In this document: in pieces, positions 1-64,000 of the stretch
How positions within the stretch are numbered: position 1 is the stretch's first letter
Layout: each line of letters begins with the position of its first letter
IMG/VR virus record: IMGVR_UViG_3300048577_000559
Strand: one strand, 5' to 3'
DNA: 64,000 nt
From: a virus
The notes under the pieces: model-generated
The model's input: the letters and a program-made list of their open reading frames with translations, nothing else
The model's database searches: none
What the model was told of the DNA's origin: nothing
Translations under genes and position numbers: made by a program

Positions 1-612
1 ATGTTCCCGTTCAAGCGGAAACTCGTGCTGCCCGGCGAGGCCGGGGTCCAGGCCGGTGACATCATTGGATTCAGCGGGCGAAGCTGGCTAAGCGCAGGCA
101 TCAACATCGCCACTTATGGGATTCCCCTGTGGGGACTCAGCCATGTTGGACTCATGGCCAACACCCCGGACGGTCGGCTGCTGATTTTCGAGAGCACATC
201 CCTCGACGGCGACATCCCGTGTGAAATCACCGGCAAGGCGATCTGCGGCACGCAAGCCCACGCCCTGGACTTCATCCTGCAACACTATCAGGGCAAGGCG
301 TACCACTATCCGCTTTATCGGCCGCTCTATCGGAACGAAGACGAGCGGCTGACCGAGTTCCTGATGGAGACGATTCACGTCCCCTACGACGCAATGGGGG
401 CGTTCCGCTCAGCCGGCGTCGGCCTGTCATGGATTGAGTCGTGGTTTCATCCGTCGAGTCTTCACACGATCTTCTGTTCCGAGTGGGTTGCGGCGGCGTA
501 TGCGGTGACTGGACTGCACCCGACCGACAACGTGAGCCGTTGGAATCCGAACCGGCTCTGCCGTCACTTACGCTGGCATCGCATCCTCTGCAAACCCCGG
601 AGGCTCAAATGA
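1..612 (+). CDS. Permuted papain-fold (C92/NlpC-P60-like) amidase, putative peptidoglycan hydrolase. It may be 5'-truncated at the window edge.
   Basis: ORF with GDIIGFSG..SHVGLM and C-terminal CSEWVAAAY Cys motif typical of YaeF/YiiX-type permuted papain amidases. Its stop overlaps the next start (ATGA). Confidence 0.45.
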   Translation: MFPFKRKLVLPGEAGVQAGDIIGFSGRSWLSAGINIATYGIPLWGLSHVGLMANTPDGRLLIFESTSLDGDIPCEITGKAICGTQAHALDFILQHYQGKAYHYPLYRPLYRNEDERLTEFLMETIHVPYDAMGAFRSAGVGLSWIESWFHPSSLHTIFCSEWVAAAYAVTGLHPTDNVSRWNPNRLCRHLRWHRILCKPRRLK

Positions 613-1166
613 AACGAATTCTCTTCGCGCTGATCCTGCTGGTCGTGGTCGCAGGCTGCGAAGTCGTCGAGAACGCCGGAAACCGCGTAATCAAGAAGGA
701 GCGCCCGGTCGTCAACGTCCCGCTGGCGCTGCGGCAAAGCAACTGGCTGGGCAGCAACCGCGAAGGTTCGTGCGTCCATGCCTCCATGATTTCGCTCTTC
801 CGTTGGCAAGGCCGTTACAAGACGGCCGACTACTGGCGAAAGACTTTCGGCAACGGCGAGTGGCCGGAGGACATGGCCGCCAAGTTCGACCGCGAGGGCA
901 TCCGTTACGCATACGTCGAGAATGGAGACGTGCGGTTCCTGGAATGGGCTTGCCGCACGCGGCGCGGCTGCGGCATCACGGTGATGGGTGGTGCCCACAT
1001 GGTTGCCCTCGTCCATCTGGACGAGAAGTGGGCCGCGCTCTTGGACAACAACAACGTCTCCAAGTTTATCTGGGTTCCCCGCGAGACACTGATCGCGGAG
1101 TGGAAAGCCAGTTACGGGTGGGCGGTGACGCCGATCTACACCCCGGCGGCCCCGCTGCCCCAGTAA
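609..1166 (+). CDS. Lipoprotein with papain-like (C39-like) peptidase features.
   Basis: Signal peptide MKRILFALILLVVVAGC (lipobox). A Cys in GSCVHASM and a His in GGAHMVALVHLD..LLDNNN resemble a C39-like fold. Start chosen at ATG 609, which overlaps the upstream stop. Confidence 0.45.
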   Translation: MKRILFALILLVVVAGCEVVENAGNRVIKKERPVVNVPLALRQSNWLGSNREGSCVHASMISLFRWQGRYKTADYWRKTFGNGEWPEDMAAKFDREGIRYAYVENGDVRFLEWACRTRRGCGITVMGGAHMVALVHLDEKWAALLDNNNVSKFIWVPRETLIAEWKASYGWAVTPIYTPAAPLPQ

Positions 1167-1198
1167 GTCACCGAGTCGCTAACCCTGTGAGGAAACCA

Positions 1199-1900
1199 AT
1201 GAATCGAGTCCTTTTGAGCGTCTGTCTGTTGCTCGCTGTGTTGGCGGCTCCGTGCTTCGCGGACACCGCCACGGCCAATGGCGTGCTGGCCGAACAGCGC
1301 GTCGTCAACCTGCCCAACGATCAGGGCAAATGGTACATCAGCGTGGTCGGCAATGCCAACGACACCGCGTATCTCCGCGTGCTTGGCTGGTTCGACGCGA
1401 ACGCCGGCCTGAAGAGCCTGAAGAACAAGGTCCATTTCTGCCCGGTCTCGGCCGGCACCCCGATCTATCAGGAACGGTACGCCGCGAACGTGAAGGGCCT
1501 GCCGACTGTGCGGGTCCAGAAGCCGGATGGCACGGTGGTCTACGAGGCGTCCGGCAAGAATCTCCCGATGACGGCCGAGGGTCTTTACGGCGCGATCGCC
1601 GGTGCGGTCAACACGGCCCAAGGCATCCGACCGATTCTTCCGTGGCGGCGCGACATGGAGAGGCGCTGCCCCGGACCTGGGCCATGCCCGACGCCCAATC
1701 CGCAGCCGAACCCTGGTCCGCAACCTGATCCCGAGCCGCAGCCGATTGACGACGGCGGGGCACCCGATATGGACCCGCAGCCGGCGGCCGAAGATTGGCC
1801 GCTCTGGGGCTTGGCCTTGCTCGTCAATGGCGGCTTCCTGGTCGGCTTGGCGGCAGGTTACGGCCGCAAGCTGGCGGCGAAGCTGCGTGGCGTGAAGTAG
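1199..1900 (+). CDS. Secreted proline-rich protein with C-terminal transmembrane anchor (unimolecular-spanin-like topology).
   Basis: N-terminal signal peptide MNRVLLSVCLLLAVLAAPCFA, then a PGPGPCPTPNPQPNPGPQPDPEPQP linker and a C-terminal hydrophobic helix LALLVNGGFLVGLAAGYG. RBS GAGGAAACC upstream. Confidence 0.45.
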   Translation: MNRVLLSVCLLLAVLAAPCFADTATANGVLAEQRVVNLPNDQGKWYISVVGNANDTAYLRVLGWFDANAGLKSLKNKVHFCPVSAGTPIYQERYAANVKGLPTVRVQKPDGTVVYEASGKNLPMTAEGLYGAIAGAVNTAQGIRPILPWRRDMERRCPGPGPCPTPNPQPNPGPQPDPEPQPIDDGGAPDMDPQPAAEDWPLWGLALLVNGGFLVGLAAGYGRKLAAKLRGVK

Positions 1901-1981
1901 TTGCGCGTGCGTTTCGTGTCCTCTGTCCCCTGACCATCCGGCCGCCCAAGCGGCCACACTCGAACACCTGGAGAAGAAAAG

Positions 1982-2404
1982 ATGAACCCCACCGTTGTGA
2001 TCTGGATTCTGGCCGTTGCGGTTGCCGTGCTGGTTGGCCGTGAAGTCGGCAAGTGGCTCTTCGGCGAGAACGCCAAGCTGATGCAGAAGAAGCGCGCCGC
2101 CCAGAAATTGGCCGGTATCCTCCGCGACAACGGCCTGCGGCTGTTGCCTGCCGTGCTCGAAGACTTTGCCGTGGGCGACGTGCAGGACATGGTGGAGAAA
2201 ATCCACGATGTCTGCAAGATCGTCGATGCCGGCAGCGATGCCATCCTCAAGGAACTGGAGCAGACCTACGAGAATGTGCTGGCCAAGAAGCTCGCCACTC
2301 CCGAGGGTCTGGCCTACATCAAGGCGCGGATCGCCGAAGTCGAGGCTGCGCCGGCACCCGCTGCCGAGGCCCCGAAGTCCACTGCGGCCCCGGCCAAGTC
2401 GTAA
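1982..2404 (+). CDS. Membrane-anchored hypothetical protein, with a single N-terminal TM and an Ala/Pro-rich C-terminus.
   Basis: ORF with VVIWILAVAVAVLVG TM helix and plausible codon usage (GC3-rich). Confidence 0.4.
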   Translation: MNPTVVIWILAVAVAVLVGREVGKWLFGENAKLMQKKRAAQKLAGILRDNGLRLLPAVLEDFAVGDVQDMVEKIHDVCKIVDAGSDAILKELEQTYENVLAKKLATPEGLAYIKARIAEVEAAPAPAAEAPKSTAAPAKS

Positions 2405-2505
2405 CCGACTGATTCACCGCGCCCGGCTGCGGTCATACGCTCACCGGGCCGGTTTTCCGATGGCTCTCGACACCTTGTCGCGAGCCACCCGAGAACCGGA
2501 GATCA

Positions 2506-2850
2506 ATGATGAATCGTCGAAGTTTCCTGACCGCCACGGTGTTACTCGCGCTGATTGCAGGTTGCGAGGTGCCGCAGCAACAACAGCAAGGCGGTTGCCG
2601 CCGCCCCAAGGTGCTGGCCTTCACCGCTTCCTGGTGTGCCCCGTGTCAACGGGCAAAGCCCGCCCTGGTCCAGATTCAGGCCGCTGGCGTGGACGTGGAG
2701 ATCATCGACATCGACGCCCATCCCGATCTGGCGAAGAAATACGGTGTCACCAGCGTGCCGACTTTCATCGTCTACGTCTGCGGGAAAGCGCCGGTACGAA
2801 CCAACGACATCCTGGTGGTCGTCTCCTTGACTCGTTTTGGGTGCAAGTAA
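2506..2850 (+). CDS. Thioredoxin-like lipoprotein.
   Basis: Lipobox LALIAGC, followed by a WCAPC (CxxC) active-site motif and a thioredoxin-like SVPTF segment. Confidence 0.6.
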   Translation: MMNRRSFLTATVLLALIAGCEVPQQQQQGGCRRPKVLAFTASWCAPCQRAKPALVQIQAAGVDVEIIDIDAHPDLAKKYGVTSVPTFIVYVCGKAPVRTNDILVVVSLTRFGCK

Positions 2851-3056
2851 TGGCTCGCCGCCGCTGTCGCAACTGCCCGGACGAGCCGCGGCCAACACCG
2901 GAACCCAAGGTGACAAGGACGGTTGGCTCCCGTCGTCGCCGCGAACGAAACACGAGGTTGCACCGGGCCGAACGCCGAAGCAACCAGCGAGCCGCACTTG
3001 CCGCTGTCCCACGCGAACCTGAGATGCAACCTCAATTAAACCAATGATGCCGCTCC

Positions 3057-4730
3057 ATGAATTTTGTGGACGAGTTGCGACAAGCACTAGGGGAGGGATT
3101 GCGGAGCAGCAACCTGCGGTCGTGCAGCCGGTGGGCCGAACATCGACGGGTGATGGGGGCACCTTTTAACGGTCCTTATGGTTTCGCGCGACATCCCTGG
3201 TGCCGCGCAATTCACGACAGCAAGGCGGCCTGGACGGTCGCCATGAAGGCGGCCCAACTGGGCGTGACAGAGACCGGGATCAACCGGGCCTTCTTCACGC
3301 TCGACCAGTCGAAGCGCGACGTGCTTTACGTCCTGCCGACGGCGCTGAACGCGAGCGACTTTTCCAAGGCCCGTTTCGCCACCGCCTTGAAGCTCAGCCC
3401 GTACCTGAAAGACCTGTTCGTCGATACGAACACCGTGGGGTTGAAATCGACCGGCACGAACGTTCTGTACATTCGTGGCAGCCGTGGCGATAGCAACCTG
3501 AAGTCCATCCCGGTGTCCGAGTTGGTCTTGGACGAATTGGACGAGATGGACACCCATGCGGTGTGGCTGGCCTTGGAGCGGTTGTCGGGACAGATCGAGA
3601 AGCACATCCTGGCGATCTCGACGCCGACCGTTCCCAAGTACGGCATCCACAAGCTGTACTTGACCAGCACCCAGGAGCATTTTTGCTTCGAGTGTCCGCA
3701 TTGCGGCCGATGGACCGAGTTGGTTTGGCCCGATTGCGTAGAGATCATCGGCGAGTCGGTCAACGACCCCCGCTGCCAGGAATCGTTCATCAAGTGCAAG
3801 GAATGCAAGCATAAGCTGGACCACGAGGCCAAACCGGAGTTCCTGGCCGGCGGCGAGTGGCAGGCGACGGAAACGAACGTCTCGGCGGAGGAATCGCGTG
3901 GCTTTTACATCAATCAGCTTTACTCGTCTACGGTAACGCCTGGCGAGTTGGTGATCGCCTACCATCGCGGGCTGGGCGACGAAGCGGCGAACACGGAGTT
4001 CCATTGCAGCAAGCTGGGCGTGCCCTTCATCGGCGAGGGCGCTCAAGTCACGGACGAGATGATCGAAGCCTGCGTCAAGGCGCACTCGATCAACGACAAA
4101 CGCCCGCAGATCGGCGGCGACCGCCTGATAACGATGGGCGTGGACCAGGGCAAGACGGGTTACATTTCGGTCGTGGACTGGTTGTTCGATCAGCACCCCG
4201 GCAAGGACATCAATGCGGCAGCCATTGGCAAGTTGCTTTGGTTCGGCAAATTCTCCGGCGAGGAGTGGAGTTACCTGGAGGAGTTGATGCGGGAGTGGCA
4301 GGTCTTGGCCTGCGTGGTGGACGCCGACCCGTTCACCAACGACGCCCGCCGCTTCGCCAAGAAGTTTCACGGCTACGTATGGCTGACGCGATACCGGCGG
4401 GGGCAGACGGCCAAGGAAATCGCCATCAGCGAGGAAGACACGGGGGCACCCTTCGCCACGGTGGACCGCACCAACTGGCTCAGTTGCACGCTGGGGCGGT
4501 TCAAGACGACGCCGCCCCGTATCCTCTTGCCACGCGACATTTCATTCGAGTACCGGGAACACGTCAAGAACCTGGTCCGCACCTACAAGAAGGACGACAC
4601 GGGCAATCTGGCCGCCGAGTACGTGAACACGGGGGCCGACCACTTTGCGCACTCCCTGTGCTACGCCGACATCGGCCTGGCGCTGGCCCCGATTGGTGGC
4701 AATGGGGAAAACGTCGGCAAGGTCACTTAG
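3057..4730 (+). CDS. terL: Terminase large subunit (GpA-like).
   Basis: 557-aa protein with Walker-B-like LVLDELDEMD and a Cys4 cluster CFECPHCG..CKECKH as in GpA-family terminases. It sits immediately upstream of the portal gene. Confidence 0.65.
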   Translation: MNFVDELRQALGEGLRSSNLRSCSRWAEHRRVMGAPFNGPYGFARHPWCRAIHDSKAAWTVAMKAAQLGVTETGINRAFFTLDQSKRDVLYVLPTALNASDFSKARFATALKLSPYLKDLFVDTNTVGLKSTGTNVLYIRGSRGDSNLKSIPVSELVLDELDEMDTHAVWLALERLSGQIEKHILAISTPTVPKYGIHKLYLTSTQEHFCFECPHCGRWTELVWPDCVEIIGESVNDPRCQESFIKCKECKHKLDHEAKPEFLAGGEWQATETNVSAEESRGFYINQLYSSTVTPGELVIAYHRGLGDEAANTEFHCSKLGVPFIGEGAQVTDEMIEACVKAHSINDKRPQIGGDRLITMGVDQGKTGYISVVDWLFDQHPGKDINAAAIGKLLWFGKFSGEEWSYLEELMREWQVLACVVDADPFTNDARRFAKKFHGYVWLTRYRRGQTAKEIAISEEDTGAPFATVDRTNWLSCTLGRFKTTPPRILLPRDISFEYREHVKNLVRTYKKDDTGNLAAEYVNTGADHFAHSLCYADIGLALAPIGGNGENVGKVT

Positions 4731-4743
4731 CGAGAGGTTCGTC

Positions 4744-6537
4744 ATGGCCGAAAGTCAAACGCTCAGCCTGATCGACAGCCGACATCCCGGCTACCTCTCC
4801 GGCATGACGGATTGGGAAAAGTGGCGGTGGACCTACGAGGGCGGCGACAGCTTTCGTGACTCCTACTTGGAGCGGTTTTCGACCCGCGAAGATCAGGCGG
4901 ACTTTGCCACCCGTAAGGCCGTCACGCCGGTGCCGGCGTTTGCCAAGGCGGCCATCAACGACATTCGCAACGCCATCTACCAGCGCCTGCGGGACGTGAT
5001 GCGCAAGGGCGGCAGCGAGGTCTACCAGGCCGCTGTCAATGGCAACAACCTGGGCGTGGACCATCGTGGCTCGACCATGAACGCCTTTCTGGGCGTGAAG
5101 GTCTTGACCGAGTTGCTGGTCATGGGACGGGTGGGCGTGTTCGTGGATCATCCGTTGATCCCGGCCGGCGCGACCTTGGCCAACGTCAGCCGGCCCGCGC
5201 CGTACCTCTACAAATACGACATCGAAGACATCCTTTCGTGGACCTGCTCGAAGCCTGATGCCCCGTCCGAGTTTCAGGCGATTCTGCTTCGTGACACGAC
5301 GATGCAGTACGACCAGTCCACGTTGCTGCCGACGCTTACGGTGCAGCGCTATCGCTACCTGCGGATCGACCCACACACGGGCAAGGTCCAGTTGCAGTTT
5401 TACAACATCAAGAAGGAGCCGGTCGATCAGTTCGGTCTGCCCGGCGGCGAAATCCAGTTGGAACTGGATCGCATCCCCTTCGTCATGTTGGACATCGGCG
5501 GCAGCTTGATAAAGGACGTGTGCCAGCAGCAGATCGCGCTGTTGAACCTCGGTTCCAGCGACGTGAACTACGCCTTGCGGTCCAACTTCCCCTTCTACAT
5601 CGAACAAAAGGACATGCGGGCGGTCGGTGCCCACCTGAAGCACGCCGCCACAGAAGACGGTACGGCCACCAGCGGAGGCCAGGGCGCGGCGGACGCGAGC
5701 ATCAAAGTCGGTGCAACGCATGGCCGCACCTATGACAAAGGGATGAATCCGCCAGCCTTCATCAATCCTTCGGCTGAGCCGCTGCGGGCAAGTCTGGAAT
5801 TGCAGGACCGGCTCAAGCGGGACATCCGCGAGTTGGTGAACCTGGCCGTGTCGAGCCTGGCGGTGCGGGTCTCGGCTGAGTCGAAAGCGATGGACAACCA
5901 GGGCCTCGAAGCGGGGTTGTCGTACATCGGGCTGCTCTTGGAAAGCGCTGAGCGGCAGATCGCCGAGTTTTGGGCCGCCTATGAACAGCGGAACGTCTCG
6001 AAGCGTGAAGTGGCGACGATCAAGTACCCGGAACGGTACAGCCTGAAGTCGGACGCCGACCGTATCAAGGAGGCGCAGGACTTGGAGAAGCTGATGGCAA
6101 AGGTGCCTGGCCGCAAGGTCAAGCGCGAACTGGCTAAGGGCATCGTCCAGACGCTCTTGGGCGGCAAGATCAGTATGGATGATCTCAATGCGATCAACCG
6201 TGAGATCGACACCGCCAATTACACCACGAGCGACCCGGAGACGATCATCCAGGCCGTGGCTGGCGGCCTCTGTGGCGAGAAGACCGGCTCGATCGCCTTG
6301 GGGTTCGACGACGACGAATACGAGAAGGCCCGCGAGGATCATGCGGCGCGCGTCGAGCGGATCGCCGAGTCCCAGGGCGTCACGAAGGGCGGCAGCGACC
6401 CGGCGGCGCGGGGTCTGAAAGACCTGTCCGCAAACCCGAACGCCGGGAGGGACGAGAAGGCGGCCAGCCGCAGTACCGATCTGCAAGACACCACGGCCCC
6501 GCGTGTGCGCGGCAAGGGCCGCTTCGCAGGAGAATGA
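4744..6537 (+). CDS. Portal protein.
   Basis: 597-aa ORF directly downstream of terminase with RBS GAGAGG. The size and position fit a portal. No specific motif recognised. Confidence 0.5.
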   Translation: MAESQTLSLIDSRHPGYLSGMTDWEKWRWTYEGGDSFRDSYLERFSTREDQADFATRKAVTPVPAFAKAAINDIRNAIYQRLRDVMRKGGSEVYQAAVNGNNLGVDHRGSTMNAFLGVKVLTELLVMGRVGVFVDHPLIPAGATLANVSRPAPYLYKYDIEDILSWTCSKPDAPSEFQAILLRDTTMQYDQSTLLPTLTVQRYRYLRIDPHTGKVQLQFYNIKKEPVDQFGLPGGEIQLELDRIPFVMLDIGGSLIKDVCQQQIALLNLGSSDVNYALRSNFPFYIEQKDMRAVGAHLKHAATEDGTATSGGQGAADASIKVGATHGRTYDKGMNPPAFINPSAEPLRASLELQDRLKRDIRELVNLAVSSLAVRVSAESKAMDNQGLEAGLSYIGLLLESAERQIAEFWAAYEQRNVSKREVATIKYPERYSLKSDADRIKEAQDLEKLMAKVPGRKVKRELAKGIVQTLLGGKISMDDLNAINREIDTANYTTSDPETIIQAVAGGLCGEKTGSIALGFDDDEYEKAREDHAARVERIAESQGVTKGGSDPAARGLKDLSANPNAGRDEKAASRSTDLQDTTAPRVRGKGRFAGE

Positions 6538-6540
6538 CCC

Positions 6541-7137
6541 ATGCTGGTTGACATTGTGCAGGAGTCCCGGCCGGAGTTTCGCACCGGCAGCGGCACCGTG
6601 GGCACCGACGTGGTGCGCCTCGGCTCCGCCAGTGCGAGGCAGACCGTGACGCTCACCGACGTGACGGCCGGCACCTTCAAGCTGGGCGTCGGGGGCGTGG
6701 AAACGGCCGCCATCGCTTTTGATGCGGCTGCTGCCGCCGTGCAGGCGGCCTTGGCGGCGGTCGTCGGTGCGGGCAACGTCGCTGTCTCTGGCGATCCCGG
6801 TGCGTGGGTCGTGGACTTCACAGGCGCACTGCGGTGGCAACTTATCGCCGCCATGACGGCAGTTGACGTGGACCTGGAAGGGGAAGGGCACGCCATCGCA
6901 ATCACGGTCAACGAGCGCGGCCACGCGGTCGGCTGGCCTGTGAAGAAACACGTCATGCTTCGCGCCAACGGGGCCAATACCAGCGTCATCATGGTCGGCC
7001 ACACGGCCGCCGAGGCGGGCGACGGCTTCATCCTGTCCGCCAGCCAGCAAAGCCCGCCAATCTACGTGAACGACCTGAACAAGTTGTACGTCGTCGGTGG
7101 GGCGGCGGACCAGGGCTACTCGTGGATTGCCTGCTAA
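6541..7137 (+). CDS. Hypothetical head protein, Ala/Gly/Val-rich.
   Basis: ORF in the structural module between portal and scaffold. Confidence 0.35.
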   Translation: MLVDIVQESRPEFRTGSGTVGTDVVRLGSASARQTVTLTDVTAGTFKLGVGGVETAAIAFDAAAAAVQAALAAVVGAGNVAVSGDPGAWVVDFTGALRWQLIAAMTAVDVDLEGEGHAIAITVNERGHAVGWPVKKHVMLRANGANTSVIMVGHTAAEAGDGFILSASQQSPPIYVNDLNKLYVVGGAADQGYSWIAC

Positions 7138-7149
7138 GGGAGGCGTTTC

Positions 7150-7671
7150 ATGGCAATCGACGCCACCTTCTACGGCACGCTGGACGAGGCCGACGCATAC
7201 TTCGCCAACCGGCTCCACGAAACGGCGTGGACCAACGCCTCGGCGAATGACCGGCGGAAGGCGCTCGTGGCGGCGCGGGGCATCATCGACTCCTTGAGCT
7301 ACAAGGGCAACAAGGCGAGCGTTTATACGCTCTTGCTGGCGAACCCATCCGCTACGCAAGAGCAGATTAGGGCAGCAGTGGCGACCCAGGCGTTGGAGTT
7401 TCCGCGCGGGGCCGACACGAACGTGCCCGAGGCGATCCGCGTGGCTTCCTACGAGATCGCTTATGCCCTGTTGGATGGCAAAGACCCTGAGTTGGAATTG
7501 GAGAACCTGGCCGTCAACTCGATGGGGTACGGGGCGGTGAAGACCAGCTATGAGCGGTCGCAACTGCCCATCGAGCACATCATCAACCTGGTGCCGAGTT
7601 CCGTCGCCTGGCGATTGTTGAAGCCTTTTCTGCGCGACTCGGATACCTTGAAGTTATTGCGACTGAGCTAG
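7150..7671 (+). CDS. Head-tail connector (gp6-like) family protein.
   Basis: N-terminal region ATFYGTLDEADAYFANRLHETAWTNASANDRRKALVAA resembles Phage_connect_1 proteins. Confidence 0.4.
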   Translation: MAIDATFYGTLDEADAYFANRLHETAWTNASANDRRKALVAARGIIDSLSYKGNKASVYTLLLANPSATQEQIRAAVATQALEFPRGADTNVPEAIRVASYEIAYALLDGKDPELELENLAVNSMGYGAVKTSYERSQLPIEHIINLVPSSVAWRLLKPFLRDSDTLKLLRLS

Positions 7672-7779
7672 GCGTGTGTCCTGGCTCCCTTTCACCGGCC
7701 CACTGCCGGGTCAGACCCGCGAAACCGGGCTACGCGGAATCGTCTGTCACAAGTCCTGTCCGGGTGTAAGGAAGTTTTC

Positions 7780-8634
7780 ATGTCCGTCTCTCTGTACCTG
7801 GCGCGTCCGTGGTTGTCTTGTTTCGAGGGTGAGGATGACGCTACGAAGGCCGCCGCTGAGAAGGCCGCAGCCGAGGCTGCCGCCGCTGCCGCTGCCGCAG
7901 GCAAGTCGTTCACCCAGGAAGACGTGAATCGCATCGTGGCGGCCGACCGGCGCAAGCTGGAAGAGGCGCTGAGGAAGAGCGAGAAACAGTACCAAGACCT
8001 GCTGGCTGGCCAGAGTCTCACCGAGCAAGAGCGGAAGGCCCTGCAAGCGAACCTGGAAATGGTGCAAGGCCAACTGCGGTCGAAGGAAGAACAGCTTCTT
8101 CTGGAAAAGAAGCAGGTCGAAGAGGTCTACGCCGGTAAGCTGCAAGAGTTAGAAAAGAAGGCAGCGTTCTTTGAGACGCTGTTCCGTGATTCCACCATCG
8201 AGCGGGCGCTCCAAGACGCCGCTGTCAAGCACGAGGCGTGGAGTCCCTCGCAAGTCGTCACCCTGCTTCGCGGGCAGACGAAGATGTTGGAAGAGACGGA
8301 CCCCAAGACCGGCAAATTGATGGGCAAGTTTCGGCCGATGGTCGAGATGCAGGCCGTCAATACGGCGACCGGCGAAGTGGAGACCAAGGCGTACACGCCC
8401 GACGACGCCGTAAAGAAGATGAAGGACACGCCCGACACCTGGGGCAATCTCTTCCGCAGCGGCGTGGTTTCGGGCATCGGCGCGGGAACGGCTACCGGCG
8501 GCCTCACGCCGGGTCAAGGCAGCAAACTGGATGCGGCGGCAATTCGCAAGCTGACGCAAGAGCAGTTCCGCGAGATTCGGGCCAACCACCCTGAATGGCT
8601 CGGACTCGACCCTTTGCCTAAGAAGAGCCGCTAG
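7780..8634 (+). CDS. Scaffolding protein.
   Basis: Coiled-coil-rich, Ala/Glu/Lys/Leu-rich protein immediately upstream of the major capsid gene. RBS AAGGAAG. Confidence 0.55.
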   Translation: MSVSLYLARPWLSCFEGEDDATKAAAEKAAAEAAAAAAAAGKSFTQEDVNRIVAADRRKLEEALRKSEKQYQDLLAGQSLTEQERKALQANLEMVQGQLRSKEEQLLLEKKQVEEVYAGKLQELEKKAAFFETLFRDSTIERALQDAAVKHEAWSPSQVVTLLRGQTKMLEETDPKTGKLMGKFRPMVEMQAVNTATGEVETKAYTPDDAVKKMKDTPDTWGNLFRSGVVSGIGAGTATGGLTPGQGSKLDAAAIRKLTQEQFREIRANHPEWLGLDPLPKKSR

Positions 8635-8737
8635 CCGTTCGGGGGTCGGCAAACCAAAGCTCTGCTCGGAGCCGGCGCGCGTCATGGTGACGAGGCGCGG
8701 CGCGCAGAGGTCACACGAGAAACTTCGGAGAGTTGCG

Positions 8738-10132
8738 ATGAACCGTTTGTACCTCAGCCGGCCGTTCACGGCTTGCTACGAAAACCAACTGGATGCCTTC
8801 ATCCCCGAGTTGTGGGCGGACGAGGGCCTGCGCATGTTGGAAGCCAATCTGGTGATGGCCAACATGGTCCACAGGGACTTCGAGGACCAGATCGCCAAGT
8901 TCGGCGATGTGGTCAACACCCGCCGCCCCGGCGAGTTCAAGATTCGCCGCAAGAAGGACGGCACCACCCTGGTGCAGCAGGACGCCGTGGCCACCAATGT
9001 GCAAGTGCCGTTGAATCAGTGGCTCTACTCGTCCTTCGTGATCCGCGACGGCGAGGGGAGCAAGTCCTTCAAGGAGTTGAGCCAAATCTATCTCCAGCCC
9101 GCGATGCAAACCATCGCCCTTGGCGTCGATCGCGCCCTGTTGGGCCAAGTCCACGCCTACCTCGGCGCACCGGCCGACCGCGTGGGCAAGCTGGGCGGGC
9201 TTTCGCCCAGCACGGCCAAGGACTACGTGCTGGATGCCCGCGAGCGGCTGAACATCAACAAGGCCCCCGTGGACGGCCGCAAGCTGGTCATGGCCCCGAC
9301 GAGCGAGACGGCCATGCTCAAGACCGACCTGTTCGTCAAGGCCAACGAGCGCGGCGACGGTGGCTCGGCACTGGAGAACGCGATTCTTGGCCGCATCCTC
9401 GGCTTCGACACCTACATGGACCAGAACGTCAACTGCGTCCTGTCCGGGTCGGACACCGACAGCGATCCGGTCACGGAGCCGTATGCGGCGGGCGCGACGG
9501 GCGATCTGGCGAGCGTCTTGGCTCCCACGGTCGGTGAGTTTGTGGTCGTGGCCGGCAACGACCAGCCCACTTGGGCAGTGACGGGTTCGGACGCGGATGC
9601 CATCGTCCTCAACGAACCCCTCAAGTACGCCACGCTGGACAACGCCGTGGCCACGCGCTGGGTGAAGTGCGTGACCGCTGCCGCTTACGCGGCCGGCTAC
9701 AGCGAGGGCATTGCCATGACCGTCACCGAGGGGAAGGCCCCGCAGGTCGGCCAGTTGCTCGCCTTCGGCGCGACCCCCGCCACGCGGCACACCTACACAG
9801 TGATCGAGTCCGAGGGGAGCGGCACCTCCTGTACCGTCTACCTGGATCGGCCGCTGGTGGCCGCCGTGGGCAACGGTGCCGATGCGTTCCCCGGCCCCTA
9901 TGGCGCGATGAATCTGGCCTTCCACCGGGACGCCCTGGCCCTCGTCACCCGCCCCTTGGCCCTGCCGGACACCCGCGCGGGTGTCATGGCCGGACACGCC
10001 GCCTACAACGGCATCACCATGCGGGTTTTGGCCCAGTACGACATCAACGCGGGCGGCCTGATCGTCAACTGCGACATCCTCGCGGGTGTGGCGGTGCTGA
10101 ACAGCGGCCTCCTGGTTCCCGTGCTCGGCTAA
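8738..10132 (+). CDS. Major capsid protein.
   Basis: 465-aa protein following the scaffold. A GC-rich hairpin lies downstream. Position and size are typical, with a P22-coat-like length. Confidence 0.6.
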   Translation: MNRLYLSRPFTACYENQLDAFIPELWADEGLRMLEANLVMANMVHRDFEDQIAKFGDVVNTRRPGEFKIRRKKDGTTLVQQDAVATNVQVPLNQWLYSSFVIRDGEGSKSFKELSQIYLQPAMQTIALGVDRALLGQVHAYLGAPADRVGKLGGLSPSTAKDYVLDARERLNINKAPVDGRKLVMAPTSETAMLKTDLFVKANERGDGGSALENAILGRILGFDTYMDQNVNCVLSGSDTDSDPVTEPYAAGATGDLASVLAPTVGEFVVVAGNDQPTWAVTGSDADAIVLNEPLKYATLDNAVATRWVKCVTAAAYAAGYSEGIAMTVTEGKAPQVGQLLAFGATPATRHTYTVIESEGSGTSCTVYLDRPLVAAVGNGADAFPGPYGAMNLAFHRDALALVTRPLALPDTRAGVMAGHAAYNGITMRVLAQYDINAGGLIVNCDILAGVAVLNSGLLVPVLG

Positions 10133-10236
10133 GGGTGATCTCCGTCGAGCGAGTCAAAGGTCGCCCGGCCCGGTCAACACCGGGTCGGGCGGCCCCTCTA
10201 CCATCAACTGCCCTGCGGGCTTGCCGGAGATGCCTC

Positions 10237-10488
10237 ATGGAATTGCTCTTTGCCCAAGCCGACACGTTTGCCGATGCGATTGCCCTCTTGAAACAGTACG
10301 GGCCGTTGGTCCTGGTGACTGCCATTCTTCTCTGGCAAAGCTGGGTCCGGGAATGTCGCATGAACAAACGGATCGTGAAGCTCGAAGACGAGCAGCGCAG
10401 CGTGCTGATGCCGCTCGTCGAACGGTGTGCGGACGTAATCGCCCAGAACACCTTGATGATGGAGCGGCTGGAGAAGGCCCTAGAGTGA
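10237..10488 (+). CDS. Small membrane protein.
   Basis: 84 aa with a hydrophobic segment LVLVTAILLWQSW. Confidence 0.35.
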   Translation: MELLFAQADTFADAIALLKQYGPLVLVTAILLWQSWVRECRMNKRIVKLEDEQRSVLMPLVERCADVIAQNTLMMERLEKALE

Positions 10489-10494
10489 ATCGTG

Positions 10495-11007
10495 ATGCCC
10501 ATGACGTATCCTGCCAACCACGGATTGAATCAGCAGATTCGGCGCGTGCTCTATGCGCTGAAGCGTCAATACGGCGGCACGGTCACTATTTACCAGAATG
10601 GCTCGGTGACTACGGATACGAAGACCGGCGAAACGACCCGGACCAAGACGGCGACCCGGATTCAGCGGGCCGTCGTCCTGCCCGAGACCATTAGCCGCGA
10701 AGTGAAGCAGTCGATCTCGCTGATCTCCGCGAACAAGCAGATGGTCACGGGCGGCGGATACGAGGCGGGCAAACGGCTGTTCATCGTCGAGCGCCGCGAC
10801 TGCCCCAACCTGGTCTTGAAGCAAAGCGATTGGCTCGCCTACCACGGTCGCAAGTACGCCATCGAGAACTTCGAGGAGTACGAGTTCGATGCAGCCTACA
10901 TCATCCACGGCAAGGAACTGGTGGGCGAGTCGATTGGCGGCGGGGCGACGGTGATGGAAGCCGACAATTCCTTGACGCTTGCCGCTCAAGCCGAGGGGGA
11001 GGTGTAG
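10495..11007 (+). CDS. Head-tail joining or head-closure protein (hypothetical).
   Basis: ORF in the structural block between capsid and tail genes. Start at ATG 10495, or GTG 10492. Confidence 0.35.
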   Translation: MPMTYPANHGLNQQIRRVLYALKRQYGGTVTIYQNGSVTTDTKTGETTRTKTATRIQRAVVLPETISREVKQSISLISANKQMVTGGGYEAGKRLFIVERRDCPNLVLKQSDWLAYHGRKYAIENFEEYEFDAAYIIHGKELVGESIGGGATVMEADNSLTLAAQAEGEV

Positions 11008-11009
11008 TC

Positions 11010-11504
11010 ATGCCCGCCAATCCCAACTGGGCGCGCTGGGTGTTCGCCTCCGTAGCCACCTACTTGAAGCAAGTGGCCGAAGGCCAGCAGCTTCCCGTCC
11101 TGATCGAAGGCTTGGACGAGCGGACCACGGAGTTTATGAGCGCCACGGATCGGTGCGAGGTCCGCATCACGGGGCCGTTCACCAGGGAAGTGAGCCACGA
11201 CTGGTATCAGATCGAAGTCGTGGCGAACGTCCTGTTCGTGAGCCGCTACGAAGAGCAGAAGAACCAATACGCCATCATTCAGAAGACGGGCGTATTCCAG
11301 GAGGCAATGGACGCCAGCATCGCCGTCTACAAGTACGGAAGCGGGGCGGACGACGACGAGCATGTTCTTGTCGGCTGCCTCTCGCCGATCCAGGGCCGCA
11401 GTGACGCCATCCGCGTGATGCACTTCGGCCAGATCAATTCGACCGACCGCCTGAAACAGTCAATGGTAGACGCTCGCTACCGCATGGAGATTTCCACCAA
11501 CTAA
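11010..11504 (+). CDS. Neck or tail-completion protein (hypothetical).
   Basis: 164-aa ORF with a strong RBS GAGGGGGAGG upstream of ATG 11010. Confidence 0.35.
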   Translation: MPANPNWARWVFASVATYLKQVAEGQQLPVLIEGLDERTTEFMSATDRCEVRITGPFTREVSHDWYQIEVVANVLFVSRYEEQKNQYAIIQKTGVFQEAMDASIAVYKYGSGADDDEHVLVGCLSPIQGRSDAIRVMHFGQINSTDRLKQSMVDARYRMEISTN

Positions 11505-11523
11505 GTAAACGGAGAAACCGAAC

Positions 11524-12270
11524 ATGGCACGCATCGAATTGCGAGACTGCGATGTCATTTTGCAGGACGGCCTCGCGGGCACGGCGGCGGTCAACGAATC
11601 CGTCACCCCGCCCGAAGCGACCGACACCGACTTTGACATCGACACGATTGTCCTGAACACGGCCGACACCGATAAGGTGCCCGTGGGGGCGCGTTTCAAG
11701 ATTGTGGGCGAGACGACCCCCGTGTACCACACCGTCACGGCCCGCACCCCGGCCGACGCCGGCCCGACGACCAACATCGAGTTCGCGCCGGCCCTCGGCG
11801 CGGGCACGTATGCGGACGGCGCGGTGGTGACGTTCTATCCCCAGAATCTCGAAATCAAGATCGGGGAAGGAAACATCACCTACACCGAGCACAACGAGTA
11901 CGAGTACCTCAAGGACCGGGGCGACTTGGACACGGTGAAGGAAGGCGACGAAGTGCCGATGGACGTGAAGCTGGAGGCCGTCTTCGAGCACATCACCCAG
12001 GGCACGAGCGAGCCGGTCAGCCCGATGGACGCCCTGAAGGGCATCGGCGGGGCGGACGAGTGGGTGAGCGCGTCGAGCGACCTGTGCGAGCCGTACTGCG
12101 TGGACGTGGTGGTTCTGCACACGCCGCCCTGTGGCACGGCCCAGCTTGAGCGCGTGACCTTCCCCGACTTCCGCTCGGAGCAACGGGAGATCAACTACAA
12201 GGAGTCCACGATCTCGATTACGGGCAAGTGCAAGGCCACGGAACCCATCGTCGCGCGTGAGACGGCGTAG
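11524..12270 (+). CDS. Putative major tail (tube) protein.
   Basis: 248-aa ORF followed by a rho-independent terminator, directly upstream of the chaperone/tape-measure genes. Confidence 0.4.
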   Translation: MARIELRDCDVILQDGLAGTAAVNESVTPPEATDTDFDIDTIVLNTADTDKVPVGARFKIVGETTPVYHTVTARTPADAGPTTNIEFAPALGAGTYADGAVVTFYPQNLEIKIGEGNITYTEHNEYEYLKDRGDLDTVKEGDEVPMDVKLEAVFEHITQGTSEPVSPMDALKGIGGADEWVSASSDLCEPYCVDVVVLHTPPCGTAQLERVTFPDFRSEQREINYKESTISITGKCKATEPIVARETA

Positions 12271-12283
12271 TAGTGACAATTCC

Positions 12284-12308
12284 CCGGCCCTCTGAGGCCG
12301 GTTTCTCT
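12284..12308 (+). terminator. Rho-independent terminator after the putative major tail gene.
   Basis: CCGGCC-ctctga-GGCCGG stem-loop followed by TTTCTCT. Confidence 0.45.
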
Positions 12309-12335
12309 GGCCTCTTTCTCAAGAAGACCAGATAT

Positions 12336-12363
12336 GCGGTGCCGGCAGCGGTGCCGGCACCGC
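12336..12363. promoter_or_regulatory. Direct repeat plus a 16-bp perfect palindrome GCGGTGCCGGCACCGC upstream of the chaperone gene.
   Basis: gcggtgccggca repeated twice. The second copy forms the perfect palindrome 12348-12363. Confidence 0.3.
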
Positions 12364-12395
12364 AACTCTCTCATTCCTTTTAGCGAGGGAACAAC

Positions 12396-12923
12396 ATGAA
12401 GATTGCCGGTATCGACCCCAAATCGCTTTCCAACGAGGTGCTCCTCGTGCTGCCGCGCGGCGAGAGCGAGATTATCTTCCGCGCCAAGGGCTTGCCCGAC
12501 ATGGCGGAGTTCGAGGCCGTGTGCCCGAACCCCAAGCCGCCGGGCAAGTTCACCAAGGACGGATGGATTCCCAACCTCACCGATCCCACCTATCAGCAAG
12601 TGCTCAGTGAGTGGGCCAAGAAGCGGCTGGGCTACATGGTCGTCAAGTCGTTGGCCCCGTCCGAAATCGAGTGGGATACCGTCAAGGAGAGCGATCCCCG
12701 CACCTGGGCCAAGTGGGAAGAAGACTTGAAGAGCGCCGGCCTGACCCAGGTGGAGTGCAATCGCGTGCTGGCCCTGGTCCTGGAGGCGAACGCCCTGGAC
12801 GACGCCAAGCTGCAACGGGCGCGCGAGGTTTTTCTGCGTGGTCAGGGACCGATGCCCGAAGAGTTCTCTTCGCCCCTTATCGCACCGCCGAGTTCGCCGT
12901 CTGGCGAGCCTGCGAACGGCTAG
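12396..12923 (+). CDS. Tail assembly chaperone (gpG-like).
   Basis: 175-aa ORF between the major tail and tape measure genes. RBS GAGGGA. Confidence 0.45.
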   Translation: MKIAGIDPKSLSNEVLLVLPRGESEIIFRAKGLPDMAEFEAVCPNPKPPGKFTKDGWIPNLTDPTYQQVLSEWAKKRLGYMVVKSLAPSEIEWDTVKESDPRTWAKWEEDLKSAGLTQVECNRVLALVLEANALDDAKLQRAREVFLRGQGPMPEEFSSPLIAPPSSPSGEPANG

Positions 12924-13099
12924 GCATCCGGCCGCCGGGCGTCAAGCCGTCTTGGGACGAGTGCGGCGTTGAGACCCAGGCTTTGATCGTCGCCTTTGAC
13001 CAACTGCGAGGTTACGACGAAGCCGAGCGGGAGGCTCAACTGGCCGGGGCAAGGATGCCCTTCGCGGCGGCCCGGCCGGCGAAAGGGGAAGGTTCCTGA
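12396..13099 (+). CDS. Putative -1 frameshift-extended chaperone (gpGT-like fusion product).
   Basis: The overlapping -1 frame stays open to 13099 and encodes a protein-like C-terminal extension with no start codon of its own. A GGTTTTTC T-run at 12828-12834 is a candidate slip site. Confidence 0.35.
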
Positions 13100-13101
13100 C
13101 C

Positions 13102-13620
13102 ATGAAGTTCACGGCCCAGTTCTCCATTCCGCGCATCGACGTGGCGGCCTACCGTAATGCCCTCGATGGGCACATGAAGCACGCGATTGCCCAGGCGCTC
13201 ACGGAATGGCTGGAAGCGGTCTTGGGGGAGATTCCGGTGTGGAGCGGGGCATCGCGGGCGACCTTCGTGAAGCTCGCCCAGCAGATCGGCTACGGTCTGC
13301 CCGTCGCGCCGGCGGCGACCGCAACCGGCGAGCGGATCGACCGGACTTGGATGGGGACGGCACAGGGCGACGGCAAGCTGACGGCGGACAAGGACACCGG
13401 CGAGTACACGTTCAGCTACACGACGACGCTGCCGTGGTTGATCTGGAACGAGTACCACAACGCCAACGTCGAGCCGGACCCGACCCTCTTTCATCGTCTG
13501 ATTGAACCCGGTCCCTACAACTTCCAAGTCGTGGGTGCCAACGCCTTCTTACGGTTTGCGGAGAACGTGGACCTTCCCAAGGTCAAGCCTCATGTGCGTG
13601 TTGTGCGCGTGAAGTCTTAG
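13102..13620 (+). CDS. Hypothetical tail-associated protein.
   Basis: 172-aa ORF with RBS GGGGAAGG, between the chaperone and the tape measure. Confidence 0.4.
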   Translation: MKFTAQFSIPRIDVAAYRNALDGHMKHAIAQALTEWLEAVLGEIPVWSGASRATFVKLAQQIGYGLPVAPAATATGERIDRTWMGTAQGDGKLTADKDTGEYTFSYTTTLPWLIWNEYHNANVEPDPTLFHRLIEPGPYNFQVVGANAFLRFAENVDLPKVKPHVRVVRVKS

Positions 13621-13632
13621 CAAGGTGTTTCA

Positions 13633-16600
13633 ATGGCTGACGAAACCATTGTCAATAAACTCGGTTTCAGCGTCGAGGATGCTCTCAAGCAGCTTCAGCG
13701 ATTGGACTCCGCGCTGCAATCCTCGGGCACGGCCTTCCAGACGTTCGGCGAGCGGATGAACGCTTGGAACAGCCAGGCGGAGGGCGCGCTGAACCGGATG
13801 AAGGACATGGCCTCGGCCGCCTCGCGGCTGGCCAATTCGTTGGCGAAGATGGGCAACGGGCCGGCAACGCCGGCTGCCCCGACCGCTGCGCCCACCTCGA
13901 AGTTCTGGCTGCCGCCCGGCGTGGCAGAGGAGGTCCAGAAGGCCAACCAGACGATGGATCAGCTTGGCAACACGGCGGCCGAGGCTGGAAATAAGATGCG
14001 GGAGGCGGGAGCAAAGGGCAAGAATGCCGGCTCGGATGCCGGCGGCGCGGCGAAAGAAGCCGCTGAGAAGACCAAGGCGTGGACCGTCACTTGGGAGACC
14101 CTGACGCGGGTGGTAATGACCCAGGCCATCGTCCGCGTCTTGAGCCAGATTCGGAATCTGCTCCGTGAATCGGTGGACGAGGCGCTGAAGTTCTCCACGA
14201 AAATCTCGGAAATCCAGACCATTGCCCCGAGGATCGACCAGAGCTTCCAGGGGTTGAGCAAGGAAGTCGCCGACATCTCGCGGCAGTTCAACTTCCCGCT
14301 GCCCGACGTGGCCGAGGCGGTGTATCAAACGCTGTCCAACCAGTTTACCTCGGCGCAGCAACGTGCGGACATTATGACGGCCTCCGCCAAGCTGGCTAAG
14401 GTCGGCGTCATGGACTTGAATGAGGCCGTGCTCCTGATTACGGGCACACTCAACGGCTACGGCATGGCATCCAACCAGGCCGAGACGGTGGCCGCCAAGT
14501 TCTTTAAGACCATCGAGTTGGGCCGCACCCGTGGTGCCGAGTTGACGCCGGTGATTGGCCGCCTCGTGCCGATTGCCAGCGAGTTGGGCGTCAACCTGGA
14601 TGAAGTCAATTCCTCGATGGTCGCCTTGACCATCGGTTCGATGCGCGTCCCCGAGGCGGCGACCAGCTTCCGGTCGGCGATGGCAGCCCTTATCAAGCCC
14701 TCCGAAGACTTGAAGAAGGAGTTGCGCGCCCTGGGCTACGAGACGGGCCAGCAGATGATTCATGCCCTGGGCCTCCAAGGGGCGTTCCTAGCCCTGCGGG
14801 AGAGCGCGAACGAAGACGTGGCGGCCACCGCCAAGATGTTCCGCAACATCCGCGCCTTGAACGCCGAATTGCGATTGACCGGCTCGGGCGCGGAACAAGC
14901 GGCCGAGGCCATGAAGAAAATGACCGATGGCACGCTCACGGACAGCTTCAACGAGGTCTTCAAGACGTTCACCTCCACCGACGCCCAGCAGTACATGGCG
15001 GAGTTGAACAAGTTCAAGGTCTCTTTGGCCACGGAGGTGGGACCGGAACTGGTCAAGTTCCTTAGCACCCTCTTGAAGACGGCGGGCGGGGCGGAAGGAT
15101 TGGCCGCCGCGCTAAAAGGCATTGCGATGACGGCAAGCCAGTTGGCCGAGCCGCTGGCGATTGCCGGCGGGGCGCTGGCGGCGTTCTCGCTCCGCGCCAA
15201 GCTGGCGGGATTCACCGGCCTCGGAGGCGTCCTTTTCAACAACGTCGTTGCGCCGCTGAGCATGGCGGTGTGGACTACCGAATTCCTCGATCAGCGCATG
15301 GCGTCGATGCTTGACAATGCCAACGCGAACTTCCGTGCGAAGGTCGAGGAGACGGTACTGGCGCAGAGGAAGGCCGCCCAAGAGCGGCTGGACGCCGAGA
15401 TGAAGGTCTACGACGAAGCCGGCCGCCGCCTGGAACAGTACACGGCAGAGGTCCGCAAGGCGTACAACGCCCAGGTGGACCAGGCGCGGAAGACCAATGA
15501 GCAGTTGGTTGTCTCGTCGCGGACCACGATGCAGGCGATGATCTCGGCCCGCGAAAAGGTCGTGCAGCAGTTCCGCGCGGCCGCCCAGGACGCCAACAAG
15601 GCGGCCGAAGACTCCGTGAAGCGTCAGGCGGACTCGCAAGCCAAGCTGGACGACCTGCTCTTCAAGCGACGACTCGAAGAGCGGCAGAAGTACGACAGCT
15701 ACTACAAGAAGCCCGAAGTCACGTCGGATATGTACGGCCGGCGTGCGCTCGAACTAGCGCAGCAAGCTGCGGGCCTCTTGGCCAAGGCCGAGACCCCGGA
15801 CCAGGAGCGGACGGCCCAGGCGATCTTCCAGCGGGCGACGGCCTACGCCCAGGAAGCCGAGCAGATCGCCAAGGGGACGGAGAACGAGTGGCTGCGGAAA
15901 GACGCCGCGAACACCGTGGAGTCGATTATTCGCAAGGAGATCGACGCGGAAAAGGAACTTCAGCGCAACAGCGATTCCCGCGCCTCGGCGGCGGCCCAAG
16001 CGGCGGCCAAAGAGCAAGAGCGCGTGGACCGGATGAAGGTCTTGATGAAGGGTATCCTCACGGACCTGGACCTGTTCGATAAGCGTGGTCCGGTGGACCC
16101 CAAGAAGACGGCCGCCATGTCGGAAGACTTGAAGCAGAAGATGGCTTCCTTCAAGAAGGAATGGATGGACGGCACGGCTGATCTCAGCCTGGACGAGATG
16201 CTGAAGTTCGACGCCCTCAGCCAACGGGTCAAGACGGCCTTGGAGGGTGGCGTCTCGGAGGCAGAGGTCCAGAAGCTCTTGGCTGCGCCGAATGCGATTG
16301 ACGACTTGCGCAGCCAGATCGAGGCGGGCCTGAAGCCGGTGGATGTCTCCGTCCTGCTGCCCGTCGCCTCCCCCGACCTTGCCAAGAGACTGTTGGCGGA
16401 AATGCCTTTGCCCGACAAGGAGGCGTACCTCGCGCAGCAGAACGCTGCCTTCCAGAAGCAGACGGAACTGGTCAAGAAGCTCACGACCGAGCAGATCGCG
16501 CTTACGGAGGCCACGACTCGGCAGAAGGCGGCCGTGGGTGCCCTGGGCGCGAACAACGCAATCTACCAGGAAGGCATGGAGGAGACTTCGACCTTCTTGA

Positions 16601-17445
16601 TGCAAGCGGCGGCCAAGGCCAAAGGCGCGATCCTCGGCGGCGGGGACATCCAGAAGGAGACGAAGGCCCTGGCGGAGTTGGTCGGGCAGTTCCGGCAGTT
16701 GTCCGAGACTGGCGGCAAAGGTTTTGGCCTGAAAGAGTTTGAGGAATTGCAGAAGAAGGCCACCGCCGCGATGGCCATGCCCACTGTGACGGGATGGGAC
16801 CAAACCTTCATCACGAACCAGATGGCCAACTTAAAGTTCCTGGCCGAGCAGACGGAGGCGATGAAGAGGTTGCAGACGCCGCAGGGTCAGACCCGCGACG
16901 TGGAGGCGGAGTTGCTGAAAGCTCGGCAAGAGGCCGACCGCCTCAAGGAATTGATCGACAAGTTGAAGCCCCAGGCGGCGACCGAGATGGGTGAAGGCGC
17001 GAAGGCGGCACAAACGTCACTAAGCGCAATCCCGAGCATGGCGGGCCTGGTCGGCGACATCCAATCGGCAGCCACGGCTATGTGGGACTTGGCTGCCGCC
17101 TCGTGGAGCGTGCAAGCCCCGCCATCGGCCCTGACCGCTGCCAAGGGCCGGATCGCGTGGAACTTCTTGTCCCTTGGCGGCCCGGCCCAGGGCACAGACG
17201 TGATTCCGGCGATGCTCTCGCCGGGCGAGGTGGTGATTAACGCCGCCTCGGCGCGGCGGTTCGCCGCACAACTGACCGCCATCAATGCCGGCGTGCAGCC
17301 GGTCTACCGCAGCGAAGGCGGCAGCGTCACCAACATCGGTGACATCAACGTGAACGTAACCGGCGGCGGATCGAGCCGCCAAACGGCTCGGGAAATCGCC
17401 GCCGAGATTCGACGCGAATTGCGGCGCGGCACGGCGACCCTGTAA
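13633..17445 (+). CDS. Tail tape measure protein.
   Basis: 1270-aa Ala/Gln/Glu/Lys-rich, largely alpha-helical protein in the canonical position. Confidence 0.75.
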   Translation: MADETIVNKLGFSVEDALKQLQRLDSALQSSGTAFQTFGERMNAWNSQAEGALNRMKDMASAASRLANSLAKMGNGPATPAAPTAAPTSKFWLPPGVAEEVQKANQTMDQLGNTAAEAGNKMREAGAKGKNAGSDAGGAAKEAAEKTKAWTVTWETLTRVVMTQAIVRVLSQIRNLLRESVDEALKFSTKISEIQTIAPRIDQSFQGLSKEVADISRQFNFPLPDVAEAVYQTLSNQFTSAQQRADIMTASAKLAKVGVMDLNEAVLLITGTLNGYGMASNQAETVAAKFFKTIELGRTRGAELTPVIGRLVPIASELGVNLDEVNSSMVALTIGSMRVPEAATSFRSAMAALIKPSEDLKKELRALGYETGQQMIHALGLQGAFLALRESANEDVAATAKMFRNIRALNAELRLTGSGAEQAAEAMKKMTDGTLTDSFNEVFKTFTSTDAQQYMAELNKFKVSLATEVGPELVKFLSTLLKTAGGAEGLAAALKGIAMTASQLAEPLAIAGGALAAFSLRAKLAGFTGLGGVLFNNVVAPLSMAVWTTEFLDQRMASMLDNANANFRAKVEETVLAQRKAAQERLDAEMKVYDEAGRRLEQYTAEVRKAYNAQVDQARKTNEQLVVSSRTTMQAMISAREKVVQQFRAAAQDANKAAEDSVKRQADSQAKLDDLLFKRRLEERQKYDSYYKKPEVTSDMYGRRALELAQQAAGLLAKAETPDQERTAQAIFQRATAYAQEAEQIAKGTENEWLRKDAANTVESIIRKEIDAEKELQRNSDSRASAAAQAAAKEQERVDRMKVLMKGILTDLDLFDKRGPVDPKKTAAMSEDLKQKMASFKKEWMDGTADLSLDEMLKFDALSQRVKTALEGGVSEAEVQKLLAAPNAIDDLRSQIEAGLKPVDVSVLLPVASPDLAKRLLAEMPLPDKEAYLAQQNAAFQKQTELVKKLTTEQIALTEATTRQKAAVGALGANNAIYQEGMEETSTFLMQAAAKAKGAILGGGDIQKETKALAELVGQFRQLSETGGKGFGLKEFEELQKKATAAMAMPTVTGWDQTFITNQMANLKFLAEQTEAMKRLQTPQGQTRDVEAELLKARQEADRLKELIDKLKPQAATEMGEGAKAAQTSLSAIPSMAGLVGDIQSAATAMWDLAAASWSVQAPPSALTAAKGRIAWNFLSLGGPAQGTDVIPAMLSPGEVVINAASARRFAAQLTAINAGVQPVYRSEGGSVTNIGDINVNVTGGGSSRQTAREIAAEIRRELRRGTATL

Positions 17446-17474
17446 CCCCTTTTGTGAAGAAGAGAGGAAAACCC

Positions 17475-18083
17475 ATGAGCATCAGTCGAATGAGTGTTGG
17501 CCAGAACGCGGGTTGCAGCATGGTCCGCACCCGCAAGAGCGAAGATCAATTGCAGCCGCGCGGCCGGTTCGTGGTCGAGCATTTCCGCAAGGGAGAAAAG
17601 ATCGGCCACTACGAGTTCCCCAACGGGATCGCCAACGAGGGCAAGAACAAGCTCTTGGACGTGATGTTCCACGGCGTCTCGGCCATCACAACCTGGTGGC
17701 TGGGCCTGATCGACAACAGCGGCTACAGCGCGCTGGCTGCTGGGGACACCTACGCCAACATCGACCAGGCCGGCAACGGCTGGGACGAGTTCACCGACTA
17801 CACGGACCCGGCCAACGCCGGCAGCGCCAGTACCCGGCCCGAGTGGACGGAAGGCGCGGCCTCCGGCCAGGCGATCACCAACGGCGGCCCCGTGGTTTTC
17901 GACATCACCGACAGCGGGACGGTCAAGGGTCTGTTCCTAGTGGGCGGGGCTGCCAACGCCCAGAACAAGGGCGACTATCAAGCGGCCGGGGCCGTGCTCT
18001 GGGCCACCGCCCTGTTTGGCACCGGCGACGTGCCGGTCAACGCCGAGGACCAGTTGAAGGTGACGTACACCGTCAGCGCGTAA
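17475..18083 (+). CDS. Distal tail protein (hypothetical).
   Basis: 203-aa ORF with RBS AGAGGAAA, immediately after the tape measure. Confidence 0.4.
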   Translation: MSISRMSVGQNAGCSMVRTRKSEDQLQPRGRFVVEHFRKGEKIGHYEFPNGIANEGKNKLLDVMFHGVSAITTWWLGLIDNSGYSALAAGDTYANIDQAGNGWDEFTDYTDPANAGSASTRPEWTEGAASGQAITNGGPVVFDITDSGTVKGLFLVGGAANAQNKGDYQAAGAVLWATALFGTGDVPVNAEDQLKVTYTVSA

Positions 18084-18170
18084 CGGGACTCCCTCGCCAC
18101 AGGTCGGGCGGGGTCTTCGCTAAGAAGCCCCGCTCGGCCTTTCTTCGCCCTTTCTCTGTGAGGAATCACG

Positions 18171-19139
18171 ATGGCCTACGAACGATTCACAAACGGCGGC
18201 CTCTCTTCGCTGGACGCCGCCATCGACAACGATGATCTCGCCTTGACGGTGAAGTCGGCTGTCGGATTCCCCACCGGCGGCAACTTCCGCATCATCATCG
18301 ACAACGAGATCATGCTGGTCACGGACGTGCAAGGCAAGACCTTCACCGTCACGCGGGCGCAAGAGGGGACCAGCGCCGCCAGCCACGATGCCGACGCCGC
18401 TGTCTTTCATGTCCTGACCGCTGGTGCCTTGGCGCAGCGAGACATCGAGCAGTTCGCCAGCGGCGCGATCGCCAACCGCGATGCGGCTGGGCAGGCAGGA
18501 CGGCTCTATCTGCCGACCGAGGGCCTTGTCGGTCAAGACAACGGCATGGCCTGGGACATGATGCCTTACTGGCGCATGACGCCTCCAGCCAGCGGCGACT
18601 TCACCTGGATCAACCAGGGCAGTGCCACGGTAGCCGACACGAAGGGCATGATGGTCCTCTCGACCCCGAGTGTGGCGTCGGGCGAGAACATCCGGTGCCT
18701 CGTCAAGTCCGCGCCGGCGACTCCCTATGAGATTACCGTCGCCATGCTGGCCCAGAGTCCGGGCTACACCACGACGAATGTTTCGCAGTTCGGCATCTGC
18801 TGGCGCGAGAGCGGTTCGGGCAAGCTGCTCACCTACGGCTTTGGCACGCAGAACTATCCGCAGGGCTTCTTCTACACTCAATGGGCGAACCCCACGACAC
18901 CCACCAACCAGTTCGTCTACACCGCGCCGTGGAGTTGGCCGTTCTGGATTCGTTTCTCTGACGACGGCACGAACCGGATGGTGAAAATCTCGGCGGACGG
19001 GATTACGTTCCAGCCCGTCCAAGCTACGCAGGGCCGCACCGTGTATCTCACGGCCGATCAGGTCGGGGTGTTCGCCAATAGCTGGAAGAACACCCTCGCG
19101 GCGCGCGTCATTTCGTTCTTGCATTGGAGGGAAGCATAA
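18171..19139 (+). CDS. Tail fibre or receptor-binding-like protein, paralog 1.
   Basis: Shares a conserved N-terminal domain (GGNFRI.ID.EI..VT..QEGT..HD..A.V.HVLT.GAL, GRL.LPT.G) and the C-terminal motif FLHW with the next two genes. Confidence 0.5.
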   Translation: MAYERFTNGGLSSLDAAIDNDDLALTVKSAVGFPTGGNFRIIIDNEIMLVTDVQGKTFTVTRAQEGTSAASHDADAAVFHVLTAGALAQRDIEQFASGAIANRDAAGQAGRLYLPTEGLVGQDNGMAWDMMPYWRMTPPASGDFTWINQGSATVADTKGMMVLSTPSVASGENIRCLVKSAPATPYEITVAMLAQSPGYTTTNVSQFGICWRESGSGKLLTYGFGTQNYPQGFFYTQWANPTTPTNQFVYTAPWSWPFWIRFSDDGTNRMVKISADGITFQPVQATQGRTVYLTADQVGVFANSWKNTLAARVISFLHWREA

Positions 19140-20128
19140 TGGCGGAGCAATTCAAGAACCTCGCCAGCACCACGCTCAACGGAGCCATCAACGATACCGT
19201 TGAAACGATTACGGTGGTCAGTGCGATGGGCTTCACGGGCGGTAACTTCCGTATCCTGATCGACAGCGAGATTGTGAAGGTCACGGCCGTGAGCGGCCTA
19301 GACCTGACGGTCGTGCGAGGCCAGGAGGGGACCAATCCTACGGCCCACGACAACGCCGCCGCTGTTCGCCACGTCTTGACGGTCGGGGCACTGGACGCCC
19401 ACGACCAGGACGACTTGGCGGCCTACGACGCCTGCGCCAGCAAGCCGGCGGCCGGCGTGCCGGGGCGCATCTTCCTGCCGACCGATGGCATCTTCTTCGA
19501 GCGCGACAATGGCTCGATCTGGGAGAGGTTTGGCCCTTTGTGGCCCATGACTCCGCCGCAAGCCTCCGACTTCCCGACTTGGGTGAACCAGGGGACCGCG
19601 ACTATTGCGGACAACAAGGGGGCGGTCTGGCTCTACGCCCCTTATACCAGCAATACCCAAGTCCGTATGCGGGTGAAGGATTATCCCACCCCACCGTTCA
19701 CCGTAGAGGCGGCGTTCATTCCCTGTGTGTTTCCTAATACCGGCAGCGGAACGGGAGGCATCGGCATCCGGGACTCGTCCAGCGGTAAGCTCCAAGTTTA
19801 CGGGGTGACGAGTGCCTACATGGAGATTTGCGGCTACCGACTTGACAGTCCTACGGCGAGTTTCAACGGCATGACGGGCTGGCCAAATTCGGGTTCCCTT
19901 CACCTGCCCGAGTCGAACCTGATCTGGGTCAAGTACGAAGACGACAACACGAACCGCAAGATTTCGGTCTCCGTGGACGGCTATACCTGGACGCAGATGG
20001 TCAGCGTCGTCCGAACCGACCACCTGACTCCCAATCAGATCGGGATATGGACGAACGGCTATCCCGGCGGCGGTGCCAGCGGCTACGTGGACACGGGCGT
20101 CACCTTTCTTCACTGGAAGCAATACTAA
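19139..20128 (+). CDS. Tail fibre or receptor-binding-like protein, paralog 2.
   Basis: Paralogous to 18171-19139 and 20128-21117, with the same N-terminal domain and C-terminal HWKQY. Start at ATG 19139 after GGAGGGA. Confidence 0.5.
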   Translation: MAEQFKNLASTTLNGAINDTVETITVVSAMGFTGGNFRILIDSEIVKVTAVSGLDLTVVRGQEGTNPTAHDNAAAVRHVLTVGALDAHDQDDLAAYDACASKPAAGVPGRIFLPTDGIFFERDNGSIWERFGPLWPMTPPQASDFPTWVNQGTATIADNKGAVWLYAPYTSNTQVRMRVKDYPTPPFTVEAAFIPCVFPNTGSGTGGIGIRDSSSGKLQVYGVTSAYMEICGYRLDSPTASFNGMTGWPNSGSLHLPESNLIWVKYEDDNTNRKISVSVDGYTWTQMVSVVRTDHLTPNQIGIWTNGYPGGGASGYVDTGVTFLHWKQY

Positions 20129-21117
20129 TGGAAACCTTCGCCAATCAGGCCGTTACCACGCTGTCGGCCGCCATTACCAGCGTGACCGCCACGAGTTGCA
20201 CGGTCATTGATGCCACGGCGTTCCCGGACACCGGGAACTTTCGCATCAAGATCGACAGTGAAATCCTCATTGTCACTAGCGTTGCAGGCAATACCTTCAT
20301 CATCACGCGCGGGACCGAGGGCACTACGGCGGCCACGCACGCCAGCGGCGCGAGCGTCATTCACCTCTTGACCAAAGGCAGCCTGGACGCGCGGGTCGCC
20401 AACCGCTTCATCTCCGACATCTACGACAACAAGCCTGCGGCTGGCGTCAAAGGACGACTCTTCCTGCCCACGGACGGGCTGTTCCTGGAGTACGACGACG
20501 GGGCGGCTTGGCACAAGTACGGGCCGTACCGGCGGCTCAAAGCGCCACCCCAGACCGGCTGGTCGTGGGTCAACCAGGGCAACGCCACGGTGACGTACAC
20601 CGGCAGCGCGTTGGTGCTCGAAGACCCCGATCTTGATACCACCGCTCCGCAGATTCGTTTGCTCGTCCGGCCAGTAGGCGTGGTCAACGGGGTCACAGCG
20701 GCCTTTCTGTGGAATGGGCTAGCAAACGATGTCCCCTGCATGGGCGTCTGTGCCAGGCAGGTGGGCGGGGACGCATCCTATGACGGGCACTTCTGGACCT
20801 TCGGCACCCGGCCGTCAAGTGGCGCTGGCAATCAGATGGTTTTTCACGAGCGGTATTACACTTCTCCGACCGTGCTTCAATCGACCCCGACAGAGGATGG
20901 GAAAGCCTATTACTCGCAACGGCTCTTCTGGGTTCGGTACGAATGGACCGGGTACAACAAGCGTTTCTATCATTCGGCCGATGGCGTGAACTGGATCAGG
21001 GTGGACGACGAGGGAATGACTTCTTATGCCGGACCCAACCAGTTGGGCATCTTCATCGACCCGACGAACAATGTCCAGAAGATTTCCATGACCTTGGTTC
21101 ACTGGGAAGAGAGCTAA
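20128..21117 (+). CDS. Tail fibre or receptor-binding-like protein, paralog 3.
   Basis: Same N-terminal domain (GNFRIKIDSEILIVTSV..TRGTEGTT..H) and C-terminal LVHWEES. Confidence 0.5.
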   Translation: METFANQAVTTLSAAITSVTATSCTVIDATAFPDTGNFRIKIDSEILIVTSVAGNTFIITRGTEGTTAATHASGASVIHLLTKGSLDARVANRFISDIYDNKPAAGVKGRLFLPTDGLFLEYDDGAAWHKYGPYRRLKAPPQTGWSWVNQGNATVTYTGSALVLEDPDLDTTAPQIRLLVRPVGVVNGVTAAFLWNGLANDVPCMGVCARQVGGDASYDGHFWTFGTRPSSGAGNQMVFHERYYTSPTVLQSTPTEDGKAYYSQRLFWVRYEWTGYNKRFYHSADGVNWIRVDDEGMTSYAGPNQLGIFIDPTNNVQKISMTLVHWEES

Positions 21118-21120
21118 GCG

Positions 21121-23625
21121 ATGGCGCAGACCGGCAAGCTGGGCACCGTCGATTCCCAACTGGCGAATCTGCAACCGGCATTTGCTGGTGCGGACCCGTC
21201 GCCGCCCTCGGTCACGACGGAGAGCGGCCGGCTCGGCGAGCAGTTGGGAGACATGGTTCTCGCCCTCGGCGGGGTGATTGGCGCAAGCGTCATTCACCTC
21301 TCGGCCGAGAGCGTGCTTGCCGCTGCGCAGACGACGGCTTGTGAGCCGGAGTATGTGGCTCACGAGTCCCCCATCTGGGCCTTGGGCGGTCAAGACTCCC
21401 GGCTGGGCGACACCCAACTGGCTTTTTCCGGCGCAGACGTGCCGCTGCCGGCGATTACTACCCAAAGCGGCCGGCTCGGCGGGCAACTGGGCGATCTGGT
21501 CCCCGGCCTCGGCGGGCTGCTTAGTCCTGGCGTCATTCACCTGTCGGCCGAGAGCGTGCTGGCGATCGCGCAGACGGCGGACCCCGCGCCGACGTTCGCA
21601 CCTCACCTGTCTCCGGCCTGGGCGTGGGGCGGGCGAGACGCTCAGCTTGGCGTTGTGCAGCCGGCGTTTGCTGGTGCCGAGGAGGCGCGGCCGGAGACCG
21701 GCGACCGCACGGGTCAACTTGGCACGCTCAATTCGCTGCTGGGCAACATGCGGCCTGCCCTCGGCGAGCAAGAGGGTGGCGGCGGGGCCAACATCGTCTA
21801 TGCCAGTGCCCAGAGTGACTTGTCGCTGACGGCCGAGGCGGCGGTGGCCGGCGTCGTGCGGGCCTGTGCCGCCTCTAGCGCGCTTGTCCTGTCGGATGTC
21901 GCCGGGCGCAACGATCTTTTGAGCGGGGCTGCCGAATCGGCGGTCAGCCTGAACACGGTGGCGGAGTTCTCGGTCGCGCGGGCGGCGGCGGCTGAGAGCG
22001 CGTTGGCGCTGCTGGATTCCGCCGGGCGCAACAATTTGCTCAGCGGAGAGGCCGAATCCGCGATCAGCTTGGACATGGCAGCGGACTTCACCGCCGCGCG
22101 AGCGGTGGCAGCCGAGAGCACGCTGGCGCTCGTGGATGCGGCAGCTAACATCGGGGGCGAACTTATTGAGGCGGCGGCAGAGTCCACGCTTGTCTTGGAC
22201 GTGGCGGCCGACTTCACAGTTGCACGAGCGGCGACGGCCGAGAGCACGCTGGCCCTGGTGGATGCGGCGACCCGCAATAACCTGCTCAGCGGCAGCGCTG
22301 AGTCCGCGATCAGCCTGGGGACCACGGCGGACTTCACCGTCGCACGGGCGGTAGCAGCCGAGAGCGTGCTGGCGATCTCCGTCGAAGCGGCGCGCGTCTT
22401 GCCGGCTGTTATCGACGTGGCGGCCGAGTCCGCGATCAGCCTGACCGTGGCGGCCGGGCGCAACAACATCGTGACCGCTGCTGCCACGAGCGTGCTTGAC
22501 CAGACAACTGCGGCGACGTGCGTTCACGTCGTCCCCACGCCGGTCAGCGCTGAATCGACGATCAGCCCGGACACGGCGGCGGCCTGTTCGGTCGCGCGGC
22601 CGGCAGGGGCCTGGGACGAACTATGGAACCTGTGGCACGAGGCATCCGTCGTCGTCGTGCGGAAGGTGGCTGCCGAAAGCCCCCTGGCATTAGCGCAGAC
22701 GGAACTGACGGCCCGGCCGTGGTACTTGTCGGCCGAGTCCCCGCTCCAGGCCGTCACTGAGGAGTACGATCCCGAGCTTGACGCGATGGTCGAGCGGATC
22801 GAGGGCCTGCAAGATGCCGCGAGGGTTGCCCGTCCGCTGCCGCTGGCGGTCCAGCAGTCGATCTCCCTCGGGCAATCGGCCTCGGTCGTCAAGGTCAAGC
22901 CCAACGCCATCAACGTCGCGGCCGAAAGCGTCTTGGAACTGCTGGGCGAAGTCCGGCCCAACAGGACCGGGGACGTAGGCCATTGGTTGGCGTTCACGCA
23001 GACTGCCACGATTGATAAGTGCAAGCCGGCCAGGTCGGCGTTGGAGTTGGCGGCCGAAGCGGCGGCTGTTTGGACCGGCCCGCGCGACGCGGACTCGGCG
23101 CTCGATCTGCGCCAGTCGGCGACGTACTATCTGGTTTCGGCCGGCGTCCTTCAGCGGTATCACCCGTTTGTCGGAGCAGGGGCACCGAATGCGCCAACGC
23201 CCCCGCCGCCGGTCCTTGAGGGTCCGCGTCCTGGCGTCACGGTCGCGTTCCAGTTGGTCTATCCGGCGACGGGCAGCGTCACCGATTCGGTGACGCTGCG
23301 AACGCCCAATTTCGGCAACAAGGATCGGCTCGGCTTCAACCGCGTCTTGCGGGAGACTCGCGGCGGCACGCTGATCGTCTTCGCCGATCCGATCTGGCCG
23401 AAGATTCAGACCCTCGTTCTGAACTTCTCCGGCCTCACTCGCGACCAGGCCCAAGCATTGCTCACCTTCCTGGACGCCCATCTGGGCGAGGAAGTAGGCG
23501 TGTACGACTGGGAGCATCGCTATTGGACTGGCGTGATTACCACGCCAACCGACCCTATGGTCCAGGACGGCCGGGCCAGCTTCTCGGCCAGCTTCGAGTT
23601 CGAGGGTGAGTTGGTTCCGGCATAA
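21121..23625 (+). CDS. Large tail or fibre-associated protein with internal tandem repeats.
   Basis: 834 aa. It has two copies of a unit of about 80 aa (SGRLG.QLGD.V..LGG....SVIHLSAESVLA.AQT) and at least five copies of a unit of about 40 aa (AESxLALxDxAxRNNLLSGxAESAISLxxxADFTVARAVA), also visible as roughly 120-bp DNA repeats. Confidence 0.5.
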   Translation: MAQTGKLGTVDSQLANLQPAFAGADPSPPSVTTESGRLGEQLGDMVLALGGVIGASVIHLSAESVLAAAQTTACEPEYVAHESPIWALGGQDSRLGDTQLAFSGADVPLPAITTQSGRLGGQLGDLVPGLGGLLSPGVIHLSAESVLAIAQTADPAPTFAPHLSPAWAWGGRDAQLGVVQPAFAGAEEARPETGDRTGQLGTLNSLLGNMRPALGEQEGGGGANIVYASAQSDLSLTAEAAVAGVVRACAASSALVLSDVAGRNDLLSGAAESAVSLNTVAEFSVARAAAAESALALLDSAGRNNLLSGEAESAISLDMAADFTAARAVAAESTLALVDAAANIGGELIEAAAESTLVLDVAADFTVARAATAESTLALVDAATRNNLLSGSAESAISLGTTADFTVARAVAAESVLAISVEAARVLPAVIDVAAESAISLTVAAGRNNIVTAAATSVLDQTTAATCVHVVPTPVSAESTISPDTAAACSVARPAGAWDELWNLWHEASVVVVRKVAAESPLALAQTELTARPWYLSAESPLQAVTEEYDPELDAMVERIEGLQDAARVARPLPLAVQQSISLGQSASVVKVKPNAINVAAESVLELLGEVRPNRTGDVGHWLAFTQTATIDKCKPARSALELAAEAAAVWTGPRDADSALDLRQSATYYLVSAGVLQRYHPFVGAGAPNAPTPPPPVLEGPRPGVTVAFQLVYPATGSVTDSVTLRTPNFGNKDRLGFNRVLRETRGGTLIVFADPIWPKIQTLVLNFSGLTRDQAQALLTFLDAHLGEEVGVYDWEHRYWTGVITTPTDPMVQDGRASFSASFEFEGELVPA

Positions 23626-23647
23626 CACCTCTGGCGAGGACAAGCCC

Positions 23648-24046
23648 ATGTTCACGCTTCAAGCCCCTTATCCGCTCTTGCAGACCACGACGCTCTTGCC
23701 CAATCCGCAATTCAGCGACCAGGAGAGCTTGACGGCGACCGTGACCCGCAAGACGGCGATGGACGGCACGCGCTACACCTACGTCAAGCGCAAGGGCGAC
23801 CGGCGGAAGCTGAAGTGGTCCTTCCGCCTCATGCGGAACAAGGGCCTCGAATTGCGGGCCTTTCTCTTCGCCTACTTCGCCTCGCCGGTGCGCGTCGTTG
23901 ACCACAACGGGCGGATGTGGGTCGGCAATTTCACGAACAATCCGTTCGAGTTTGACACTGCCCAGAAGGCCGGGCCGGCGATTGCGCCCATGCCGCGCGG
24001 CGAGGCCCAGATGATCGAATTGGAATTTGAGGGAGTCGAGCAGTGA
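23648..24046 (+). CDS. Small tail protein (hypothetical).
   Basis: 133-aa ORF between the repeat protein and the large tail protein. Confidence 0.35.
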   Translation: MFTLQAPYPLLQTTTLLPNPQFSDQESLTATVTRKTAMDGTRYTYVKRKGDRRKLKWSFRLMRNKGLELRAFLFAYFASPVRVVDHNGRMWVGNFTNNPFEFDTAQKAGPAIAPMPRGEAQMIELEFEGVEQ

Positions 24047-26946
24047 GGAACATCTCCGCAGCCGGATTGGCGAAACTGGCGACCCGCTACGGCACCGAAC
24101 CCATCACCATCATCGAGGTGGATTGGGTTGACGGGAGCACCGCGCGATACGCCGACCGCACCATAGGAACGATTCCCGGCCGGATCGTGGAGGTTGGCGA
24201 CCTGGATAACGTCGTCAACGTGAGCAACAACAGCGGCTCGCAGGAATTGGCCGTCACGCTGGACGATACGGACGGCACCATCAAGGCCATCTTCGACGCC
24301 CATGACATTCACAAACGGACGGCGCGGGTGTATCAGTATTTCACCGGCCTGGCGCTGTCCGACAAGTTCCTGCTCTTCAGCGGCAAGGTCAGTTCGCCCA
24401 TTACTTGGAGCGAGCGGGACCGCACGGTCAAGTTCTCGATCCTCTCGCAACTTGAAGACAAGGAGATCGGCTTCAGCGCGGAAGAGGGCCAGTTTCCTTA
24501 TCTACCGGCGGACATGGTGGGCAAGGCGTGGCCGATGATCTTCGGCAAGGTCGTCAATTGCCCAACGCTCCAGGTCAACAAGGCGGTCACGGGCACGACG
24601 CTCACCAGCGCGGGCATCCTCAGCGGCATGGACCTTTGGGCGTCGATGTCGGACGGGGCCGACGACTCGCAGCATACCATGAGCCTGCTGCAAATGCTCA
24701 TTCAGATCAACCACCTTCAGAAAGTGAAGGAGTGCTGGGCACCGCATTGGCACCCGCCGGTGGACGCTGCCAAGGCGGCCGAGCTTCAGAAGCAGATCGA
24801 CTCGCTCAACGCGCAAATCCGTGAGGCGGTGGGGCGGCGGGACAAGCAGCGGGCCTGCGCCCTGGCCCGCCGGCAGCAGCAGATCGCCGAGGCCAATGCC
24901 CAAGGAGAGGGCGAGAATCCCATCCGCATCCTGGGCGGCGAGGATTTTCCCCAGGGGCGGACCCTGACGCTCAACATCAATGGCGGACTGTTCACCGGGC
25001 ATTTCGAGGGCGAGTTGTTCCACGTCCAGAGCCGCCAACATCCGGCGGACGACGCCACGGCCGCTGATGCGTATGCCGAGAAGACCGAGGAGCCGGCCAT
25101 CTGCCTGGAACCGACGCAGATCAGCTACTATCGCTATGAGGACGAGGTCCCTAACGGCTGTGGCGATGGGTTCCCCAAGGGAAACAAGATCATCGACCAG
25201 GGGGCGGTGATTACCAACACCAATGCCACCGTGAGTCAGATGGACACCGAGCCGGTGGCCCAGCACTTCTGGGTCGATCCCGGCGCGTCGGTGACGATTG
25301 CCAGCGACGAGCCGATTACCTACATCGCCTCCATCGTGCCCGGCACGGTCTTGGCGGTGAAAGCCTACAAGCAACTCACTGGCGAGCGGCGGCTGGTGGA
25401 TGTGCCGACCGACTTGTATACGGTCACGAGCCAGACCTACGGGTCCGTAACGGCCATTGAGATCGTCGTCAACAAACCCTTGAGCACCATCACCGATCAG
25501 GGCTGGAGCGATGATCTCTACGTGACGTTTCAGTCGAGCGTCGGCCCGGACACCGTGAACATCCTCAAGTACCTGATAACCAATTACACGGACCTGACTT
25601 GGGATGCCACGTCGTTCAACCACGTCCAGGAGAAACTCCAGCCATTTCCGGCCAACTTTCCGATCCTGGAGCGGAAAAACACGATTCAGGCGTTGGAGGA
25701 GATCGCCTTCCAGGCCCGCTGCGCCATTTGGCTTAACAATGGGGTGTTCTACTTGAAGTATCTCCCCGAGGAGCCGACACCGGCTGGCACGATTACGGCA
25801 AGCGACATCGACGCCGAAAAGGGCATCGAGGTGGAACTTACCAGCACGGAAGACATTGTGACCAAGATGAAGGTCAACTGGCGGCTGAGTTGGGCCGACG
25901 TTTCCGATCAGCCGAAGGACAAGGCCGAGAAGACGATCCTCTTGCGGCACAACGTCGCCAAGTACGGCACCCAGGAGCAGCAGTACGACTGGTACATCTA
26001 CAACCAGCCGGACACCGTGTACAAGTGCGCGACGTTCTGGCTAATCCGCAAGTCGAACACCTGGAAGCGGATCAGTTTCAAGACCTTCTTGAACAAGCTG
26101 AACCTGGAGACCTTCGACGCCGTGACGCTGGATTTCGACCAGCCTTACGTGGCCAACGGCCCAGTGTTGGCGATTGTCGAGAAGGCCAATTACAACTCGG
26201 CGGAGAATTGCGTGGACTTCGAGTGCCTGGTGCCGGTGGCGGCGGGCACGATGGAGAAATACCACTTCTTCTGGCCGGCGGCGTTGCCGCAGACGGACAC
26301 CTGGCCGCCTGCCAACGAGATTGCGGCTGGTTATGCCGGTGGCAACGGGATCGGCACGGGAGCCACCGGCAACCTGCCGGTGGGCGACACCACGACGATC
26401 CCGGACGGGAGCGTGATTTTCGTCGGCGGCCCCAATGTCGTCTTTCGGGCGCACAGCGATTGGGGCGACTCCACGCCTACGGACGTGGGCTTCTCGGCCC
26501 AGCCCGTCGTGGATACGGCGACCTACATCAACCTCTCGCCCGGTTCTCGCCCGCGCTTGAATTTGCGGACGTATCCTCGGCGGAGCCTGCCGGCCATCAC
26601 GCCGGCAGCCACCTCGTCGAGCCAGATTACGGTCGATCTGCACAAGACCAAGATTCTCGACACTTCAGGCGATGAAACCAAGTTTGCCTACCTGTCGTCC
26701 ATTCTCCACGGCATCACCGAGGATGGCGACTTGACGATTGATCGCGGGGCACTGGTGGCGGACGAGGAGCATGAGGATGGGCAACCGTTGTCCGACGTGT
26801 TGAAGAACGGCGACGAGTATCTGGCGATCCGCACGGACGTTTCCATCTGGGACCAGGATTACGGAGAGCACGAATTCGACTTCGCCTTCGACTTTATGAG
26901 CGAGAAGTTTGGAGCAGGGACCGCGTTCCTGCAAAGCGAGGATTAA
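24043..26946 (+). CDS. Large tail protein (tip or host-specificity-like).
   Basis: 967-aa ORF with a GTG start overlapping the upstream stop. Size and position resemble phage tail tip or J-like proteins. Confidence 0.45.
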   Translation: MRNISAAGLAKLATRYGTEPITIIEVDWVDGSTARYADRTIGTIPGRIVEVGDLDNVVNVSNNSGSQELAVTLDDTDGTIKAIFDAHDIHKRTARVYQYFTGLALSDKFLLFSGKVSSPITWSERDRTVKFSILSQLEDKEIGFSAEEGQFPYLPADMVGKAWPMIFGKVVNCPTLQVNKAVTGTTLTSAGILSGMDLWASMSDGADDSQHTMSLLQMLIQINHLQKVKECWAPHWHPPVDAAKAAELQKQIDSLNAQIREAVGRRDKQRACALARRQQQIAEANAQGEGENPIRILGGEDFPQGRTLTLNINGGLFTGHFEGELFHVQSRQHPADDATAADAYAEKTEEPAICLEPTQISYYRYEDEVPNGCGDGFPKGNKIIDQGAVITNTNATVSQMDTEPVAQHFWVDPGASVTIASDEPITYIASIVPGTVLAVKAYKQLTGERRLVDVPTDLYTVTSQTYGSVTAIEIVVNKPLSTITDQGWSDDLYVTFQSSVGPDTVNILKYLITNYTDLTWDATSFNHVQEKLQPFPANFPILERKNTIQALEEIAFQARCAIWLNNGVFYLKYLPEEPTPAGTITASDIDAEKGIEVELTSTEDIVTKMKVNWRLSWADVSDQPKDKAEKTILLRHNVAKYGTQEQQYDWYIYNQPDTVYKCATFWLIRKSNTWKRISFKTFLNKLNLETFDAVTLDFDQPYVANGPVLAIVEKANYNSAENCVDFECLVPVAAGTMEKYHFFWPAALPQTDTWPPANEIAAGYAGGNGIGTGATGNLPVGDTTTIPDGSVIFVGGPNVVFRAHSDWGDSTPTDVGFSAQPVVDTATYINLSPGSRPRLNLRTYPRRSLPAITPAATSSSQITVDLHKTKILDTSGDETKFAYLSSILHGITEDGDLTIDRGALVADEEHEDGQPLSDVLKNGDEYLAIRTDVSIWDQDYGEHEFDFAFDFMSEKFGAGTAFLQSED

Positions 26947-26949
26947 GTC

Positions 26950-27768
26950 ATGGCCGCACTGTATCCCCTGACGCTCGACGCCTGGAACAGTCTGCTCGGG
27001 CGGATCAACAACCTAGCCTCGTGGCCTCCCGAAGGCTGCGATCCCATCGCTCAACTACCGCTTGTCACTGCGCCGCACAAGTGGACGGTCCAGGACATCG
27101 CGGCGGCGCAGGACAAGCTCCGGGAGATTTGTTCCGACAACACCTTCACCAGCCCTTCGCCTTCGGACAAATGGCGGAAGCTCTACATCGACGAGCTTGA
27201 CGAGGCCATCGACAACGGCTGGTGCAACTGCGAACCGCCGATACCGTGCTGCATACCTTATGGAGAGGGGACGGTCTGGATCGAAGGCCCCGGCGGCGGC
27301 TACTGGGTGACGATACCCTACTGGCAAGTGATCGAGCAGTACCTTTACGGAAACATCAGCTATGGGGCGGCTGAAGCGGCTCTTCCCGAAGGGGTCATGG
27401 CGCATCTGGTGCAGTGCTACGCTAGCGGCCAGGGCTACATTGCGCACAGCTTCCATCACGGGCATTGGGTGAACTGCGTCTACCAAGACTACTGGGTGGA
27501 GGGTGGTAAACGGGGTGAGGAGCATTGGAGTACGTGCCAGATCGACCCGGACGAGATTACTTACTTGGGACGGGTGCCCGCCCTCACTTCAAGCTACGAG
27601 AGCAGCACAATCGTTGGACCGACCAACTCTATTGATCCGTTCTGCGGGGCTTATCAGTACGACTATATCGAGCATCGGTGGTATCAGTCCTGCCAGATCG
27701 GGTACTTCGAGGTAAATGCGTATTGGTATTACTTCTCTTATTGGTCGCTGTTCCAGTGTCCAGCGTGA
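26950..27768 (+). CDS. Cys/Trp/Tyr-rich hypothetical protein.
   Basis: 272 aa with many C, W and Y (WCNCEPPIPCCIPYGEG, YWYYFSYWSLFQCPA). Last gene of the structural block. Confidence 0.4.
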   Translation: MAALYPLTLDAWNSLLGRINNLASWPPEGCDPIAQLPLVTAPHKWTVQDIAAAQDKLREICSDNTFTSPSPSDKWRKLYIDELDEAIDNGWCNCEPPIPCCIPYGEGTVWIEGPGGGYWVTIPYWQVIEQYLYGNISYGAAEAALPEGVMAHLVQCYASGQGYIAHSFHHGHWVNCVYQDYWVEGGKRGEEHWSTCQIDPDEITYLGRVPALTSSYESSTIVGPTNSIDPFCGAYQYDYIEHRWYQSCQIGYFEVNAYWYYFSYWSLFQCPA

Positions 27769-27807
27769 GCTTCCATCGCGGCAAGTAGACAAAGGCAAGT
27801 GCGGTTG

Positions 27808-27845
27808 GACAAGTGCCCAGGTGGATAACCACCTGGGCACTTGTC
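27808..27845 (+). terminator. Perfect 17-bp stem-loop (GACAAGTGCCCAGGTGG-ataa-CCACCTGGGCACTTGTC), likely a terminator or regulatory hairpin.
   Basis: Exact inverted repeat read directly from the sequence, followed by TCATTTCTT. Confidence 0.5.
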
Positions 27846-27866
27846 ATTTCTTGAGAGGAGCATCTT

Positions 27867-28442
27867 ATGGAAAGCGCGTTTGCTTGGCTGAATCAGTTGT
27901 TCCAGGCCATCTATCAACTGTTCCCTCGCATCCTGATCGTGCGGGCCACGCACGGCGGCGTTGCTTGGGTACGGGGCAAGCACGTCAAGTTGCTCGTGCC
28001 GGGGCTGCATATCTACTGGCCCTTGACGACCGACGTGGAGGTCGTTGTGACCGCTCGGCAGACGCTCGCCATCCCGGACCAAGTGATGGCCACGAAGGAC
28101 GGCAAGAAGGTCGTGGTCAAGACCTTGGTGGTCTACAAGATTCCCGATCCCGTGCGGGCCATCGGCAAGCTCAATTGGGACGTGGACACCACGATCAACG
28201 ACCTGACGCAATCCGCCGTGGTCCGCGTTATTGCCACGCACACCTACGACGAGATCATGGCGGGGATCAGGGATGAGAGCCTGACGAAGACCTTGACCAC
28301 AGAGACCCGCCGCGAGTTGCGGCAGTTCGGCGTCCACGTCACGCGCTCGAAGCTGGTGGACTTCGCCGACTGCAAGGTCTTCAAGCTGCTCACGTCCCAG
28401 GCGGACAGGGCGGGGATGGCCACGCACCAGTTCTACCAGTAG
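27867..28442 (+). CDS. SPFH/band-7 (stomatin/prohibitin-like) domain protein.
   Basis: Match to the SPFH core: GGVAWVRGKHVKLLVPGLHIYWPL..DVEVVVTARQTLAIPDQVMATKDGKKVVVKTLVVYKIPDP. RBS GAGAGGAG. Confidence 0.6.
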   Translation: MESAFAWLNQLFQAIYQLFPRILIVRATHGGVAWVRGKHVKLLVPGLHIYWPLTTDVEVVVTARQTLAIPDQVMATKDGKKVVVKTLVVYKIPDPVRAIGKLNWDVDTTINDLTQSAVVRVIATHTYDEIMAGIRDESLTKTLTTETRRELRQFGVHVTRSKLVDFADCKVFKLLTSQADRAGMATHQFYQ

Positions 28443-28841
28443 TCAGGACCGGCGCACCGGGCAGTTCTGGCATTGCTCCAGCGCGGCCTCGCCACTGAAC
28501 GGCTCGGCGTCGGGATTACCGCAGAGTCCGGCAACGCCCAGCACGCCGTCAATCACCTGGACCCGGAGCATCCGCAGCAGGCAGTGCGGCCAGGCGGGAT
28601 AGAGCCGCGAGCCATCTTGCCGATAGCCGGACAAGGCTGGTGGAGGTCCGCTGAATTCCAGCGACCCGTCTGGGTGGACCGTGGGACGGCCGTGGACCAG
28701 TTCCACGTCGGGGATGGCCTGCTCGACGAGGCGATAGAAGCTCGCCAGCGGGCCGCCGGAGTAGGTCAGATAGTTGCAGCCGCCGGCCGCCACGGGGCGA
28801 GGCTGGTCTTCGGGGCAATTGCAGGGCGTGGATTCTACCAT
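28443..28841 (-). CDS. Cys-containing hypothetical protein.
   Basis: Start chosen at MVESTPCNCPEDQ (ATG at 28841) to avoid a long overlap with the upstream gene. 133 aa. Confidence 0.35.
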   Translation of the reverse strand: MVESTPCNCPEDQPRPVAAGGCNYLTYSGGPLASFYRLVEQAIPDVELVHGRPTVHPDGSLEFSGPPPALSGYRQDGSRLYPAWPHCLLRMLRVQVIDGVLGVAGLCGNPDAEPFSGEAALEQCQNCPVRRS

Positions 28842-29317
28842 AGTTCTCGCGGGCAGTGTTCCGTGGCCATCTTGATCTTGTTCAGCACGGCGTAGCCGTT
28901 CTCGGCGACGCGGCAGCCGCATCCTCGGCAGATTTGCCGCTCGCCGTCGAACCATTTGCAGGGCTTGCACTGCTGGTGGAATATCCGCTCGACTTCCTTG
29001 TCCGGGCGCACGGGCTGCCCGGCGGCTGTCCATCGGGCAAGGGCCTCGGCATAGGAGTACGCGCGGCGCACCAGCCCCGGCGGCGCGGGCGACTCCGATG
29101 ATGGTGGCGCGGGTGGCGGGGTCGGGGGTAGCGGTGGCGGCGACGATTCCGGGGCAGCTATTTCGGTCGGTTCAAGCCCAAGGCAACGGCGACAGTCAAC
29201 GGGTCGAACCGGCCGCTGAAAGTAGCCCTTTGAGGGGTCGTTGCACGTCGGGTGCCTCTCCGTGCCGGTGAGGCGCTTCGGGCATGGCGGGTTTTCGCGC
29301 TCTTCATCCGTTGACAT
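28835..29317 (-). CDS. Hypothetical protein with a proline-rich linker and a C-terminal Cys-rich (zinc-binding-like) domain.
   Basis: Start MSTDEERENPPCPK with RBS GAGGAAG. C-terminus CKPCKWFDGERQICRGCGCR. Confidence 0.4.
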   Translation of the reverse strand: MSTDEERENPPCPKRLTGTERHPTCNDPSKGYFQRPVRPVDCRRCLGLEPTEIAAPESSPPPLPPTPPPAPPSSESPAPPGLVRRAYSYAEALARWTAAGQPVRPDKEVERIFHQQCKPCKWFDGERQICRGCGCRVAENGYAVLNKIKMATEHCPRELW

Positions 29318-29327
29318 GACGACTTCC

Positions 29328-29948
29328 TCAGAACATCCGCAGCATGGCGTGGTAGACTTCGGCCTCGGCAATGCAGTCGGCCAGGGCGTCATGCGGATTG
29401 GTATTCGTGATGCCCAGCTTCTTGCACATCGCCCCCAGGCCGACGAAGGGGAACGGGACCGGCTCGCCCGCAAAAGCGGCCTTGTCGTTGAGCGAGATTG
29501 CGTAGAGCATCCCGTCGCGGGCGTGGCTGTGAAACAAGAGGTCCATCTCCTCCACGCCCAGCCACGCCTTGAGGAATGACGACTCGAAGGCCCAGTTGTG
29601 GGCCAGCGGCACGAGGCACTTCTTGAAGGGCAGCTTCAAGTTCAAGAACCAGTCATGGAGCCAATCGGCCACCTGCTCGGCCTCGGGGGCGTGGAGCAAG
29701 AGTTCCGTCATGGGAATCTTGTGCTTGTGCTTCGCGCCGAGCGACTCCCGCTCCGGGTGTTTTGGCTTGACGCGGGTGTAGAACGGCCGCACGCTGGCAA
29801 GGGGCCTGAAGTCCGAGTCCAGCGGCACCACGGCGATCTGGATGATTTCGTGATAGCCGGGCCGCGTGCCGGTGGTCTCCAGGTCTACAGCCGCCATGAG
29901 ACAGCCGTTGAGGTGGACCAGGCCGGGATAGACGATGGAATCAGCCAC
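29328..29948 (-). CDS. DnaQ-like 3'-5' exonuclease (DEDDh).
   Basis: Motifs VDLETTG (Exo I), HNWAFE (Exo II) and HDALADC (Exo III). GTG start preceded by GGGGAGGAAG. Confidence 0.7.
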   Translation of the reverse strand: MADSIVYPGLVHLNGCLMAAVDLETTGTRPGYHEIIQIAVVPLDSDFRPLASVRPFYTRVKPKHPERESLGAKHKHKIPMTELLLHAPEAEQVADWLHDWFLNLKLPFKKCLVPLAHNWAFESSFLKAWLGVEEMDLLFHSHARDGMLYAISLNDKAAFAGEPVPFPFVGLGAMCKKLGITNTNPHDALADCIAEAEVYHAMLRMF

Positions 29949-30378
29949 GGCGGGTCTTCCTCCCCTTCTTGGCAGGCTTGCGGGGTGACTGGCGGGGCGA
30001 CTTGCGGACGACGGGCTGGTAGCACGGCATGTCGTTCAATTCCGCCGGGAGCAGCCCGCGCTCGATCATCTCCTCGTAATGGATCAAGGCCATCGAGTTG
30101 AACATGATCGCGGCAAGATGATCCTCGTCTCGCTTGCCCTGCTGGTACTTCATTACGTGCCGCTTGAGCGAGGCCACGCAACGCGAGAACGGCATCCCCT
30201 TTTCCCAGTTCCGCTCGGCGTACTTGGCCGCGCCCATGCGGAGCCAGTGGCCCTGCCGCTCTTCGGCGAACGGGGAGATCAGGTCGGGCCGGGGCTTGTC
30301 GTCCGCCGTGTCGCGGATCGCCATACCTTTGCCGAAGGATTGCCGTTTGCCGCTGTCGGTCATGCCGTACTTGCTCAT
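29941..30378 (-). CDS. Phage protein with a putative dATP/dGTP-diphosphohydrolase-like domain.
   Basis: RMGAAKYAERNWEKG..SLKRHVMKY..EDHLAAIMFNSMALIHYEE. Recalled as a phage nucleotide-pyrophosphohydrolase-associated domain, with low certainty. RBS GGAGAAG. Confidence 0.35.
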   Translation of the reverse strand: MSKYGMTDSGKRQSFGKGMAIRDTADDKPRPDLISPFAEERQGHWLRMGAAKYAERNWEKGMPFSRCVASLKRHVMKYQQGKRDEDHLAAIMFNSMALIHYEEMIERGLLPAELNDMPCYQPVVRKSPRQSPRKPAKKGRKTRRG

Positions 30379-30557
30379 TGATCTTCTCCGGGGTTCTCTG
30401 AATCAGTGGGTGCAACTTCAATGATGTCGCCGCCGTGCTCGTCGGCGAAGGCCGCTTCGTCTTCCGGCCGCTGGTCTACTTCAACTTCGGCGACCAACTC
30501 AGCCCGTAGCACGGAGCGAGAGAGGAAACCGGCGGAACGGTAGATGCGAAAGGTCAT
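30375..30557 (-). CDS. Small acidic hypothetical protein.
   Basis: 60 aa with RBS AAGGAAGGGG. Its stop overlaps the upstream gene's stop and start (ATGA). Confidence 0.35.
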   Translation of the reverse strand: MTFRIYRSAGFLSRSVLRAELVAEVEVDQRPEDEAAFADEHGGDIIEVAPTDSENPGEDQ

Positions 30558-33220
30558 TTGCGGTCCCCTTCCTTGGCTGGCTTCAGAGTCAGATGGGAAA
30601 CGTATTTCTGGTTGGCGTATCCGACCGTCGTTGAGTGGCGGACGGGCAGTTCCTTGCTGACTCGCTTCTTGGACCAGGCGTGTTTTTCGTTGGGCGGGAG
30701 CCATTGCTGGAAGCGGTCGTAGAATTCCGCAAACGGCGTATGCGCGTCGGGCATCTTTTCGCAACACTCGGCAATGAACTGTTCCAATTCCGTTTGATTG
30801 GCTTCTTCGGCGGACAGTTTGCTGGCGGTCGTGACCACCGGCAGTCGGAGCCGGTCAATCATGGGCGGCAATTCCAGGTGCATCAGCGTGTGAAGGAAAT
30901 GCGGGGCCTCTTGTTCAAGGAACGCCTCCATCTTCGGCTTGGCGATGCGTTGCTCGTCCAACAGATCGGCGACGTAGATGGCCGTGATGCGGGTGTCGCC
31001 GGGGAAGATCGGACAATTCTCTTGGCTGTTGGCCGTATGCACCCAATGGGTTGCATTGGGCTGCTCGAAACTGTCCTGGCGCAGCTTGCGGATGGAGATG
31101 GTCCGGCCCGTCACCCATGCCTTGAGTCGTTCACGGGCACCAGGGCACTTCGAGATGTCCACTTCTTCCACAGCACAGATGATTGCCCCGGAGAGTTCGC
31201 CATTGAAGCCATCGCGTCCCTCAAGCGGCCGTTTGGCCTGGACCACGCCCTTGGTCACTAAGAGTTGCAGCGATTCGTGGAAGATGCTCTTGCCGCTGTT
31301 CTCGGGGCCGAAGAAGAAAAGGTATGGTGTGGGTTGAAACGGATCGCGGAAGGCACACGCCACCCAGGCACGGAGATAGTCGGCCCCGGTCCTAATTCCG
31401 GCGTCAATGGCCCAGGGCAATTCCCGCAGCCTGGGCGTTAGCTCGTGGCCGATGTGGTCGAAGATCAAGTCCCAATGCGGATGGCAGGGAATCTCGTCGT
31501 CGGCCAACTCGGCGGGCTTGTACTTGAACTGGGCGGCGTCCATGTTCCATTGCCGGCCGCCGGGGTACTCTTCGCGGAAGGGGAGGTTGACCAAGCGCCA
31601 GCCACGGGCAACGGCCCCGCCCATGATGGCCTCGGCGTCGGCCTTGGCCTGCCCCAGGTTTTGCAGGATCATTTTCACGTTGGCGGCCGGCTGCCGGACC
31701 CATTCCTTGTTCTTCTTCACGACCCAGCCGGCGTGCTCGACGGCGGCGGTCTCCAACGCGCGGATGATTCCGTCAAATTCATTGAAATCCAGGTCGTTCT
31801 CTTCCTTGGGGTCCGTCTTGATCTGGAAAATCTTGACGTACTTCCCCTTCTTCTCTTCCCAGCCTTTCAACGGCTCTTCGTCTTTCCTCTTCCGCTCGAT
31901 CTCCACTACCAATCGGCCGTCCTTGTGGGCCTTGAGCGTCACCTTGCGGTCCATGACGCTCGGGTCCAGCTTGAGGTCTTCGCCCAGGCTTTTCGCGGCC
32001 TGGATGGCGGCGTCTGCCGACGCAAAGACATAGCCGCCTTGCTCACGCTCCACGCCGCCAAGTAGCGTGCAAGCAATCTTCAGGTCCGGGTAGCGGTTGA
32101 AGTAGCAGGTGGTCCAGCCTTGACCGTCCTGAGTCCAGGTGTCGGCCTCGGCGATGCCGGGCGAGAAGCGATAGACCCGCCAAGCCCCGTTGGGCAGCGG
32201 AAAGAGGAAACAGTTGGGCGTGCCAGGGTCGCGGCCCTCCGAGATCGTCTTGAAGATGCCCACTAGCTTCAGGGCTTTTCCTTCGGGGCCATTCAAGAGT
32301 TCGCGGAGCGCTGTGGTGTGACTTTGCAGGAGATGGTGGTCAGCCACCCAGAGCGTGGTGGCCCCGGAGCGCATCAGGGCCTCGATCTGCGCCTTGTGGC
32401 TGTCGTCCAGGGGAATGATCTTCCGGCTGGAGGCGAGGGCCTCGAAAGGGTCCGTATCGTCTTCGGCTACCTCGTTGATGCGGACCTTCGTGCGGCGACC
32501 CCTGACCACTTCGATATGGTCCCGCCAGTTGGCCGGCAGATCGGCGAGTGAGAGGCGCTTCTCAGCGGGCTTGATGATCTCCAGCCCGTGGTTCTCGACC
32601 GACATCTTGCGGTGCCAAATCCACATGACGTGGCCGCAAGCGTCGATCGCGCTGGCGAAGTCGAAGCCCACCTCGGCCGACATCATCCCCAGGATGCAGC
32701 GGGCCAGGGCAGCGTGCTCGGTGTGGTTGGCGGTCGGCACGCCAGCATCGTCGAGATAGACATAGAGGTGGATGCCGCCGCCGCCCGTGCTGCGGCGAAC
32801 TTCGACGTAAGGCAGGGCGCAAGCCGCCTGTTTGACTTTCTCTAATTGGGCCTCGTCGATGCCAATGCCTTGGGCGTGTCCGGTCAGGGCATCGAAATCA
32901 TAGCCGAAGTGACGGGATAAGCGGGCCTGCCAATCCCAGCCTGTCATGCCGATCCCTTCGGCGTACAGGTCGAAGGGATAGCCGATCTTGTAATCTTCCC
33001 ACGTCGGGTCCGTGGCCGCGTTCTTCGGGATGCGGATGGAGTGCCAAGTGTCGCTGCCGTTCGTCCAAGTGGACTTCTTCCCGGCCACCGGCTCGCCGTC
33101 GCCGGCCATTACGTTGACCTGCGTTTCCATTGCTGCGGACCAGCGATCCACCAGGTCGGCGTTGGCCGGCGTCTTCCGGGCATGAAGGAAGTCGTAGAGC
33201 GATTCGCTGACTAAGGGCAT
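30554..33220 (-). CDS. DNA primase / SF3 helicase (P4/D5-like primase-helicase).
   Basis: 888 aa. N-terminal primase-like region with STGGGGIHLYVYLD, and a C-terminal Walker A FFFGPENSGKS as in D5/P4 SF3 NTPases. Start MPLVSESL at 33220. The longer ORF to 33562 is rejected. Confidence 0.65.
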   Translation of the reverse strand: MPLVSESLYDFLHARKTPANADLVDRWSAAMETQVNVMAGDGEPVAGKKSTWTNGSDTWHSIRIPKNAATDPTWEDYKIGYPFDLYAEGIGMTGWDWQARLSRHFGYDFDALTGHAQGIGIDEAQLEKVKQAACALPYVEVRRSTGGGGIHLYVYLDDAGVPTANHTEHAALARCILGMMSAEVGFDFASAIDACGHVMWIWHRKMSVENHGLEIIKPAEKRLSLADLPANWRDHIEVVRGRRTKVRINEVAEDDTDPFEALASSRKIIPLDDSHKAQIEALMRSGATTLWVADHHLLQSHTTALRELLNGPEGKALKLVGIFKTISEGRDPGTPNCFLFPLPNGAWRVYRFSPGIAEADTWTQDGQGWTTCYFNRYPDLKIACTLLGGVEREQGGYVFASADAAIQAAKSLGEDLKLDPSVMDRKVTLKAHKDGRLVVEIERKRKDEEPLKGWEEKKGKYVKIFQIKTDPKEENDLDFNEFDGIIRALETAAVEHAGWVVKKNKEWVRQPAANVKMILQNLGQAKADAEAIMGGAVARGWRLVNLPFREEYPGGRQWNMDAAQFKYKPAELADDEIPCHPHWDLIFDHIGHELTPRLRELPWAIDAGIRTGADYLRAWVACAFRDPFQPTPYLFFFGPENSGKSIFHESLQLLVTKGVVQAKRPLEGRDGFNGELSGAIICAVEEVDISKCPGARERLKAWVTGRTISIRKLRQDSFEQPNATHWVHTANSQENCPIFPGDTRITAIYVADLLDEQRIAKPKMEAFLEQEAPHFLHTLMHLELPPMIDRLRLPVVTTASKLSAEEANQTELEQFIAECCEKMPDAHTPFAEFYDRFQQWLPPNEKHAWSKKRVSKELPVRHSTTVGYANQKYVSHLTLKPAKEGDRK

Positions 33221-33304
33221 GACATCTCTCTGAAAGGCCGCGTCGGTCGATCCGTAGTGAGCGTATAAACGCGCATGGCATCGGGCCTCGAATAGCGGGC
33301 CGCG

Positions 33305-33393
33305 TAGACACCTATACAAGACTGCCAAAAGCTCGCAGTTTCCCAGAAATGTTGGGAAAAAACGGGACTTTGGCAGTCTTGTATAGGTGTCTA
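33305..33393. promoter_or_regulatory. 25-bp perfect inverted repeat (TAGACACCTATACAAGACTGCCAAA ... TTTGGCAGTCTTGTATAGGTGTCTA) in a divergent intergenic region.
   Basis: Arms at 33305-33329 and 33369-33393 separated by about 39 bp, between the divergent primase-helicase and ParB-like genes. Confidence 0.55.
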
Positions 33394-33413
33394 CGTATGA
33401 CGCGGATGCACCG

Positions 33414-34343
33414 ATGCCTGAGCAACTGCCCGACGAGTTCCGACTAATTTCCCTGGACCAGATTATCGAGCCGTGGGTCGTCCTGCGGGTCGTGAACCGG
33501 GAGTCCATTGAGTACCTGGAACTGCGTGATTCGTTGGCGGCAGTCGGCCCGCTGAATTCCATCTGTGTGCGACCGTCCGAGCGGCGGCCCGGCTGTTACG
33601 AAGTCGTGGACGGCCTCTATCGGTACACGGCTGCCGTGGAATTACGGCTGCCAGCGCTGCCCTGCATCGTGAAGCACAACCTCACCGACGACGACGTACT
33701 GGCGCTTCAGATTCAGGCCAATGCCTTGCGGCCCGAAACGACGGCCGTGGAGTACGCGCGGCAGATCAAGCGGATCATGGACGCTCTCACGACTCGGCAG
33801 GGCATGGACGCAACGCTGGCTGACGTGAGCAATCTGATCCACAAAGGGACGGCCTGGATCGGCGATCAACTGAGGCTGCTGAGTCTGCGGCCGGACATCC
33901 AAAAGGCCGTGGAGCGTGGCGAGATACCGCTGAAGTCGGCCTACATGCTCGCCAAGCTGCCGCGCATCCATCAGGCGCAGTTAGTGGAACTGGCGAAGAC
34001 GGTCCCGGCACGGGAGTTCGTTCCCGTGGCGGCTCGTCTGGTCAAGCAGATTCAAGAGGCCGCCCGTCAAGGGAAGCTGCATGATCTCTGCAAGGACTTC
34101 GAGCCGGTGCCTCACTTGCGGCCCTTGAAGGACCTATTGGCCGAGTACCGCGAGCATCAGCTTGGCGGTTTGGCACTCACGATGGCTGACTGCAAGACGC
34201 CGGTGGATGGCTGGTATCTGGCCCTAGAGTGGGCGCTGAACCTGGATCAGGAGAGCATCCGCGAACAACGAGAGAGAGTCCTGGCGCGGAGCCGCGCGAA
34301 TCTCTTGGAACGGAGGGTAGAGCCATGTGACGACAACGAGTGA
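33414..34343 (+). CDS. ParB/Srx-like N-terminal domain protein.
   Basis: ParB-N-like segments LELRDSLAAVGPLNSICVRP..YEVVDGLYRYTAA. Start at ATG 33414, or GTG 33387. Confidence 0.5.
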   Translation: MPEQLPDEFRLISLDQIIEPWVVLRVVNRESIEYLELRDSLAAVGPLNSICVRPSERRPGCYEVVDGLYRYTAAVELRLPALPCIVKHNLTDDDVLALQIQANALRPETTAVEYARQIKRIMDALTTRQGMDATLADVSNLIHKGTAWIGDQLRLLSLRPDIQKAVERGEIPLKSAYMLAKLPRIHQAQLVELAKTVPAREFVPVAARLVKQIQEAARQGKLHDLCKDFEPVPHLRPLKDLLAEYREHQLGGLALTMADCKTPVDGWYLALEWALNLDQESIREQRERVLARSRANLLERRVEPCDDNE

Positions 34344-34360
34344 CCCACCTTCTCGACGCT

Positions 34361-34406
34361 TGAACCCTGAATCCTGAACCTTGAATCCTGAACCTGAACC
34401 CTGAAA
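34361..34406. repeat. Six tandem 7-bp repeats TGAA(C/T)CC, iteron-like.
   Basis: tgaaccc tgaatcc tgaacct tgaatcc tgaacc tgaaccc, immediately upstream of the 34415 start. Confidence 0.6.
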
Positions 34407-34414
34407 GAACAGCC

Positions 34415-35152
34415 ATGTCCGACACCGCTTTGGTTCCCATCAATCTCGACCAGCTTCCCTCCACCCAGATCGGCACCGACGATCAGTTCGCCGAACTGGC
34501 GAAGGGCGGCGACTACATCGGCCGGATGCAACTCTACACGAAGTCGAAGGCCAACATGAAGGGCCTCATTCCGCAAGGCCACTACGGCATCCCCGAGTCC
34601 GATGAAGAGATCATCGACTTGGGGACTGCCGTGGACCTGCTCCCGCTGGCCCGCCGGCCCAAAGCCATTGACATGACCGACATGGAGGCCCTGGTCATCT
34701 CCTACGACATGGAATCAGAGGAGTTCAAGCGGATCGCCGCTAAGTCTACCGAGTCCGATTCGCACTGCCAGTACGGCCCCAGCTTCTTGGTCTACGAGCG
34801 GAGCACCGGCCGGTTCCTGGAATTCTTCTGCGGCAACAAGTCGAGCCGCATTGAGGCCAAGAAGCTCTTTCCTTTCCTGCCGCTCACCCAGGCGGACATC
34901 AATGCCAAGGCGGCAGCCGGCAATGCGGTCGGCGATCTCAAGCCACACGGCCCGATCCCCGTCACCTTGAAGGTCAAGGTGGCCGAGAACCGCAAGGGCA
35001 CTTGGCACGTTCCCGTCGTGGTGATGTGCTCTACGCCATTCACCCGGTTGCCTTCCGATGACGTAATCGTGCGGGAGATCAACAAGTTCCTCACGATCAA
35101 GGACAACGGCGTCGAGAAGGTCCAGGACAGCAAGCCGGCCCGTGCCCGGTAG
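34415..35152 (+). CDS. Hypothetical protein, a candidate replication or recombination factor.
   Basis: 245-aa ORF preceded by the heptamer repeats and followed by a terminator. Confidence 0.4.
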   Translation: MSDTALVPINLDQLPSTQIGTDDQFAELAKGGDYIGRMQLYTKSKANMKGLIPQGHYGIPESDEEIIDLGTAVDLLPLARRPKAIDMTDMEALVISYDMESEEFKRIAAKSTESDSHCQYGPSFLVYERSTGRFLEFFCGNKSSRIEAKKLFPFLPLTQADINAKAAAGNAVGDLKPHGPIPVTLKVKVAENRKGTWHVPVVVMCSTPFTRLPSDDVIVREINKFLTIKDNGVEKVQDSKPARAR

Positions 35153-35163
35153 TCTCCTCTTCC

Positions 35164-35209
35164 GCCGAGGGCGGCGATGGCGACCGCCCTCGGCCTCTCT
35201 TTCTCTTCC
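35164..35209 (+). terminator. Rho-independent terminator.
   Basis: 11-bp stem GCCGAGGGCGG/CCGCCCTCGGC with a 9-nt loop, followed by CTCTCTTTCTCTTCC. Confidence 0.55.
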
Positions 35210-35322
35210 GCTTGGCCTCGGCCTAAGCGCGGCCTGACCGTGGGAAGCTGGAACAGGTGTGCCACGGCCTCAACCGGATTGTCGGTGAAGGGGATTCCAG
35301 CAAGCGGAGCCACTGTAAGACC

Positions 35323-35850
35323 ATGATGCCTGACGCCGTATTGATCCAAGTCCCCAGCATTGACTTCCGCACCTTCATTGGCCTCAGCCATAAGGTGTTG
35401 GGCCGCTCGCCGGCTGCGCCTTCAGATGCTTGCCGGCGGCAGTTATCGGATGCCGAGCGATTCCTAAGCTGCCTAGCGGCGATGCGCGACGAGCGGGCAC
35501 CTGTGGGGCTGTCGCCCCATCTACTGAAGCATGTCTCGTTCAGCGCCTTCATTGGGGCTGATGAACGGGACATGCTCGACATCCTCCAGCTTTGCGCGGG
35601 AATGTCGTTTGTAGTGGTGGAGACTCTGGTGCGGGGCGTCCAGGCGGCCGTCGTCACCGGCACCCTCTCCCAGTGGCGGGATGCCGTTGTCTCGGGATGC
35701 AGCAAAGGCATCCCAACGCCCGTCCGGCACTGCTTCAACAAGTTGCACGGCCTCTTCATGGCCGCCGGCCTGTACGTCTGGGGCGACTACTCGCCCCGCA
35801 GTGCCCCGGACCAAACTTTTCTGCTCCTGGAAGACAAAAGGGGCCGGTAG
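35323..35850 (+). CDS. Hypothetical protein.
   Basis: ORF running 35257-35850. Start taken at MMPDAVLIQ. Confidence 0.3.
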   Translation: MMPDAVLIQVPSIDFRTFIGLSHKVLGRSPAAPSDACRRQLSDAERFLSCLAAMRDERAPVGLSPHLLKHVSFSAFIGADERDMLDILQLCAGMSFVVVETLVRGVQAAVVTGTLSQWRDAVVSGCSKGIPTPVRHCFNKLHGLFMAAGLYVWGDYSPRSAPDQTFLLLEDKRGR

Positions 35851-35852
35851 CA

Positions 35853-35890
35853 CTCCAGATTCACGGCCGGTTTACGATCTCCCAGCGGAG
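35853..35890 (+). promoter_or_regulatory. Bipartite motif copy A: CTCCAGA-N16-GATCTCCCAGCGGAG.
   Basis: Exact match of both half-sites with a 16-nt spacer, 33 nt upstream of the ATG of the 35923 gene. Confidence 0.5.
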
Positions 35891-35922
35891 TGACTGTCAT
35901 TGCTTTCGTGTAAGAACCTATC

Positions 35923-37617
35923 ATGCAGCCCTTCTTCGAGCAGAACAACCTGAGCCTGTATTGCGGCAACTGCCTCGACGTGCTCGCCACGCTCCCCGAG
36001 GCGTCCGTGGATTACGTCGTGACAGACCCACCCTACCTTCTCAACTTTATGGAGAAGGATTGGGACGCTGCTGGCGGCGACATCCCAACAAGCGAGTTGG
36101 TATTTCGGTCCTGGTTCGCCGGTTTGGTTGCCGGGGAGGCGTGCTTCCGAATCCACCGTGAAAAGGACGGAACCTACTACGCTTGTGAGTTCAACATCAA
36201 GATGCGTGCCGATGAAGGCCCGCTGCTGCGGGCGTTAGCTCGGCGCATCGAAGCAGGGAATGTGCAGGACATTCCGGCTGAGTCGCGCGCTGTGAATAGT
36301 GGACCAGCCGTGAAGTGGGTTGTCCACTCCCGCGAGGATTGCTGGAAGATCGCCCGCTTGTTGGACGGCACGCCACTCTATGCGAAGAAGCAACGTGAAT
36401 ACGATCTGTGGCGCAGAGCCCTGAACGTCTGGACGACAACGCCGCGTGGCAACCGTTGGTGTGGTCCGCGCGACAATTCGGCAATGGAATCCTTGTGGGA
36501 GGAGATGAAGACGCTGCGGCCGTTCGATCAGGACTTGGCTGATGGCGACTTCGATCCGCTGCGGCAACCGGATTACCTCTTCCACAATCGTTGGGCGAAA
36601 GCCTGCCTGCGCGTTGTGAAACCCGGCGGCCTCCTGCTGGCGTTTGGCGGTACACGCACCTATCACCGGCTGACTTGCGCAATCGAGGACGCCGGGTGGG
36701 AGATTCGGGACGCGCTGATGTGGCTCTATGGGCAGGGGATGCCCAAGTGCGGCGACATCGGCAAACTGATCGACAAGTCGAAAGGCGCGAAGCGCGAAAT
36801 CATCGGCGACAAGTTGGATCGTCCCGGCTACCACTTGCACGAAGGCAAGGGAAACGGGTGCTACGGCGGCGGCAACGGACTTCATGCCCCTGGCACGGAT
36901 GCTCGGCTTCGCGCCGCGCAGATAACGGCACCGGCGACTCCCGAGGGCGCGAAGTGGACCGGCTGGGCGATGGCGTTGAAGCCGGCCTGGGAGCCAATCG
37001 TCCTGGCGATGAAGCCGCTGGACGGCACGATTGCCCACAACGCCCTGACCTGGGGCGTGGCCGGCATGAACATTCAGGCTTCCCGCATCGGCAACGAGAG
37101 CACGATACGCACTCGCGGGGACAGCTTGACGGACGCCGGCTGGGCCAGCACGAACCGCTCGCCTCTGGGCGGGTCGGAATGCGGGCGATGGCCGGCGAAC
37201 TTACTGCTGGACGAGGAAGCGGCTGTTCAACTGGACACTCAAGCGGGCACGCTTACGAGCGGCACCAACTGCGTCCGCACGAAATCCGGCGACGGCTACC
37301 ACGGCCGTCTCGGTAAGGCGGGCGATGTGCAGATCAGCTACGGCGACTCCGGCGGAGCGAGCCGGTTTTTCTACTGTGCTAAAGCGACACGCACGGAGCG
37401 CGGGCCGGGCAACGACCATCCGACCGTTAAGCCCCTGGCCCTCATGGAGTACCTGTTGACGCTGCTCTCGACCCCGGATGGCGGCGTGATTCTGGACCCC
37501 TTCGCCGGCAGCGGCACCACGCTCTTGGCCGCCAAAAGCCTTGGCCGCCGTTGCATCGGCGTCGAGTTGACCGCACACAACTGCGAGATCGCCCGAGGGA
37601 GATTGCATGTCGCTTGA
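35923..37617 (+). CDS. DNA methyltransferase (N6A/N4C, beta class) with an embedded LAGLIDADG-like domain.
   Basis: Motif IV DPPY near the N-terminus, RVVKPGG downstream, and motif I DPFAGSGTT at the C-terminus. An insertion of about 180 aa contains WFAGLVAGEACF...GPLLRALARRIEAGNV...WKIARLLDGTPLYAKKQREYDLWRRAL, matching the LAGLIDADG homing-endonuclease pattern. Confidence 0.65.
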   Translation: MQPFFEQNNLSLYCGNCLDVLATLPEASVDYVVTDPPYLLNFMEKDWDAAGGDIPTSELVFRSWFAGLVAGEACFRIHREKDGTYYACEFNIKMRADEGPLLRALARRIEAGNVQDIPAESRAVNSGPAVKWVVHSREDCWKIARLLDGTPLYAKKQREYDLWRRALNVWTTTPRGNRWCGPRDNSAMESLWEEMKTLRPFDQDLADGDFDPLRQPDYLFHNRWAKACLRVVKPGGLLLAFGGTRTYHRLTCAIEDAGWEIRDALMWLYGQGMPKCGDIGKLIDKSKGAKREIIGDKLDRPGYHLHEGKGNGCYGGGNGLHAPGTDARLRAAQITAPATPEGAKWTGWAMALKPAWEPIVLAMKPLDGTIAHNALTWGVAGMNIQASRIGNESTIRTRGDSLTDAGWASTNRSPLGGSECGRWPANLLLDEEAAVQLDTQAGTLTSGTNCVRTKSGDGYHGRLGKAGDVQISYGDSGGASRFFYCAKATRTERGPGNDHPTVKPLALMEYLLTLLSTPDGGVILDPFAGSGTTLLAAKSLGRRCIGVELTAHNCEIARGRLHVA

Positions 37618-39643
37618 GTCCGTGAAAATCGAAGCCCAGACATCCAGCGGCACGCGGATTCGTGTGCCTGTGCTGTTGGAGAAGAAGGATGGCCGCATCT
37701 ACTTCTGGGACGGCAAGGTCGGCACGAAGACCCGCTACGGATTGATGTCGGAAGTCAAGGCCATGCGCGGCGCGCATTTCCACGGCTACGACGATGAGGG
37801 CGAGTACGCCAAGATCAAAGTGTGGTCCGTGGACGACTGCCAGCGCAACCGTTTCCAGATCGGCTATCTCTGCGGCGAGGATGTCTACGCCTGGTTTGAC
37901 CGCCCGCTTCTGCGTCACGAGTACCGGTCGCTGACGCGCGGCGGCGTACCGCAGACCTTCATGCCGCATCAGGCAGACCTGGCCGACGCCGGCCTGACGT
38001 ACCACTACCAGATATTCGGTGCCGAAATGGGCACCGGCAAGACCCTGGCCGCCCAGATGGTGATTGAGAAGTCGGGCGTCGATCTGGTGTGGTGGGCAGG
38101 CCCAAAGACCAGCATCCCAAACATCAAGCGCGAGTTCAAGCTGTGGGGCTTCCCCTTCGACCGCATCCAGGTCGAGTTCTTCACCTACGAGGGGCTAGTC
38201 CGCGTGATGGACGAGTGGGACGGTTCGCAGACCTTGCCTCGGTGCTTCGTGGCCGATGAATCGAGCCGGTGCAAGAACGACACCTCGCAACGCTCCAAAG
38301 CCTGCCAGAAGCTCGCGGACCTGATCCGCGCAGAGTATGGCCACGAGGGCTACGTGATCGAGATGTCTGGCACGCCGTCGCCGAAGACGCCATGCGACTG
38401 GTGGAGCCAGTGCGAGATTGCCTGGCCGGGCTTCTTGAAAGAGGGCAGCCGCAGGGCGATGGAAGAACGGCTGGCCTTCATGGTCGAGCAGCAGTTCGAT
38501 GCCGGCAAGTTCAAGAAGCGGATCGGCTGGAAGGACGACGAACGGAAATGCGCCCAGTGCGGAGAGGCATTCGAGGAGGGACCGCACGAGTTGGATGGCC
38601 TAACGGAACCTGATGACTACCACAAGTTCGTCCCGAGCACGAACGAAGTTGCCTATCTCTACGACCGGCTCAAAGGGCTGGTCGTCATCAAACACAAGAA
38701 GGACTGCCTGCAACTGCCCGAGAAGCGATACCGCAAGATCGTCTGCAAACCGACCGCCAGCACCTTGCGCGTAGCCGAGGCCCTTGTCAGCGCCGCCCCC
38801 AATGCCGTCACCGGCATGACTCTGCTGCGGGAATTGAGCGACGGATTCCAGTACCGCGAACAGCAGGATGGTGTAACGAAATGCACGCATTGCACGGACG
38901 GCACGGCAGCGGAATGGGTGGACCCGGACGATCCCGAGGCCGCCTACCAGGCCATCGACCTGCTAGACCCAGAGTTGAAGGCCCGGTTAGTCAAGCAGAC
39001 CGTTCCTTGCCCGGCGTGCGGCGGCAAGCGGGAAGTACCGAGGATGGTCCGCGTGACACGGGAAGTCCCGTGCCCGAAGGACGCCGCCCTGAAGATGCTT
39101 CTGGACGAGAACGAGGAAGTCGGGCGGCTGGTGATTTTCGCCGGCTTCACGGGTTCCGTGGATCGCATCATCAGGCTGTGCCTCAAGGAAAAGTGGGACG
39201 TGGTGCGGTGCGACCAGGGGAACTTCCAAGTGTTCCGTGCCAAGAGCGACAGCCCGGATGGCACGCTGGCGACCGAGGAAGAGCCGCTGGATTACTGGGC
39301 AAATGTGGAGGGCCACGGAAAGGTTGCCTTCGTGGCCAACCCCGAGTCGGGCGGAATGAGCTTGACGTTGGTGGAGGCCCGTATGGCGGTGTACTGGTCC
39401 AACAGTTGGAAGCCCGAATACCGCGTGCAAAGCGAGGACCGCATCCATCGCAAGGGCATGGACGAGAACCTGGGATGCACCATTGTGGACCTTATCCATC
39501 TGCCGAGCGACAGCCGCGTGCTCGACGTGATTCGCGCCAACCGGAAGTTGGAGCTAATGACGATGGGCGAAATCCTTGAGGGCGTCGATTGGAAGGACGC
39601 TGGCGACGACGGCGAAATGTCGGTGGAGGAAGTGACGCCGTGA
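37607..39643 (+). CDS. SNF2-family helicase.
   Basis: Walker A GAEMGTGKT, DExx box FVADESSRCKN, and C-terminal helicase motifs (SGGMSLTL, QSEDRIHRKG). A Cys-rich insertion is also present. Confidence 0.7.
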   Translation: MSLESVKIEAQTSSGTRIRVPVLLEKKDGRIYFWDGKVGTKTRYGLMSEVKAMRGAHFHGYDDEGEYAKIKVWSVDDCQRNRFQIGYLCGEDVYAWFDRPLLRHEYRSLTRGGVPQTFMPHQADLADAGLTYHYQIFGAEMGTGKTLAAQMVIEKSGVDLVWWAGPKTSIPNIKREFKLWGFPFDRIQVEFFTYEGLVRVMDEWDGSQTLPRCFVADESSRCKNDTSQRSKACQKLADLIRAEYGHEGYVIEMSGTPSPKTPCDWWSQCEIAWPGFLKEGSRRAMEERLAFMVEQQFDAGKFKKRIGWKDDERKCAQCGEAFEEGPHELDGLTEPDDYHKFVPSTNEVAYLYDRLKGLVVIKHKKDCLQLPEKRYRKIVCKPTASTLRVAEALVSAAPNAVTGMTLLRELSDGFQYREQQDGVTKCTHCTDGTAAEWVDPDDPEAAYQAIDLLDPELKARLVKQTVPCPACGGKREVPRMVRVTREVPCPKDAALKMLLDENEEVGRLVIFAGFTGSVDRIIRLCLKEKWDVVRCDQGNFQVFRAKSDSPDGTLATEEEPLDYWANVEGHGKVAFVANPESGGMSLTLVEARMAVYWSNSWKPEYRVQSEDRIHRKGMDENLGCTIVDLIHLPSDSRVLDVIRANRKLELMTMGEILEGVDWKDAGDDGEMSVEEVTP

Positions 39644-40005
39644 GTTTTGTTGCGTGCGAGATTGTGTTGTCCAAAGGGCGATGGAACTATCCTCCGTCTT
39701 CCCAGCGGGTACGGCGAAAGTTATGGCGACTCTTCGAGGACTCGTTGCTTGCCGTGACCTTCCGTGATCCCGGCGACGACAACGTAATTGAAGCGGAAGT
39801 CAGTGTGGACGGCTGGGAGACGTGTGAACGGGCCTGCGACATCATCTCCCGAGCCTTCCTGGAATGGAAGCCTGAGTACGAGAGCATGATCGAAGTCGAA
39901 ATCCTCCGCGTGCCGGAAGGGCCTTTCGACGATCCGTTCGAGTACGTCCCGGACGAGTTCGATGACTGGGACGACCTCGGCGGAGTGCAACGAGTCTGGC
40001 ATTGA
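39642..40005 (+). CDS. Small acidic hypothetical protein.
   Basis: GTG start overlapping the upstream stop. Acidic C-terminus DDPFEYVPDEFDDWDDLGG. Confidence 0.3.
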
Positions 40006-40041
40006 TCTGCAAGACCTTTTCTAACCCCTGGAGTTGCAACG

Positions 40042-41004
40042 ATGAAGTACGTGCTGTTGGCCCTGACTCTGATCGCCTTGGCGGTCGCTCCGGCGGTCGC
40101 CGGTGTGCCCGATGATTTGCAGCGTGTGAGCGTCACCATCAAGGCCGGCCGCGCCCAAGGCTCCGGCACCCTCGTAACTCGGCAGGTGGGCGACGATACC
40201 GTGACCTTCATCTGGACGGCCGCGCATGTCGTCGATGGCCTTCGCACCACGCGCACCGTGGTCACACCGCAAGGAACCCCGAAAATTCTCGTCGAGTACA
40301 AGGACGCCGAGATCGTCCAGGAGCGGCAGCAAGACGGCCGCCGCGTGGGCGAAGTCAAATACGACTGCAAGATCATCAAGGTCAGCGATGCCGACTACGG
40401 TGAAGACTTGGCGGTGCTCATGGTCCGCTGCAAAGGGGCGTACCCCCTGAACGTCTGCGCCAAGTTCCGCAAAGACCCGAACTACATCCCGCCCATCGGC
40501 GTCGATCTGAGTCATTGCGGCAGTCTCCTGGGCCAGTTCGGGGCCAACAGCTACACAACCGGCGTGCTCTCCCAAGTAGGACGCACATTGCCCATGAGGG
40601 GTGCCAACGTCAAGGTCTTCGATCAGGTCACGACCGTCTCGTTTCCCGGCTCGTCCGGCGGCGGCATGTACTTGAAGGACGACGGCCTGTACATCGGCAT
40701 GTTGACCCAGGGCGTCATGCAGTTGCAGGGCTTCAACTTCATTGTCCCGGTGCGGCGCATCCATGCCTGGGCGAAGCAGTCGAAGATCGAGTGGGCTATC
40801 GACCCCACGGTGCCAATGCCCAGCTTGAAGGAGATCGACGCGATCCCCGTGGAAGACGCCGGCCAGTCGCCGGGCGGCTATCCCGACCGCAACCCGGTCG
40901 CCGGCCCCGACGAGCCGCCCGCTTTCAAGCCGCCATTCAACTTCGACAACGCTATCAACTGGGTCGAGCGACTGTTCAACCGCGCGGGCCGTCGGTCCTC
41001 TTGA
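40042..41004 (+). CDS. Secreted trypsin-like (S1) serine protease.
   Basis: Signal peptide MKYVLLALTLIALAVAPAVAG. His motif TAAHVV, Ser motif GSSGGGM, and a plausible Asp. Confidence 0.65.
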   Translation: MKYVLLALTLIALAVAPAVAGVPDDLQRVSVTIKAGRAQGSGTLVTRQVGDDTVTFIWTAAHVVDGLRTTRTVVTPQGTPKILVEYKDAEIVQERQQDGRRVGEVKYDCKIIKVSDADYGEDLAVLMVRCKGAYPLNVCAKFRKDPNYIPPIGVDLSHCGSLLGQFGANSYTTGVLSQVGRTLPMRGANVKVFDQVTTVSFPGSSGGGMYLKDDGLYIGMLTQGVMQLQGFNFIVPVRRIHAWAKQSKIEWAIDPTVPMPSLKEIDAIPVEDAGQSPGGYPDRNPVAGPDEPPAFKPPFNFDNAINWVERLFNRAGRRSS

Positions 41005-41131
41005 GGCCGTCCCTCTTGTTCTGCCCCTTGCTTTGCCTCTTGTGACCGACAGCACTTGAGCCGGGTGGCGGCGGGCAGCGCCACCCGGCCTCTCTTACAC
41101 CACCAACCGGCGAGGGCGATACGGAGAGACC

Positions 41132-42448
41132 ATGAAGCTGACAAAGAAGAAGGTTGAGAAGATCAAGACCGCCATCGTCGAAGGCGTCACGCAACCCGAG
41201 ATCGCCAAACGGTTCAAGATCAGCCGTTCCGTGGTTTCAGACATTGCAACGGGCCGGGTCCACAAAGACGTGGACTGGCCGGGCGGCCAGCCGCCGACGC
41301 CCAGGCGGGCCGGCGGCCAGCATAAGAACCTCCCAGACTACGACCCGACCGACAAGCGGGTCTTGGAGTTGGAGGCCGAGATCGTCCACCTGACCGAGGA
41401 GCGGAACCGTGAACGGCAAAAGGTCAAGGCCGGGGCGAAGATCGCGGGCCTGTTCAAGGCCGTCGTTGCGGAAATGGAACAACGCATCAAGCCGGTTGAG
41501 CCGTTGCCGCCGGCCTTTGAGTACCGCCGCAAGGCGCAGATCGTCGAGCACTGTGTCATGCACCTTTCGGACGGCCACCACGATCAGGTCGTGGTTCCCG
41601 ATCAGGTCGGCGGGCTGGAAGACTACGACTTTCCTGTCTCGTGTTGTCGTGCCGAGCGGTACGTCAACACGGTCGTGGAATGGACCCAGGACACCCTGGC
41701 CCCGACGTTCTATTTCCCCGTTCTGTGGGTGCTGGCCTACGGCGACTTCACCAGCGGCGAAATCCACAAGGCGTGCGAGCGGTCGTACTACCGCAACCAG
41801 TTCAAGAATTGCCTCGCCATCGGCCAGTTGCACGCCTTGATGTACCGCGACCTGGCCGCGCACTTCGAGGAGGTCCACGTCTTGTATTTGGCCGGCAACC
41901 ACGGCCGACGGACTCCCAAGAAGGATTATCTCGGCGCGCACGACAACTGGGATTACCTGGTCGGTGAGGTCGCTCGTCTGCATTGCCGTGGCGTGGAGAA
42001 CGTCCACTTTACGATTCCCGATGCGTGGAGCGCCAACGTCAACATCAACGGCGTCGGTTTCAACATCGCGCACGGCGACGACGTTCGCTCCAACCTGGGC
42101 ATCCCGTGGTACGGCATGGTCCGGCGGCAAAAGGGCCTGATCGCCCTGGGCGCGGCGGCCGGTGCCCAGCGTTGCCGCTATTTCTGTGTCGGCCATCATC
42201 ATGCCGCCAGCGTCTTGTCCGACGTGGATGGCGAACTGCTGGTCAACGGGTCATGGGTGGGCACCGACGCCTTCGCCTACAACTCCTTGTCCGGCTACCG
42301 CGAGCCGTCTCAGTGGCTTCATGGCGTCAATCCGAAGCACGGCATCACTTGGCGGATGAACTGCAAGCTGCGCCACGAGAACGAGAAGAACGGCCCCACG
42401 CGCTATTTGATCGACGGTGGCCGCGATGTGGGGCCACTGAAGATCTGA
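41132..42448 (+). CDS. HTH-domain protein fused to a calcineurin-like metallophosphatase.
   Basis: N-terminal HTH (TQPEIAKRFKISRSVVSDIATGRV). Phosphoesterase motifs VMHLSDGHHD, GNHG, GHHH. Confidence 0.55.
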   Translation: MKLTKKKVEKIKTAIVEGVTQPEIAKRFKISRSVVSDIATGRVHKDVDWPGGQPPTPRRAGGQHKNLPDYDPTDKRVLELEAEIVHLTEERNRERQKVKAGAKIAGLFKAVVAEMEQRIKPVEPLPPAFEYRRKAQIVEHCVMHLSDGHHDQVVVPDQVGGLEDYDFPVSCCRAERYVNTVVEWTQDTLAPTFYFPVLWVLAYGDFTSGEIHKACERSYYRNQFKNCLAIGQLHALMYRDLAAHFEEVHVLYLAGNHGRRTPKKDYLGAHDNWDYLVGEVARLHCRGVENVHFTIPDAWSANVNINGVGFNIAHGDDVRSNLGIPWYGMVRRQKGLIALGAAAGAQRCRYFCVGHHHAASVLSDVDGELLVNGSWVGTDAFAYNSLSGYREPSQWLHGVNPKHGITWRMNCKLRHENEKNGPTRYLIDGGRDVGPLKI

Positions 42449-42460
42449 CCCGGAGTAGAT

Positions 42461-42636
42461 CATGCCGATCCATCGCACAACGAAGAACGGGACGCCTGCG
42501 TTTCAATACGGCACAACGGGTGCCAAGTACACCTACACGCCCGGCAATGCCGCGAGCAGTGAGGCCGCCAAGAAGAAAGCCATCAAGCAGTCCCTCGCCA
42601 TTGCACGCCGCTCTGGGAAGCCTGCTCACCTGTAGA
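42461..42636 (+). CDS. Small hypothetical protein (58 aa).
   Basis: Short ORF MPIHRTTKNGTPAFQYGTTGAKYTYTPGN, not in the supplied track. Good coding look, lysine-rich C-terminus. Confidence 0.3.
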
Positions 42637-42650
42637 CCTGCGAGACGCTT

Positions 42651-42851
42651 ATGACCACATGCACCATCGAGCATCACCGGGACGGCGAGTGCGTCGAGAA
42701 GTGGAACGTCACGGAGGAAATGATCCAACGTGACGGTGACATGGCACGAGTCGTCTTCCCAGTAGGGCAGATCGTCATGGCCAGCTTTGACGAACTGCAC
42801 TTTTGCCTGAGTGACGGGCTGGACGTTTTGAGCGAGGTCCAGCAACGGTGA
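42651..42851 (+). CDS. Small hypothetical protein.
   Basis: 66-aa ORF in a run of small genes. Confidence 0.3.
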   Translation: MTTCTIEHHRDGECVEKWNVTEEMIQRDGDMARVVFPVGQIVMASFDELHFCLSDGLDVLSEVQQR

Positions 42852-43066
42852 GATACCGAGCACTGTTCATCGGCGGTCCTGTGGACGGGCAAGAGCGAGT
42901 CCTGGCGCATCGCAATCGCTACATCGGGATGCGCGACCAGCCGCAATGCGTCTACCGTCTGCTGTTTGCCTTCGGCGAGCCGCACACGCTGGTCTACTCG
43001 CTCTATGGCGTCGAGGAGACCTTGAACCGATTGTGGCACCGCTATGCGGGAGAAGACCATGCGTAA
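42848..43066 (+). CDS. Small hypothetical protein.
   Basis: 72-aa ORF with start overlapping the upstream stop. Confidence 0.3.
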   Translation: MRYRALFIGGPVDGQERVLAHRNRYIGMRDQPQCVYRLLFAFGEPHTLVYSLYGVEETLNRLWHRYAGEDHA

Positions 43067-43397
43067 GCTGGACCAGTTTTACGACCTGCTGCGGCTTGTC
43101 GCGCACAAAGACCCGTGGAGCGAGCAGGTGGAGTTCATGCTGCTTCACCACGTCAGCGGCAAGCCGCGAGCAGTCTGCGGCCCGCTGCAATTCGTCGAGA
43201 TTCCTGAAGGTGCGCAGGTCAACCCGACTTTCTGCCTCCACGGCCCCGAGGCCCAGGAACTAATGGACATGCTCTGGAACTGCGGGCTGCGCCCCACCCA
43301 GGGCGAGAGCAGCGCCGGGCAACTGGATGCCGTGGAACGTCACTTGGCCGATATGCGGGCCATCGCCTTCAACAAGCTGGAGATCCAACCGTGCTGA
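43059..43397 (+). CDS. Hypothetical protein.
   Basis: 112-aa ORF MRKLDQFYDLLRLVAHKDPW. Confidence 0.35.
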   Translation: MRKLDQFYDLLRLVAHKDPWSEQVEFMLLHHVSGKPRAVCGPLQFVEIPEGAQVNPTFCLHGPEAQELMDMLWNCGLRPTQGESSAGQLDAVERHLADMRAIAFNKLEIQPC

Positions 43398-43636
43398 GCA
43401 AATTGTGCTGGTGTTTCTGGCAACTTTTCCCTTGCACCTACCGGACCTTCTACGGCGACGAGTACGGCCGAATCCACTTTGCCGTGTGGAAGATGTGGTT
43501 CGGCCGGTGCTACCGGGTCAACGACGTGATCGTGGACACCTTCACCGCTGCATTGGACAGCACCCTGCGTCTCTTGGACGCGCTGTGTGCGGCCAACCGA
43601 ACCCGCGAGTGCTGCGGAGAGTGCCGCAGCAAATAG
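43391..43636 (+). CDS. Small Cys-rich protein.
   Basis: 81 aa with a GTG start. CWCFWQLFPC and C-terminal CCGECRSK. Confidence 0.3.
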   Translation: MLSKLCWCFWQLFPCTYRTFYGDEYGRIHFAVWKMWFGRCYRVNDVIVDTFTAALDSTLRLLDALCAANRTRECCGECRSK

Positions 43637-43660
43637 CCCCTTCATCAACAGGAAACACCC

Positions 43661-43888
43661 ATGCCCGCCGACAACCTGCGCTACCCTGAGTTGCCCGAGG
43701 ATCGGGATGACGACTTCGAGGGTGAAGACGATGAGTGGGACGACGACTTCGCGGACGAAGACGACCTCGACGAAGACGATCCGTACTTTGACGACGACGA
43801 TGATCTCGATGACGACGAGTGGGAGGACGAAGACGACGACTGGGACGACGAAGACGAGGAGGACGAGGAGGACGAGTACGGAGCATAG
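43661..43888 (+). CDS. Hyperacidic small protein (DNA-mimic-like, candidate anti-restriction).
   Basis: 75 aa, almost entirely D/E with interspersed W/F/Y (DDEWDDDFADEDDLDEDDPYFDDDDDLDDDEWEDEDDDWDDEDEEDEEDEY). Confidence 0.5.
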   Translation: MPADNLRYPELPEDRDDDFEGEDDEWDDDFADEDDLDEDDPYFDDDDDLDDDEWEDEDDDWDDEDEEDEEDEYGA

Positions 43889-43916
43889 TCGAGCCACCAT
43901 GCGTGGCAACGATACC

Positions 43917-43944
43917 CTCACCGTGGCCTCGCGGCCACGGTGAG
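43917..43944 (+). other. 12-bp perfect hairpin CTCACCGTGGCC-tcgc-GGCCACGGTGAG.
   Basis: Read directly from the sequence. No T-run follows. It lies between the acidic-protein gene and the tRNA. Confidence 0.4.
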
Positions 43945-43950
43945 AGCCGT

Positions 43951-44023
43951 TGTGGCGTAGTTCAGTTGGCAGAGCGGGTGCCTGTTGAGCACCGGGTCGC
44001 TGGTTCGAGTCCAGCCGCTACAG
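43951..44023 (+). tRNA. tRNA-Asn (anticodon GTT).
   Basis: Manual cloverleaf: acceptor TGTGGCG/CGCTACA, D-stem GTTC/GAGC, anticodon stem GGTGC/GCACC with loop CTGTTGA, T-arm GCTGG-TTCGAGT-CCAGC, discriminator G. Confidence 0.75.
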
Positions 44024-44044
44024 CCTCAATCTTGGAGACAGCCA

Positions 44045-44845
44045 ATGCCTATCTTCTGTGTGAGTGACCTGCATCTGTGCGACCGAGGCTACCGCGACAA
44101 CTTCGCCGTGGAAGGCCGCGAGGCCCGCTTCCACAGGTTCCTGGACTACGTGGAGGCCGAAGGCGGCCTACTGTATGTCCTGGGCGACCTGTTCGATTGG
44201 TGGCAAGTGAACCTGAGTCGGTCGATTCGTGCCTATCAAGACCTGCTGGCACGCTTGGCTCACCTCGGATCGCTGGGGGCCTTGTGGGTGGTCGGCAACC
44301 ACGATAACGCTTTGACCGATTTCGTCGGCAGCAACATCAAATTGCAGGGCCTCACTTTGCCCGCAATGTCCAGGGCCTTCGAGGCGACCATCGGCGGCCG
44401 GCAGTTCGCCTTTCTCCACGGCCACGAGTCCGACCCGTATTGCCGCGACGCCAACCCTGGCACCGGCGAGATTACGGCAATCATTTCCGGGCTGCTGGAA
44501 GACCGCAACCGTGGGCCGTTTTCGACGAATCATCATGCCGTGGAAGACCAGTTCGTCGGCACGTTGGAAGGGGCCTTGATCCTCTGGCGGAAGTTGACCC
44601 TCCAGCACGGCCGCATGGATGAAATGCTCGACGGCGTGGAAGCGTATCGCAAGGAGGCCGGGGCCGACGTGGTGGTCTACGGTCACACGCACGAGCCGGG
44701 CTGCATCGGCGACTACCACTTCAACACCGGCACCTGGGCAAGGACGAACGATACCTTCGTGCGGATCAACGACGACGGCGATGCAGCCGTCTGGGAGTGG
44801 CGGCACGATAACCGGCCTGTGTTGTTCTCCCGTGTATTGCGATGA
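44045..44845 (+). CDS. Calcineurin-like metallophosphoesterase.
   Basis: Motifs VSDLHL, GDLFD, GNHD, GHTH. Confidence 0.7.
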   Translation: MPIFCVSDLHLCDRGYRDNFAVEGREARFHRFLDYVEAEGGLLYVLGDLFDWWQVNLSRSIRAYQDLLARLAHLGSLGALWVVGNHDNALTDFVGSNIKLQGLTLPAMSRAFEATIGGRQFAFLHGHESDPYCRDANPGTGEITAIISGLLEDRNRGPFSTNHHAVEDQFVGTLEGALILWRKLTLQHGRMDEMLDGVEAYRKEAGADVVVYGHTHEPGCIGDYHFNTGTWARTNDTFVRINDDGDAAVWEWRHDNRPVLFSRVLR

Positions 44846-45666
44846 AGCCGCTGGAACAGTACCAGGCGTATCCCGTCCCGGCGGCGACCATCTACTGTGA
44901 TGCCACCTTCAACTGTCGTGGCGAGTTCACGCTGCAATCCGTCAAAGAACTGGCTGAGAGCATCGCCCAGGCAGGGCGGCTGATCTGCCCGGTCGCCGTG
45001 CAACCCTGGGCGCAAGAATCTGGCTGCCAATACCGCCTGATCGTTGGGCACCGCCGCTTCCGGGCCGTGACCGAGTTCCTGCGATGGATGGAGATACCGG
45101 CCTACGTCTGCGAGGGTTTGAGCGACCATGAAGCCCGGATGCTGAACCTGGTCGAGAACCTGCACCGCAAGAGCCTGAACATCCTGGAAGAGGCCCGTGC
45201 GATTCAGAACCTTTATCCCAACGGTGCGAGCGTGCGGGAGGCGGCCCGCGAGCTAAAGCGGGACACGCGATGGGTCTGGGTCCGCGTGCGGCTGTTGCGG
45301 ATGCCCGAGGCCATTCAGCAGAAGGCCGCCGCTGGCCTGCTCTCGCAGTGGAACCTGGACACGCTGGCTGGCATCGAGTCACTCGACGAGCAGATCGCGG
45401 CTGCCGACAAGATCGCGGAAGCACGGCAGCGCGGCAAGGGAAAGTTCCTGCCGGGTCTTGCCAGGACGTATAAACGCCGCCGAAGTGTCCGTCCGCGCGA
45501 AGAGATCAACCGCATGATCGAACGGATGTTGGCCGTTGGTATCAACGGCTTGCCGCCCCGCGTGGCCGCGTGGTGCGCGGGTCAGGTCTCCGACGAGGTA
45601 TTGCTGAAAGAAATCGAGGCGGCGACTCCAGAAAGCACGACAAATCCCGATCTCCCAGCGGAGTGA
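44842..45666 (+). CDS. ParB-like nuclease domain protein.
   Basis: LIVGHRRFRA (ParB box II GxRR) and a helix-rich C-terminus. Confidence 0.6.
   Translation: MKPLEQYQAYPVPAATIYCDATFNCRGEFTLQSVKELAESIAQAGRLICPVAVQPWAQESGCQYRLIVGHRRFRAVTEFLRWMEIPAYVCEGLSDHEARMLNLVENLHRKSLNILEEARAIQNLYPNGASVREAARELKRDTRWVWVRVRLLRMPEAIQQKAAAGLLSQWNLDTLAGIESLDEQIAAADKIAEARQRGKGKFLPGLARTYKRRRSVRPREEINRMIERMLAVGINGLPPRVAAWCAGQVSDEVLLKEIEAATPESTTNPDLPAE
45626..45663 (+). promoter_or_regulatory. Bipartite motif copy B: CTCCAGA-N16-GATCTCCCAGCGGAG.
   Basis: Exact half-sites with a 16-nt spacer. Located within the 3' end of the ParB-like gene, 9 nt before the 45673 ATG. Confidence 0.45.
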
Positions 45667-45672
45667 CATCTG

Positions 45673-46032
45673 ATGAACACGCCGATCAAGCCGCCGGCTG
45701 AGCCAGGGATCGACATACGAAAACTGAAAGCGGATACCACCATCCTCTTGGAGGCTGACCCTTATCTCTATGAAATGCGGGTCATGTACCCGGTCCACGG
45801 CATTGTGGAGATCAGTTCGAGCGATCCCGCGCTGCGGGTTGCCACCGTGGGGCAAGTGCTCCACAGCTTCCATTGGTCGAGTCCGGCAGCGCCGATCCCT
45901 TCCTGGATCGGCAAGGGCCTCACCCTGGAAATCCGGTTCCGCAACGGCCTCTACCGCACGAAGCCGGTCACGGCCGCCAGCATCCAGGGAAAGCGCGAAG
46001 ACGGCAGCCGTTGGTCCTACGAGGTTTTGTAA
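45673..46032 (+). CDS. Hypothetical protein.
   Basis: 119-aa ORF upstream of the DNA polymerase. Confidence 0.35.
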   Translation: MNTPIKPPAEPGIDIRKLKADTTILLEADPYLYEMRVMYPVHGIVEISSSDPALRVATVGQVLHSFHWSSPAAPIPSWIGKGLTLEIRFRNGLYRTKPVTAASIQGKREDGSRWSYEVL

Positions 46033-48528
46033 ATGAGCAAGCATCCGCCGAAACTCTACCTCGATACGGAGACATGCGGGCTGCACAGCATGATGGTGCT
46101 GTTGCAGTACGCCGTGGAAGACGGCCTCATTGTCCTGTACGAGGTTTGGCGGCGGCCCGTCCGCGAGACGCTGGCGCTGATCGAGTGGATATGCCAGCAT
46201 ACGGTTGTGGGCTTCAATCTGTCCTTCGACTGGTTCCACGTCTGCAAAATCTACACCGTCTTCCGCCTATGCGACCCGGACTGGATACCCGAAGAGCACA
46301 TCCACGAGATCGCCATGTTGGAGCCGCAGGGGCAGGACGGCCCGTGCATCAAGCCGGCGGCGGTCCTGGACCTGATGCTCCACAGCCGCAAAGGCCCTTA
46401 CCAGTCGCTAATGGCCCGCGAGGATGTCAGGATCAAGCGGGTTCCCACGGCCCTCGCCTACGCCCTGGCCCGCGAGCTAGAGGCCCGTGTCCAGTTCGAC
46501 AACATCTACTTCGCCAAGTCGGCCGACCCGGAAGCGCCCAAGTGGCAGGTCTTCGACCGGCACGATTCTTTCGGCGATCTGGATACCGAGTTCAAGGATG
46601 TCGTCTTGAAGTTCAACCCGGCTGGCGGCCTCAAGTTCCTCGCCGAGCACGCCCTGAAGCTCAAGCCCAAGTATCACTACAAGGACGTGGAGCCGCCCCC
46701 GGCGTGGCGGCCTTACGAGTTGGGCTATGCGCCCACGGCCCTGGCCGTGTCGAGTCCCGAAAAGGACTGGGCAATCGAGGCTGACGAAGACGGCGGCAAG
46801 AAAGTCACGAAGTACGCTTGGCCAGCCGTGATTCGCCAATTCATCCACCACTGGGCCACCCGTGAAGATGCCCGCGACTATGCCAACGACGACATCGTTT
46901 ATACGCGCGAGTTGGACAAACACTTCGGCTGCCCGGAGCCGGGTGACAACGACTCCACCTTGACCTGCATGGTGGCGGCCGTCCGCTGGCACGGTTTTAC
47001 AATCAACCGCGAAGGGATCGAAGCCCTGAAGGCGAAGGCCGAGGCGGCAGTGGCGGCCAGCCCGGTGAACATTAACAAGCCGAGCGAGGTCCGCGCCTAC
47101 GTCATGGCCGCGATGGACGGCACCGAGCACCTGATTCTCGACACCTCCACGAAGAAGGCCAACCTCGAAGCGATCAGCAGGTGGGGCATCGGCCAAATGT
47201 GCCCGGCGTGCAAGGGCAAGGGCCACCTGGACAAGGAAACGGACATTTGCCCGCAGTGTAACGGTGTCTGCTACGTCGGCGAGCCGGAGCCGTGCGGCAA
47301 GTGCCAGGGCGACGACCCGCACTGCGCACGCTGCGGCGGTACGGGCTTCCTGAAGGTCGGCCGGCACCCGGCCGGTGCCCGTGCCAAGGAGATCCTCGGC
47401 GTCAAGTTCGCCGCCAAGGAAATCGAGCTATACGACAAGTTGCTCTTGGCCGGCAAGTTCCATGCCTCGTTTGTCGTGATTGGTGCCCTCTCGTCCCGCA
47501 TGGCCGGGGCGGATGGCCTCAATGCCCAGGGGATCAAGCACACCAAGGAAGTCCGGCAGACGTTCCCCTTGGCCTGGAATGGGTATCTGCTCTGCGGCGG
47601 CGACTTCAGTTCCTTCGAGGTGACAATCGCTGACGCTGTGTGCGACGACGAGGCGCTGCGCGCCGAGTTGATTGCTGGCCGGAAGATTCACGCCCTGTTC
47701 GGCATGGCGATCTTCCCCGGCACGACCTACGAAGAGGTCAAGTCGAGCGACGGCAGCACGACCAACGATATGTACACGAAGGGCAAGCAAGGCTTCTTCG
47801 GTACGATGCTTTATGGCGGCGACCATAGCACGCTGGTCAACCGTCTGGGCATCAGCGAAGAAGTCGCCAAGCACGCCATCGAGAGCTTCGGCAGCCGCTT
47901 CGTGGGCGTCAAGAAGTGGCGGAAGCGGGTCGCCGATTCGTTCTGCTCCATGACCCAGCCGGGCGGCATCGGCACCAAGGTCGTTTGGAAAGACCCGGCC
48001 GATTACGCCGAGACGATGCTGGGGTTCCGTCGCTACTTCACGCTCGAAAACCGCATTTCACGCGCGATCTTCGATCTGGCCCGCAACACGCCCAAGCACT
48101 GGAAGGACTGCAAGGTCAAGGTGGTCCGCCGTGACCGCGTGCAGACTGCCGGCGGCGCGGTCTCGTCGGCCCTCTACGGGGCGGCGTTCTCGATGCAGGC
48201 GGCCAACATGCGGGCGGCGGCGAACCATGAAATCCAGTCGCCTGGTGCCGAAATCACCAAGCACGTCCAGCGGCAGATTTGGGACTTGCAGCCGGTCGGT
48301 GTGAACGATTGGCACGTCGCCCCCATGAACATTCACGACGAGATCATGTGCGTCACCCGCCCGGACATGGTTCCAAGCGTCACCGAGGTTGTCCGCGAGT
48401 CCGTCGAGCACTTCCGTCCCTACGTGCCGTTGATCGGTATGGATTGGTGCGAGGGCATGAACAACTGGGCGGAAAAGAAATCGGGAGCCACGCAGGTCAA
48501 GATCAGAGCGCCGGAGATGATGAAGTAG
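46033..48528 (+). CDS. Family A DNA polymerase with 3'-5' exonuclease domain and a DnaJ-type zinc-finger insertion.
   Basis: Exo I YLDTETCGL. Pol motif A GGDFSSFE, motif B K..GFFGTMLYGG, motif C NIHDEIM. Inserted (CxxCxGxG)x4 module CPACKGKG, CPQCNGVC, CGKCQGDD, CARCGGTG at 47199-47345. Confidence 0.8.
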   Translation: MSKHPPKLYLDTETCGLHSMMVLLQYAVEDGLIVLYEVWRRPVRETLALIEWICQHTVVGFNLSFDWFHVCKIYTVFRLCDPDWIPEEHIHEIAMLEPQGQDGPCIKPAAVLDLMLHSRKGPYQSLMAREDVRIKRVPTALAYALARELEARVQFDNIYFAKSADPEAPKWQVFDRHDSFGDLDTEFKDVVLKFNPAGGLKFLAEHALKLKPKYHYKDVEPPPAWRPYELGYAPTALAVSSPEKDWAIEADEDGGKKVTKYAWPAVIRQFIHHWATREDARDYANDDIVYTRELDKHFGCPEPGDNDSTLTCMVAAVRWHGFTINREGIEALKAKAEAAVAASPVNINKPSEVRAYVMAAMDGTEHLILDTSTKKANLEAISRWGIGQMCPACKGKGHLDKETDICPQCNGVCYVGEPEPCGKCQGDDPHCARCGGTGFLKVGRHPAGARAKEILGVKFAAKEIELYDKLLLAGKFHASFVVIGALSSRMAGADGLNAQGIKHTKEVRQTFPLAWNGYLLCGGDFSSFEVTIADAVCDDEALRAELIAGRKIHALFGMAIFPGTTYEEVKSSDGSTTNDMYTKGKQGFFGTMLYGGDHSTLVNRLGISEEVAKHAIESFGSRFVGVKKWRKRVADSFCSMTQPGGIGTKVVWKDPADYAETMLGFRRYFTLENRISRAIFDLARNTPKHWKDCKVKVVRRDRVQTAGGAVSSALYGAAFSMQAANMRAAANHEIQSPGAEITKHVQRQIWDLQPVGVNDWHVAPMNIHDEIMCVTRPDMVPSVTEVVRESVEHFRPYVPLIGMDWCEGMNNWAEKKSGATQVKIRAPEMMK

Positions 48529-48926
48529 TGGGCGACATCCGGCGGCCAAAACACAGCCAAGAGTGGCACATCCAGCAAGCGCTGATTGCCTTCCTCAAGA
48601 TTCGAGGCTGGCACGTCGAGCGGATGATCGGCAATGCCTTTCAAATGGGCGTGCCCGATCTGTTCATCGCACACCCGAAATGGGGACAGCGTTGGATCGA
48701 CGTGAAGCGACCAGGCAAGAACTACAGCTTCACCAAGGCCCAAAAGCTGAAATGGCCCGTGTGGGAAGCCTTCGGCATCGGCATCTGGATACTCACTGCC
48801 GCCACACAAGAAGAATATGACAAGCTGTTCGCGCCACCCAACTGGCGCGCCTACTGGAAAGCGTCGTGGGGTCAGGTTCCTGACATCGACGCCCTGCTGG
48901 ACGAGCTAGACCGCGAAGGCTGGTAG
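48528..48926 (+). CDS. VRR-NUC (PD-(D/E)xK) nuclease domain protein.
   Basis: GVPDLFIAH..WIDVKRPG..FTKAQ matches the VRR-NUC signature. GTG start overlapping the polymerase stop. Confidence 0.55.
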   Translation: MGDIRRPKHSQEWHIQQALIAFLKIRGWHVERMIGNAFQMGVPDLFIAHPKWGQRWIDVKRPGKNYSFTKAQKLKWPVWEAFGIGIWILTAATQEEYDKLFAPPNWRAYWKASWGQVPDIDALLDELDREGW

Positions 48927-48979
48927 CTCGCCTCTTTCAACCCGCTAAGAACCGCCAACTGCGGAGAGACCCTGCGCCT

Positions 48980-49477
48980 ATGGAACTGCAACAACGCCCC
49001 GAACCGTGGATGTGTATGCCTCTGGCCTTCGCAATGGCCTTGGACACGCCCGTCGCCGACCTGCTCGCGGCCATCGGCCATGACGGCAGCGAGATCGTCT
49101 TCCCCAATCTGCCCGAGCCGCTGTGCCGACGCTGTTTCCACATCCAAGAGCTAATCCAAGTCGCCCTGGCTCGCGCCTTTGCCGTCACGCCGGTGGAACT
49201 GTTCCCCGTCCTACAACCCACGGAAGGCGGGCCACATAAGGCGGTGCTCTATGCGGACAACAACTGGCGACGGTTCGAGGAGACGATCCGGGCGAGTCGC
49301 GGCGTGATTGACGGCACCGGCGCACGCTTCGGCCACACAGTCGCCTACGACCACGGCCACATCTACGACCCCAAGGGGTCGGCCTACGACTACTCCCGCC
49401 TCGCCTGCGAGGCCCACCAGTTCTACACCCGCTGTGCCTGGCGGATTGATCCCGTTGGAGAACGCACCTGTGAGTAA
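48980..49477 (+). CDS. Putative papain-like cysteine peptidase (C39-like).
   Basis: Cys in EPWMCMPLAFAMAL and His in GHTVAYDHGHIYDP. Confidence 0.3.
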   Translation: MELQQRPEPWMCMPLAFAMALDTPVADLLAAIGHDGSEIVFPNLPEPLCRRCFHIQELIQVALARAFAVTPVELFPVLQPTEGGPHKAVLYADNNWRRFEETIRASRGVIDGTGARFGHTVAYDHGHIYDPKGSAYDYSRLACEAHQFYTRCAWRIDPVGERTCE

Positions 49478-50153
49478 CCAGTACAACGAGAAGCTAGTTG
49501 CCGGTCTGCACCATGCGACCAACGACGAGACATGGACTGCTGAGAAGAACGCCGACTTGCATCCGCTCGTTGCGGCGGGCGACAAGGAAGCTCGTGAGAC
49601 CATGATTAACGGCAACATGCCGTTAGTGCTCTCGAAGGTGGAAGCCTTCATCCGTTCGTTCCCAAGTATCGCACATCTCCGCGATGATTTGGTCAGTGCT
49701 GGATGCGTCGGCCTGGTCAAAGCTGTCAACAAAATGGCTCGCGGCGAGGGGCCGCGCAACACCGATCCCGTTGCGCCAACTGATTTCATTGGCATGTGGA
49801 TCAATCGTGAACTTGGGGAATTGGTTGAGGCAGAACATACCATTCGATTGCCTCCTCGTTCCAAGTATCGCGCCCGTGCGAATGGACAAGAGCTAGAAGC
49901 GCCCGAGGTCTGCAACGTCATTCCCGAACGGTTCGCGGTTCCCTCCTGCGAAGAGGAACTGGAAATCCGCGATCTGATCGACTCGTGTTGCGTCTGTGAA
50001 GACGAGCGGACGTTTGTTGCCATGCGGGAAGCGGGCTACACCCTCGTCGAGATTGGGGCCGCCATTGGCAAATCGCGCATGGCCACACAACGCATGGCCA
50101 AGCAGATTGACGCCCGCGTGCAGCGCAAACTGGAGGCCCTGCGCAACGCATGA
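49470..50153 (+). CDS. Sigma-70-family sigma factor (phage-encoded, ECF-like size).
   Basis: A region-2-like segment, and a region-4 HTH YTLVEIGAAIGKSRMATQRMAKQI near the C-terminus. GTG start, 227 aa. Confidence 0.5.
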   Translation: MSNQYNEKLVAGLHHATNDETWTAEKNADLHPLVAAGDKEARETMINGNMPLVLSKVEAFIRSFPSIAHLRDDLVSAGCVGLVKAVNKMARGEGPRNTDPVAPTDFIGMWINRELGELVEAEHTIRLPPRSKYRARANGQELEAPEVCNVIPERFAVPSCEEELEIRDLIDSCCVCEDERTFVAMREAGYTLVEIGAAIGKSRMATQRMAKQIDARVQRKLEALRNA

Positions 50154-50758
50154 TCCGACGCATCTTCTTAGACCTGGACGACGTGTGCAATACGCTGGCA
50201 CCTTTCGTGCTGCACTCGGTCGGTTGCGGCATCGGTCCAAGCGACTACGCTCGCTACCCGCGTGAACACGGCTTCAACATCTCGGCCGCCGCCAACGCCA
50301 TGTTGGGTGAGCCGCGCTACACCCCGGCCACGCTCTGGGCGTCAATCCCGCGTTCCCTGTGGGTCAAGGTGCCCGAATCGGACTTCTTCGCTTGGCTGTT
50401 GGACACCTGCGCTCAAGCCGTTGGCCGCGAGAACGTGTGCATCGCCACCTCGCCCACGAAAGACCCCGATTGCCTGGCGGGAAAGCTGGAGTGGATTCAC
50501 GACCACTTTCCCGAGTGGATGCACCGGCAGTACGCCATCACGCCCCGGAAGCATCTTCTCGCTCGTCCTGACTCCCTGCTGATCGACGACTACAGCGAAA
50601 ACATCGAGCGGTTCGAGGCCCACGGCGGCTACGCCATCACCGTCCCAAGGCCCTGGAATGAACATTGGGCTTCAGACCCTCGCGGGTACTTGGAAGAAAA
50701 ACTCGCGGTGGCACTCCAGAAGTCACCCGGATTTACGATCTCCCAGCGGAGAGACTGA
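50150..50758 (+). CDS. 5'(3')-deoxyribonucleotidase-like HAD hydrolase (NT5C family).
   Basis: N-terminal DxD motif IFLDLDDV, as in NT5C and phage dNMP nucleotidases. Confidence 0.5.
   Translation: MIRRIFLDLDDVCNTLAPFVLHSVGCGIGPSDYARYPREHGFNISAAANAMLGEPRYTPATLWASIPRSLWVKVPESDFFAWLLDTCAQAVGRENVCIATSPTKDPDCLAGKLEWIHDHFPEWMHRQYAITPRKHLLARPDSLLIDDYSENIERFEAHGGYAITVPRPWNEHWASDPRGYLEEKLAVALQKSPGFTISQRRD
50714..50751 (+). promoter_or_regulatory. Bipartite motif copy C: CTCCAGA-N16-GATCTCCCAGCGGAG.
   Basis: Exact half-sites with a 16-nt spacer, within the 3' end of the NT5C-like gene and 31 nt before ATG 50783. Confidence 0.45.
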
Positions 50759-50782
50759 CAAATCTTTTGAGGTGACACGTAC

Positions 50783-50949
50783 ATGCACGTCGTCGAGTTC
50801 ATTCCGGCCGATTGGTTGGAGCGGGCCGCTTGCTGGCCCGGCCTGACGGTCTACAGCCGGCCGGTGGCAGTCGAGCGACGGGTCCGCACGCGGCGGACAG
50901 CCGACGTGGAATTGCTGCTCCGATCCCTGCTTTCGGTACAGGTGCAATG
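50783..50949 (+). CDS. Small ORF (55 aa) downstream of motif copy C, possibly a leader peptide.
   Basis: ATG 50783, MHVVEFIPADWLERAACWPGL. Not in the supplied track. Confidence 0.2.
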
Positions 50950-52092
50950 ATGGCGCGACGCGAGTTTCTGCAATTGGCCGATCACTACGACCCGCGCAAG
51001 CATAGCGTGGCGGGTTGGTTTGTATCGGAAAAGCTAGATGGCACTCGCTGCTTTTGGGACGGCGGACTGACCCGTGGCCTGCCCACTGAGGAGGTGCCCT
51101 GGGCCTCGATCATCGACCCCAAGACCGGCCAGAGGAAGGCCAAGATCAAGCCCGTAGCGACCGGCCTGTGGAGCCGCTACGGCAATCCAATCATGGCCCC
51201 CGACTGGTGGCTCAATCGGCTGCCGGCTTGCCCACTGGACGGCGAGTTGTGGGCTGGACGGGGCAAGTTCCAACTTTGCCGGAGCATCTGCGGCGGCGAC
51301 ACCCCGGACGAGCGATTCAGCCAGATCGTCTTCGCGGTGTACTCCACACCGCCGCTCGCCGCGATCTTTAGCACCGGCGAGATCAAGAACGCCAACATGG
51401 TCTGCAACGTCGATTACCTCACGATTGAAGCGTGGATCAGACAGCGCCTCAATTCCCGAGGCGAGCGATTCGAGGGCGTCCCTGTTCCCAAGCGCTGCCT
51501 GGGCGACCATTTCAAGTTCCTGACCGCCGGCCAGACATTCGGCAAGGAAGTGGCCGTGCTCAGCGAGGCCCTGGAGAACACGGATGCCTCGATTTGCTAC
51601 CTCCACCGGCAAACAAAGTTGATCGACATTCCGGCCGAGGCCAACGACCAGGTGGAATCCTACTTGCAACGGGTGCTCGACCAGGGCGGCGAGGGCGTTG
51701 TGATTCGCAGCCCCGACGCCATTTGGATGCCGAAGCGCCACCGCAGCATCCTCAAGTACAAACCGTTCCAGGACGCCGAGGCCCGTGTGGTTGGCTTCAC
51801 CAGCGGCCGTGAGACGAACAAGGGCAGCCGGCTCTTGGGCAAGATCGGTGCCCTGATCGTGGACTACTGCGGCAAGCGATTGGAGCTAGCGGGCCTGACC
51901 GACACCGAGCGGGAATTCGCTGATCCGATGGCCCGCGATTGGGCCACCAACAACCCTGGCATCGACACTCCCTACTGGGTTGAAGGCAAGCAATTCAAGA
52001 AGGGCCAGATGGTCACGTTCAAGTACCGCGAACTGACCGACGACGGCGTTCCCAAAGAGGCGCGCTACTGGCGGCGGAGGGATTCCGAGTGA
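50947..52092 (+). CDS. ATP-dependent DNA ligase.
   Basis: Adenylation motif I SEKLDGTRC (KxDG). The length of about 381 aa fits a minimal phage ligase with OB domain. Confidence 0.75.
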   Translation: MMARREFLQLADHYDPRKHSVAGWFVSEKLDGTRCFWDGGLTRGLPTEEVPWASIIDPKTGQRKAKIKPVATGLWSRYGNPIMAPDWWLNRLPACPLDGELWAGRGKFQLCRSICGGDTPDERFSQIVFAVYSTPPLAAIFSTGEIKNANMVCNVDYLTIEAWIRQRLNSRGERFEGVPVPKRCLGDHFKFLTAGQTFGKEVAVLSEALENTDASICYLHRQTKLIDIPAEANDQVESYLQRVLDQGGEGVVIRSPDAIWMPKRHRSILKYKPFQDAEARVVGFTSGRETNKGSRLLGKIGALIVDYCGKRLELAGLTDTEREFADPMARDWATNNPGIDTPYWVEGKQFKKGQMVTFKYRELTDDGVPKEARYWRRRDSE

Positions 52093-52189
52093 CTGCAATG
52101 CCCAAGATCGCCTATCGCCAGTACGGCGGCACACCGAAGTCCGATTCACCAATTTTTGAGCGATTGATCCGACCAATGAGGTTCGCACC

Positions 52190-53212
52190 GTGAGTCAAGC
52201 CGCAGAACTATCGCGTGTTCAAGCCAACATCGGCAGTCTCGTGGAAACGTTCGTGCGGGACCGCTGGCAAACTGCGCAGCCGCGTTTCTACATCCAGGAC
52301 TTGCACGACTACATCGCCGCCCGGACACAGATTGCCCCGGCCTCCCCGGATCGCATCCTCCGGCAGCTTCGGCTGGAAGGCAAGTTCGACTACAAGATCG
52401 TCAACCGCTCGGACTCCTGCTACGAGATCACGGCAGTCAATTCCGGCCCGAAAGGCAAGCCAGCGAAAGCCTCGGCACTCAAACGCAACCCGAAACAGGA
52501 AGGCACGCCGTTCTTCGACTGCATCCCGCAGATCGGGCCTTGCCCCATCGGCTGCAACCAGTGCTTCTACAACCGGCCGGGGGCCTACTACGTGCCCATC
52601 GACCGCCCACACGTCCCGACGCCCGAAGAAGTGGGCGACGGCATCGTGCGGATGAACTGCGGAAACGACAGCAACAACCAGCGCGACCTGGTGATCGAGA
52701 CCGCCAAGCGGTATCGGCGCTATTTCTTCAACACGTCGATCCTCCGCTTCGATTTTCCCGGCCCGGTCGTGCTGACGGCCAATCCCAAGGAGGAGCAAGA
52801 GGGCAGCTACGCCATGCCGAACCGGCACGGCGACGACTGGCACTCGCCGGACGCCAACCTGATGTTCGTGCGCCTTCGCACGTCGGCAACCAATCTGCGG
52901 CTGGTGGATCAGGCCGTGGCTGCCTGGACCGCCGCCCAGGTGCCGGTGGTGATTACCTTCATGGCCTACTACGACCATGAGCCGCAGGTGCCCGCCGACC
53001 TGCTCTTCAAGGGCGAGTGCTACCAGTGGCGTGTGCGGCACATCAATTCCTACTGGTGTCCGACCAAGGAGTTCATGCGCTGGGTCATGTACCGTTACGC
53101 CGGCAATCGGCTGGTGAGCATGTGCAGCAGCATCAACTCGGCCTACTGCCGGGACTGCCGCAACTGCGAGAGCCACTATCTGCAAACCATCAAACGCTTG
53201 AAGGGTGAATAA
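52190..53212 (+). CDS. Hypothetical protein with CxxxCxxC motif (possible radical-SAM-like or Fe-S protein).
   Basis: GPCPIGCNQCFYN C-x3-C-x2-C motif. GTG start, 340 aa. Confidence 0.3.
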   Translation: MSQAAELSRVQANIGSLVETFVRDRWQTAQPRFYIQDLHDYIAARTQIAPASPDRILRQLRLEGKFDYKIVNRSDSCYEITAVNSGPKGKPAKASALKRNPKQEGTPFFDCIPQIGPCPIGCNQCFYNRPGAYYVPIDRPHVPTPEEVGDGIVRMNCGNDSNNQRDLVIETAKRYRRYFFNTSILRFDFPGPVVLTANPKEEQEGSYAMPNRHGDDWHSPDANLMFVRLRTSATNLRLVDQAVAAWTAAQVPVVITFMAYYDHEPQVPADLLFKGECYQWRVRHINSYWCPTKEFMRWVMYRYAGNRLVSMCSSINSAYCRDCRNCESHYLQTIKRLKGE

Positions 53213-53213
53213 C

Positions 53214-53360
53214 ATGGCCGGACTCGTGACCCTCGTGATTTCTCTCTTGGCCGGTGCTGTGGTCGTGACCATGACGTGCCCGCCGGTCGTGGCCGTTATC
53301 ACGGTCTGTTGCATTTGCTTCATCGGGGCGATCGTCGCCAAAGCAATGGGGAAAATCTGA
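53214..53360 (+). CDS. Small hydrophobic membrane protein (48 aa).
   Basis: MAGLVTLVISLLAGAVVVTMTCPPVVAVITVCCICFIGAIVA. Not in the supplied track. Confidence 0.25.
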   Translation: MAGLVTLVISLLAGAVVVTMTCPPVVAVITVCCICFIGAIVAKAMGKI

Positions 53361-53638
53361 TGGCAACCGCGCAGCAGAATCGGGACTTCGCCGACGAAAT
53401 GCTCGTCCAGTATCCGCTGGACCAGGCCATCGAATGGATCAAGGCCAATCTCTCCCCAGGCGACGTGTTCGACGAGGACCGGCTTACCGAGCACACACGC
53501 AACAACATCGAAATCGACGACGTGTACTCGGAACGGAACATTCTCGATTTCGTCCGGGGAACCTACAACCCGGCTGAGGTCTTCGGCACCGGCGAGCTAG
53601 AAGGCTGGGCCGAAGGCGAAGGCTACGTGAAGGAGTAG
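53360..53638 (+). CDS. Hypothetical acidic protein.
   Basis: 92-aa ORF. Confidence 0.3.
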   Translation: MATAQQNRDFADEMLVQYPLDQAIEWIKANLSPGDVFDEDRLTEHTRNNIEIDDVYSERNILDFVRGTYNPAEVFGTGELEGWAEGEGYVKE

Positions 53639-53684
53639 CCAGTCACTTTGCTATCAACCATCAACTGTTTCGCACTGCGCGCCG

Positions 53685-54188
53685 ATGAAACTGCGACTTC
53701 GCCACTGGGTAAGGCTGACGCTGAGGGTGGCTCTCTACTCGCTCATCGTGCAACTCAGCATCCCGATCATTGGCGGCATGTACTACAGCATGACCGGCGA
53801 CCACCGCGGCGAGCAGAGGTATCTCGACCGCTCCGTCGCCCACCTGAAACGGATGCGGGCCTTCTGCGACGACCCCGATCTGCAAAGCGTCTTGGATTAC
53901 ACGATTCGGCGCTACCACAAGGTCGGCGCGTGGGACGTGATGTTCATGCCGCTGACCGGGCCAGTGATTAACCCCGGTGGCGAGGCGGGCAAGTCCATTG
54001 GCTGCAACTGCCCCTGGTGTCCGGGCGTGACGCTCGACACCTGCCTCTTGATCGACTTCGCGCCCGAGGAAACCGCCATCGTGCTGGCGCACGAGGCCCT
54101 GCACGACTACTGGCCCTTCTTCGGCCACGACCATATCAACGCCCGCGAAAAGAGACTCCAAGAGCTAAGTGATGCCGTCCGCCGGTAA
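53685..54188 (+). CDS. Putative zinc metallopeptidase-like protein (HExxH).
   Basis: HEALHD motif and N-terminal hydrophobic segment. Confidence 0.35.
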   Translation: MKLRLRHWVRLTLRVALYSLIVQLSIPIIGGMYYSMTGDHRGEQRYLDRSVAHLKRMRAFCDDPDLQSVLDYTIRRYHKVGAWDVMFMPLTGPVINPGGEAGKSIGCNCPWCPGVTLDTCLLIDFAPEETAIVLAHEALHDYWPFFGHDHINAREKRLQELSDAVRR

Positions 54189-54696
54189 GTACCGCACGAT
54201 CATCGCCGATCCGCCGTGGACCCCGACGCTCAACGCGGGGCACCCGTCCTTCAAGGCGGGGCCGCAGCGGCAGTACCGGACCATGAGCGTGCGGGACATT
54301 TGCAGCCTGAAGGTGCCGGCCGCCAAGCAAGCCCACTTGTGGCTGTGGGTGGTGAACCAGCACGTCGATTGGGGCTACGAGGTGGCGCGGGCCTGGGGCT
54401 TCGAGCCGTGGAACGTGCTCACTTGGGCCAAGCCTGGCCTGGGCGTGGGCCGCTTCCAGTGCAATAGCGAGCACGTCCTGGTCTGCCGCAAGGGGCCACG
54501 CCACGGCAACCCCTTCGGCCCGACCGGCGGAACGTGGTTCGCATGGCCGCGAGGCCGTCACAGCGAGAAGCCCGAGGAGTTCTACCGGCTCGTGGAGTCG
54601 GCGTCTCCCGGCCCTTACCTGGAAATGTTCGCCCGCACCCGCCGATCTGGCTGGGACGCCTTCGGCAACGAAGTGGAAGGTTCGATCTGCTTATGA
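54169..54696 (+). CDS. MT-A70-family N6-adenine DNA methyltransferase.
   Basis: DPPW catalytic motif (IIADPPWTP) and MT-A70-like length. Confidence 0.7.
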   Translation: MMPSAGKYRTIIADPPWTPTLNAGHPSFKAGPQRQYRTMSVRDICSLKVPAAKQAHLWLWVVNQHVDWGYEVARAWGFEPWNVLTWAKPGLGVGRFQCNSEHVLVCRKGPRHGNPFGPTGGTWFAWPRGRHSEKPEEFYRLVESASPGPYLEMFARTRRSGWDAFGNEVEGSICL

Positions 54697-55340
54697 GCTA
54701 CACCCGCGAACAGATTGCCGCTGCCCTGGACTTGGCCGTCTTGAAGCCGACCGCCACGGCCGCCGACGTGCGCGCCGCTTGTGCCCTGGCCGTCGCCCGG
54801 CAGATCAAGTCGGTCTGCGTTGCCCCAGTCTGGGTGCCGATGGCGAGCGACTTGTACGGCAACGTGTGCGCCATCATTGCCTTTCCCCACGGAAACACGC
54901 TGCCCGAGGCCAAGTACGCCGAGGCCCTAGCGGCAATGGACTGTGGGGCGAAGGAACTTGACGTGGCGGTCAACTACGGCCGGTTTCTCGACAGCGGCCA
55001 CCACGACGCCTTCTGGGACATCGCCGCAATCGTCAAGGCGGCCCACCCACGCGGCGTGCTCGTCAAGGCGATTCTGGAAACCTGCTATTACACGCCGGAC
55101 CAAATCCGCGAAGCCTGCCGCCTGTGTGTCAAGAGTGGTGTGGACTTCGTGAAGACATCGACCGGCTTCGGACCCGGCGGGGCCACGCCCGAAGCCGTCA
55201 AGACCATGTTGGAAGCCGTCAATGGCGAGGCCCAAGTGAAGGCCAGCGGCGGCATCAAGACCTACTCCGACGCCGCCCGCTACCTGGACCTGGGCTGCAC
55301 TCGCCTCGGCTCGTCCCGCTACTTGGAGCTGCTGCCGTGA
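54693..55340 (+). CDS. deoC: Deoxyribose-phosphate aldolase.
   Basis: DLAVLKPTAT, SVCVAP, Schiff-base Lys context DFVKTSTGF and VKASGGI, typical of DeoC. Confidence 0.75.
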   Translation: MSYTREQIAAALDLAVLKPTATAADVRAACALAVARQIKSVCVAPVWVPMASDLYGNVCAIIAFPHGNTLPEAKYAEALAAMDCGAKELDVAVNYGRFLDSGHHDAFWDIAAIVKAAHPRGVLVKAILETCYYTPDQIREACRLCVKSGVDFVKTSTGFGPGGATPEAVKTMLEAVNGEAQVKASGGIKTYSDAARYLDLGCTRLGSSRYLELLP

Positions 55341-55351
55341 AGAAGTCCAAG

Positions 55352-55951
55352 ATGAACCGACTGGCCTGGAACCGGGGCTACCTCTGCGGCGCAATGGACC
55401 GCGTGACCGATGGCGGCGTCGGCTGGCGTCAAGACCTGATCGAGAGCCTGAAGGACTTGAACATTCTCTGGCTCGACCCGACGCGCAAGCCAATCGACAT
55501 AGGCGTGGAAGACCTGGAGAACCGCGCCCTGCGCCACAAGGCAAAGCGGGCCGGCGACTTCGAGTTCGTCCGCAACCAGATGAAGCAGATTCGTCCCGTC
55601 GATCTGCGGATGGTGGACATCTGCGACTTCCTCGTGGTGAACCTCGATCTGCAAGTCCACGCCACGGGGACATACGAAGAACTGTTCTGGGCGAACCGGA
55701 TGAAGAAGCCGGTCCTGGTGCGCGTGGAGCAGGGAATCGAACACACCCCGGACTGGCTCTTCGGCACGTTGCCCTTCGAGATGATCTTCTCGACGTGGGA
55801 CGAAGTGAAGACCTATCTGCGGCACGTCGCCCACGATCCGGTGATCGACCGGCTCAACCGCTGGTACTTCTTCAACTGGATGGGCGAGAACTGCATCGAG
55901 TCAGCCAATCATGGCGTCGGCCGCAAGATCGTCAGGAGGGTGAAGAAGTGA
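55352..55951 (+). CDS. Nucleoside 2-deoxyribosyltransferase / dNMP N-glycosidase-like protein (NDT/DNPH1 family).
   Basis: N-terminal GYLCGAMD resembles the NDT-family YLAGP motif. About 200 aa. Confidence 0.45.
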   Translation: MNRLAWNRGYLCGAMDRVTDGGVGWRQDLIESLKDLNILWLDPTRKPIDIGVEDLENRALRHKAKRAGDFEFVRNQMKQIRPVDLRMVDICDFLVVNLDLQVHATGTYEELFWANRMKKPVLVRVEQGIEHTPDWLFGTLPFEMIFSTWDEVKTYLRHVAHDPVIDRLNRWYFFNWMGENCIESANHGVGRKIVRRVKK

Positions 55952-56163
55952 AGCCCGACCCGAGCACGCCCAGGCGGTCCTTCGTCAAGGCCGTCTCGTG
56001 GGAAACCTTCTCGAATCTTGTTTGCTTTGCCCTGGCCTACGCCACGTTCGGCAACTTGGGCGGGTGTGCGGTGTTCACGCTGATCTGCTTCATCGTGAAG
56101 TTGATCCTTTTCTACTACCACGAACGAATCTGGCACCAGATTCCGTTCGGCAAGCAAGTCTAA
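55948..56163 (+). CDS. Small membrane protein.
   Basis: 71 aa, hydrophobic, GTG start. Confidence 0.3.
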   Translation: MKPDPSTPRRSFVKAVSWETFSNLVCFALAYATFGNLGGCAVFTLICFIVKLILFYYHERIWHQIPFGKQV

Positions 56164-56297
56164 GCCGGGGAGGGAAGCCAGCGAGATTTCGGTAGTAGCT
56201 GGCCGTGGGTGGCGATCAAGGGCGCGTGGAGTACGGGCGATTATACCGACGACACGGAAACGCGCAGTACCCGGCTTTGGAAATCTTGGAGAACGAC

Positions 56298-56483
56298 ATG
56301 GAACCCTATCGGAAAGAAAAGCTGCCTTGCCGCAACGACAAGTGCCCTTGCGGCAGCGGCAAGAAGGCCAAGAAGTGCTGCCTGCACAAGATCAAGGCCC
56401 TGGCCGCTCTGCCACCGCGCTTGCGCGAAGAGGTCGTGGTCGCCAAGATTCTCGGCCGCCCCGTCACCACCACCGGAGTCTGA
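56298..56483 (+). CDS. SEC-C motif metal-binding protein.
   Basis: CPCGSGKKAKKCC SEC-C signature. Confidence 0.5.
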   Translation: MEPYRKEKLPCRNDKCPCGSGKKAKKCCLHKIKALAALPPRLREEVVVAKILGRPVTTTGV

Positions 56484-56484
56484 C

Positions 56485-57489
56485 ATGCGCATTCCCAAGT
56501 TTCTCAGCTACTCGTCCATGTCTCTCTGGTACAAGGACCAGGACGAATTCTACATCCGCTATCTGGCCGACCACCCCGCGCCTCGCCTGCCGCAAGAGCA
56601 GCCGGCCGCCGTGGGCAGCGCCTTCGACGCCTATGTCAAGTCGATGCTGGCCTACGCTCTGTTCGGCCGCGACATGCCGGCCCAATTCGAGTTCGGCGCG
56701 ATCTTCGAGAGTCAGGTTGAGCCTCACAACCGCGACTTCGCCTTGACGGCCGGCAAGCGGGTCTTCAAGGCATACAAGCTGGCTGGGGCCTACGACGACC
56801 TGCTCGACTTGCTTCGCAGGTCGATAGAGCCGCCGCGCTTCGAGTTCAAGGTGGACGGCCTGATCGAAGGGGTGCCTTTCACCGGCAAACCCGATTGTCG
56901 CTTCGTTTTGGACCTGGGCCAAGGCCGCGTGTCGTGCGTCTTCGACTGGAAGGTTCGGGGCTATTGCTCCAAGTACGGGTCCAGCCCGTCGAAGGGCTAC
57001 GCCGTCTGTCTGGACGGTTTTCGGTCGGAAAAGCCCAGCCGGAGCCAAGGCAAAGAGCACACCATGTACAAGGCGATGGACTTCCGGGGCCTCACGATCA
57101 ATTCCGGCTATATGGAGTTCTGCAACGACGAGTATGCCGATCAACTCTGCCTCTACGGCTGGCTTTTGGGCGAGAAGATCGGCGACGAGAACGTCGTGCT
57201 GGGGATCGAAGAGTTGTGCGCTAAGTTCATGGGCGAGGGGAACCCGCCCACGCTCCGCTACGCCCGCCATCGCGGCCGGGTCAAGGCCGACTATCAGCAG
57301 AAGCTCGCCGCAAAGGTGGCGACCTGCTGGCAGGCCATTACCAGTGGCCACGTCTTCTCCAGCCTTAGCCGCGAAGACAGCGATGCCCGCTGCCGAGTCC
57401 TGGAAGAAATGTCTGTGGGCCTAGTTTCCAGTGGCTCGGCCCTGGACGACTGGTTCAACGATGTCACCCGTCCCAAGTTCTTCCACTAA
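56485..57489 (+). CDS. PD-(D/E)xK nuclease-superfamily protein (Cas4/RecB-like fold).
   Basis: N-terminal YSSMSLWYKDQDEFY and core FVLDLGQGRVSCVFDWKV (D...D/ExK). Confidence 0.4.
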   Translation: MRIPKFLSYSSMSLWYKDQDEFYIRYLADHPAPRLPQEQPAAVGSAFDAYVKSMLAYALFGRDMPAQFEFGAIFESQVEPHNRDFALTAGKRVFKAYKLAGAYDDLLDLLRRSIEPPRFEFKVDGLIEGVPFTGKPDCRFVLDLGQGRVSCVFDWKVRGYCSKYGSSPSKGYAVCLDGFRSEKPSRSQGKEHTMYKAMDFRGLTINSGYMEFCNDEYADQLCLYGWLLGEKIGDENVVLGIEELCAKFMGEGNPPTLRYARHRGRVKADYQQKLAAKVATCWQAITSGHVFSSLSREDSDARCRVLEEMSVGLVSSGSALDDWFNDVTRPKFFH

Positions 57490-57492
57490 GCC

Positions 57493-57753
57493 ATGCCCAT
57501 TCCGCTGTTTCTACTCGACCGCATCAAGGCATCGGCTATGAGCGGCGAGCAGGTGGCCGATGCCCTCGTCAAGCTGGCGCAGGTGGCCGACAAATCCGGG
57601 ATCGACGCCTGCGCCGTCAACCTCGAATACGTTACGGACGACGACAAGCTGGTCGCCGGCGACCTGATCCCGACCATCACATTCTCCCTGAAGCGACAGG
57701 AGAGCGCCGTGGAGCCGGTGCCGGCGGAGTCAATCGACGTGGAGCCGCAATGA
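57493..57753 (+). CDS. Hypothetical protein.
   Basis: 86-aa ORF. Confidence 0.3.
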   Translation: MPIPLFLLDRIKASAMSGEQVADALVKLAQVADKSGIDACAVNLEYVTDDDKLVAGDLIPTITFSLKRQESAVEPVPAESIDVEPQ

Positions 57754-58037
57754 ACCTCTTGCTTTTCACTCTCGGCGTCGTGGGCATGACCCACATCATC
57801 GTGGACGGTGAGATCAGTGAGCCGGTCTACGAATGGATCGAGCCGCGCCTGCCCGTGGTGGCTCGCGTCATGGATTGCTACCAGTGCGCCGGCTTCTGGT
57901 GCGGCCTTGCCTTGGGACTGGCTCTGCTGAGCTACCGGCCCTGTATCGTGTTTGCGGCCGGCTGTGCCGGCAGCTTCCTCGCGCAACTCGGCTGGCTCGT
58001 GCTCGACTCACTGGAACGCTACGCGAAGGGCAAGTGA
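57750..58037 (+). CDS. Membrane protein.
   Basis: 95 aa with two hydrophobic helices and a CYQC motif. Confidence 0.35.
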   Translation: MNLLLFTLGVVGMTHIIVDGEISEPVYEWIEPRLPVVARVMDCYQCAGFWCGLALGLALLSYRPCIVFAAGCAGSFLAQLGWLVLDSLERYAKGK

Positions 58038-58039
58038 TG

Positions 58040-58183
58040 GATGACCAAGAAGGCTGGATTACCGGATTCGCTTCATGCCGAGTATGCAGCCACACCTGGG
58101 TCGCCGTGGTGCCCGCGGACGGAGAGCTATCGAACCTTGAGTGCCCGGAATGCCATAGCATGTCGGGCGAACTGACGGAGTGA
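58040..58183 (+). CDS. Zinc-ribbon protein (48 aa).
   Basis: CRVC...CPEC pairs. Confidence 0.3.
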   Translation, partial: DDQEGWITGFASCRVCSHTWVAVVPADGELSNLECPECHSMSGELTE

Positions 58184-58186
58184 TGT

Positions 58187-58435
58187 ATGCCGTGGTTGAT
58201 CGTCGTCATCTTTGCGTTTCTCTGCGGGTTCCTCATGGACATCGTATGGACGCTGTGTGTCGATGCCGTGACCTGTAGAAAGCCGCTGACGGCGGCCAAC
58301 TTCAGCGCCTTGCTCTACCTTTGCACCATCGTCTCAACGGTCTTGATTGTGGAGAAGTGCATTGCCGCCGTGGTGGCCTACATCATCGGCGGCTGGATCG
58401 GCACCTATGTGGTCGTCAAGCGAAGGCGGCCATGA
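58187..58435 (+). CDS. Small membrane protein (2-3 TM).
   Basis: Hydrophobic 82-aa ORF. Confidence 0.35.
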   Translation: MPWLIVVIFAFLCGFLMDIVWTLCVDAVTCRKPLTAANFSALLYLCTIVSTVLIVEKCIAAVVAYIIGGWIGTYVVVKRRRP

Positions 58436-58686
58436 AGATTCTCGTCTACCACGGCAGACATGGCGACGACTATTTCCTCGTCGATACGCCCGAACGACTG
58501 CAAGCAGCCATGCGTCAGTTGTTCAAGCAACTGGACGACTGGCACTGCTACGACCGCGATGAAGAAGGCGTGATCGAGGCGCGAGCCGGCGACGCGCGTG
58601 CAATCCGTTGGCTGCTCGACCGCCATAACGGCTACGAGTACGAAGGCTGGAACATCATCGAGGCCATTGATCCATGCACACCCTGA
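58432..58686 (+). CDS. Hypothetical protein.
   Basis: 84-aa ORF starting MKILVYHGRHGDD. Confidence 0.3.
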   Translation: MKILVYHGRHGDDYFLVDTPERLQAAMRQLFKQLDDWHCYDRDEEGVIEARAGDARAIRWLLDRHNGYEYEGWNIIEAIDPCTP

Positions 58687-59426
58687 TTAACGCCGACTGT
58701 CTCGATTACCTCAACGGCAACCGCCAGACTTGGACCACGATCTTGGCGGACCCGCCGGACAACATCGGCCTGAGCTACCAGAGCTACAAGGACAGACTGC
58801 CCGACCACCAATACGTGGACCTGCTGGAGACCTGGTTGCACCTGTTTGTTCACAGGGCCAAGACCGTTTGGTTCAGCTTCAACGCGAAGTGGACCTTCGA
58901 GGTTGGCCGCATCGTCGCCGAGATCGTCCGGCGGACCAGCGGCTTGGAAGCCAAGCCCTGCGTCCAGACTTTCACCTTCGGGCAACATTGCCACCACGAC
59001 CTGGGCAACAACCACCGGCCGCTCTGGCGGCTGCGGTGGTGTGACGCCCCGCTGCGTCCCGATGCGATCCGCGTGCCGAGTTGGCGGCAGGAGAACGGCG
59101 ACAAGCGGGCTGACCCGCGCGGGCGGGTGCCCGGCGACGTGTTCGACTTCACTCGCGTCGTGGGCAACAGCAAGCAGCGCCGTCCGTGGCACCCGACGCA
59201 ACTCAACGAGGGGCTGGTCGAGCGGTGCGTGAAGTTCACCACGCCAGAAGGCGAGTCAGTCCTAGACCCCTTCGGCGGCACGGGCACGACGCTCCGCGTT
59301 TGCCGGCCGCTGGGCTACCCCTGCACCCTAATCGAGATCGACCGGGGCTACTGCGACAAGATCGTCGAAGAGCACGGCATGAAGCGGTCGGAGTACATCC
59401 ATCGCGCCTTGTGGGAGGTCGAATGA
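58674..59426 (+). CDS. DNA methyltransferase (beta class, variant motif IV DPPD).
   Basis: ILADPPDN near the N-terminus, and motif I DPFGGTGTT near the C-terminus. Confidence 0.6.
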   Translation: MHTLINADCLDYLNGNRQTWTTILADPPDNIGLSYQSYKDRLPDHQYVDLLETWLHLFVHRAKTVWFSFNAKWTFEVGRIVAEIVRRTSGLEAKPCVQTFTFGQHCHHDLGNNHRPLWRLRWCDAPLRPDAIRVPSWRQENGDKRADPRGRVPGDVFDFTRVVGNSKQRRPWHPTQLNEGLVERCVKFTTPEGESVLDPFGGTGTTLRVCRPLGYPCTLIEIDRGYCDKIVEEHGMKRSEYIHRALWEVE

Positions 59427-59662
59427 GCGTCCATTGCACCCGTTGCGACGGCACCGGCTTCCTCAACCTCCATCAGGTGGACGAGAGGGCGCTAGACCGT
59501 TTCGACGAAACCGGCGACCACCAGGTCATCCTCGATTGGATCGCGGCCAACTCCTGCCACGACGTTTCTGTGTGCGACTGCTGCGGCGACGGAGAGGCGT
59601 GGCACGGCACGCCTGGAGAACACCACCCCGAAGACGCTGAACCGTGGCCGGAGTGCTACTGA
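59423..59662 (+). CDS. Small Cys-rich protein.
   Basis: CTRCDGTG..CHDVSVCDCCGDGEAWHG. Confidence 0.35.
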   Translation: MSVHCTRCDGTGFLNLHQVDERALDRFDETGDHQVILDWIAANSCHDVSVCDCCGDGEAWHGTPGEHHPEDAEPWPECY

Positions 59663-60294
59663 TGCTCCGCATCACCATCGAGCTAGCACCCTGGGGCGAC
59701 GAGTCCTGCGCCAAGGTTATCGCCACCGGCAAGATCGTCAACACCGGCACCGGCAGTCCCACCCAGGGCAGCTACCGCATCGAACTGTGCGATGCCGCCG
59801 GCCGCAAGTGGAGAAGCGGAACCATCGCCGGTTTCCCCGAAAGCGGCTGCTCGCGTGGGACTTGCTCAATCGGGCCTTGGGAAAACTTGTCGGCAGCCAA
59901 AATCCCACTCCAGATTCACGGGCGTTTTGCGATCTCCCAGCGGAGAGGCAACACCAACCGACATAGGGAGCCACCCATGAGAACGCTAGTGCCCAATCTG
60001 AACGCCATCCTCAAGCGCCATGAGATTCACCCGAAGTTCTGGCCGGAGTTTCACAGCATGGTGGAAGACCGGCAACTGCCCAGTAAAGAACTGTGGACCC
60101 GCATGAACTACGTGGCCAACTACCGGGCCGCCCGCAGCGAGATAGCGGCCGAGTTGTCCAAAGGGTGGGAAAAGCAATTTCCGCCCGACGACTACGAGGT
60201 GCCCGAAGGCTACGACTTCGACATGCCGGCCGAGTACGAATCGTTGACTCCCGAAGACATCGCACTGGCGACATCGGGCGGGTGCGCCGTCTGA
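59662..60294 (+). CDS. Hypothetical protein. The ORF carries bipartite motif copy D in-frame, so it may be two genes (second start at 59977).
   Basis: Continuous ORF of 210 aa. An internal ATG at 59977 follows GGGAG, 31 nt after the motif. Confidence 0.3.
   Translation: MLRITIELAPWGDESCAKVIATGKIVNTGTGSPTQGSYRIELCDAAGRKWRSGTIAGFPESGCSRGTCSIGPWENLSAAKIPLQIHGRFAISQRRGNTNRHREPPMRTLVPNLNAILKRHEIHPKFWPEFHSMVEDRQLPSKELWTRMNYVANYRAARSEIAAELSKGWEKQFPPDDYEVPEGYDFDMPAEYESLTPEDIALATSGGCAV
59908..59945 (+). promoter_or_regulatory. Bipartite motif copy D: CTCCAGA-N16-GATCTCCCAGCGGAG.
   Basis: Exact half-sites with a 16-nt spacer. The extended similarity to copy A covers ATTCACGG.CG.TTT.CGATCTCCCAGCGGAG. 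Confidence 0.45.
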
Positions 60295-60412
60295 AGCCCG
60301 TCAAACAACCAGACCCTTCGCCTCCTGAAACGGGTTGGAATCGGCCTACGGTGCGGGGCGCGTTGATCGACGGTCGCACCACCTTTTCTTCCTCTTCCTC
60401 GAAAGGACAACG

Positions 60413-60631
60413 ATGAACCCGAGCGATTTCCTGGGCCGCGAAATACACCCCGGCGACCTGATCGTCTACCCGTGGCGGCGCGGCTCCGCGATGGGGCTCA
60501 ACAAAATGAACGTCATTCGCGTAACGCCGGATTCCGTTGGCGGCTACAGCAACACCGGCCGCCCGGTGAAGATCACCAACCTCAAGAACGTGGTGGTCGT
60601 CGAGCGTCCGAAGACCGAACCGGAAAACTGA
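60413..60631 (+). CDS. Hypothetical protein.
   Basis: 72 aa with RBS GAAAGGACAA. Confidence 0.35.
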   Translation: MNPSDFLGREIHPGDLIVYPWRRGSAMGLNKMNVIRVTPDSVGGYSNTGRPVKITNLKNVVVVERPKTEPEN

Positions 60632-60632
60632 C

Positions 60633-60824
60633 ATGCCGCTGTATGACCTTCAGTGCAGCGCGTGCGGCCATACGTTCGAGGCATTCCAGGCAATGGACGC
60701 CAAGCAGCCCACGCGCTGCGAGAAATGCGGCCGGAAGAAGGTTCGCCGTGTGCTCGTGACGCCGCCCAGGGGGCACAACAAGTACGAAGATGGGCACCCG
60801 CGTAAGAGCCGAGGAAGAGGCTGA
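60633..60824 (+). CDS. FmdB-family zinc-ribbon protein.
   Basis: MPLYDLQCSACGHTFE...CEKCG matches the FmdB/CxxC-x17-CxxC ribbon family. Confidence 0.6.
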   Translation: MPLYDLQCSACGHTFEAFQAMDAKQPTRCEKCGRKKVRRVLVTPPRGHNKYEDGHPRKSRGRG

Positions 60825-61633
60825 TGGAATTCCACCGCAAGAAGAAGCGTGGTCAGAACCAAAAGGTCCGGCGAACGTGGTTCTCGGAAGAGGGCTACCG
60901 GATCGTTTGGCGCAAGGAGGTCTATGGTGTCCGCGTGCCCGCTCGCTTCCAGGCGTGCGTGCGAACGTTGATCCCCTACAGCGATGGAACGCTGCATCCG
61001 ATGTGGGACTTCGTGAATGTTCACCGCCGCCTGATGAAGACGTTGAAGGCGGCCGAGGAGGAGTGCGAGAAGCACAATCGCCTCTGGGCAAAGGCGTGCG
61101 AGGCCACGGGCATCCGGGCCTTGAAGGAACTGTTCGGCGGCAAGCTGCCGAGCGGCTTGCCCTTGTGGGCGAGAAAGAAACTGGACCGCCGGCTGTATGC
61201 CATCCTGACCGACAACCGGCCGGGCAAGTACGACACCGACGAAGAAGAAGACGAGTCATGCACCGAGAGTTCACAACCGGCTTCCGACGCGCCCGGCCCC
61301 GGCGGTCCTACAAAAACTTCGGACTCTTCTGCCTTGCCCACGGAAGCGACTTCGGAAACCGTTACCCCTGCCTCGCCTGCCGAGGGCAAGGACGGATCGA
61401 CGACCCGGCGGACCCGCCATGCCCGGTCGAAGGATACGGAAACGTCCGACGCATCGACTGCCCCGAGTGTCGAGGGAGCGGCAAAGGCACCAAAGAAGCC
61501 TGCCGCCAAGCGTACCAGGCGAGCCTCGAAGCGTACCGCCAAGAGAAAGATGAGTACGACCGACTCCACCGGCTCCGGCGCGAAACGCTCCAGAGGCCCA
61601 CGAAAGACGAAATCCACGCCTTCCGCGAGCTAG
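60824..61633 (+). CDS. Hypothetical protein. The N-terminal 145 aa are well-formed. The long S/T/P/K/R-rich tail is uncertain because it overlaps another ORF.
   Basis: ORF open to 61633. The region 61258-61633 is also open in the -1 frame, which carries a more convincing protein. Confidence 0.35.
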   Translation: MEFHRKKKRGQNQKVRRTWFSEEGYRIVWRKEVYGVRVPARFQACVRTLIPYSDGTLHPMWDFVNVHRRLMKTLKAAEEECEKHNRLWAKACEATGIRALKELFGGKLPSGLPLWARKKLDRRLYAILTDNRPGKYDTDEEEDESCTESSQPASDAPGPGGPTKTSDSSALPTEATSETVTPASPAEGKDGSTTRRTRHARSKDTETSDASTAPSVEGAAKAPKKPAAKRTRRASKRTAKRKMSTTDSTGSGAKRSRGPRKTKSTPSAS

Positions 61634-61641
61634 GACTGTGA
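61258..61641 (+). CDS. Cys-rich protein with DnaJ-type CxxCxGxG zinc-finger motifs.
   Basis: CLACRGQG and CPECRGSG, plus a helical C-terminus. ATG 61258. Confidence 0.4.
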   Translation: MHREFTTGFRRARPRRSYKNFGLFCLAHGSDFGNRYPCLACRGQGRIDDPADPPCPVEGYGNVRRIDCPECRGSGKGTKEACRQAYQASLEAYRQEKDEYDRLHRLRRETLQRPTKDEIHAFRELGL

Positions 61642-61838
61642 GCGAGACCTTACGCGAAGTACGGCAGCGGATCAAGCGAGAAGCCCCTTACGTGGGCAAG
61701 CGGCCATATTCGCACAACATCATCCGATTCGCGCTGGCCGAGATCGACCGGAGGTTCGGACGGCCGGCAGCCAACAAAGTGGTTGTGGACTTCAAGCTGG
61801 AAAGTAAGGGCTTCAACGAGGAACCGGAAAATGGCTGA
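61638..61838 (+). CDS. Small hypothetical protein.
   Basis: 66 aa with a GTG start overlapping the upstream stop. Confidence 0.3.
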   Translation: MSETLREVRQRIKREAPYVGKRPYSHNIIRFALAEIDRRFGRPAANKVVVDFKLESKGFNEEPENG

Positions 61839-62349
61839 GTTCTGTCCTCGTTGCACGGCACCCCTGGAAAGCAGTCGAGACGCCGACCGCTTGTGCAAGG
61901 TCTGCGGCTGGTGGGGAGATCAGCAGGAAGTCCTGCTGGTGCCGCCGGAGAGCGACATATTCAACCCCGTGCTAGCCGCCGCGCAGACCCTCGAACTGTA
62001 CCGCGACGTGTGCCGCAAGGAATTGCTCGCCGAGCAGATTTATGACGCCGGCAACGCCACCGAGGCCGACCTGCAACGGGTCCGCCTTGCCCGGCGGCAC
62101 GCCGTCCACTCGATCATCGAAATGCTGGTCTCGCTACGGAGCCGCGCCATGCGACAGCATCTACGCCGTATAAACGGCGCGGTTCCGTGGCCGGCAAACT
62201 GGACCGACCGCCACTACAACGGCGGCCAGCCGTGCGACACGCTGATCGGCCCTTGCTCGTGTGGGGCTTGGCACATGGAGAGCGAAGACTGGGTTCAAGC
62301 CATGCTCTTCAAGCACAACGCCGAGATCATTGACGGAGATCAGCCGTGA
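61831..62349 (+). CDS. Zinc-ribbon-containing hypothetical protein.
   Basis: N-terminal CPRC...CKVCG. 172 aa. Confidence 0.35.
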   Translation: MAEFCPRCTAPLESSRDADRLCKVCGWWGDQQEVLLVPPESDIFNPVLAAAQTLELYRDVCRKELLAEQIYDAGNATEADLQRVRLARRHAVHSIIEMLVSLRSRAMRQHLRRINGAVPWPANWTDRHYNGGQPCDTLIGPCSCGAWHMESEDWVQAMLFKHNAEIIDGDQP

Positions 62350-63050
62350 AGAAACTCTGCCCGAACTGCGAAGAGCTTTTGAGGCCGACCGGCAATCCAG
62401 AGGTTGGCCAGTGCTCGGGCTGTGGTTGGAGCGGTTACTACTGGCGGGCCGTCAAGGAGCCGGCGCTGCCAGCCACGCCGCCCAAAATGCCCTACGTCAG
62501 CATCGACATCGAAACCACAGGGCTCGATCCGGCCGCCTGCCAGGCGCTCGAAGTTGGAGCCGTGATAGACGATTGGAAGACGCCTATCGACCAGCTTCAG
62601 CGATTCCGGCGGGTACTGACCTACGAGACAGTCACGGGCAGCCCGTATGCGATGGCGCTGAACGCCGGTCTGCTGAAGCAGATCGCCAATCCGCCGCAGA
62701 CGTGTGAGTTCTGCAAGCCGGAGGAATTGGGCGTGCAACTGGCCCAGTGGGTCAAGGCCAACGGCCTGGACCCAATGCACTTGCAGGCGGCCGGCAAGAA
62801 CTTCGCCAGCTTCGACATGCCGTTTCTTTACCGGCTGCCGGGATTCACGCGCGTCGTGAAGTTTCGGCACCGCGTCCTGGACCCCGCCATCCTCTACTGG
62901 CGGCCTCTCGACGACAAAAAGCTGCCGGACAGCAAGACCTGCTACGAGCGGGCTGGGTTGGACGGCAAGGTAGCCCACACCGCCGTGGAAGATGCCCTGG
63001 CGGTTGTGCGGCTGGTTCGACTGGGCATCAAACGACTGAAAGGAACGTGA
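62346..63050 (+). CDS. Zn-ribbon plus DEDD 3'-5' exonuclease (DnaQ/oligoribonuclease-like).
   Basis: N-terminal CPNC..CSGCG. Exo I SIDIETTGL, Exo II FDMPFL, Exo III HTAVEDA. Confidence 0.65.
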   Translation: MKKLCPNCEELLRPTGNPEVGQCSGCGWSGYYWRAVKEPALPATPPKMPYVSIDIETTGLDPAACQALEVGAVIDDWKTPIDQLQRFRRVLTYETVTGSPYAMALNAGLLKQIANPPQTCEFCKPEELGVQLAQWVKANGLDPMHLQAAGKNFASFDMPFLYRLPGFTRVVKFRHRVLDPAILYWRPLDDKKLPDSKTCYERAGLDGKVAHTAVEDALAVVRLVRLGIKRLKGT

Positions 63051-63350
63051 ATGAACAGCGACATCCGTGAGAGCCTCGGCCGTCTCAAACAACTCCGCAT
63101 CGCCGACCTGGCCGCGACCGACAACGAGTTGGCCGTTCTGGTAACGGCCCTTCGCAAGGAGGTCGAGACGCAGACCGGCGTAGTCAACTCTGCCGATCCG
63201 ACCGACCCGGCCTACAGTACCGCCGCCAGCGATCTCGTCGGCCTGCTGCAACTGACCCAGGCCGCCGTGGATGCCAAGACCGAACTGGGCAAGCTGACGG
63301 CAGCCGCCAGCAAGGCCGTTGGGCGAGTGCTGAAGAAAGAACCAAAGTGA
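63051..63350 (+). CDS. Hypothetical protein.
   Basis: 99-aa ORF. Confidence 0.3.
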   Translation: MNSDIRESLGRLKQLRIADLAATDNELAVLVTALRKEVETQTGVVNSADPTDPAYSTAASDLVGLLQLTQAAVDAKTELGKLTAAASKAVGRVLKKEPK

Positions 63351-63356
63351 ACCGCA

Positions 63357-63430
63357 GGCCCCGACATTTCTAACTGGACAAGATAAGGCCCTTCAAGCCT
63401 GGGATGCGGGTTCGAGTCCCGCCGGGGCTA
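63357..63430 (+). other. tRNA-like element (good acceptor and T-arm, poor D and anticodon arms). Possibly a partial tRNA or attP core.
   Basis: T-arm GCGGG-TTCGAGT-CCCGC and acceptor 3' CGGGGCT pairing with upstream GGCCCCG. The D-arm does not fold canonically. Confidence 0.3.
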
Positions 63431-63441
63431 CTGGAGAACGA

Positions 63442-63615
63442 ATGATGCCCAGCACCGACATCGACGGCAGCGCGATTGTGATTCTCTCGACGGCCGAGGC
63501 ACGCCGAGTCTACGAGCACCTACGCGAAATCGCTGGTGGACCCGGCCTCGATGCCCTCGAACACAAGCTGGCCGCAAAGATCGCCCGTGACCTGAGACTG
63601 CCGCCGCTGGAGTGA
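63442..63615 (+). CDS. Small hypothetical protein (57 aa).
   Basis: MMPSTDIDGSAIVILSTAEARRVYEHLREI. Not in the supplied track. Confidence 0.25.
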   Translation: MMPSTDIDGSAIVILSTAEARRVYEHLREIAGGPGLDALEHKLAAKIARDLRLPPLE

Positions 63616-63620
63616 CACCG

Positions 63621-63821
63621 ATGCCACTGCCACTACTAACCAAGACTTGTCCCGATTGCGGAGCAACGTTCCGCACGATCCGCACGGCCCAGGGCAGCCA
63701 TCGCTACTGTTGGCAGTGTCGCAAGAAGCAATGGAAGCTGATCCACAGCAACGGCTACCTGACGCCGCGCCCGTGCTTTCGCCCGCCTGCGCGGCCGGAT
63801 GAACGAGGAACGATCCAGTGA
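63621..63821 (+). CDS. Zinc-ribbon protein.
   Basis: CPDCG...CWQC. Confidence 0.3.
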   Translation: MPLPLLTKTCPDCGATFRTIRTAQGSHRYCWQCRKKQWKLIHSNGYLTPRPCFRPPARPDERGTIQ

Positions 63822-63985
63822 GCCGCACAAAGAAGGGTGCCAAGGGGCCGGGCTACGAATACTGGTCCCGCCGGCCGACGAAGGGCTGCGTCGATCCGGG
63901 CAAGAAGAACAAGAACGTCACTCACCGGCTGGAGCGGGCTGCCACCAAACGCGAACTCGCCAAGGAGCATGAACCCCGTGACTGA
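63818..63985 (+). CDS. Small basic protein (55 aa).
   Basis: GTG start. Lys/Arg-rich KKGAKGPGYEYWSRRPTKG. Confidence 0.2.
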   Translation: MSRTKKGAKGPGYEYWSRRPTKGCVDPGKKNKNVTHRLERAATKRELAKEHEPRD

Positions 63986-64000
63986 GTGGGAAGAAAAGTG

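Follow-up and report, generated by a model that had tools for sequence, protein, structure and literature searches.

An open reading frame in the DNA-metabolism region of a phage genome raised the question pursued here: does it encode a sigma factor and, if so, which promoters might that factor read? The window, the whole 64,000-nucleotide stretch of IMG/VR record IMGVR_UViG_3300048577_000559 that was analysed, encodes TerL, portal, major capsid protein, tape measure, primase, helicase and PolA, together with two ParB-like genes, a gene content that points to the genome of a siphovirus-like phage or prophage. Homologues occur on MAG contigs of 137 kb-1.07 Mb from Thermoguttaceae, Planctomycetaceae, Pirellulales and Planctomycetia, and the assignment of the host, probably a member of the Planctomycetota, rests on these contigs. 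Carrying a sigma factor of its own together with its own promoters is a textbook phage strategy, so the basic finding is unsurprising; the remark in the first-pass annotation that phage sigma factors are uncommon but known is a fair statement.

49470..50153, + strand: sigma-70-family sigma factor gene (227 aa, GTG start, TGA stop).

The GTG at 49470, with GGAG 9 nt 5' of it, is preferred over a longer TTG ORF from 49308 because about 100 homologue clusters, 221-230 aa long, begin at the same N-terminus, M/V-S-N-Q-Y-N. This GTG overlaps the stop codon of the 5' neighbour (48980-49477) in a GTGA-type junction, and the sigma stop codon overlaps the ATG (50150) of the NT5C gene as ATGA. By these overlaps, the sigma gene is translationally coupled to both the 5' gene and the 3' NT5C gene.

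By homology and fold, the 227-aa protein is a divergent member of the sigma-70 family. The check suggested by the first-pass annotation, an HMM search with Sigma70_r2 and Sigma70_r4, stays sub-threshold for the single protein, which scores 13.3 bits with each Pfam model (E = 0.074 against a cut-off of 24 bits for r2, E = 0.06 against 24.1 for r4), but the more sensitive profile and structure tests all return a sigma factor. With NCBIfam TIGR02937, the sigma70-ECF superfamily model, the alignment runs the full length of the model, pairing aa 40-221 with positions 1-165, at E = 1.7e-8 and a score of 34.3 bits, under the 42.9-bit cut-off; the model matches 30 of the 33 family members (best E = 3.6e-12). 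SigF/SigG N-terminal models match 31-33 of the 33 and reach E = 5e-11 on the window protein, which also matches PHROG 351, "RNA polymerase sigma factor," at E = 6e-9. When the family profile is compared with the PDB, 60 of the 60 listed matches are sigma factors, led by SigF (1l0o_C, E = 3.9e-12), and SigF, SigK, RpoD and RpoS align over profile positions 17-132. Comparison by hhalign with a canonical SigF/G-like sigma factor (Pfam r2, r3 and r4) gives 98% probability and E = 1.6e-13, covering regions 1.2-2.4 and 4.1-4.2 with a gap of ~55 residues at region 3. Structure prediction, also proposed at the outset, yields an all-helical AlphaFold model with a pLDDT of 80.5, whose top 50 Foldseek matches in the PDB are all sigma factors, including RpoS, sigma32, SigB and sigmaE. 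The sub-threshold Pfam and NCBIfam scores are attributed to divergence and give no evidence of a different fold. The original proposal of a sigma-70-family factor is thus borne out by family profile, hhalign and Foldseek; its region-2-like core is confirmed by the hhalign and PDB profile alignments, which cover core-binding region 2, and its C-terminal region-4 helix-turn-helix is present as YTLVEIGAAIGKSRMATQRMAKQI at aa 184-207. Three segments make up the protein.

49515..49835, + strand: region 1.2-like helix and sigma2 domain, regions 2.1-2.4 (aa 16-122; PDB profile alignment, hhalign, conservation, AlphaFold).
49836..49964, + strand: linker in place of the sigma3 domain (aa 123-165; hhalign gap, AlphaFold).
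49965..50147, + strand: sigma4 domain, regions 4.1-4.2, with the helix-turn-helix TLVEIGAAIGKSRMATQRMAKQI (aa 166-226; hhalign, TIGR02937, AlphaFold).

Across the family, sigma2 contains the near-invariant core-binding stretch HLRDDLxSAxxxGLxKAVN, as well as FIGMWINRE at the position of region 2.3/2.4. Its modelled helices span residues 24-35, 39-48, 50-63, 65-90 and 102-122, with a variable loop at aa 91-101, and block-mean pLDDT is 83-93 for residues 21-120. Between regions 2.4 and 4.1, neither the AlphaFold model nor hhalign shows a folded sigma3 domain. Of the ~43 residues found there, 129-137 are modelled as a short helix, the only one; the low-confidence segment that follows, with pLDDT below 50 at 155-161, holds the near-invariant motif IPERFxVPSYxxELE; P152, E153, R154, P158, S159 and E165 of the linker are at least 90% conserved, and this segment may be the equivalent of a sigma3.2 finger or linker. 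Within sigma4, aa 166-220 align to region 4 of the canonical sigma factor by hhalign, TIGR02937 is aligned through its last position, helices are modelled at 166-173, 177-187, 192-199 and 203-226, and block-mean pLDDT is 89-92 for residues 171-220. A cysteine pair at the start of the domain, C173 and C174, is invariant or near-invariant. The sigma4 assignment is less well supported than that of sigma2; Sigma70_r4 and r4_2 match 9 and 5 of the 33 members, with best E-values of 4.5e-5 and 1.4e-4.

The architecture is an ECF-like two-domain build on SigF/G-like sequence, with a linker of ~40 residues standing in for sigma3. The label "ECF-sized" in the first-pass annotation therefore holds for the combination of sigma2 and sigma4 without sigma3, though the nearest sequence relatives are of the group 3, SigF/G type. 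The best sequence matches, over regions 1.2, 2.1-2.4 and 4, are to SigF, SigG and SigB of group 3, but those factors have the sigma3 domain (~55 residues) that is missing here, their model cut-offs of 234-457 bits lie far above the 34-42 bits scored by the window protein, and the window sigma factor is phage-borne, with a host phylum that is non-sporulating. With ECF (group 4) factors it shares a length of ~200-230 aa, the order sigma2-linker-sigma4 and the end-to-end match to TIGR02937; it differs from them in its TIGR02937 score, which lies below the cut-off, and in its N-terminal helix, which is region-1.2-like and alignable to SigF/G.

Family members, 199-240 aa in length, fall into 124 clusters (50% identity) at E<=1e-30, and 103 of the 106 matches at E<=0.001 in the first family search carry no Sigma70 Pfam domain. 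Megablast with 12 kb around the sigma gene found no match among GenBank phages, tblastn of the sigma factor gave only weak, N-terminal matches in unannotated gut phage contigs, and a literature search turned up no study of sigma factors from Planctomycetes phages. By these searches, this divergent sigma family of Planctomycetota phages is so far undescribed; it comes from phages and prophages of a phylum whose viruses and their transcription signals are almost unstudied.

The sigma gene had been placed between nucleases and NT5C/ligase genes. The 3' side stands, with NT5C (Pfam E = 9e-11) followed by an ATP-dependent DNA ligase, while the 5' side was only partly right. There lie a family-A DNA polymerase (PolA), a 133-aa ORF without any Pfam or PHROG match, for which the nuclease label could not be confirmed, and the adjoining 165-aa ORF (48980-49477), whose product has a papain/C39-like peptidase fold by structure and no sequence matches. 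Because of that fold the 165-aa gene was rejected as a candidate anti-sigma factor, and nothing resembling an anti-sigma gene was recognised among the genes of the conserved block around sigma, a further difference from ECF systems. Gene order in the unit is g45673, PolA, 133-aa ORF, C39-like peptidase, sigma, NT5C, and the order around the sigma gene is kept in nearly all of 44 related loci.

The repeated promoter-like motif that the first-pass annotation saw accompanying the gene is real, and its description can now be widened by comparison of relatives. In the window the motif ACTCCAGA-N15-CGATCTCCCAGCGGAG is found in four exact copies, all on the + strand and ending 10-33 nt 5' of start codons.

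35852..35890, + strand: motif copy P1, ending 33 nt before the DNA methyltransferase ATG (35923).
45625..45663, + strand: motif copy P2, within the last codons of a ParB-like gene and ending 10 nt before the ATG at 45673.
50713..50751, + strand: motif copy P3, within the last NT5C codons and ending 32 nt before the ATG at 50783.
59907..59945, + strand: motif copy P4, ending 32 nt before the ATG at 59977, itself preceded by GGGAG.
45673..50758, + strand: putative sigma-containing transcription unit, P2 to P3 (ORF map; six genes, tightly packed or overlapping).

The 16-mer CGATCTCCCAGCGGAG occurs exactly four times, at 35875, 45648, 50736 and 59930, each time with ACTCCAGA at a fixed 15 nt before it; by our own estimate, 128 kb (both strands together) would contain any one specified 16-mer ~3e-5 times by chance, and the recurrence lies far beyond that. 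The element resolves into a -35-like block, ACTCCAGA, a 15-nt variable gap, a -10-like block, CGATCT, and a conserved tail, CCCAGCGGAG, and its 6+17+6 geometry is that of a canonical promoter. For a promoter, the conserved stretch past the -10-like hexamer is of unusual length; the GGAG within it may be a ribosome-binding site and no more. P2 and P3 lie within coding sequence in different reading frames, which places the signal at the DNA level. P1 precedes the DNA methyltransferase gene and then helicase and exonuclease genes; P3 precedes a conserved 55-aa ORF (50783-50950) that overlaps the ligase ATG (50947) as ATGA; and the ATG that follows P4 is the start codon of a 105-aa gene, with which a series of small + strand genes begins that continues to the window end. 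Since P2 heads the run from g45673 to NT5C, which includes the sigma gene, the sigma factor would be under its own control, an arrangement resembling the autoregulation of ECF factors. No copy was found ahead of terminase or structural genes, a search for a second repeated bipartite motif serving the structural module gave only coding repeats in tail genes, and canonical sigma-70 promoters and intrinsic terminators were not enriched against shuffled sequence over 28-46 kb.

Three close-relative contigs have four motif copies each, and other IMG/VR contigs have one, or two in one case. Compared with the close relatives, the two blocks are free of substitutions (0/216), while the spacer has 8/135 and the upstream flank 47/540. 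The exact window motif is present only in the four closest loci and absent from distant relatives, and each genome was therefore searched for a repeated motif of its own by a bipartite, all-against-all scan (9 + 14 positions), a plain 36-nt scan being too noisy at 62% GC. In each of 20 related lineages, syntenic sites proved to carry a two-block motif that is specific to the lineage and keeps the 17-bp geometry. In at least 85% of lineages, all copies of one genome match each other at positions 1-6; such agreement is 75-100% at positions 20-31 (100% at 23-26 and 28) and 10-50% in the spacer, which is occasionally one nucleotide longer (L041 P2, L043 P2). The position equivalent to P1 carries the lineage-specific motif of phage L025, whose 16-mer is restricted to two IMG/VR contigs, with six copies in that of the phage itself (69.5 kb) and one in the other. 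The P2 site has a syntenic lineage-specific motif in those relatives where P2 and P3 can both be paired, the P3 site has a syntenic motif in relatives, and a homologue of gene 59977 stands directly 3' of the lineage-specific motif in L002, L006, L007, L016, L023, L026 and L041. The motif, in sum, is over-represented, phage-restricted, bipartite, of sigma-70 spacing and located upstream of phage operons. Typical ECF promoters have AAC in the -35 element and CGT in the -10 element. The window blocks, ACTCCAGA / CGATCT, do not fit that pattern, the -35-like block containing no AAC, but some lineages of relatives have AAC...CGTC-like blocks, with ECF-looking GAAAACC-N17-CGTCT motifs; GAAAACCAG is found in L018, L020 and L021, and CGT at the -10 position in L003, L004, L017 and L021.

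Of nine conserved genes, sigma shows the greatest divergence at 29 of the 42 loci; at one locus, for example, it is 52% identical while the median of its neighbours is 88%. Similarity of the -10-like block follows sigma identity when neighbours are controlled (partial Mantel r = 0.37, p = 0.0015) and does not follow neighbour identity when sigma is controlled (r = 0.02, p = 0.41), a correlative result obtained with partly hand-set motif registers and lineages that are not independent. For the -35-like block no co-variation is seen, either with sigma (partial r = -0.09) or with region 4 of sigma (partial r = -0.29), and ACTCC is common to lineages with very different region-4.2 recognition helices. 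A residue-to-base "code" linking the region-4.2 helix to the -35-like block was tried and rejected, as like helices are paired with unlike blocks and unlike helices with like blocks. Between related phages, then, sigma and the -10-like block change together, correlatively, whereas the -35-like block does not. New here, besides the undescribed family, its little-studied host phylum and the candidate promoters readable for ~20 lineages, is that the fastest-evolving gene of a conserved replication module is a sigma factor, with a -10-like element changing along with it.

The protein is probably a sigma factor for phage middle genes, with P1-P4 as its cognate bipartite promoters; the link from sigma factor to promoters is one that we infer, as are core binding, recognition of the motif, timing and feedback. 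Expressed early, the sigma factor would bind the host core RNA polymerase through region 2.1-2.2 and direct it to phage promoters of the form ACTCCAGA / N15 / CGATCT + CCCAGCGGAG. The four sites would then turn on operons for replication, nucleotide metabolism and DNA modification (middle genes), and with the sigma gene inside one of the target operons, positive feedback would result. Each phage lineage would have its own pair of sigma factor and promoter.

Phages 7-11 and phiEco32 offer the closest comparison: their sigma genes sit among DNA-metabolism genes, the promoters of 7-11 are bipartite, GTAAtg-(16)-aCTA, and between the two phages promoter positions are conserved while promoter sequences and sigma factors have diverged (PMC8948821). 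The same pattern of kept positions and diverged sequences is seen here across 20 lineages. SaPh711_gp47 of Salmonella phage 7-11 and gp36 of phiEco32 are, like the window sigma factor, highly divergent and encoded among DNA-polymerase and nucleotide-metabolism genes; gp47 uses the host core enzyme and has region 4, and the window protein likewise has region 4 and presumably uses the host core. There are differences. No close sequence relationship between those sigma factors and this one is detectable, and 7-11 and phiEco32 are podoviruses of Enterobacteria, as against what is probably a siphovirus-like phage of Planctomycetota. Their promoters serve late (and middle) genes; here the structural genes have no detected copy ahead of them, and no co-factor like their gp79 was identified in the window. 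SPO1 gp28 and gp33-34 and T4 gp55 are phage sigma-family proteins that re-target host RNA polymerase to middle or late promoters of non-host consensus. T4 gp55, which has no region 4, depends on gp33 and the sliding clamp, and SPO1 uses a cascade of sigma factors; compared by description, the window differs in having a single sigma factor with both domains. SPO1 is also mentioned in PMC13401047.

The strongest competitor, though an improbable one, accepts a genuine sigma factor that acts elsewhere and has the four motifs read by a host sigma factor (housekeeping or ECF) or bound by another phage protein, such as one of the two ParB-like proteins or a methyltransferase. It would account for the -35-like ACTC(C/T)A, which is common to differing region-4.2 helices and tracks general phylogeny and not sigma; the GAAAACC-N17-CGTCT motifs of some lineages could in principle be read by a host ECF sigma factor, and two ParB-like genes are at hand. 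The -10-like block, however, differs between phages that are 85-90% identical elsewhere, and it follows sigma, not the neighbours. Unlike host promoters, the motif is identical within a genome and essentially genome-restricted in IMG/VR; unlike parS sites, it is not palindromic; and its 6+17+6 promoter geometry and location just 5' of start codons also count against this reading.

Considerably less probable is a host-directed, auxiliary role, in which the sigma factor would mimic an alternative sigma factor of the host and reprogram host physiology and would not drive phage genes. The sporulation-like sigma factors of Firmicutes phages have been proposed to act so, and host-directed phage sigma factors have been reported (PMC9429907). 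The best sequence matches of the window protein, to cellular SigF/SigG/SigK/RpoS models, would suit this role, but its gene lies inside a tightly packed, universally syntenic replication operon, not a variable accessory region. Its divergence outpaces that of every neighbour, which would not be expected of something mimicking a conserved host factor, and a phage-restricted promoter-like motif co-diversifies with it. Nor are Planctomycetota known to form endospores.

We give little credence to action of the 39-nt element at the RNA level, as a processing site, an attenuator or a translational or coupling element. Although the tail CCCAGCGGAG contains a Shine-Dalgarno-like GGAG, the four copies have no consistent fold and are no more stable than shuffled sequence (z = +0.19, +1.92, -0.94 and -0.81), and the complementarity of the two ends of P1, CACTCC and GGAGTG, is missing in P3, P4 and other lineages; a variable spacer between fixed blocks, with its occasional additional nucleotide in the P2 copies of L041 and L043, is promoter-like. 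Least credible of all is a helix-turn-helix regulator that has lost sigma function and binds DNA but not core enzyme: Pfam domain scores are sub-threshold and several members match HTH_23, HTH_IclR and HTH_38 as well as or better than Sigma70_r4, yet the strongest and most conserved similarity lies in regions 1.2-2.4 (core binding and -10 recognition), not in the helix-turn-helix, the region 2.2 signature D-L-x3-G-x2-G-L-x-K-A-V hardly varies among family members, and regions 2.1-2.4 are the best-conserved part, contrary to the plain DNA-binding regulator without a core-binding region that the first-pass annotation had named as its refuting case.

A phage middle-gene sigma factor with promoters of its own invites a bolder and distinctly tentative extension, that sigma and the -10-like half form a fast-diversifying specificity pair, such that the middle genes of each phage might be transcribed only by its own sigma factor. 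If true, the pair would be a determinant of transcriptional "immunity" or incompatibility between co-infecting or resident relatives, and the family would amount to a natural library of orthogonal sigma/promoter pairs. If confirmed, the system would also provide a test bed for the evolution of sigma/promoter specificity; orthogonal parts could be drawn from it, and the annotation of phages in Planctomycetota would gain its first candidate promoter models. Candidate promoters can be read directly for ~20 lineages, and at least ~15 distinct -10 types occur in genomes that are otherwise syntenic, some of them with 85-90% identity in the remaining genes.

The open reading frame at 49470-50153 (+) is intact, with 227 codons and a stop, a GTG start and a GGAG located 9 nt 5' of the GTG; the start overlaps the stop codon of the preceding gene (48980-49477), and at the other end the stop codon shares bases with the NT5C start (ATG, 50150). 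There is also a longer reading from a TTG (49308), for which support is lacking: more than 100 metagenomic homologue clusters, 221-230 aa in length, open with M/V-S-N-Q-Y-N, as the window protein does. Third-position GC in this frame (49308-50153) is 0.65, versus 0.85 for PolA, 0.77 for the ligase and 0.75 for NT5C, in line with faster divergence or exchange between phages.

The first-pass annotation had called the product an ECF-sized sigma-70-family factor, to be abandoned should the region 2 and region 4 profiles give no significant hit. Taken literally, that is what Pfam returned for the single sequence (Sigma70_r2, E 0.074; Sigma70_r4, E 0.06; neither significant), whereas all more sensitive tests support a sigma factor. 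NCBIfam model TIGR02937 aligns over its whole length with aa 40-221 (E 1.7e-8) and SigF/SigG models match aa 16-89 (E 5e-11), matches that recur in 30 to 33 of 33 family members; PHROG 351, "RNA polymerase sigma factor", matches the window protein at E 6e-9. With a profile of the 33 members, all 60 listed PDB matches are sigma factors, led by SigF (1l0o_C, E 3.9e-12) and followed by SigK, RpoD, RpoS and SigA. Alignment by hhalign to a canonical 256-aa sigma (Pfam r2+r3+r4; probability 98%, E 1.6e-13) covers regions 1.2-2.4 and 4.1-4.2, with a gap of about 55 residues in place of region 3. The AlphaFold model (pLDDT 80.5) is all-helical. Two domains are predicted with confidence, an N-terminal one (aa 24-122) and a C-terminal one of four helices (aa 166-226); between them come a short helix and a linker of low confidence, and the helix-turn-helix quoted in the first-pass annotation lies in the C-terminal domain at aa 184-207. 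The 50 best Foldseek matches of the model in PDB are sigma factors without exception (probability 1.00, E from 8e-5). The best-conserved stretch of the family, HLRDDLxSAxxxGLxKAVN, lines up with region 2.2, the core-binding part, in SigF and SigK. The product is thus very probably a two-domain member of the sigma-70 family, with sigma2 and sigma4 but no sigma3, an ECF-like architecture on a sequence nearest, among cellular relatives, to the group-3 SigF/G-type sigmas.

In an exhaustive profile search the family numbers 124 representatives of 50% clusters at E<=1e-30, rising to 493 at E<=1e-10, the majority without a precomputed Pfam domain. The inter-domain linker is predicted to be disordered (pLDDT <50 at aa 155-161) and nonetheless bears a near-invariant IPERFxVPSYxxELE at aa 152-165. 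Sigma4 opens with a Cys pair at aa 173-174, often as CCxC, in which C173 is invariant and C174 at least 90% conserved. Neither feature is known to be typical of sigma factors. One homologue (42% identity, 265 aa), in a Thermoguttaceae MAG (JBEKZV010000052.1, 10001-10564), carries a C-terminal extension and has no syntenic phage genes around it; about 7 kb 3' of it, at ~17600-18160, lies a tandem duplication of ~340 nt.

The gene translationally coupled 5' of sigma (48980-49477, +) encodes 165 aa and is kept in all syntenic loci, always directly upstream of sigma. Its product has no Pfam, PHROG or PDB sequence match. Foldseek matches its AlphaFold model (pLDDT 83.7, pTM 0.78) to staphopain and to the C39 double-glycine peptidase domains of PCAT1 and ComA at E 5e-4 to 1e-3, and Cys12, His119 and Asp130 are invariant. 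By this predicted fold it is not an anti-sigma. By analogy, a protease-fold gene coupled to a sigma gene recalls pro-sigma processing.

The first-pass annotation also pointed to a repeated promoter-like motif, which a repeat search of the window resolved into an element of about 40 nt in four copies. The 16-mer CGATCTCCCAGCGGAG occurs exactly four times in the window, always on the + strand, and each copy is preceded by ACTCCAGA at exactly 15 nt.

Promoter-like motif copies in the window (all +)
P1, 35852-35890, ends 33 nt before the ATG of a methyltransferase gene (35923)
P2, 45625-45663, ends 10 nt before the ATG of gene 45673 (g45673), first of the polymerase-to-sigma-to-NT5C run
P3, 50713-50751, ends 32 nt before the ATG of a conserved 55-aa ORF (50783) coupled to the ligase gene
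P4, 59907-59945, ends 32 nt before the ATG of a 105-aa gene (59977; g59977)

Counted from the A of ACTCCAGA, CGATCT begins at position 23, the spacing of a sigma-70-type promoter (hexamer, 17 bp, hexamer). P2 lies within the last codons of a ParB-like gene (44842-45666) and P3 within those of NT5C, in different reading frames, so it is the nucleic acid that is conserved. No RNA fold is common to the four copies, and their stability does not exceed that of shuffled sequence.

The exact window motif is limited to the four closest relatives, with four copies per contig. Other lineages have a two-block motif of their own at corresponding sites: ahead of the g45673 homologue, behind NT5C and ahead of the g59977 homologue. 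One of these phages, L025, has it additionally before methyltransferase/helicase genes and at three more sites; among 2.9 million viral contigs, its 16-mer is confined to two, the L025 contig itself (69.5 kb), with six copies, and one related contig, with a single copy.

Motif blocks of related lineages (upstream; downstream)
L017: ACTCCAGAAA; CGTCATAGC
L016: ACTCCAAA; CAGTCTATC
L004: ACTCGGG; CGTTGTCCCT
L031: CTCTAAGT; TGATGTGTCAGATG
L018: GAAAACCAG; CAACTCTT
L021: AAAACCAG; CGTCTCTCTT
L025: GCGCA.AA; CGACTCTCT

With 20 lineages put in one register (registers partly hand-set), copies from one genome match each other at positions 1-6 in 85% or more of lineages and at positions 20-31 in 75-100% (100% at 23-26 and 28), versus 10-50% in the spacer (positions 9-19) and 5-55% in the flanks. 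In L041 (5641) and L043 (5895), one copy, the one preceding the g45673 homologue, exceeds the other copies of its genome in spacer length by 1 nt; natural promoters likewise vary in spacer by a nucleotide. Between the window and its close relatives, substitutions number 0/216 in the two blocks, 8/135 in the spacer and 47/540 in the upstream flank; the blocks are under purifying selection.

Almost all 44 related loci keep the order exonuclease, metallophosphatase, ParB, g45673, PolA, 133-aa ORF, 165-aa ORF, sigma, (NT5C), ligase, g52190. Sigma is the most diverged of nine block genes in 29/42 loci, with identities (versus the neighbour median) of 52% versus 88% in L039, 56% versus 87% in L011 and 60% versus 86% in L007. 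In partial Mantel tests on the 20 lineages, similarity of the downstream, -10-like block follows sigma identity with four neighbour genes controlled (r 0.37, p 0.0015), a moderate effect among related lineages in partly hand-set registers, and shows no correlation with neighbour identity when sigma is controlled (r 0.02, p 0.41). For the -35-like block the correlation is with general relatedness (r 0.35, p 0.01); with sigma there is none (r -0.09), and no residue-to-base correspondence between the region-4.2 helix and this block was found across lineages. We infer that the putative sigma reads the motif, from the promoter geometry and placement just upstream of operon starts, from the change of the motif between phages otherwise 85-90% identical in protein sequence, in which sigma is the fastest-changing gene, and from the Mantel correlation.

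The window is a siphovirus-like phage genome with nearly every gene on the + strand and, judged against a 62.7-kb relative contig, is roughly one genome length.

Main features of the window
3057-4730, terminase large subunit (structural/packaging set, with a portal gene)
8684-10132, major capsid protein
tape-measure protein, 1270 aa, and tail-fibre-like paralogues (structural set)
29.3-33.6 kb, minus strand, primase cluster
long + strand replication and nucleotide-metabolism region: two ParB-like proteins, DNA methyltransferases, helicase, exonuclease, metallophosphatase, family-A DNA polymerase, NT5C, ATP-dependent ligase, DeoC aldolase, deoxyribosyltransferase-like protein
43951-44025, tRNA-Asn(GTT), the one tRNA-Asn, within that region

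No close relative was found among GenBank phages. Homologues of the sigma gene occur in 35 IMG/VR contigs and in MAG contigs of Thermoguttaceae, Planctomycetaceae, Pirellulales and Planctomycetia, five of which span 137 kb to 1.07 Mb, indicating integrated prophages and a Planctomycetota host.

Early transcription from host-type promoters would yield some sigma; a canonical-consensus scan of 28-46 kb found none above chance. The sigma would then join host core RNA polymerase and initiate at P1-P4, turning on genes for DNA modification, replication and nucleotide metabolism together with a group of small genes, and its expression would be self-reinforcing, since P2 lies upstream of the sigma-containing operon. 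No motif copy precedes the terminase or structural genes in the window or the related contigs examined; with all genes from P4 to the window end on the + strand, and the window about one genome long, transcription of the late genes may run on from P4 or depend on another signal.

The closest functional analogues are gp47 of Salmonella phage 7-11 and gp36 of phiEco32, very divergent sigmas encoded amid polymerase and nucleotide-metabolism genes; 7-11 promoters are bipartite (GTAAtg-(16)-aCTA), and between the two phages promoters keep their positions, whereas their sequences, like the sigmas, have diverged (PMC8948821, PMC12276001). The window phage differs in host phylum and virion type, and no late-gene promoters were detected in it. 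SigF/G-type sigmas, the nearest cellular families by sequence, differ by their sigma3 domain; ECF sigmas are alike in architecture, but the window sigma carries a region-1.2-like helix, lacks a neighbouring anti-sigma and, in its lineage, goes with a non-ECF promoter. Planctomycetes go unmentioned in a survey of phage sigma factors (PMC9429907), and a literature search for sigma factors of Planctomycetes phages found no paper. The first-pass annotation is supported both in what it observed and in how it read it. A phage-encoded sigma factor with cognate promoters, the probable reading here, is an already known kind; the added value is the comparative picture, with a large family so far lacking annotation, candidate promoters in about 20 lineages and a sigma co-diversifying with the -10-like element.

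Several further features of the window were observed. A thioredoxin-family gene (2506-2850; Pfam E 1.3e-12), its product with a signal-peptide-like N-terminus, lies just 5' of the terminase gene. The tail-fibre-like paralogues are three genes in a row (18171-21117; ~320-355 aa, N-termini alike), and the next gene (21121-23625), of 834 aa, has internal repeats of ~120/243 nt. The tRNA adjoins the 3' side of a coding stretch of degenerate GAC/GAA repeats (43706-43887; Asp/Glu-rich), and the two ParB-like genes are separate (33414-34343 and 44842-45666), the second encoding the P2 motif in its C-terminal codons. At least one DNA methyltransferase is HMM-supported (35923-37617, PHROG 67), and two more candidates have DPPW/DPPD-type motifs. 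Salvage genes comprise a MazG-like pyrophosphohydrolase, the NT5C 5'-nucleotidase, a DeoC-family aldolase and a nucleoside 2-deoxyribosyltransferase-like protein. This salvage and DNA-modification set (29941-30378 (-), 50150-50758, 54696-55340, 55352-55951, 35923-37617, 54172-54696 and 58674-59426) is unusually rich, and together could point to modified DNA bases.

Follow-up and report, generated by a model that had tools for sequence, protein, structure and literature searches.

The window considered here is the whole stretch of 64,000 nucleotides analysed from the uncultivated phage IMGVR_UViG_3300048577_000559, whose host probably belongs to the Planctomycetes/Planctomycetota. Its plus strand encodes an NT5C-family HAD phosphatase, which is a candidate 5'-deoxyribonucleotidase (50150..50758, 202 aa; PF06941, phrog_2643), a winged-helix and radical-SAM-fold protein (52190..53212, 340 aa), an MT-A70 family DNA adenine methyltransferase (54169..54696, 175 aa; PF05063, phrog_359, PADLOC MTase_II), a deoxyribose-phosphate aldolase, DeoC/DERA (54693..55340, 215 aa; TIGR00126, PF01791), and an NDT/DNPH1-fold protein, a putative dNMP N-glycosidase (55352..55951, 199 aa, with an alternative GTG start at 55337). 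Two N4/N6 DNA methyltransferases are found on the same strand, one at 58674..59426 (250 aa; PF01555, 85 bits; PADLOC MTase_II) and the other, with an inserted LAGLIDADG endonuclease domain, at 35923..37617 (564 aa; PF01555, 104.6 bits; PF00961), and the minus strand encodes a DUF5664/MazZ-type domain protein (29941..30378, 145 aa; PF18909, 67 bits; phrog_801, 'dATP/dGTP pyrophosphohydrolase'). The gene calls of a preliminary description of this DNA all hold, and the NT5C-like protein, the MT-A70 enzyme, DeoC, the two other methyltransferases and the DUF5664 protein, there called a pyrophosphohydrolase, exceed curated thresholds. The NT5C-like protein scores 42.4 bits with PF06941 (threshold 24.8), over residues 93-174 only, and has HAD motif I (D8-x-D10-x-V12, DxDxV), and the MT-A70 enzyme scores 58.5 bits with PF05063 (threshold 23.9) and carries the DPPW catalytic motif within IIADPPWTP. 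The methyltransferases of the window resemble ordinary orphan enzymes of type II, and they alone matched PADLOC (MTase_II), with no match for the NDT-like, DeoC, NT5C, radical-SAM, HExxH or DUF5664 proteins. The recognisable nucleotide enzymes of the window are all degradative, and profile scans of its ORFs recognised no kinase, RNR, thymidylate synthase or deaminase.

The window is not a complete genome, since no head-to-tail repeat was found when sought as a sign of completeness and a close relative runs 8.4 kb beyond the window end. A DNA search of a 16-kb region against GenBank phages gave no match and hence no annotated relative, making annotation transfer impossible. The family A polymerase of the window is very divergent, no GenBank phage polymerase sharing more than 27% identity with it, the ORFs at 40042-41004 and 34415-35152 have no PDB sequence match, and a scan of 48.5-60.5 kb for sigma-70 promoters and terminators gave nothing above the shuffled background. 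The DeoC and NDT-like genes are placed in the replication operon, and not in an early or accessory region. A temperate lifestyle is suggested by relatives of the phage located inside Planctomycetota MAG contigs, the longest of which reaches 1.07 Mb.

Judged by its sequence, DeoC is a true DERA: it reaches 193 bits with the equivalog-level model TIGR00126 (cutoff 117) and 69 bits with PF01791, matches the PDB DERA 3ngj with an E of 2.8e-44, keeps the Schiff-base Lys motif KTSTG and KASGG, and has ELDVAVN, VKAILET, FVKTSTGF and VKASGGI, which cover the Schiff-base Lys and the relay Lys and Asp motifs, in alignment with 3ngj and 6d33. The catalytic Lys motifs are retained in 28 of 29 copies despite divergence to 44-90% identity. 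DeoC is otherwise almost absent from phages; it has no PHROG family, a search of 50,697 GenBank phage records matched nothing but two huge phages and host contigs carrying a wrong label, and the literature yielded neither a phage DeoC nor a combination of DeoC with an NDT.

Within the nucleoside deoxyribosyltransferase superfamily, the NDT-like protein is divergent. The earlier assignment to this group stands as regards the predicted structure, a flavodoxin-like alpha/beta fold common to NDT, DNPH1 and MilB, and the aligned catalytic triad, but the profile scores lie below the Pfam gathering thresholds (PF15891, 23.9 against 30; PF05014, 21.1 against 28.8), which a few members of its family of about 1,200 sequence clusters do exceed (P0133, 30.8; P0258, 31.2). 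A fold search was needed because the family profile found only noise among PDB sequences (BlsM, E 2.1). The top structural match, YtoQ, was of no help, being itself a protein without known function, and domain fusions within the family were uninformative as functional hints, consisting of HNH/AP2 homing endonucleases or regions with no match. Among the relatives of known activity, DNPH1/Rcl is a 2'-deoxynucleoside 5'-phosphate N-hydrolase and MilB and BlsM are CMP and hmCMP N-glycosidases; these are cellular enzymes without a paired aldolase gene, and their sequence similarity to the NDT-like protein is insignificant in the PDB search (E of about 2). In a statistically weak alignment (hhalign E 0.002, probability 13%), Y10 (at least 90% conserved) and the invariant D84 and E110 fall on Y13, D69 and E93 of Rcl, and A104, a small neutral residue (A, C, S or V among family members), falls on Rcl Ser87, the position of the 5'-OH-binding Asp of nucleoside transferases. 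In DNPH1/Rcl-type enzymes, a pocket for the 5'-phosphate is formed by small uncharged residues in the places of the 5'-OH-binding Asp and Asn of the transferases. The invariant D134 of a PDW motif lies roughly opposite Rcl Ser117 and NDT Asn123, by ungapped extension only, so that the second phosphate-pocket position may be Asp instead of the Ser of DNPH1 and MilB; if D134 faced the 5' pocket, nucleosides would be preferred to nucleotides. The family also has a specific insert at residues ~42-70 and a C-terminal PDW/RWxFF region.

The two genes form a conserved arrangement: among 32 related loci (NDT-like identity of at least 53%, GC of 39-64%), 29 have DeoC immediately upstream of the NDT-like gene in the same orientation, and the stop and start codons often overlap. 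DeoC is missing from L011, L023 and L029 and truncated in L002, and the pair is kept in L021 and L025, which have no other gene in common with the window. More distant genomes have two NDT-family paralogues after DeoC, with a NUDIX gene in the vicinity, and at the Glu-6 position the smaller paralogue carries Ser like Rcl and MilB. A single IMPDH/GMP-reductase match near a distant NDT-like gene was not traced, the candidate tested for it being a clamp loader. The only GenBank homologues, in the huge phages LR756511 (NDT-like) and LR756501 (DeoC), are unpaired and have tail-fibre and glycosyltransferase genes as neighbours. The module is patchily distributed and exchanged; divergent DeoC alleles occur beside near-identical NDT-like genes, and one NDT-like allele is fused to an HNH homing endonuclease. 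In the window, the stop codon of the MT-A70 gene overlaps the start of DeoC (ATGA), but the MT-A70 gene lies upstream of DeoC in some relatives only and adjoins the pair only in close ones. Similarly, the NT5C-like gene, a loose neighbour outside the conserved pair, occurs near it only in close relatives with the whole gene order in common. Thus, the functional unit is the co-translated pair of DeoC and NDT-like genes, and not the larger 6-kb stretch that had been proposed, a cluster with three methyltransferases among its genes.

Deoxyribose 5-phosphate (dR5P) is the sole known physiological substrate of DeoC and the exact product of DNPH1-type hydrolases, in the assay of which DeoC is the standard coupling enzyme (PMC12884076). 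Since DeoC accepts only dR5P, the pairing speaks for a dNMP N-glycosidase activity of the NDT-like protein, and from its conservation we infer that the substrate is a dNMP rather than a nucleoside. Most likely, the NDT-like protein would act as DNPH1, MilB and the phage enzyme DmtZ do: the conserved Glu would attack C1' of a 2'-deoxynucleoside 5'-monophosphate, the base would leave, and water would then free dR5P from the enzyme, converting dNMP into base and dR5P. DeoC would cleave dR5P into glyceraldehyde 3-phosphate and acetaldehyde, a step that would make dNMP removal irreversible, avoid a build-up of dR5P and return the carbon to host metabolism. The dNMPs could originate from dNTPs, through the DUF5664 pyrophosphohydrolase, or from nuclease digestion of DNA, and the NT5C-like phosphatase might offer a parallel exit from dNMP to nucleoside. 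The net result would be a phage-run shunt through which the infected cell loses all or part of its dNMPs. A temperate lifestyle would make bulk breakdown of host DNA unlikely, which counts against this reading, as do the profile scores below threshold, the weak alignment to Rcl, a possible place of D134 in the 5' pocket and the loci in which DeoC is missing or truncated. Nevertheless, we consider the chances to be slightly better than even that the pair, acting in this manner, constitutes a shunt which removes dNMPs and ends in ordinary metabolites, most likely for editing or cleaning the nucleotide pool or for starving a nucleotide-sensing defence. The earlier proposal that dNMPs lose their base and that their deoxyribose is then destroyed is backed by the synteny of DeoC with the NDT-like gene and by the precedent of DmtZ with DUF5664 (PMC12884076), although its premise that phages normally conserve dNTPs is not general, as the T5 enzyme Dmp destroys dNMPs (bioRxiv 10.1101/2024.12.20.629578). 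The proposed shunt has the final aldolase step in common with the bacterial deo regulon (DeoA/DeoD, DeoB, DeoC), which also serves deoxynucleoside and deoxynucleotide catabolism. However, the regulon leads from nucleoside through dR1P to dR5P by means of a phosphorylase and a mutase, neither of which was found among the window ORFs, whereas the phage pair is predicted to need one hydrolytic step from the nucleotide.

If the NDT-like protein were instead a true nucleoside 2'-deoxyribosyltransferase or a nucleoside hydrolase in a salvage route, NT5C would supply deoxynucleosides whose bases are swapped or removed, and the adjacency of DeoC would be unrelated or indirect. This seems highly improbable, as a transferase frees no sugar, a nucleoside hydrolase gives unphosphorylated deoxyribose, for which DeoC would need a kinase that is not present, and DeoC is linked throughout whereas NT5C is unlinked outside close relatives. 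Moreover, Ala, Cys, Ser or Val stands where NDT carries its 5'-OH-binding Asp, and NDTs of predicted unmodified phage genomes performed no transglycosylation with nucleosides (cited preprint). The hydrophobic residue at this 5' pocket position would also suit a cleavage of 5'-deoxyadenosine, the aldolase then removing the deoxy-sugar, in a disposal of radical-SAM by-products; a radical-SAM-fold protein is often encoded on the contigs of the pair and lies between the two genes in L022. This idea is barely credible, however, since DeoC is a DERA equivalog whose chemistry needs a 2-deoxy sugar 5-phosphate, 5-deoxyribose meeting neither requirement, and many loci have the pair but no radical-SAM gene within 8 kb (L020, L021, L024-L027).

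The closest precedent for the proposed dNMP removal is found in 2-aminoadenine phages, which have DmtZ together with DUF5664 (NAR 2026, PMC12884076). As in the window, DmtZ is a phage NDT-superfamily protein with a Tyr, Asp-or-Asn and Glu triad, encoded in the same genome as a DUF5664 dNTP pyrophosphohydrolase, and it hydrolyses dNMP to base and dR5P, as the window protein is predicted to do; the latter matches the protein of Gordonia phage Ghobes by Foldseek with an E of 8.6e-5. However, the two have no BLAST-level similarity (13% identity in the structural alignment), the window protein is longer (~180-200 aa in its family) and has the insert and C-terminal region described above, the window lacks PurZ0 and DutZ, and the pairing with DeoC has no counterpart in the DmtZ paper, where DeoC is mentioned as an assay reagent only. 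The DUF5664 protein of the window is a candidate supplier of dNMP, with release of PPi, from dNTP, and activity has been measured for a homologue (PMC12884076), but it has no positional link to the pair. Many viral contigs encode it along with the pair, but others encode it although the NDT-like search found nothing on them; its co-occurrence by contig names was uninformative as evidence of linkage, as DUF5664 is common throughout this phage group.

In PurZ0 phages, DmtZ and DutZ exclude adenine (PMC12884076), and the pair fed by DUF5664 could likewise be the exclusion arm of a base-substituted genome, in which one canonical dNMP is selectively destroyed and a non-canonical nucleotide, the product of enzymes that cannot yet be recognised, replaces it. 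DmtZ, as the nearest characterised phage enzyme, co-occurs with DUF5664 and has this role (PMC12884076), and the fold-level match to Ghobes, the divergence of the polymerase and several ORFs without assignment, including the radical-SAM enzyme that travels with the pair, are consistent with it. We nonetheless hold this reading to be improbable. No gene for PurZ or PurZ0 (PF00709 homologues with Ser for the catalytic Asp), DatZ, a thymidylate-synthase-like enzyme, TGT/DpdA or Que/deazaguanine synthesis was found among the window ORFs and the 8.4-kb extension of the relative L186 (92-98%), at least ~1.6 kb to the left of the window lying outside this search; neither Dut nor an HD-domain DatZ was found, and the dATP-removing candidate in the window is DUF5664, which is likewise found in phages whose genomes are canonical (PMC12884076). 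In addition, palindromes of 6 bp are almost completely purged, 25 palindromic hexamers expected 5-33 times each being absent, among them sites containing A/T and sites of G/C only, which suggests that the phage DNA is readable by restriction enzymes; a global replacement of bases should make such a purge needless, and the three orphan methyltransferases suggest ordinary methylation as protection. Thus, the modified DNA envisaged in the preliminary description has no positive evidence, as base-making genes were not found and palindromes with any of the four bases are avoided. It is decidedly improbable that the pair and DUF5664 are the exclusion half of a substitution whose synthesis half is encoded by genes still without assignment, such as the winged-helix radical-SAM gene, with a family A polymerase adapted to the new nucleotide; if true, the phage DNA would be non-canonical in a new way, and this in a lineage without a cultured member.

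The same chemistry could also have been selected to remove the precursor or signal of a nucleotide-based immunity. T5 Dmp removes dAMP and thereby blocks dITP signalling by Kongming, so that a phage dNMP-destroying enzyme has been experimentally shown to be an anti-defence factor (bioRxiv 10.1101/2024.12.20.629578). Moreover, the palindrome purge and the three methyltransferases are further anti-restriction traits of the window, and a patchy, exchanged module with divergent DeoC alleles and an HNH fusion is typical of arms-race genes. A role in counter-defence seems unlikely, though not negligibly so: Dmp co-occurs with phage dNMP kinases (bioRxiv 10.1101/2024.12.20.629578), none of which is recognisable in the window, the presumed Planctomycetota hosts have no known defence system that could be the target, the genes match no PADLOC or anti-defence family, and their place in the replication operon is not the early or accessory region. 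As in the proposed shunt, deoxynucleotides are deliberately destroyed by T5 Dmp and by the dTMPase/dTTPase and DatZ-type exclusion enzymes of base-substituted phages, Dmp acting in counter-defence as a 5'-deoxyribonucleotidase, the same general kind of enzyme as the NT5C-like protein of the window. However, they end at nucleoside or dNMP, and none is known to reach sugar cleavage.

The control of deoxynucleotide pools by phages is of current interest because of non-canonical genomes (Z, dU, deazaguanines) and nucleotide-based immunity (Kongming, dNTP depletion), and, to our knowledge, phage pool-editing enzymes all end at dNMP, nucleoside or free base. The phage's own DeoC is the coupling enzyme of the standard assay, so the dNMP shunt is cheap to test. 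If true, phages would for the first time be seen to encode a path leading from a DNA building block to central carbon metabolism, and NDT-fold dNMP hydrolases, recently discovered in Z-phages, would be used far more widely outside them. The base specificity of the NDT-like protein would then tell whether these uncultivated Planctomycetota phages use the pair to exclude a canonical base, to rid the pool of an unwanted nucleotide or to disarm a defence.

The DeoC gene (54693-55340, + strand) and the NDT-like gene that follows it (55352-55951, + strand) recur together across related loci. Relatives of the NDT-like protein are encoded at 33 loci from IMG/VR and at six from GTDB genomes. Of the 32 loci in which NDT-like identity to the window's protein is at least 53%, 29 have DeoC immediately upstream, in the same orientation, with gaps of -8 to +700 nt between the two genes and a GC content of 39-64% among loci; it is absent from all five loci with an identity of 37% or less. 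At two loci, L021 and L025, the pair is present and nothing else is common with the window. DeoC copies (44-90% identical) are far more diverged than NDT-like copies (53-99%), and the catalytic motifs are kept in 28 of the 29 DeoC copies. In the window, the stop codon of the MT-A70 methyltransferase gene (54169-54696, + strand) overlaps the DeoC start (ATGA), and an in-frame GTG (55337), where NDT-like homologues appear to start, overlaps the stop codon of DeoC. Distant genomes display the order DeoC, a second small NDT paralogue and the NDT-like gene. Like the nucleotide N-glycosidases Rcl and MilB, this paralogue (148-155 aa, motif SIGTVMEIAW; L123:1451-1897, L024:7544-7933 and L026:7513-7938), which is not present in the window, has a Ser six residues ahead of the catalytic Glu; one contig has a NUDIX gene just downstream.

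Some loci depart from this arrangement. The DeoC of L002 (7579-7989) aligns over residues 79-215 only, which suggests a truncated copy, and in L011 MT-A70 lies directly upstream of the NDT-like gene, without DeoC. Moreover, in L185, a relative otherwise 93-95% identical to the window, a divergent allele (2811-4127) stands in place of the NDT-like gene and continues in frame into a homing-endonuclease domain of the HNH (+AP2) type, and the same fusion is found in several representatives of the NDT-like family (P0132, P0136 and P0138).

Elsewhere, phages hardly ever carry DeoC. No PHROG family exists for it, and a tblastn search of 50,697 GenBank phage records returned 21 matches, consisting of mislabelled host contigs and two huge phages; in the latter, DeoC and NDT-like genes are not paired with each other.

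The preliminary description had regarded a 6-kb cluster as the unit, a view that was not borne out, since it is only in close relatives that the NT5C-like gene (50150-50758, + strand) and MT-A70 are found near the pair. These relatives keep the whole polymerase-to-methylase gene order, and the proximity of both genes to the pair is shared descent and not independent linkage. A 340-aa protein with no family match (52190-53212, + strand), composed of an N-terminal winged-helix domain and a radical-SAM-fold core, has an invariant CxxxCxxC motif and five further invariant Cys residues; its core family (about 240 aa) comprises 529 homologues, none of them named, and its gene often shares contigs with the pair and, in L022, separates DeoC from the NDT-like gene. 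A 167-aa HExxH-motif protein (LAHEALHD; 53685-54188, + strand), also with no family match, is conserved at many of the related loci, where its gene precedes MT-A70 or DeoC.

All the genes named in the preliminary description were found where it had placed them, and its assignments held. The NT5C-like HAD phosphatase (PF06941, 42 bits), MT-A70 (58 bits) and the two N4/N6 methyltransferases score above the Pfam thresholds; close to the N-terminus of one of the latter (35923-37617, + strand) there is an inserted homing-endonuclease domain of the LAGLIDADG type. DeoC matches the NCBIfam equivalog for deoxyribose-phosphate aldolase (DERA) at 193 bits (cutoff 117), and solved DERAs with an E-value of 2.8e-44, with intact Schiff-base and relay lysine motifs. 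The pyrophosphohydrolase-like protein (29941-30378, - strand) is a DUF5664 protein (67 bits), corresponding to the dATP/dGTP diphosphohydrolase N-terminal domain. The NDT-like assignment alone was uncertain, since both NDT Pfam models stay below threshold; it is backed by the alignment of catalytic residues and by structure-model matches. In a statistically weak profile alignment with rat Rcl, whose sequence was verified against PDB 2khz, Y10, D84 and E110 align to the catalytic Tyr13, Asp69 and Glu93. A104, which other family members replace by C, S or V, aligns to Ser87, a position at which nucleoside transferases have an Asp that binds the 5'-OH. Asp134, in a PDW motif, is invariant, lies near the position of the second phosphate-pocket serine of Rcl and might line the 5' pocket. 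Among predicted viral structures, the NDT-like model matches many phage "NDT" proteins, including a 161-aa protein of Gordonia phage Ghobes, of the size reported for DmtZ, the dNMP hydrolase of 2-aminoadenine phages, and also two proteins named for the DUF5664 domain.

Deoxyribose 5-phosphate is the physiological substrate of DERA and, among NDT-fold enzymes, only nucleotide hydrolases of the DNPH1/MilB/DmtZ type are known to release a pentose 5-phosphate. The pairing with DeoC, together with this substrate, therefore argues for the NDT-like protein being a dNMP N-glycosidase, and the pair would convert dNMPs into free base, glyceraldehyde-3-phosphate and acetaldehyde. DeoC has served as the coupling enzyme in assays of NDT-fold nucleotide hydrolases, and DUF5664 homologues hydrolyse dATP, dGTP and dUTP to dNMPs (PMC12884076). 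Because such homologues make dNMPs from dNTPs, the DUF5664 protein could supply the pair, while the NT5C-like enzyme might act as a parallel dNMP sink. All the recognisable nucleotide enzymes of the window are degradative in ORF profile scans. A route that would strip the base from dNMPs and destroy the deoxyribose, as suggested before, thus gains backing from the conserved gene pairing, and we consider dNMP breakdown by the pair, a mechanism shared by all the purposes discussed below, somewhat more likely than not.

The window (62% GC) is a phage-like genome segment with structural genes on the + strand up to about 28.4 kb (gpA-type terminase, P22-type coat and tape measure), a short block on the - strand (28.4-33.6 kb) and a long replication block on the + strand from 33.4 kb to its end. 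The replication block contains two ParB-like proteins (ParB_N + HTH_ParB; 33387-34343 and 44842-45666, + strand), a tRNA-Asn(GTT) (43951-44025, + strand) and an 831-aa family A DNA polymerase (46033-48528, + strand), whose CxxC/CxxCxGxG-rich insertion at about aa 390-450 resembles a DnaJ-type zinc finger. The window is not a complete genome, as a 92-98% identical relative continues 8.4 kb past its end; this stretch contains unknown ORFs, the gene of an HTH protein and that of a reverse transcriptase (RVT_1, 345 aa; L186:17347-18384, - strand). The last of these has neighbouring minus-strand ORFs without known function, and the region is possibly a diversity-generating retroelement. No cultured phage is related to the window: a DNA search with a 16-kb region of it matched no GenBank phage, and no polymerase of a GenBank phage shares more than 27% identity with its own.

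Syntenic regions encoding 80-92% identical NDT-like proteins occur in MAG contigs assigned to Planctomycetaceae, Planctomycetia and Thermoguttaceae, the GTDB contigs L035, L036 and L038 measuring 188 kb, 137 kb and 1.07 Mb. A protein with the same sequence as the window's DeoC (P0391) also has a record on a JGI contig of 417 kb. Since these syntenic regions sit in long Planctomycetota contigs, the host is probably a planctomycete and the phage probably temperate, possibly integrated in the host genome as a prophage; the window showed no integrase. A temperate lifestyle makes bulk recycling of host DNA less likely as the source of dNMPs.

Modified phage DNA, the other possibility raised in the preliminary description, now appears less plausible. 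Exclusion of one canonical base has its closest precedent in DmtZ, which removes dAMP in 2-aminoadenine phages (PMC12884076). PurZ, DatZ, Dut, thymidylate-synthase-like, TGT/DpdA and Que genes were detected neither in the window nor in the 8.4-kb extension of its 92-98% identical relative. Moreover, 6-bp palindromes are purged from the window (386 observed, 1152 expected), with 25 palindromic hexamers of expectation 5-33 wholly missing, such as GTCGAC (0/33), GGCGCC (0/30) and CTCGAG (0/28), and with CGGCCG, GCCGGC, CGCGCG, TGGCCA and GCGCGC as the main survivors, the first two of which, the EagI and NaeI sites, are abundant. All 2336 non-palindromic hexamers expected 10 or more times do occur, CTAG alone is avoided among 4-base palindromes, and related loci follow the same trend (6-bp observed/expected ratios of 0.25-0.5). 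A, C, G and T all occur in the purged sites. Most simply, the DNA would look ordinary to restriction enzymes, and the phage would escape them through its sequence and its three orphan methyltransferases; exclusion of a canonical base is quite improbable.

The putative dNMP breakdown by the pair might instead serve pool editing or cleaning, for example by removing dUMP, dIMP or methylated dNMPs. Counter-defence, in which the pair would remove the nucleotide precursor of an immune system, as T5 Dmp does against Kongming (bioRxiv 10.1101/2024.12.20.629578), seems unlikely. Phage NDT-fold dNMP hydrolases and DUF5664 pyrophosphohydrolases were already published in 2026 (PMC12884076), and no NDT-fold dNMP hydrolase coupled to a phage-encoded deoxyribose-phosphate aldolase was found in the searchable literature. 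The new part would be a putative hydrolase-aldolase module that is conserved across many uncultivated lineages outside Z-genomes.
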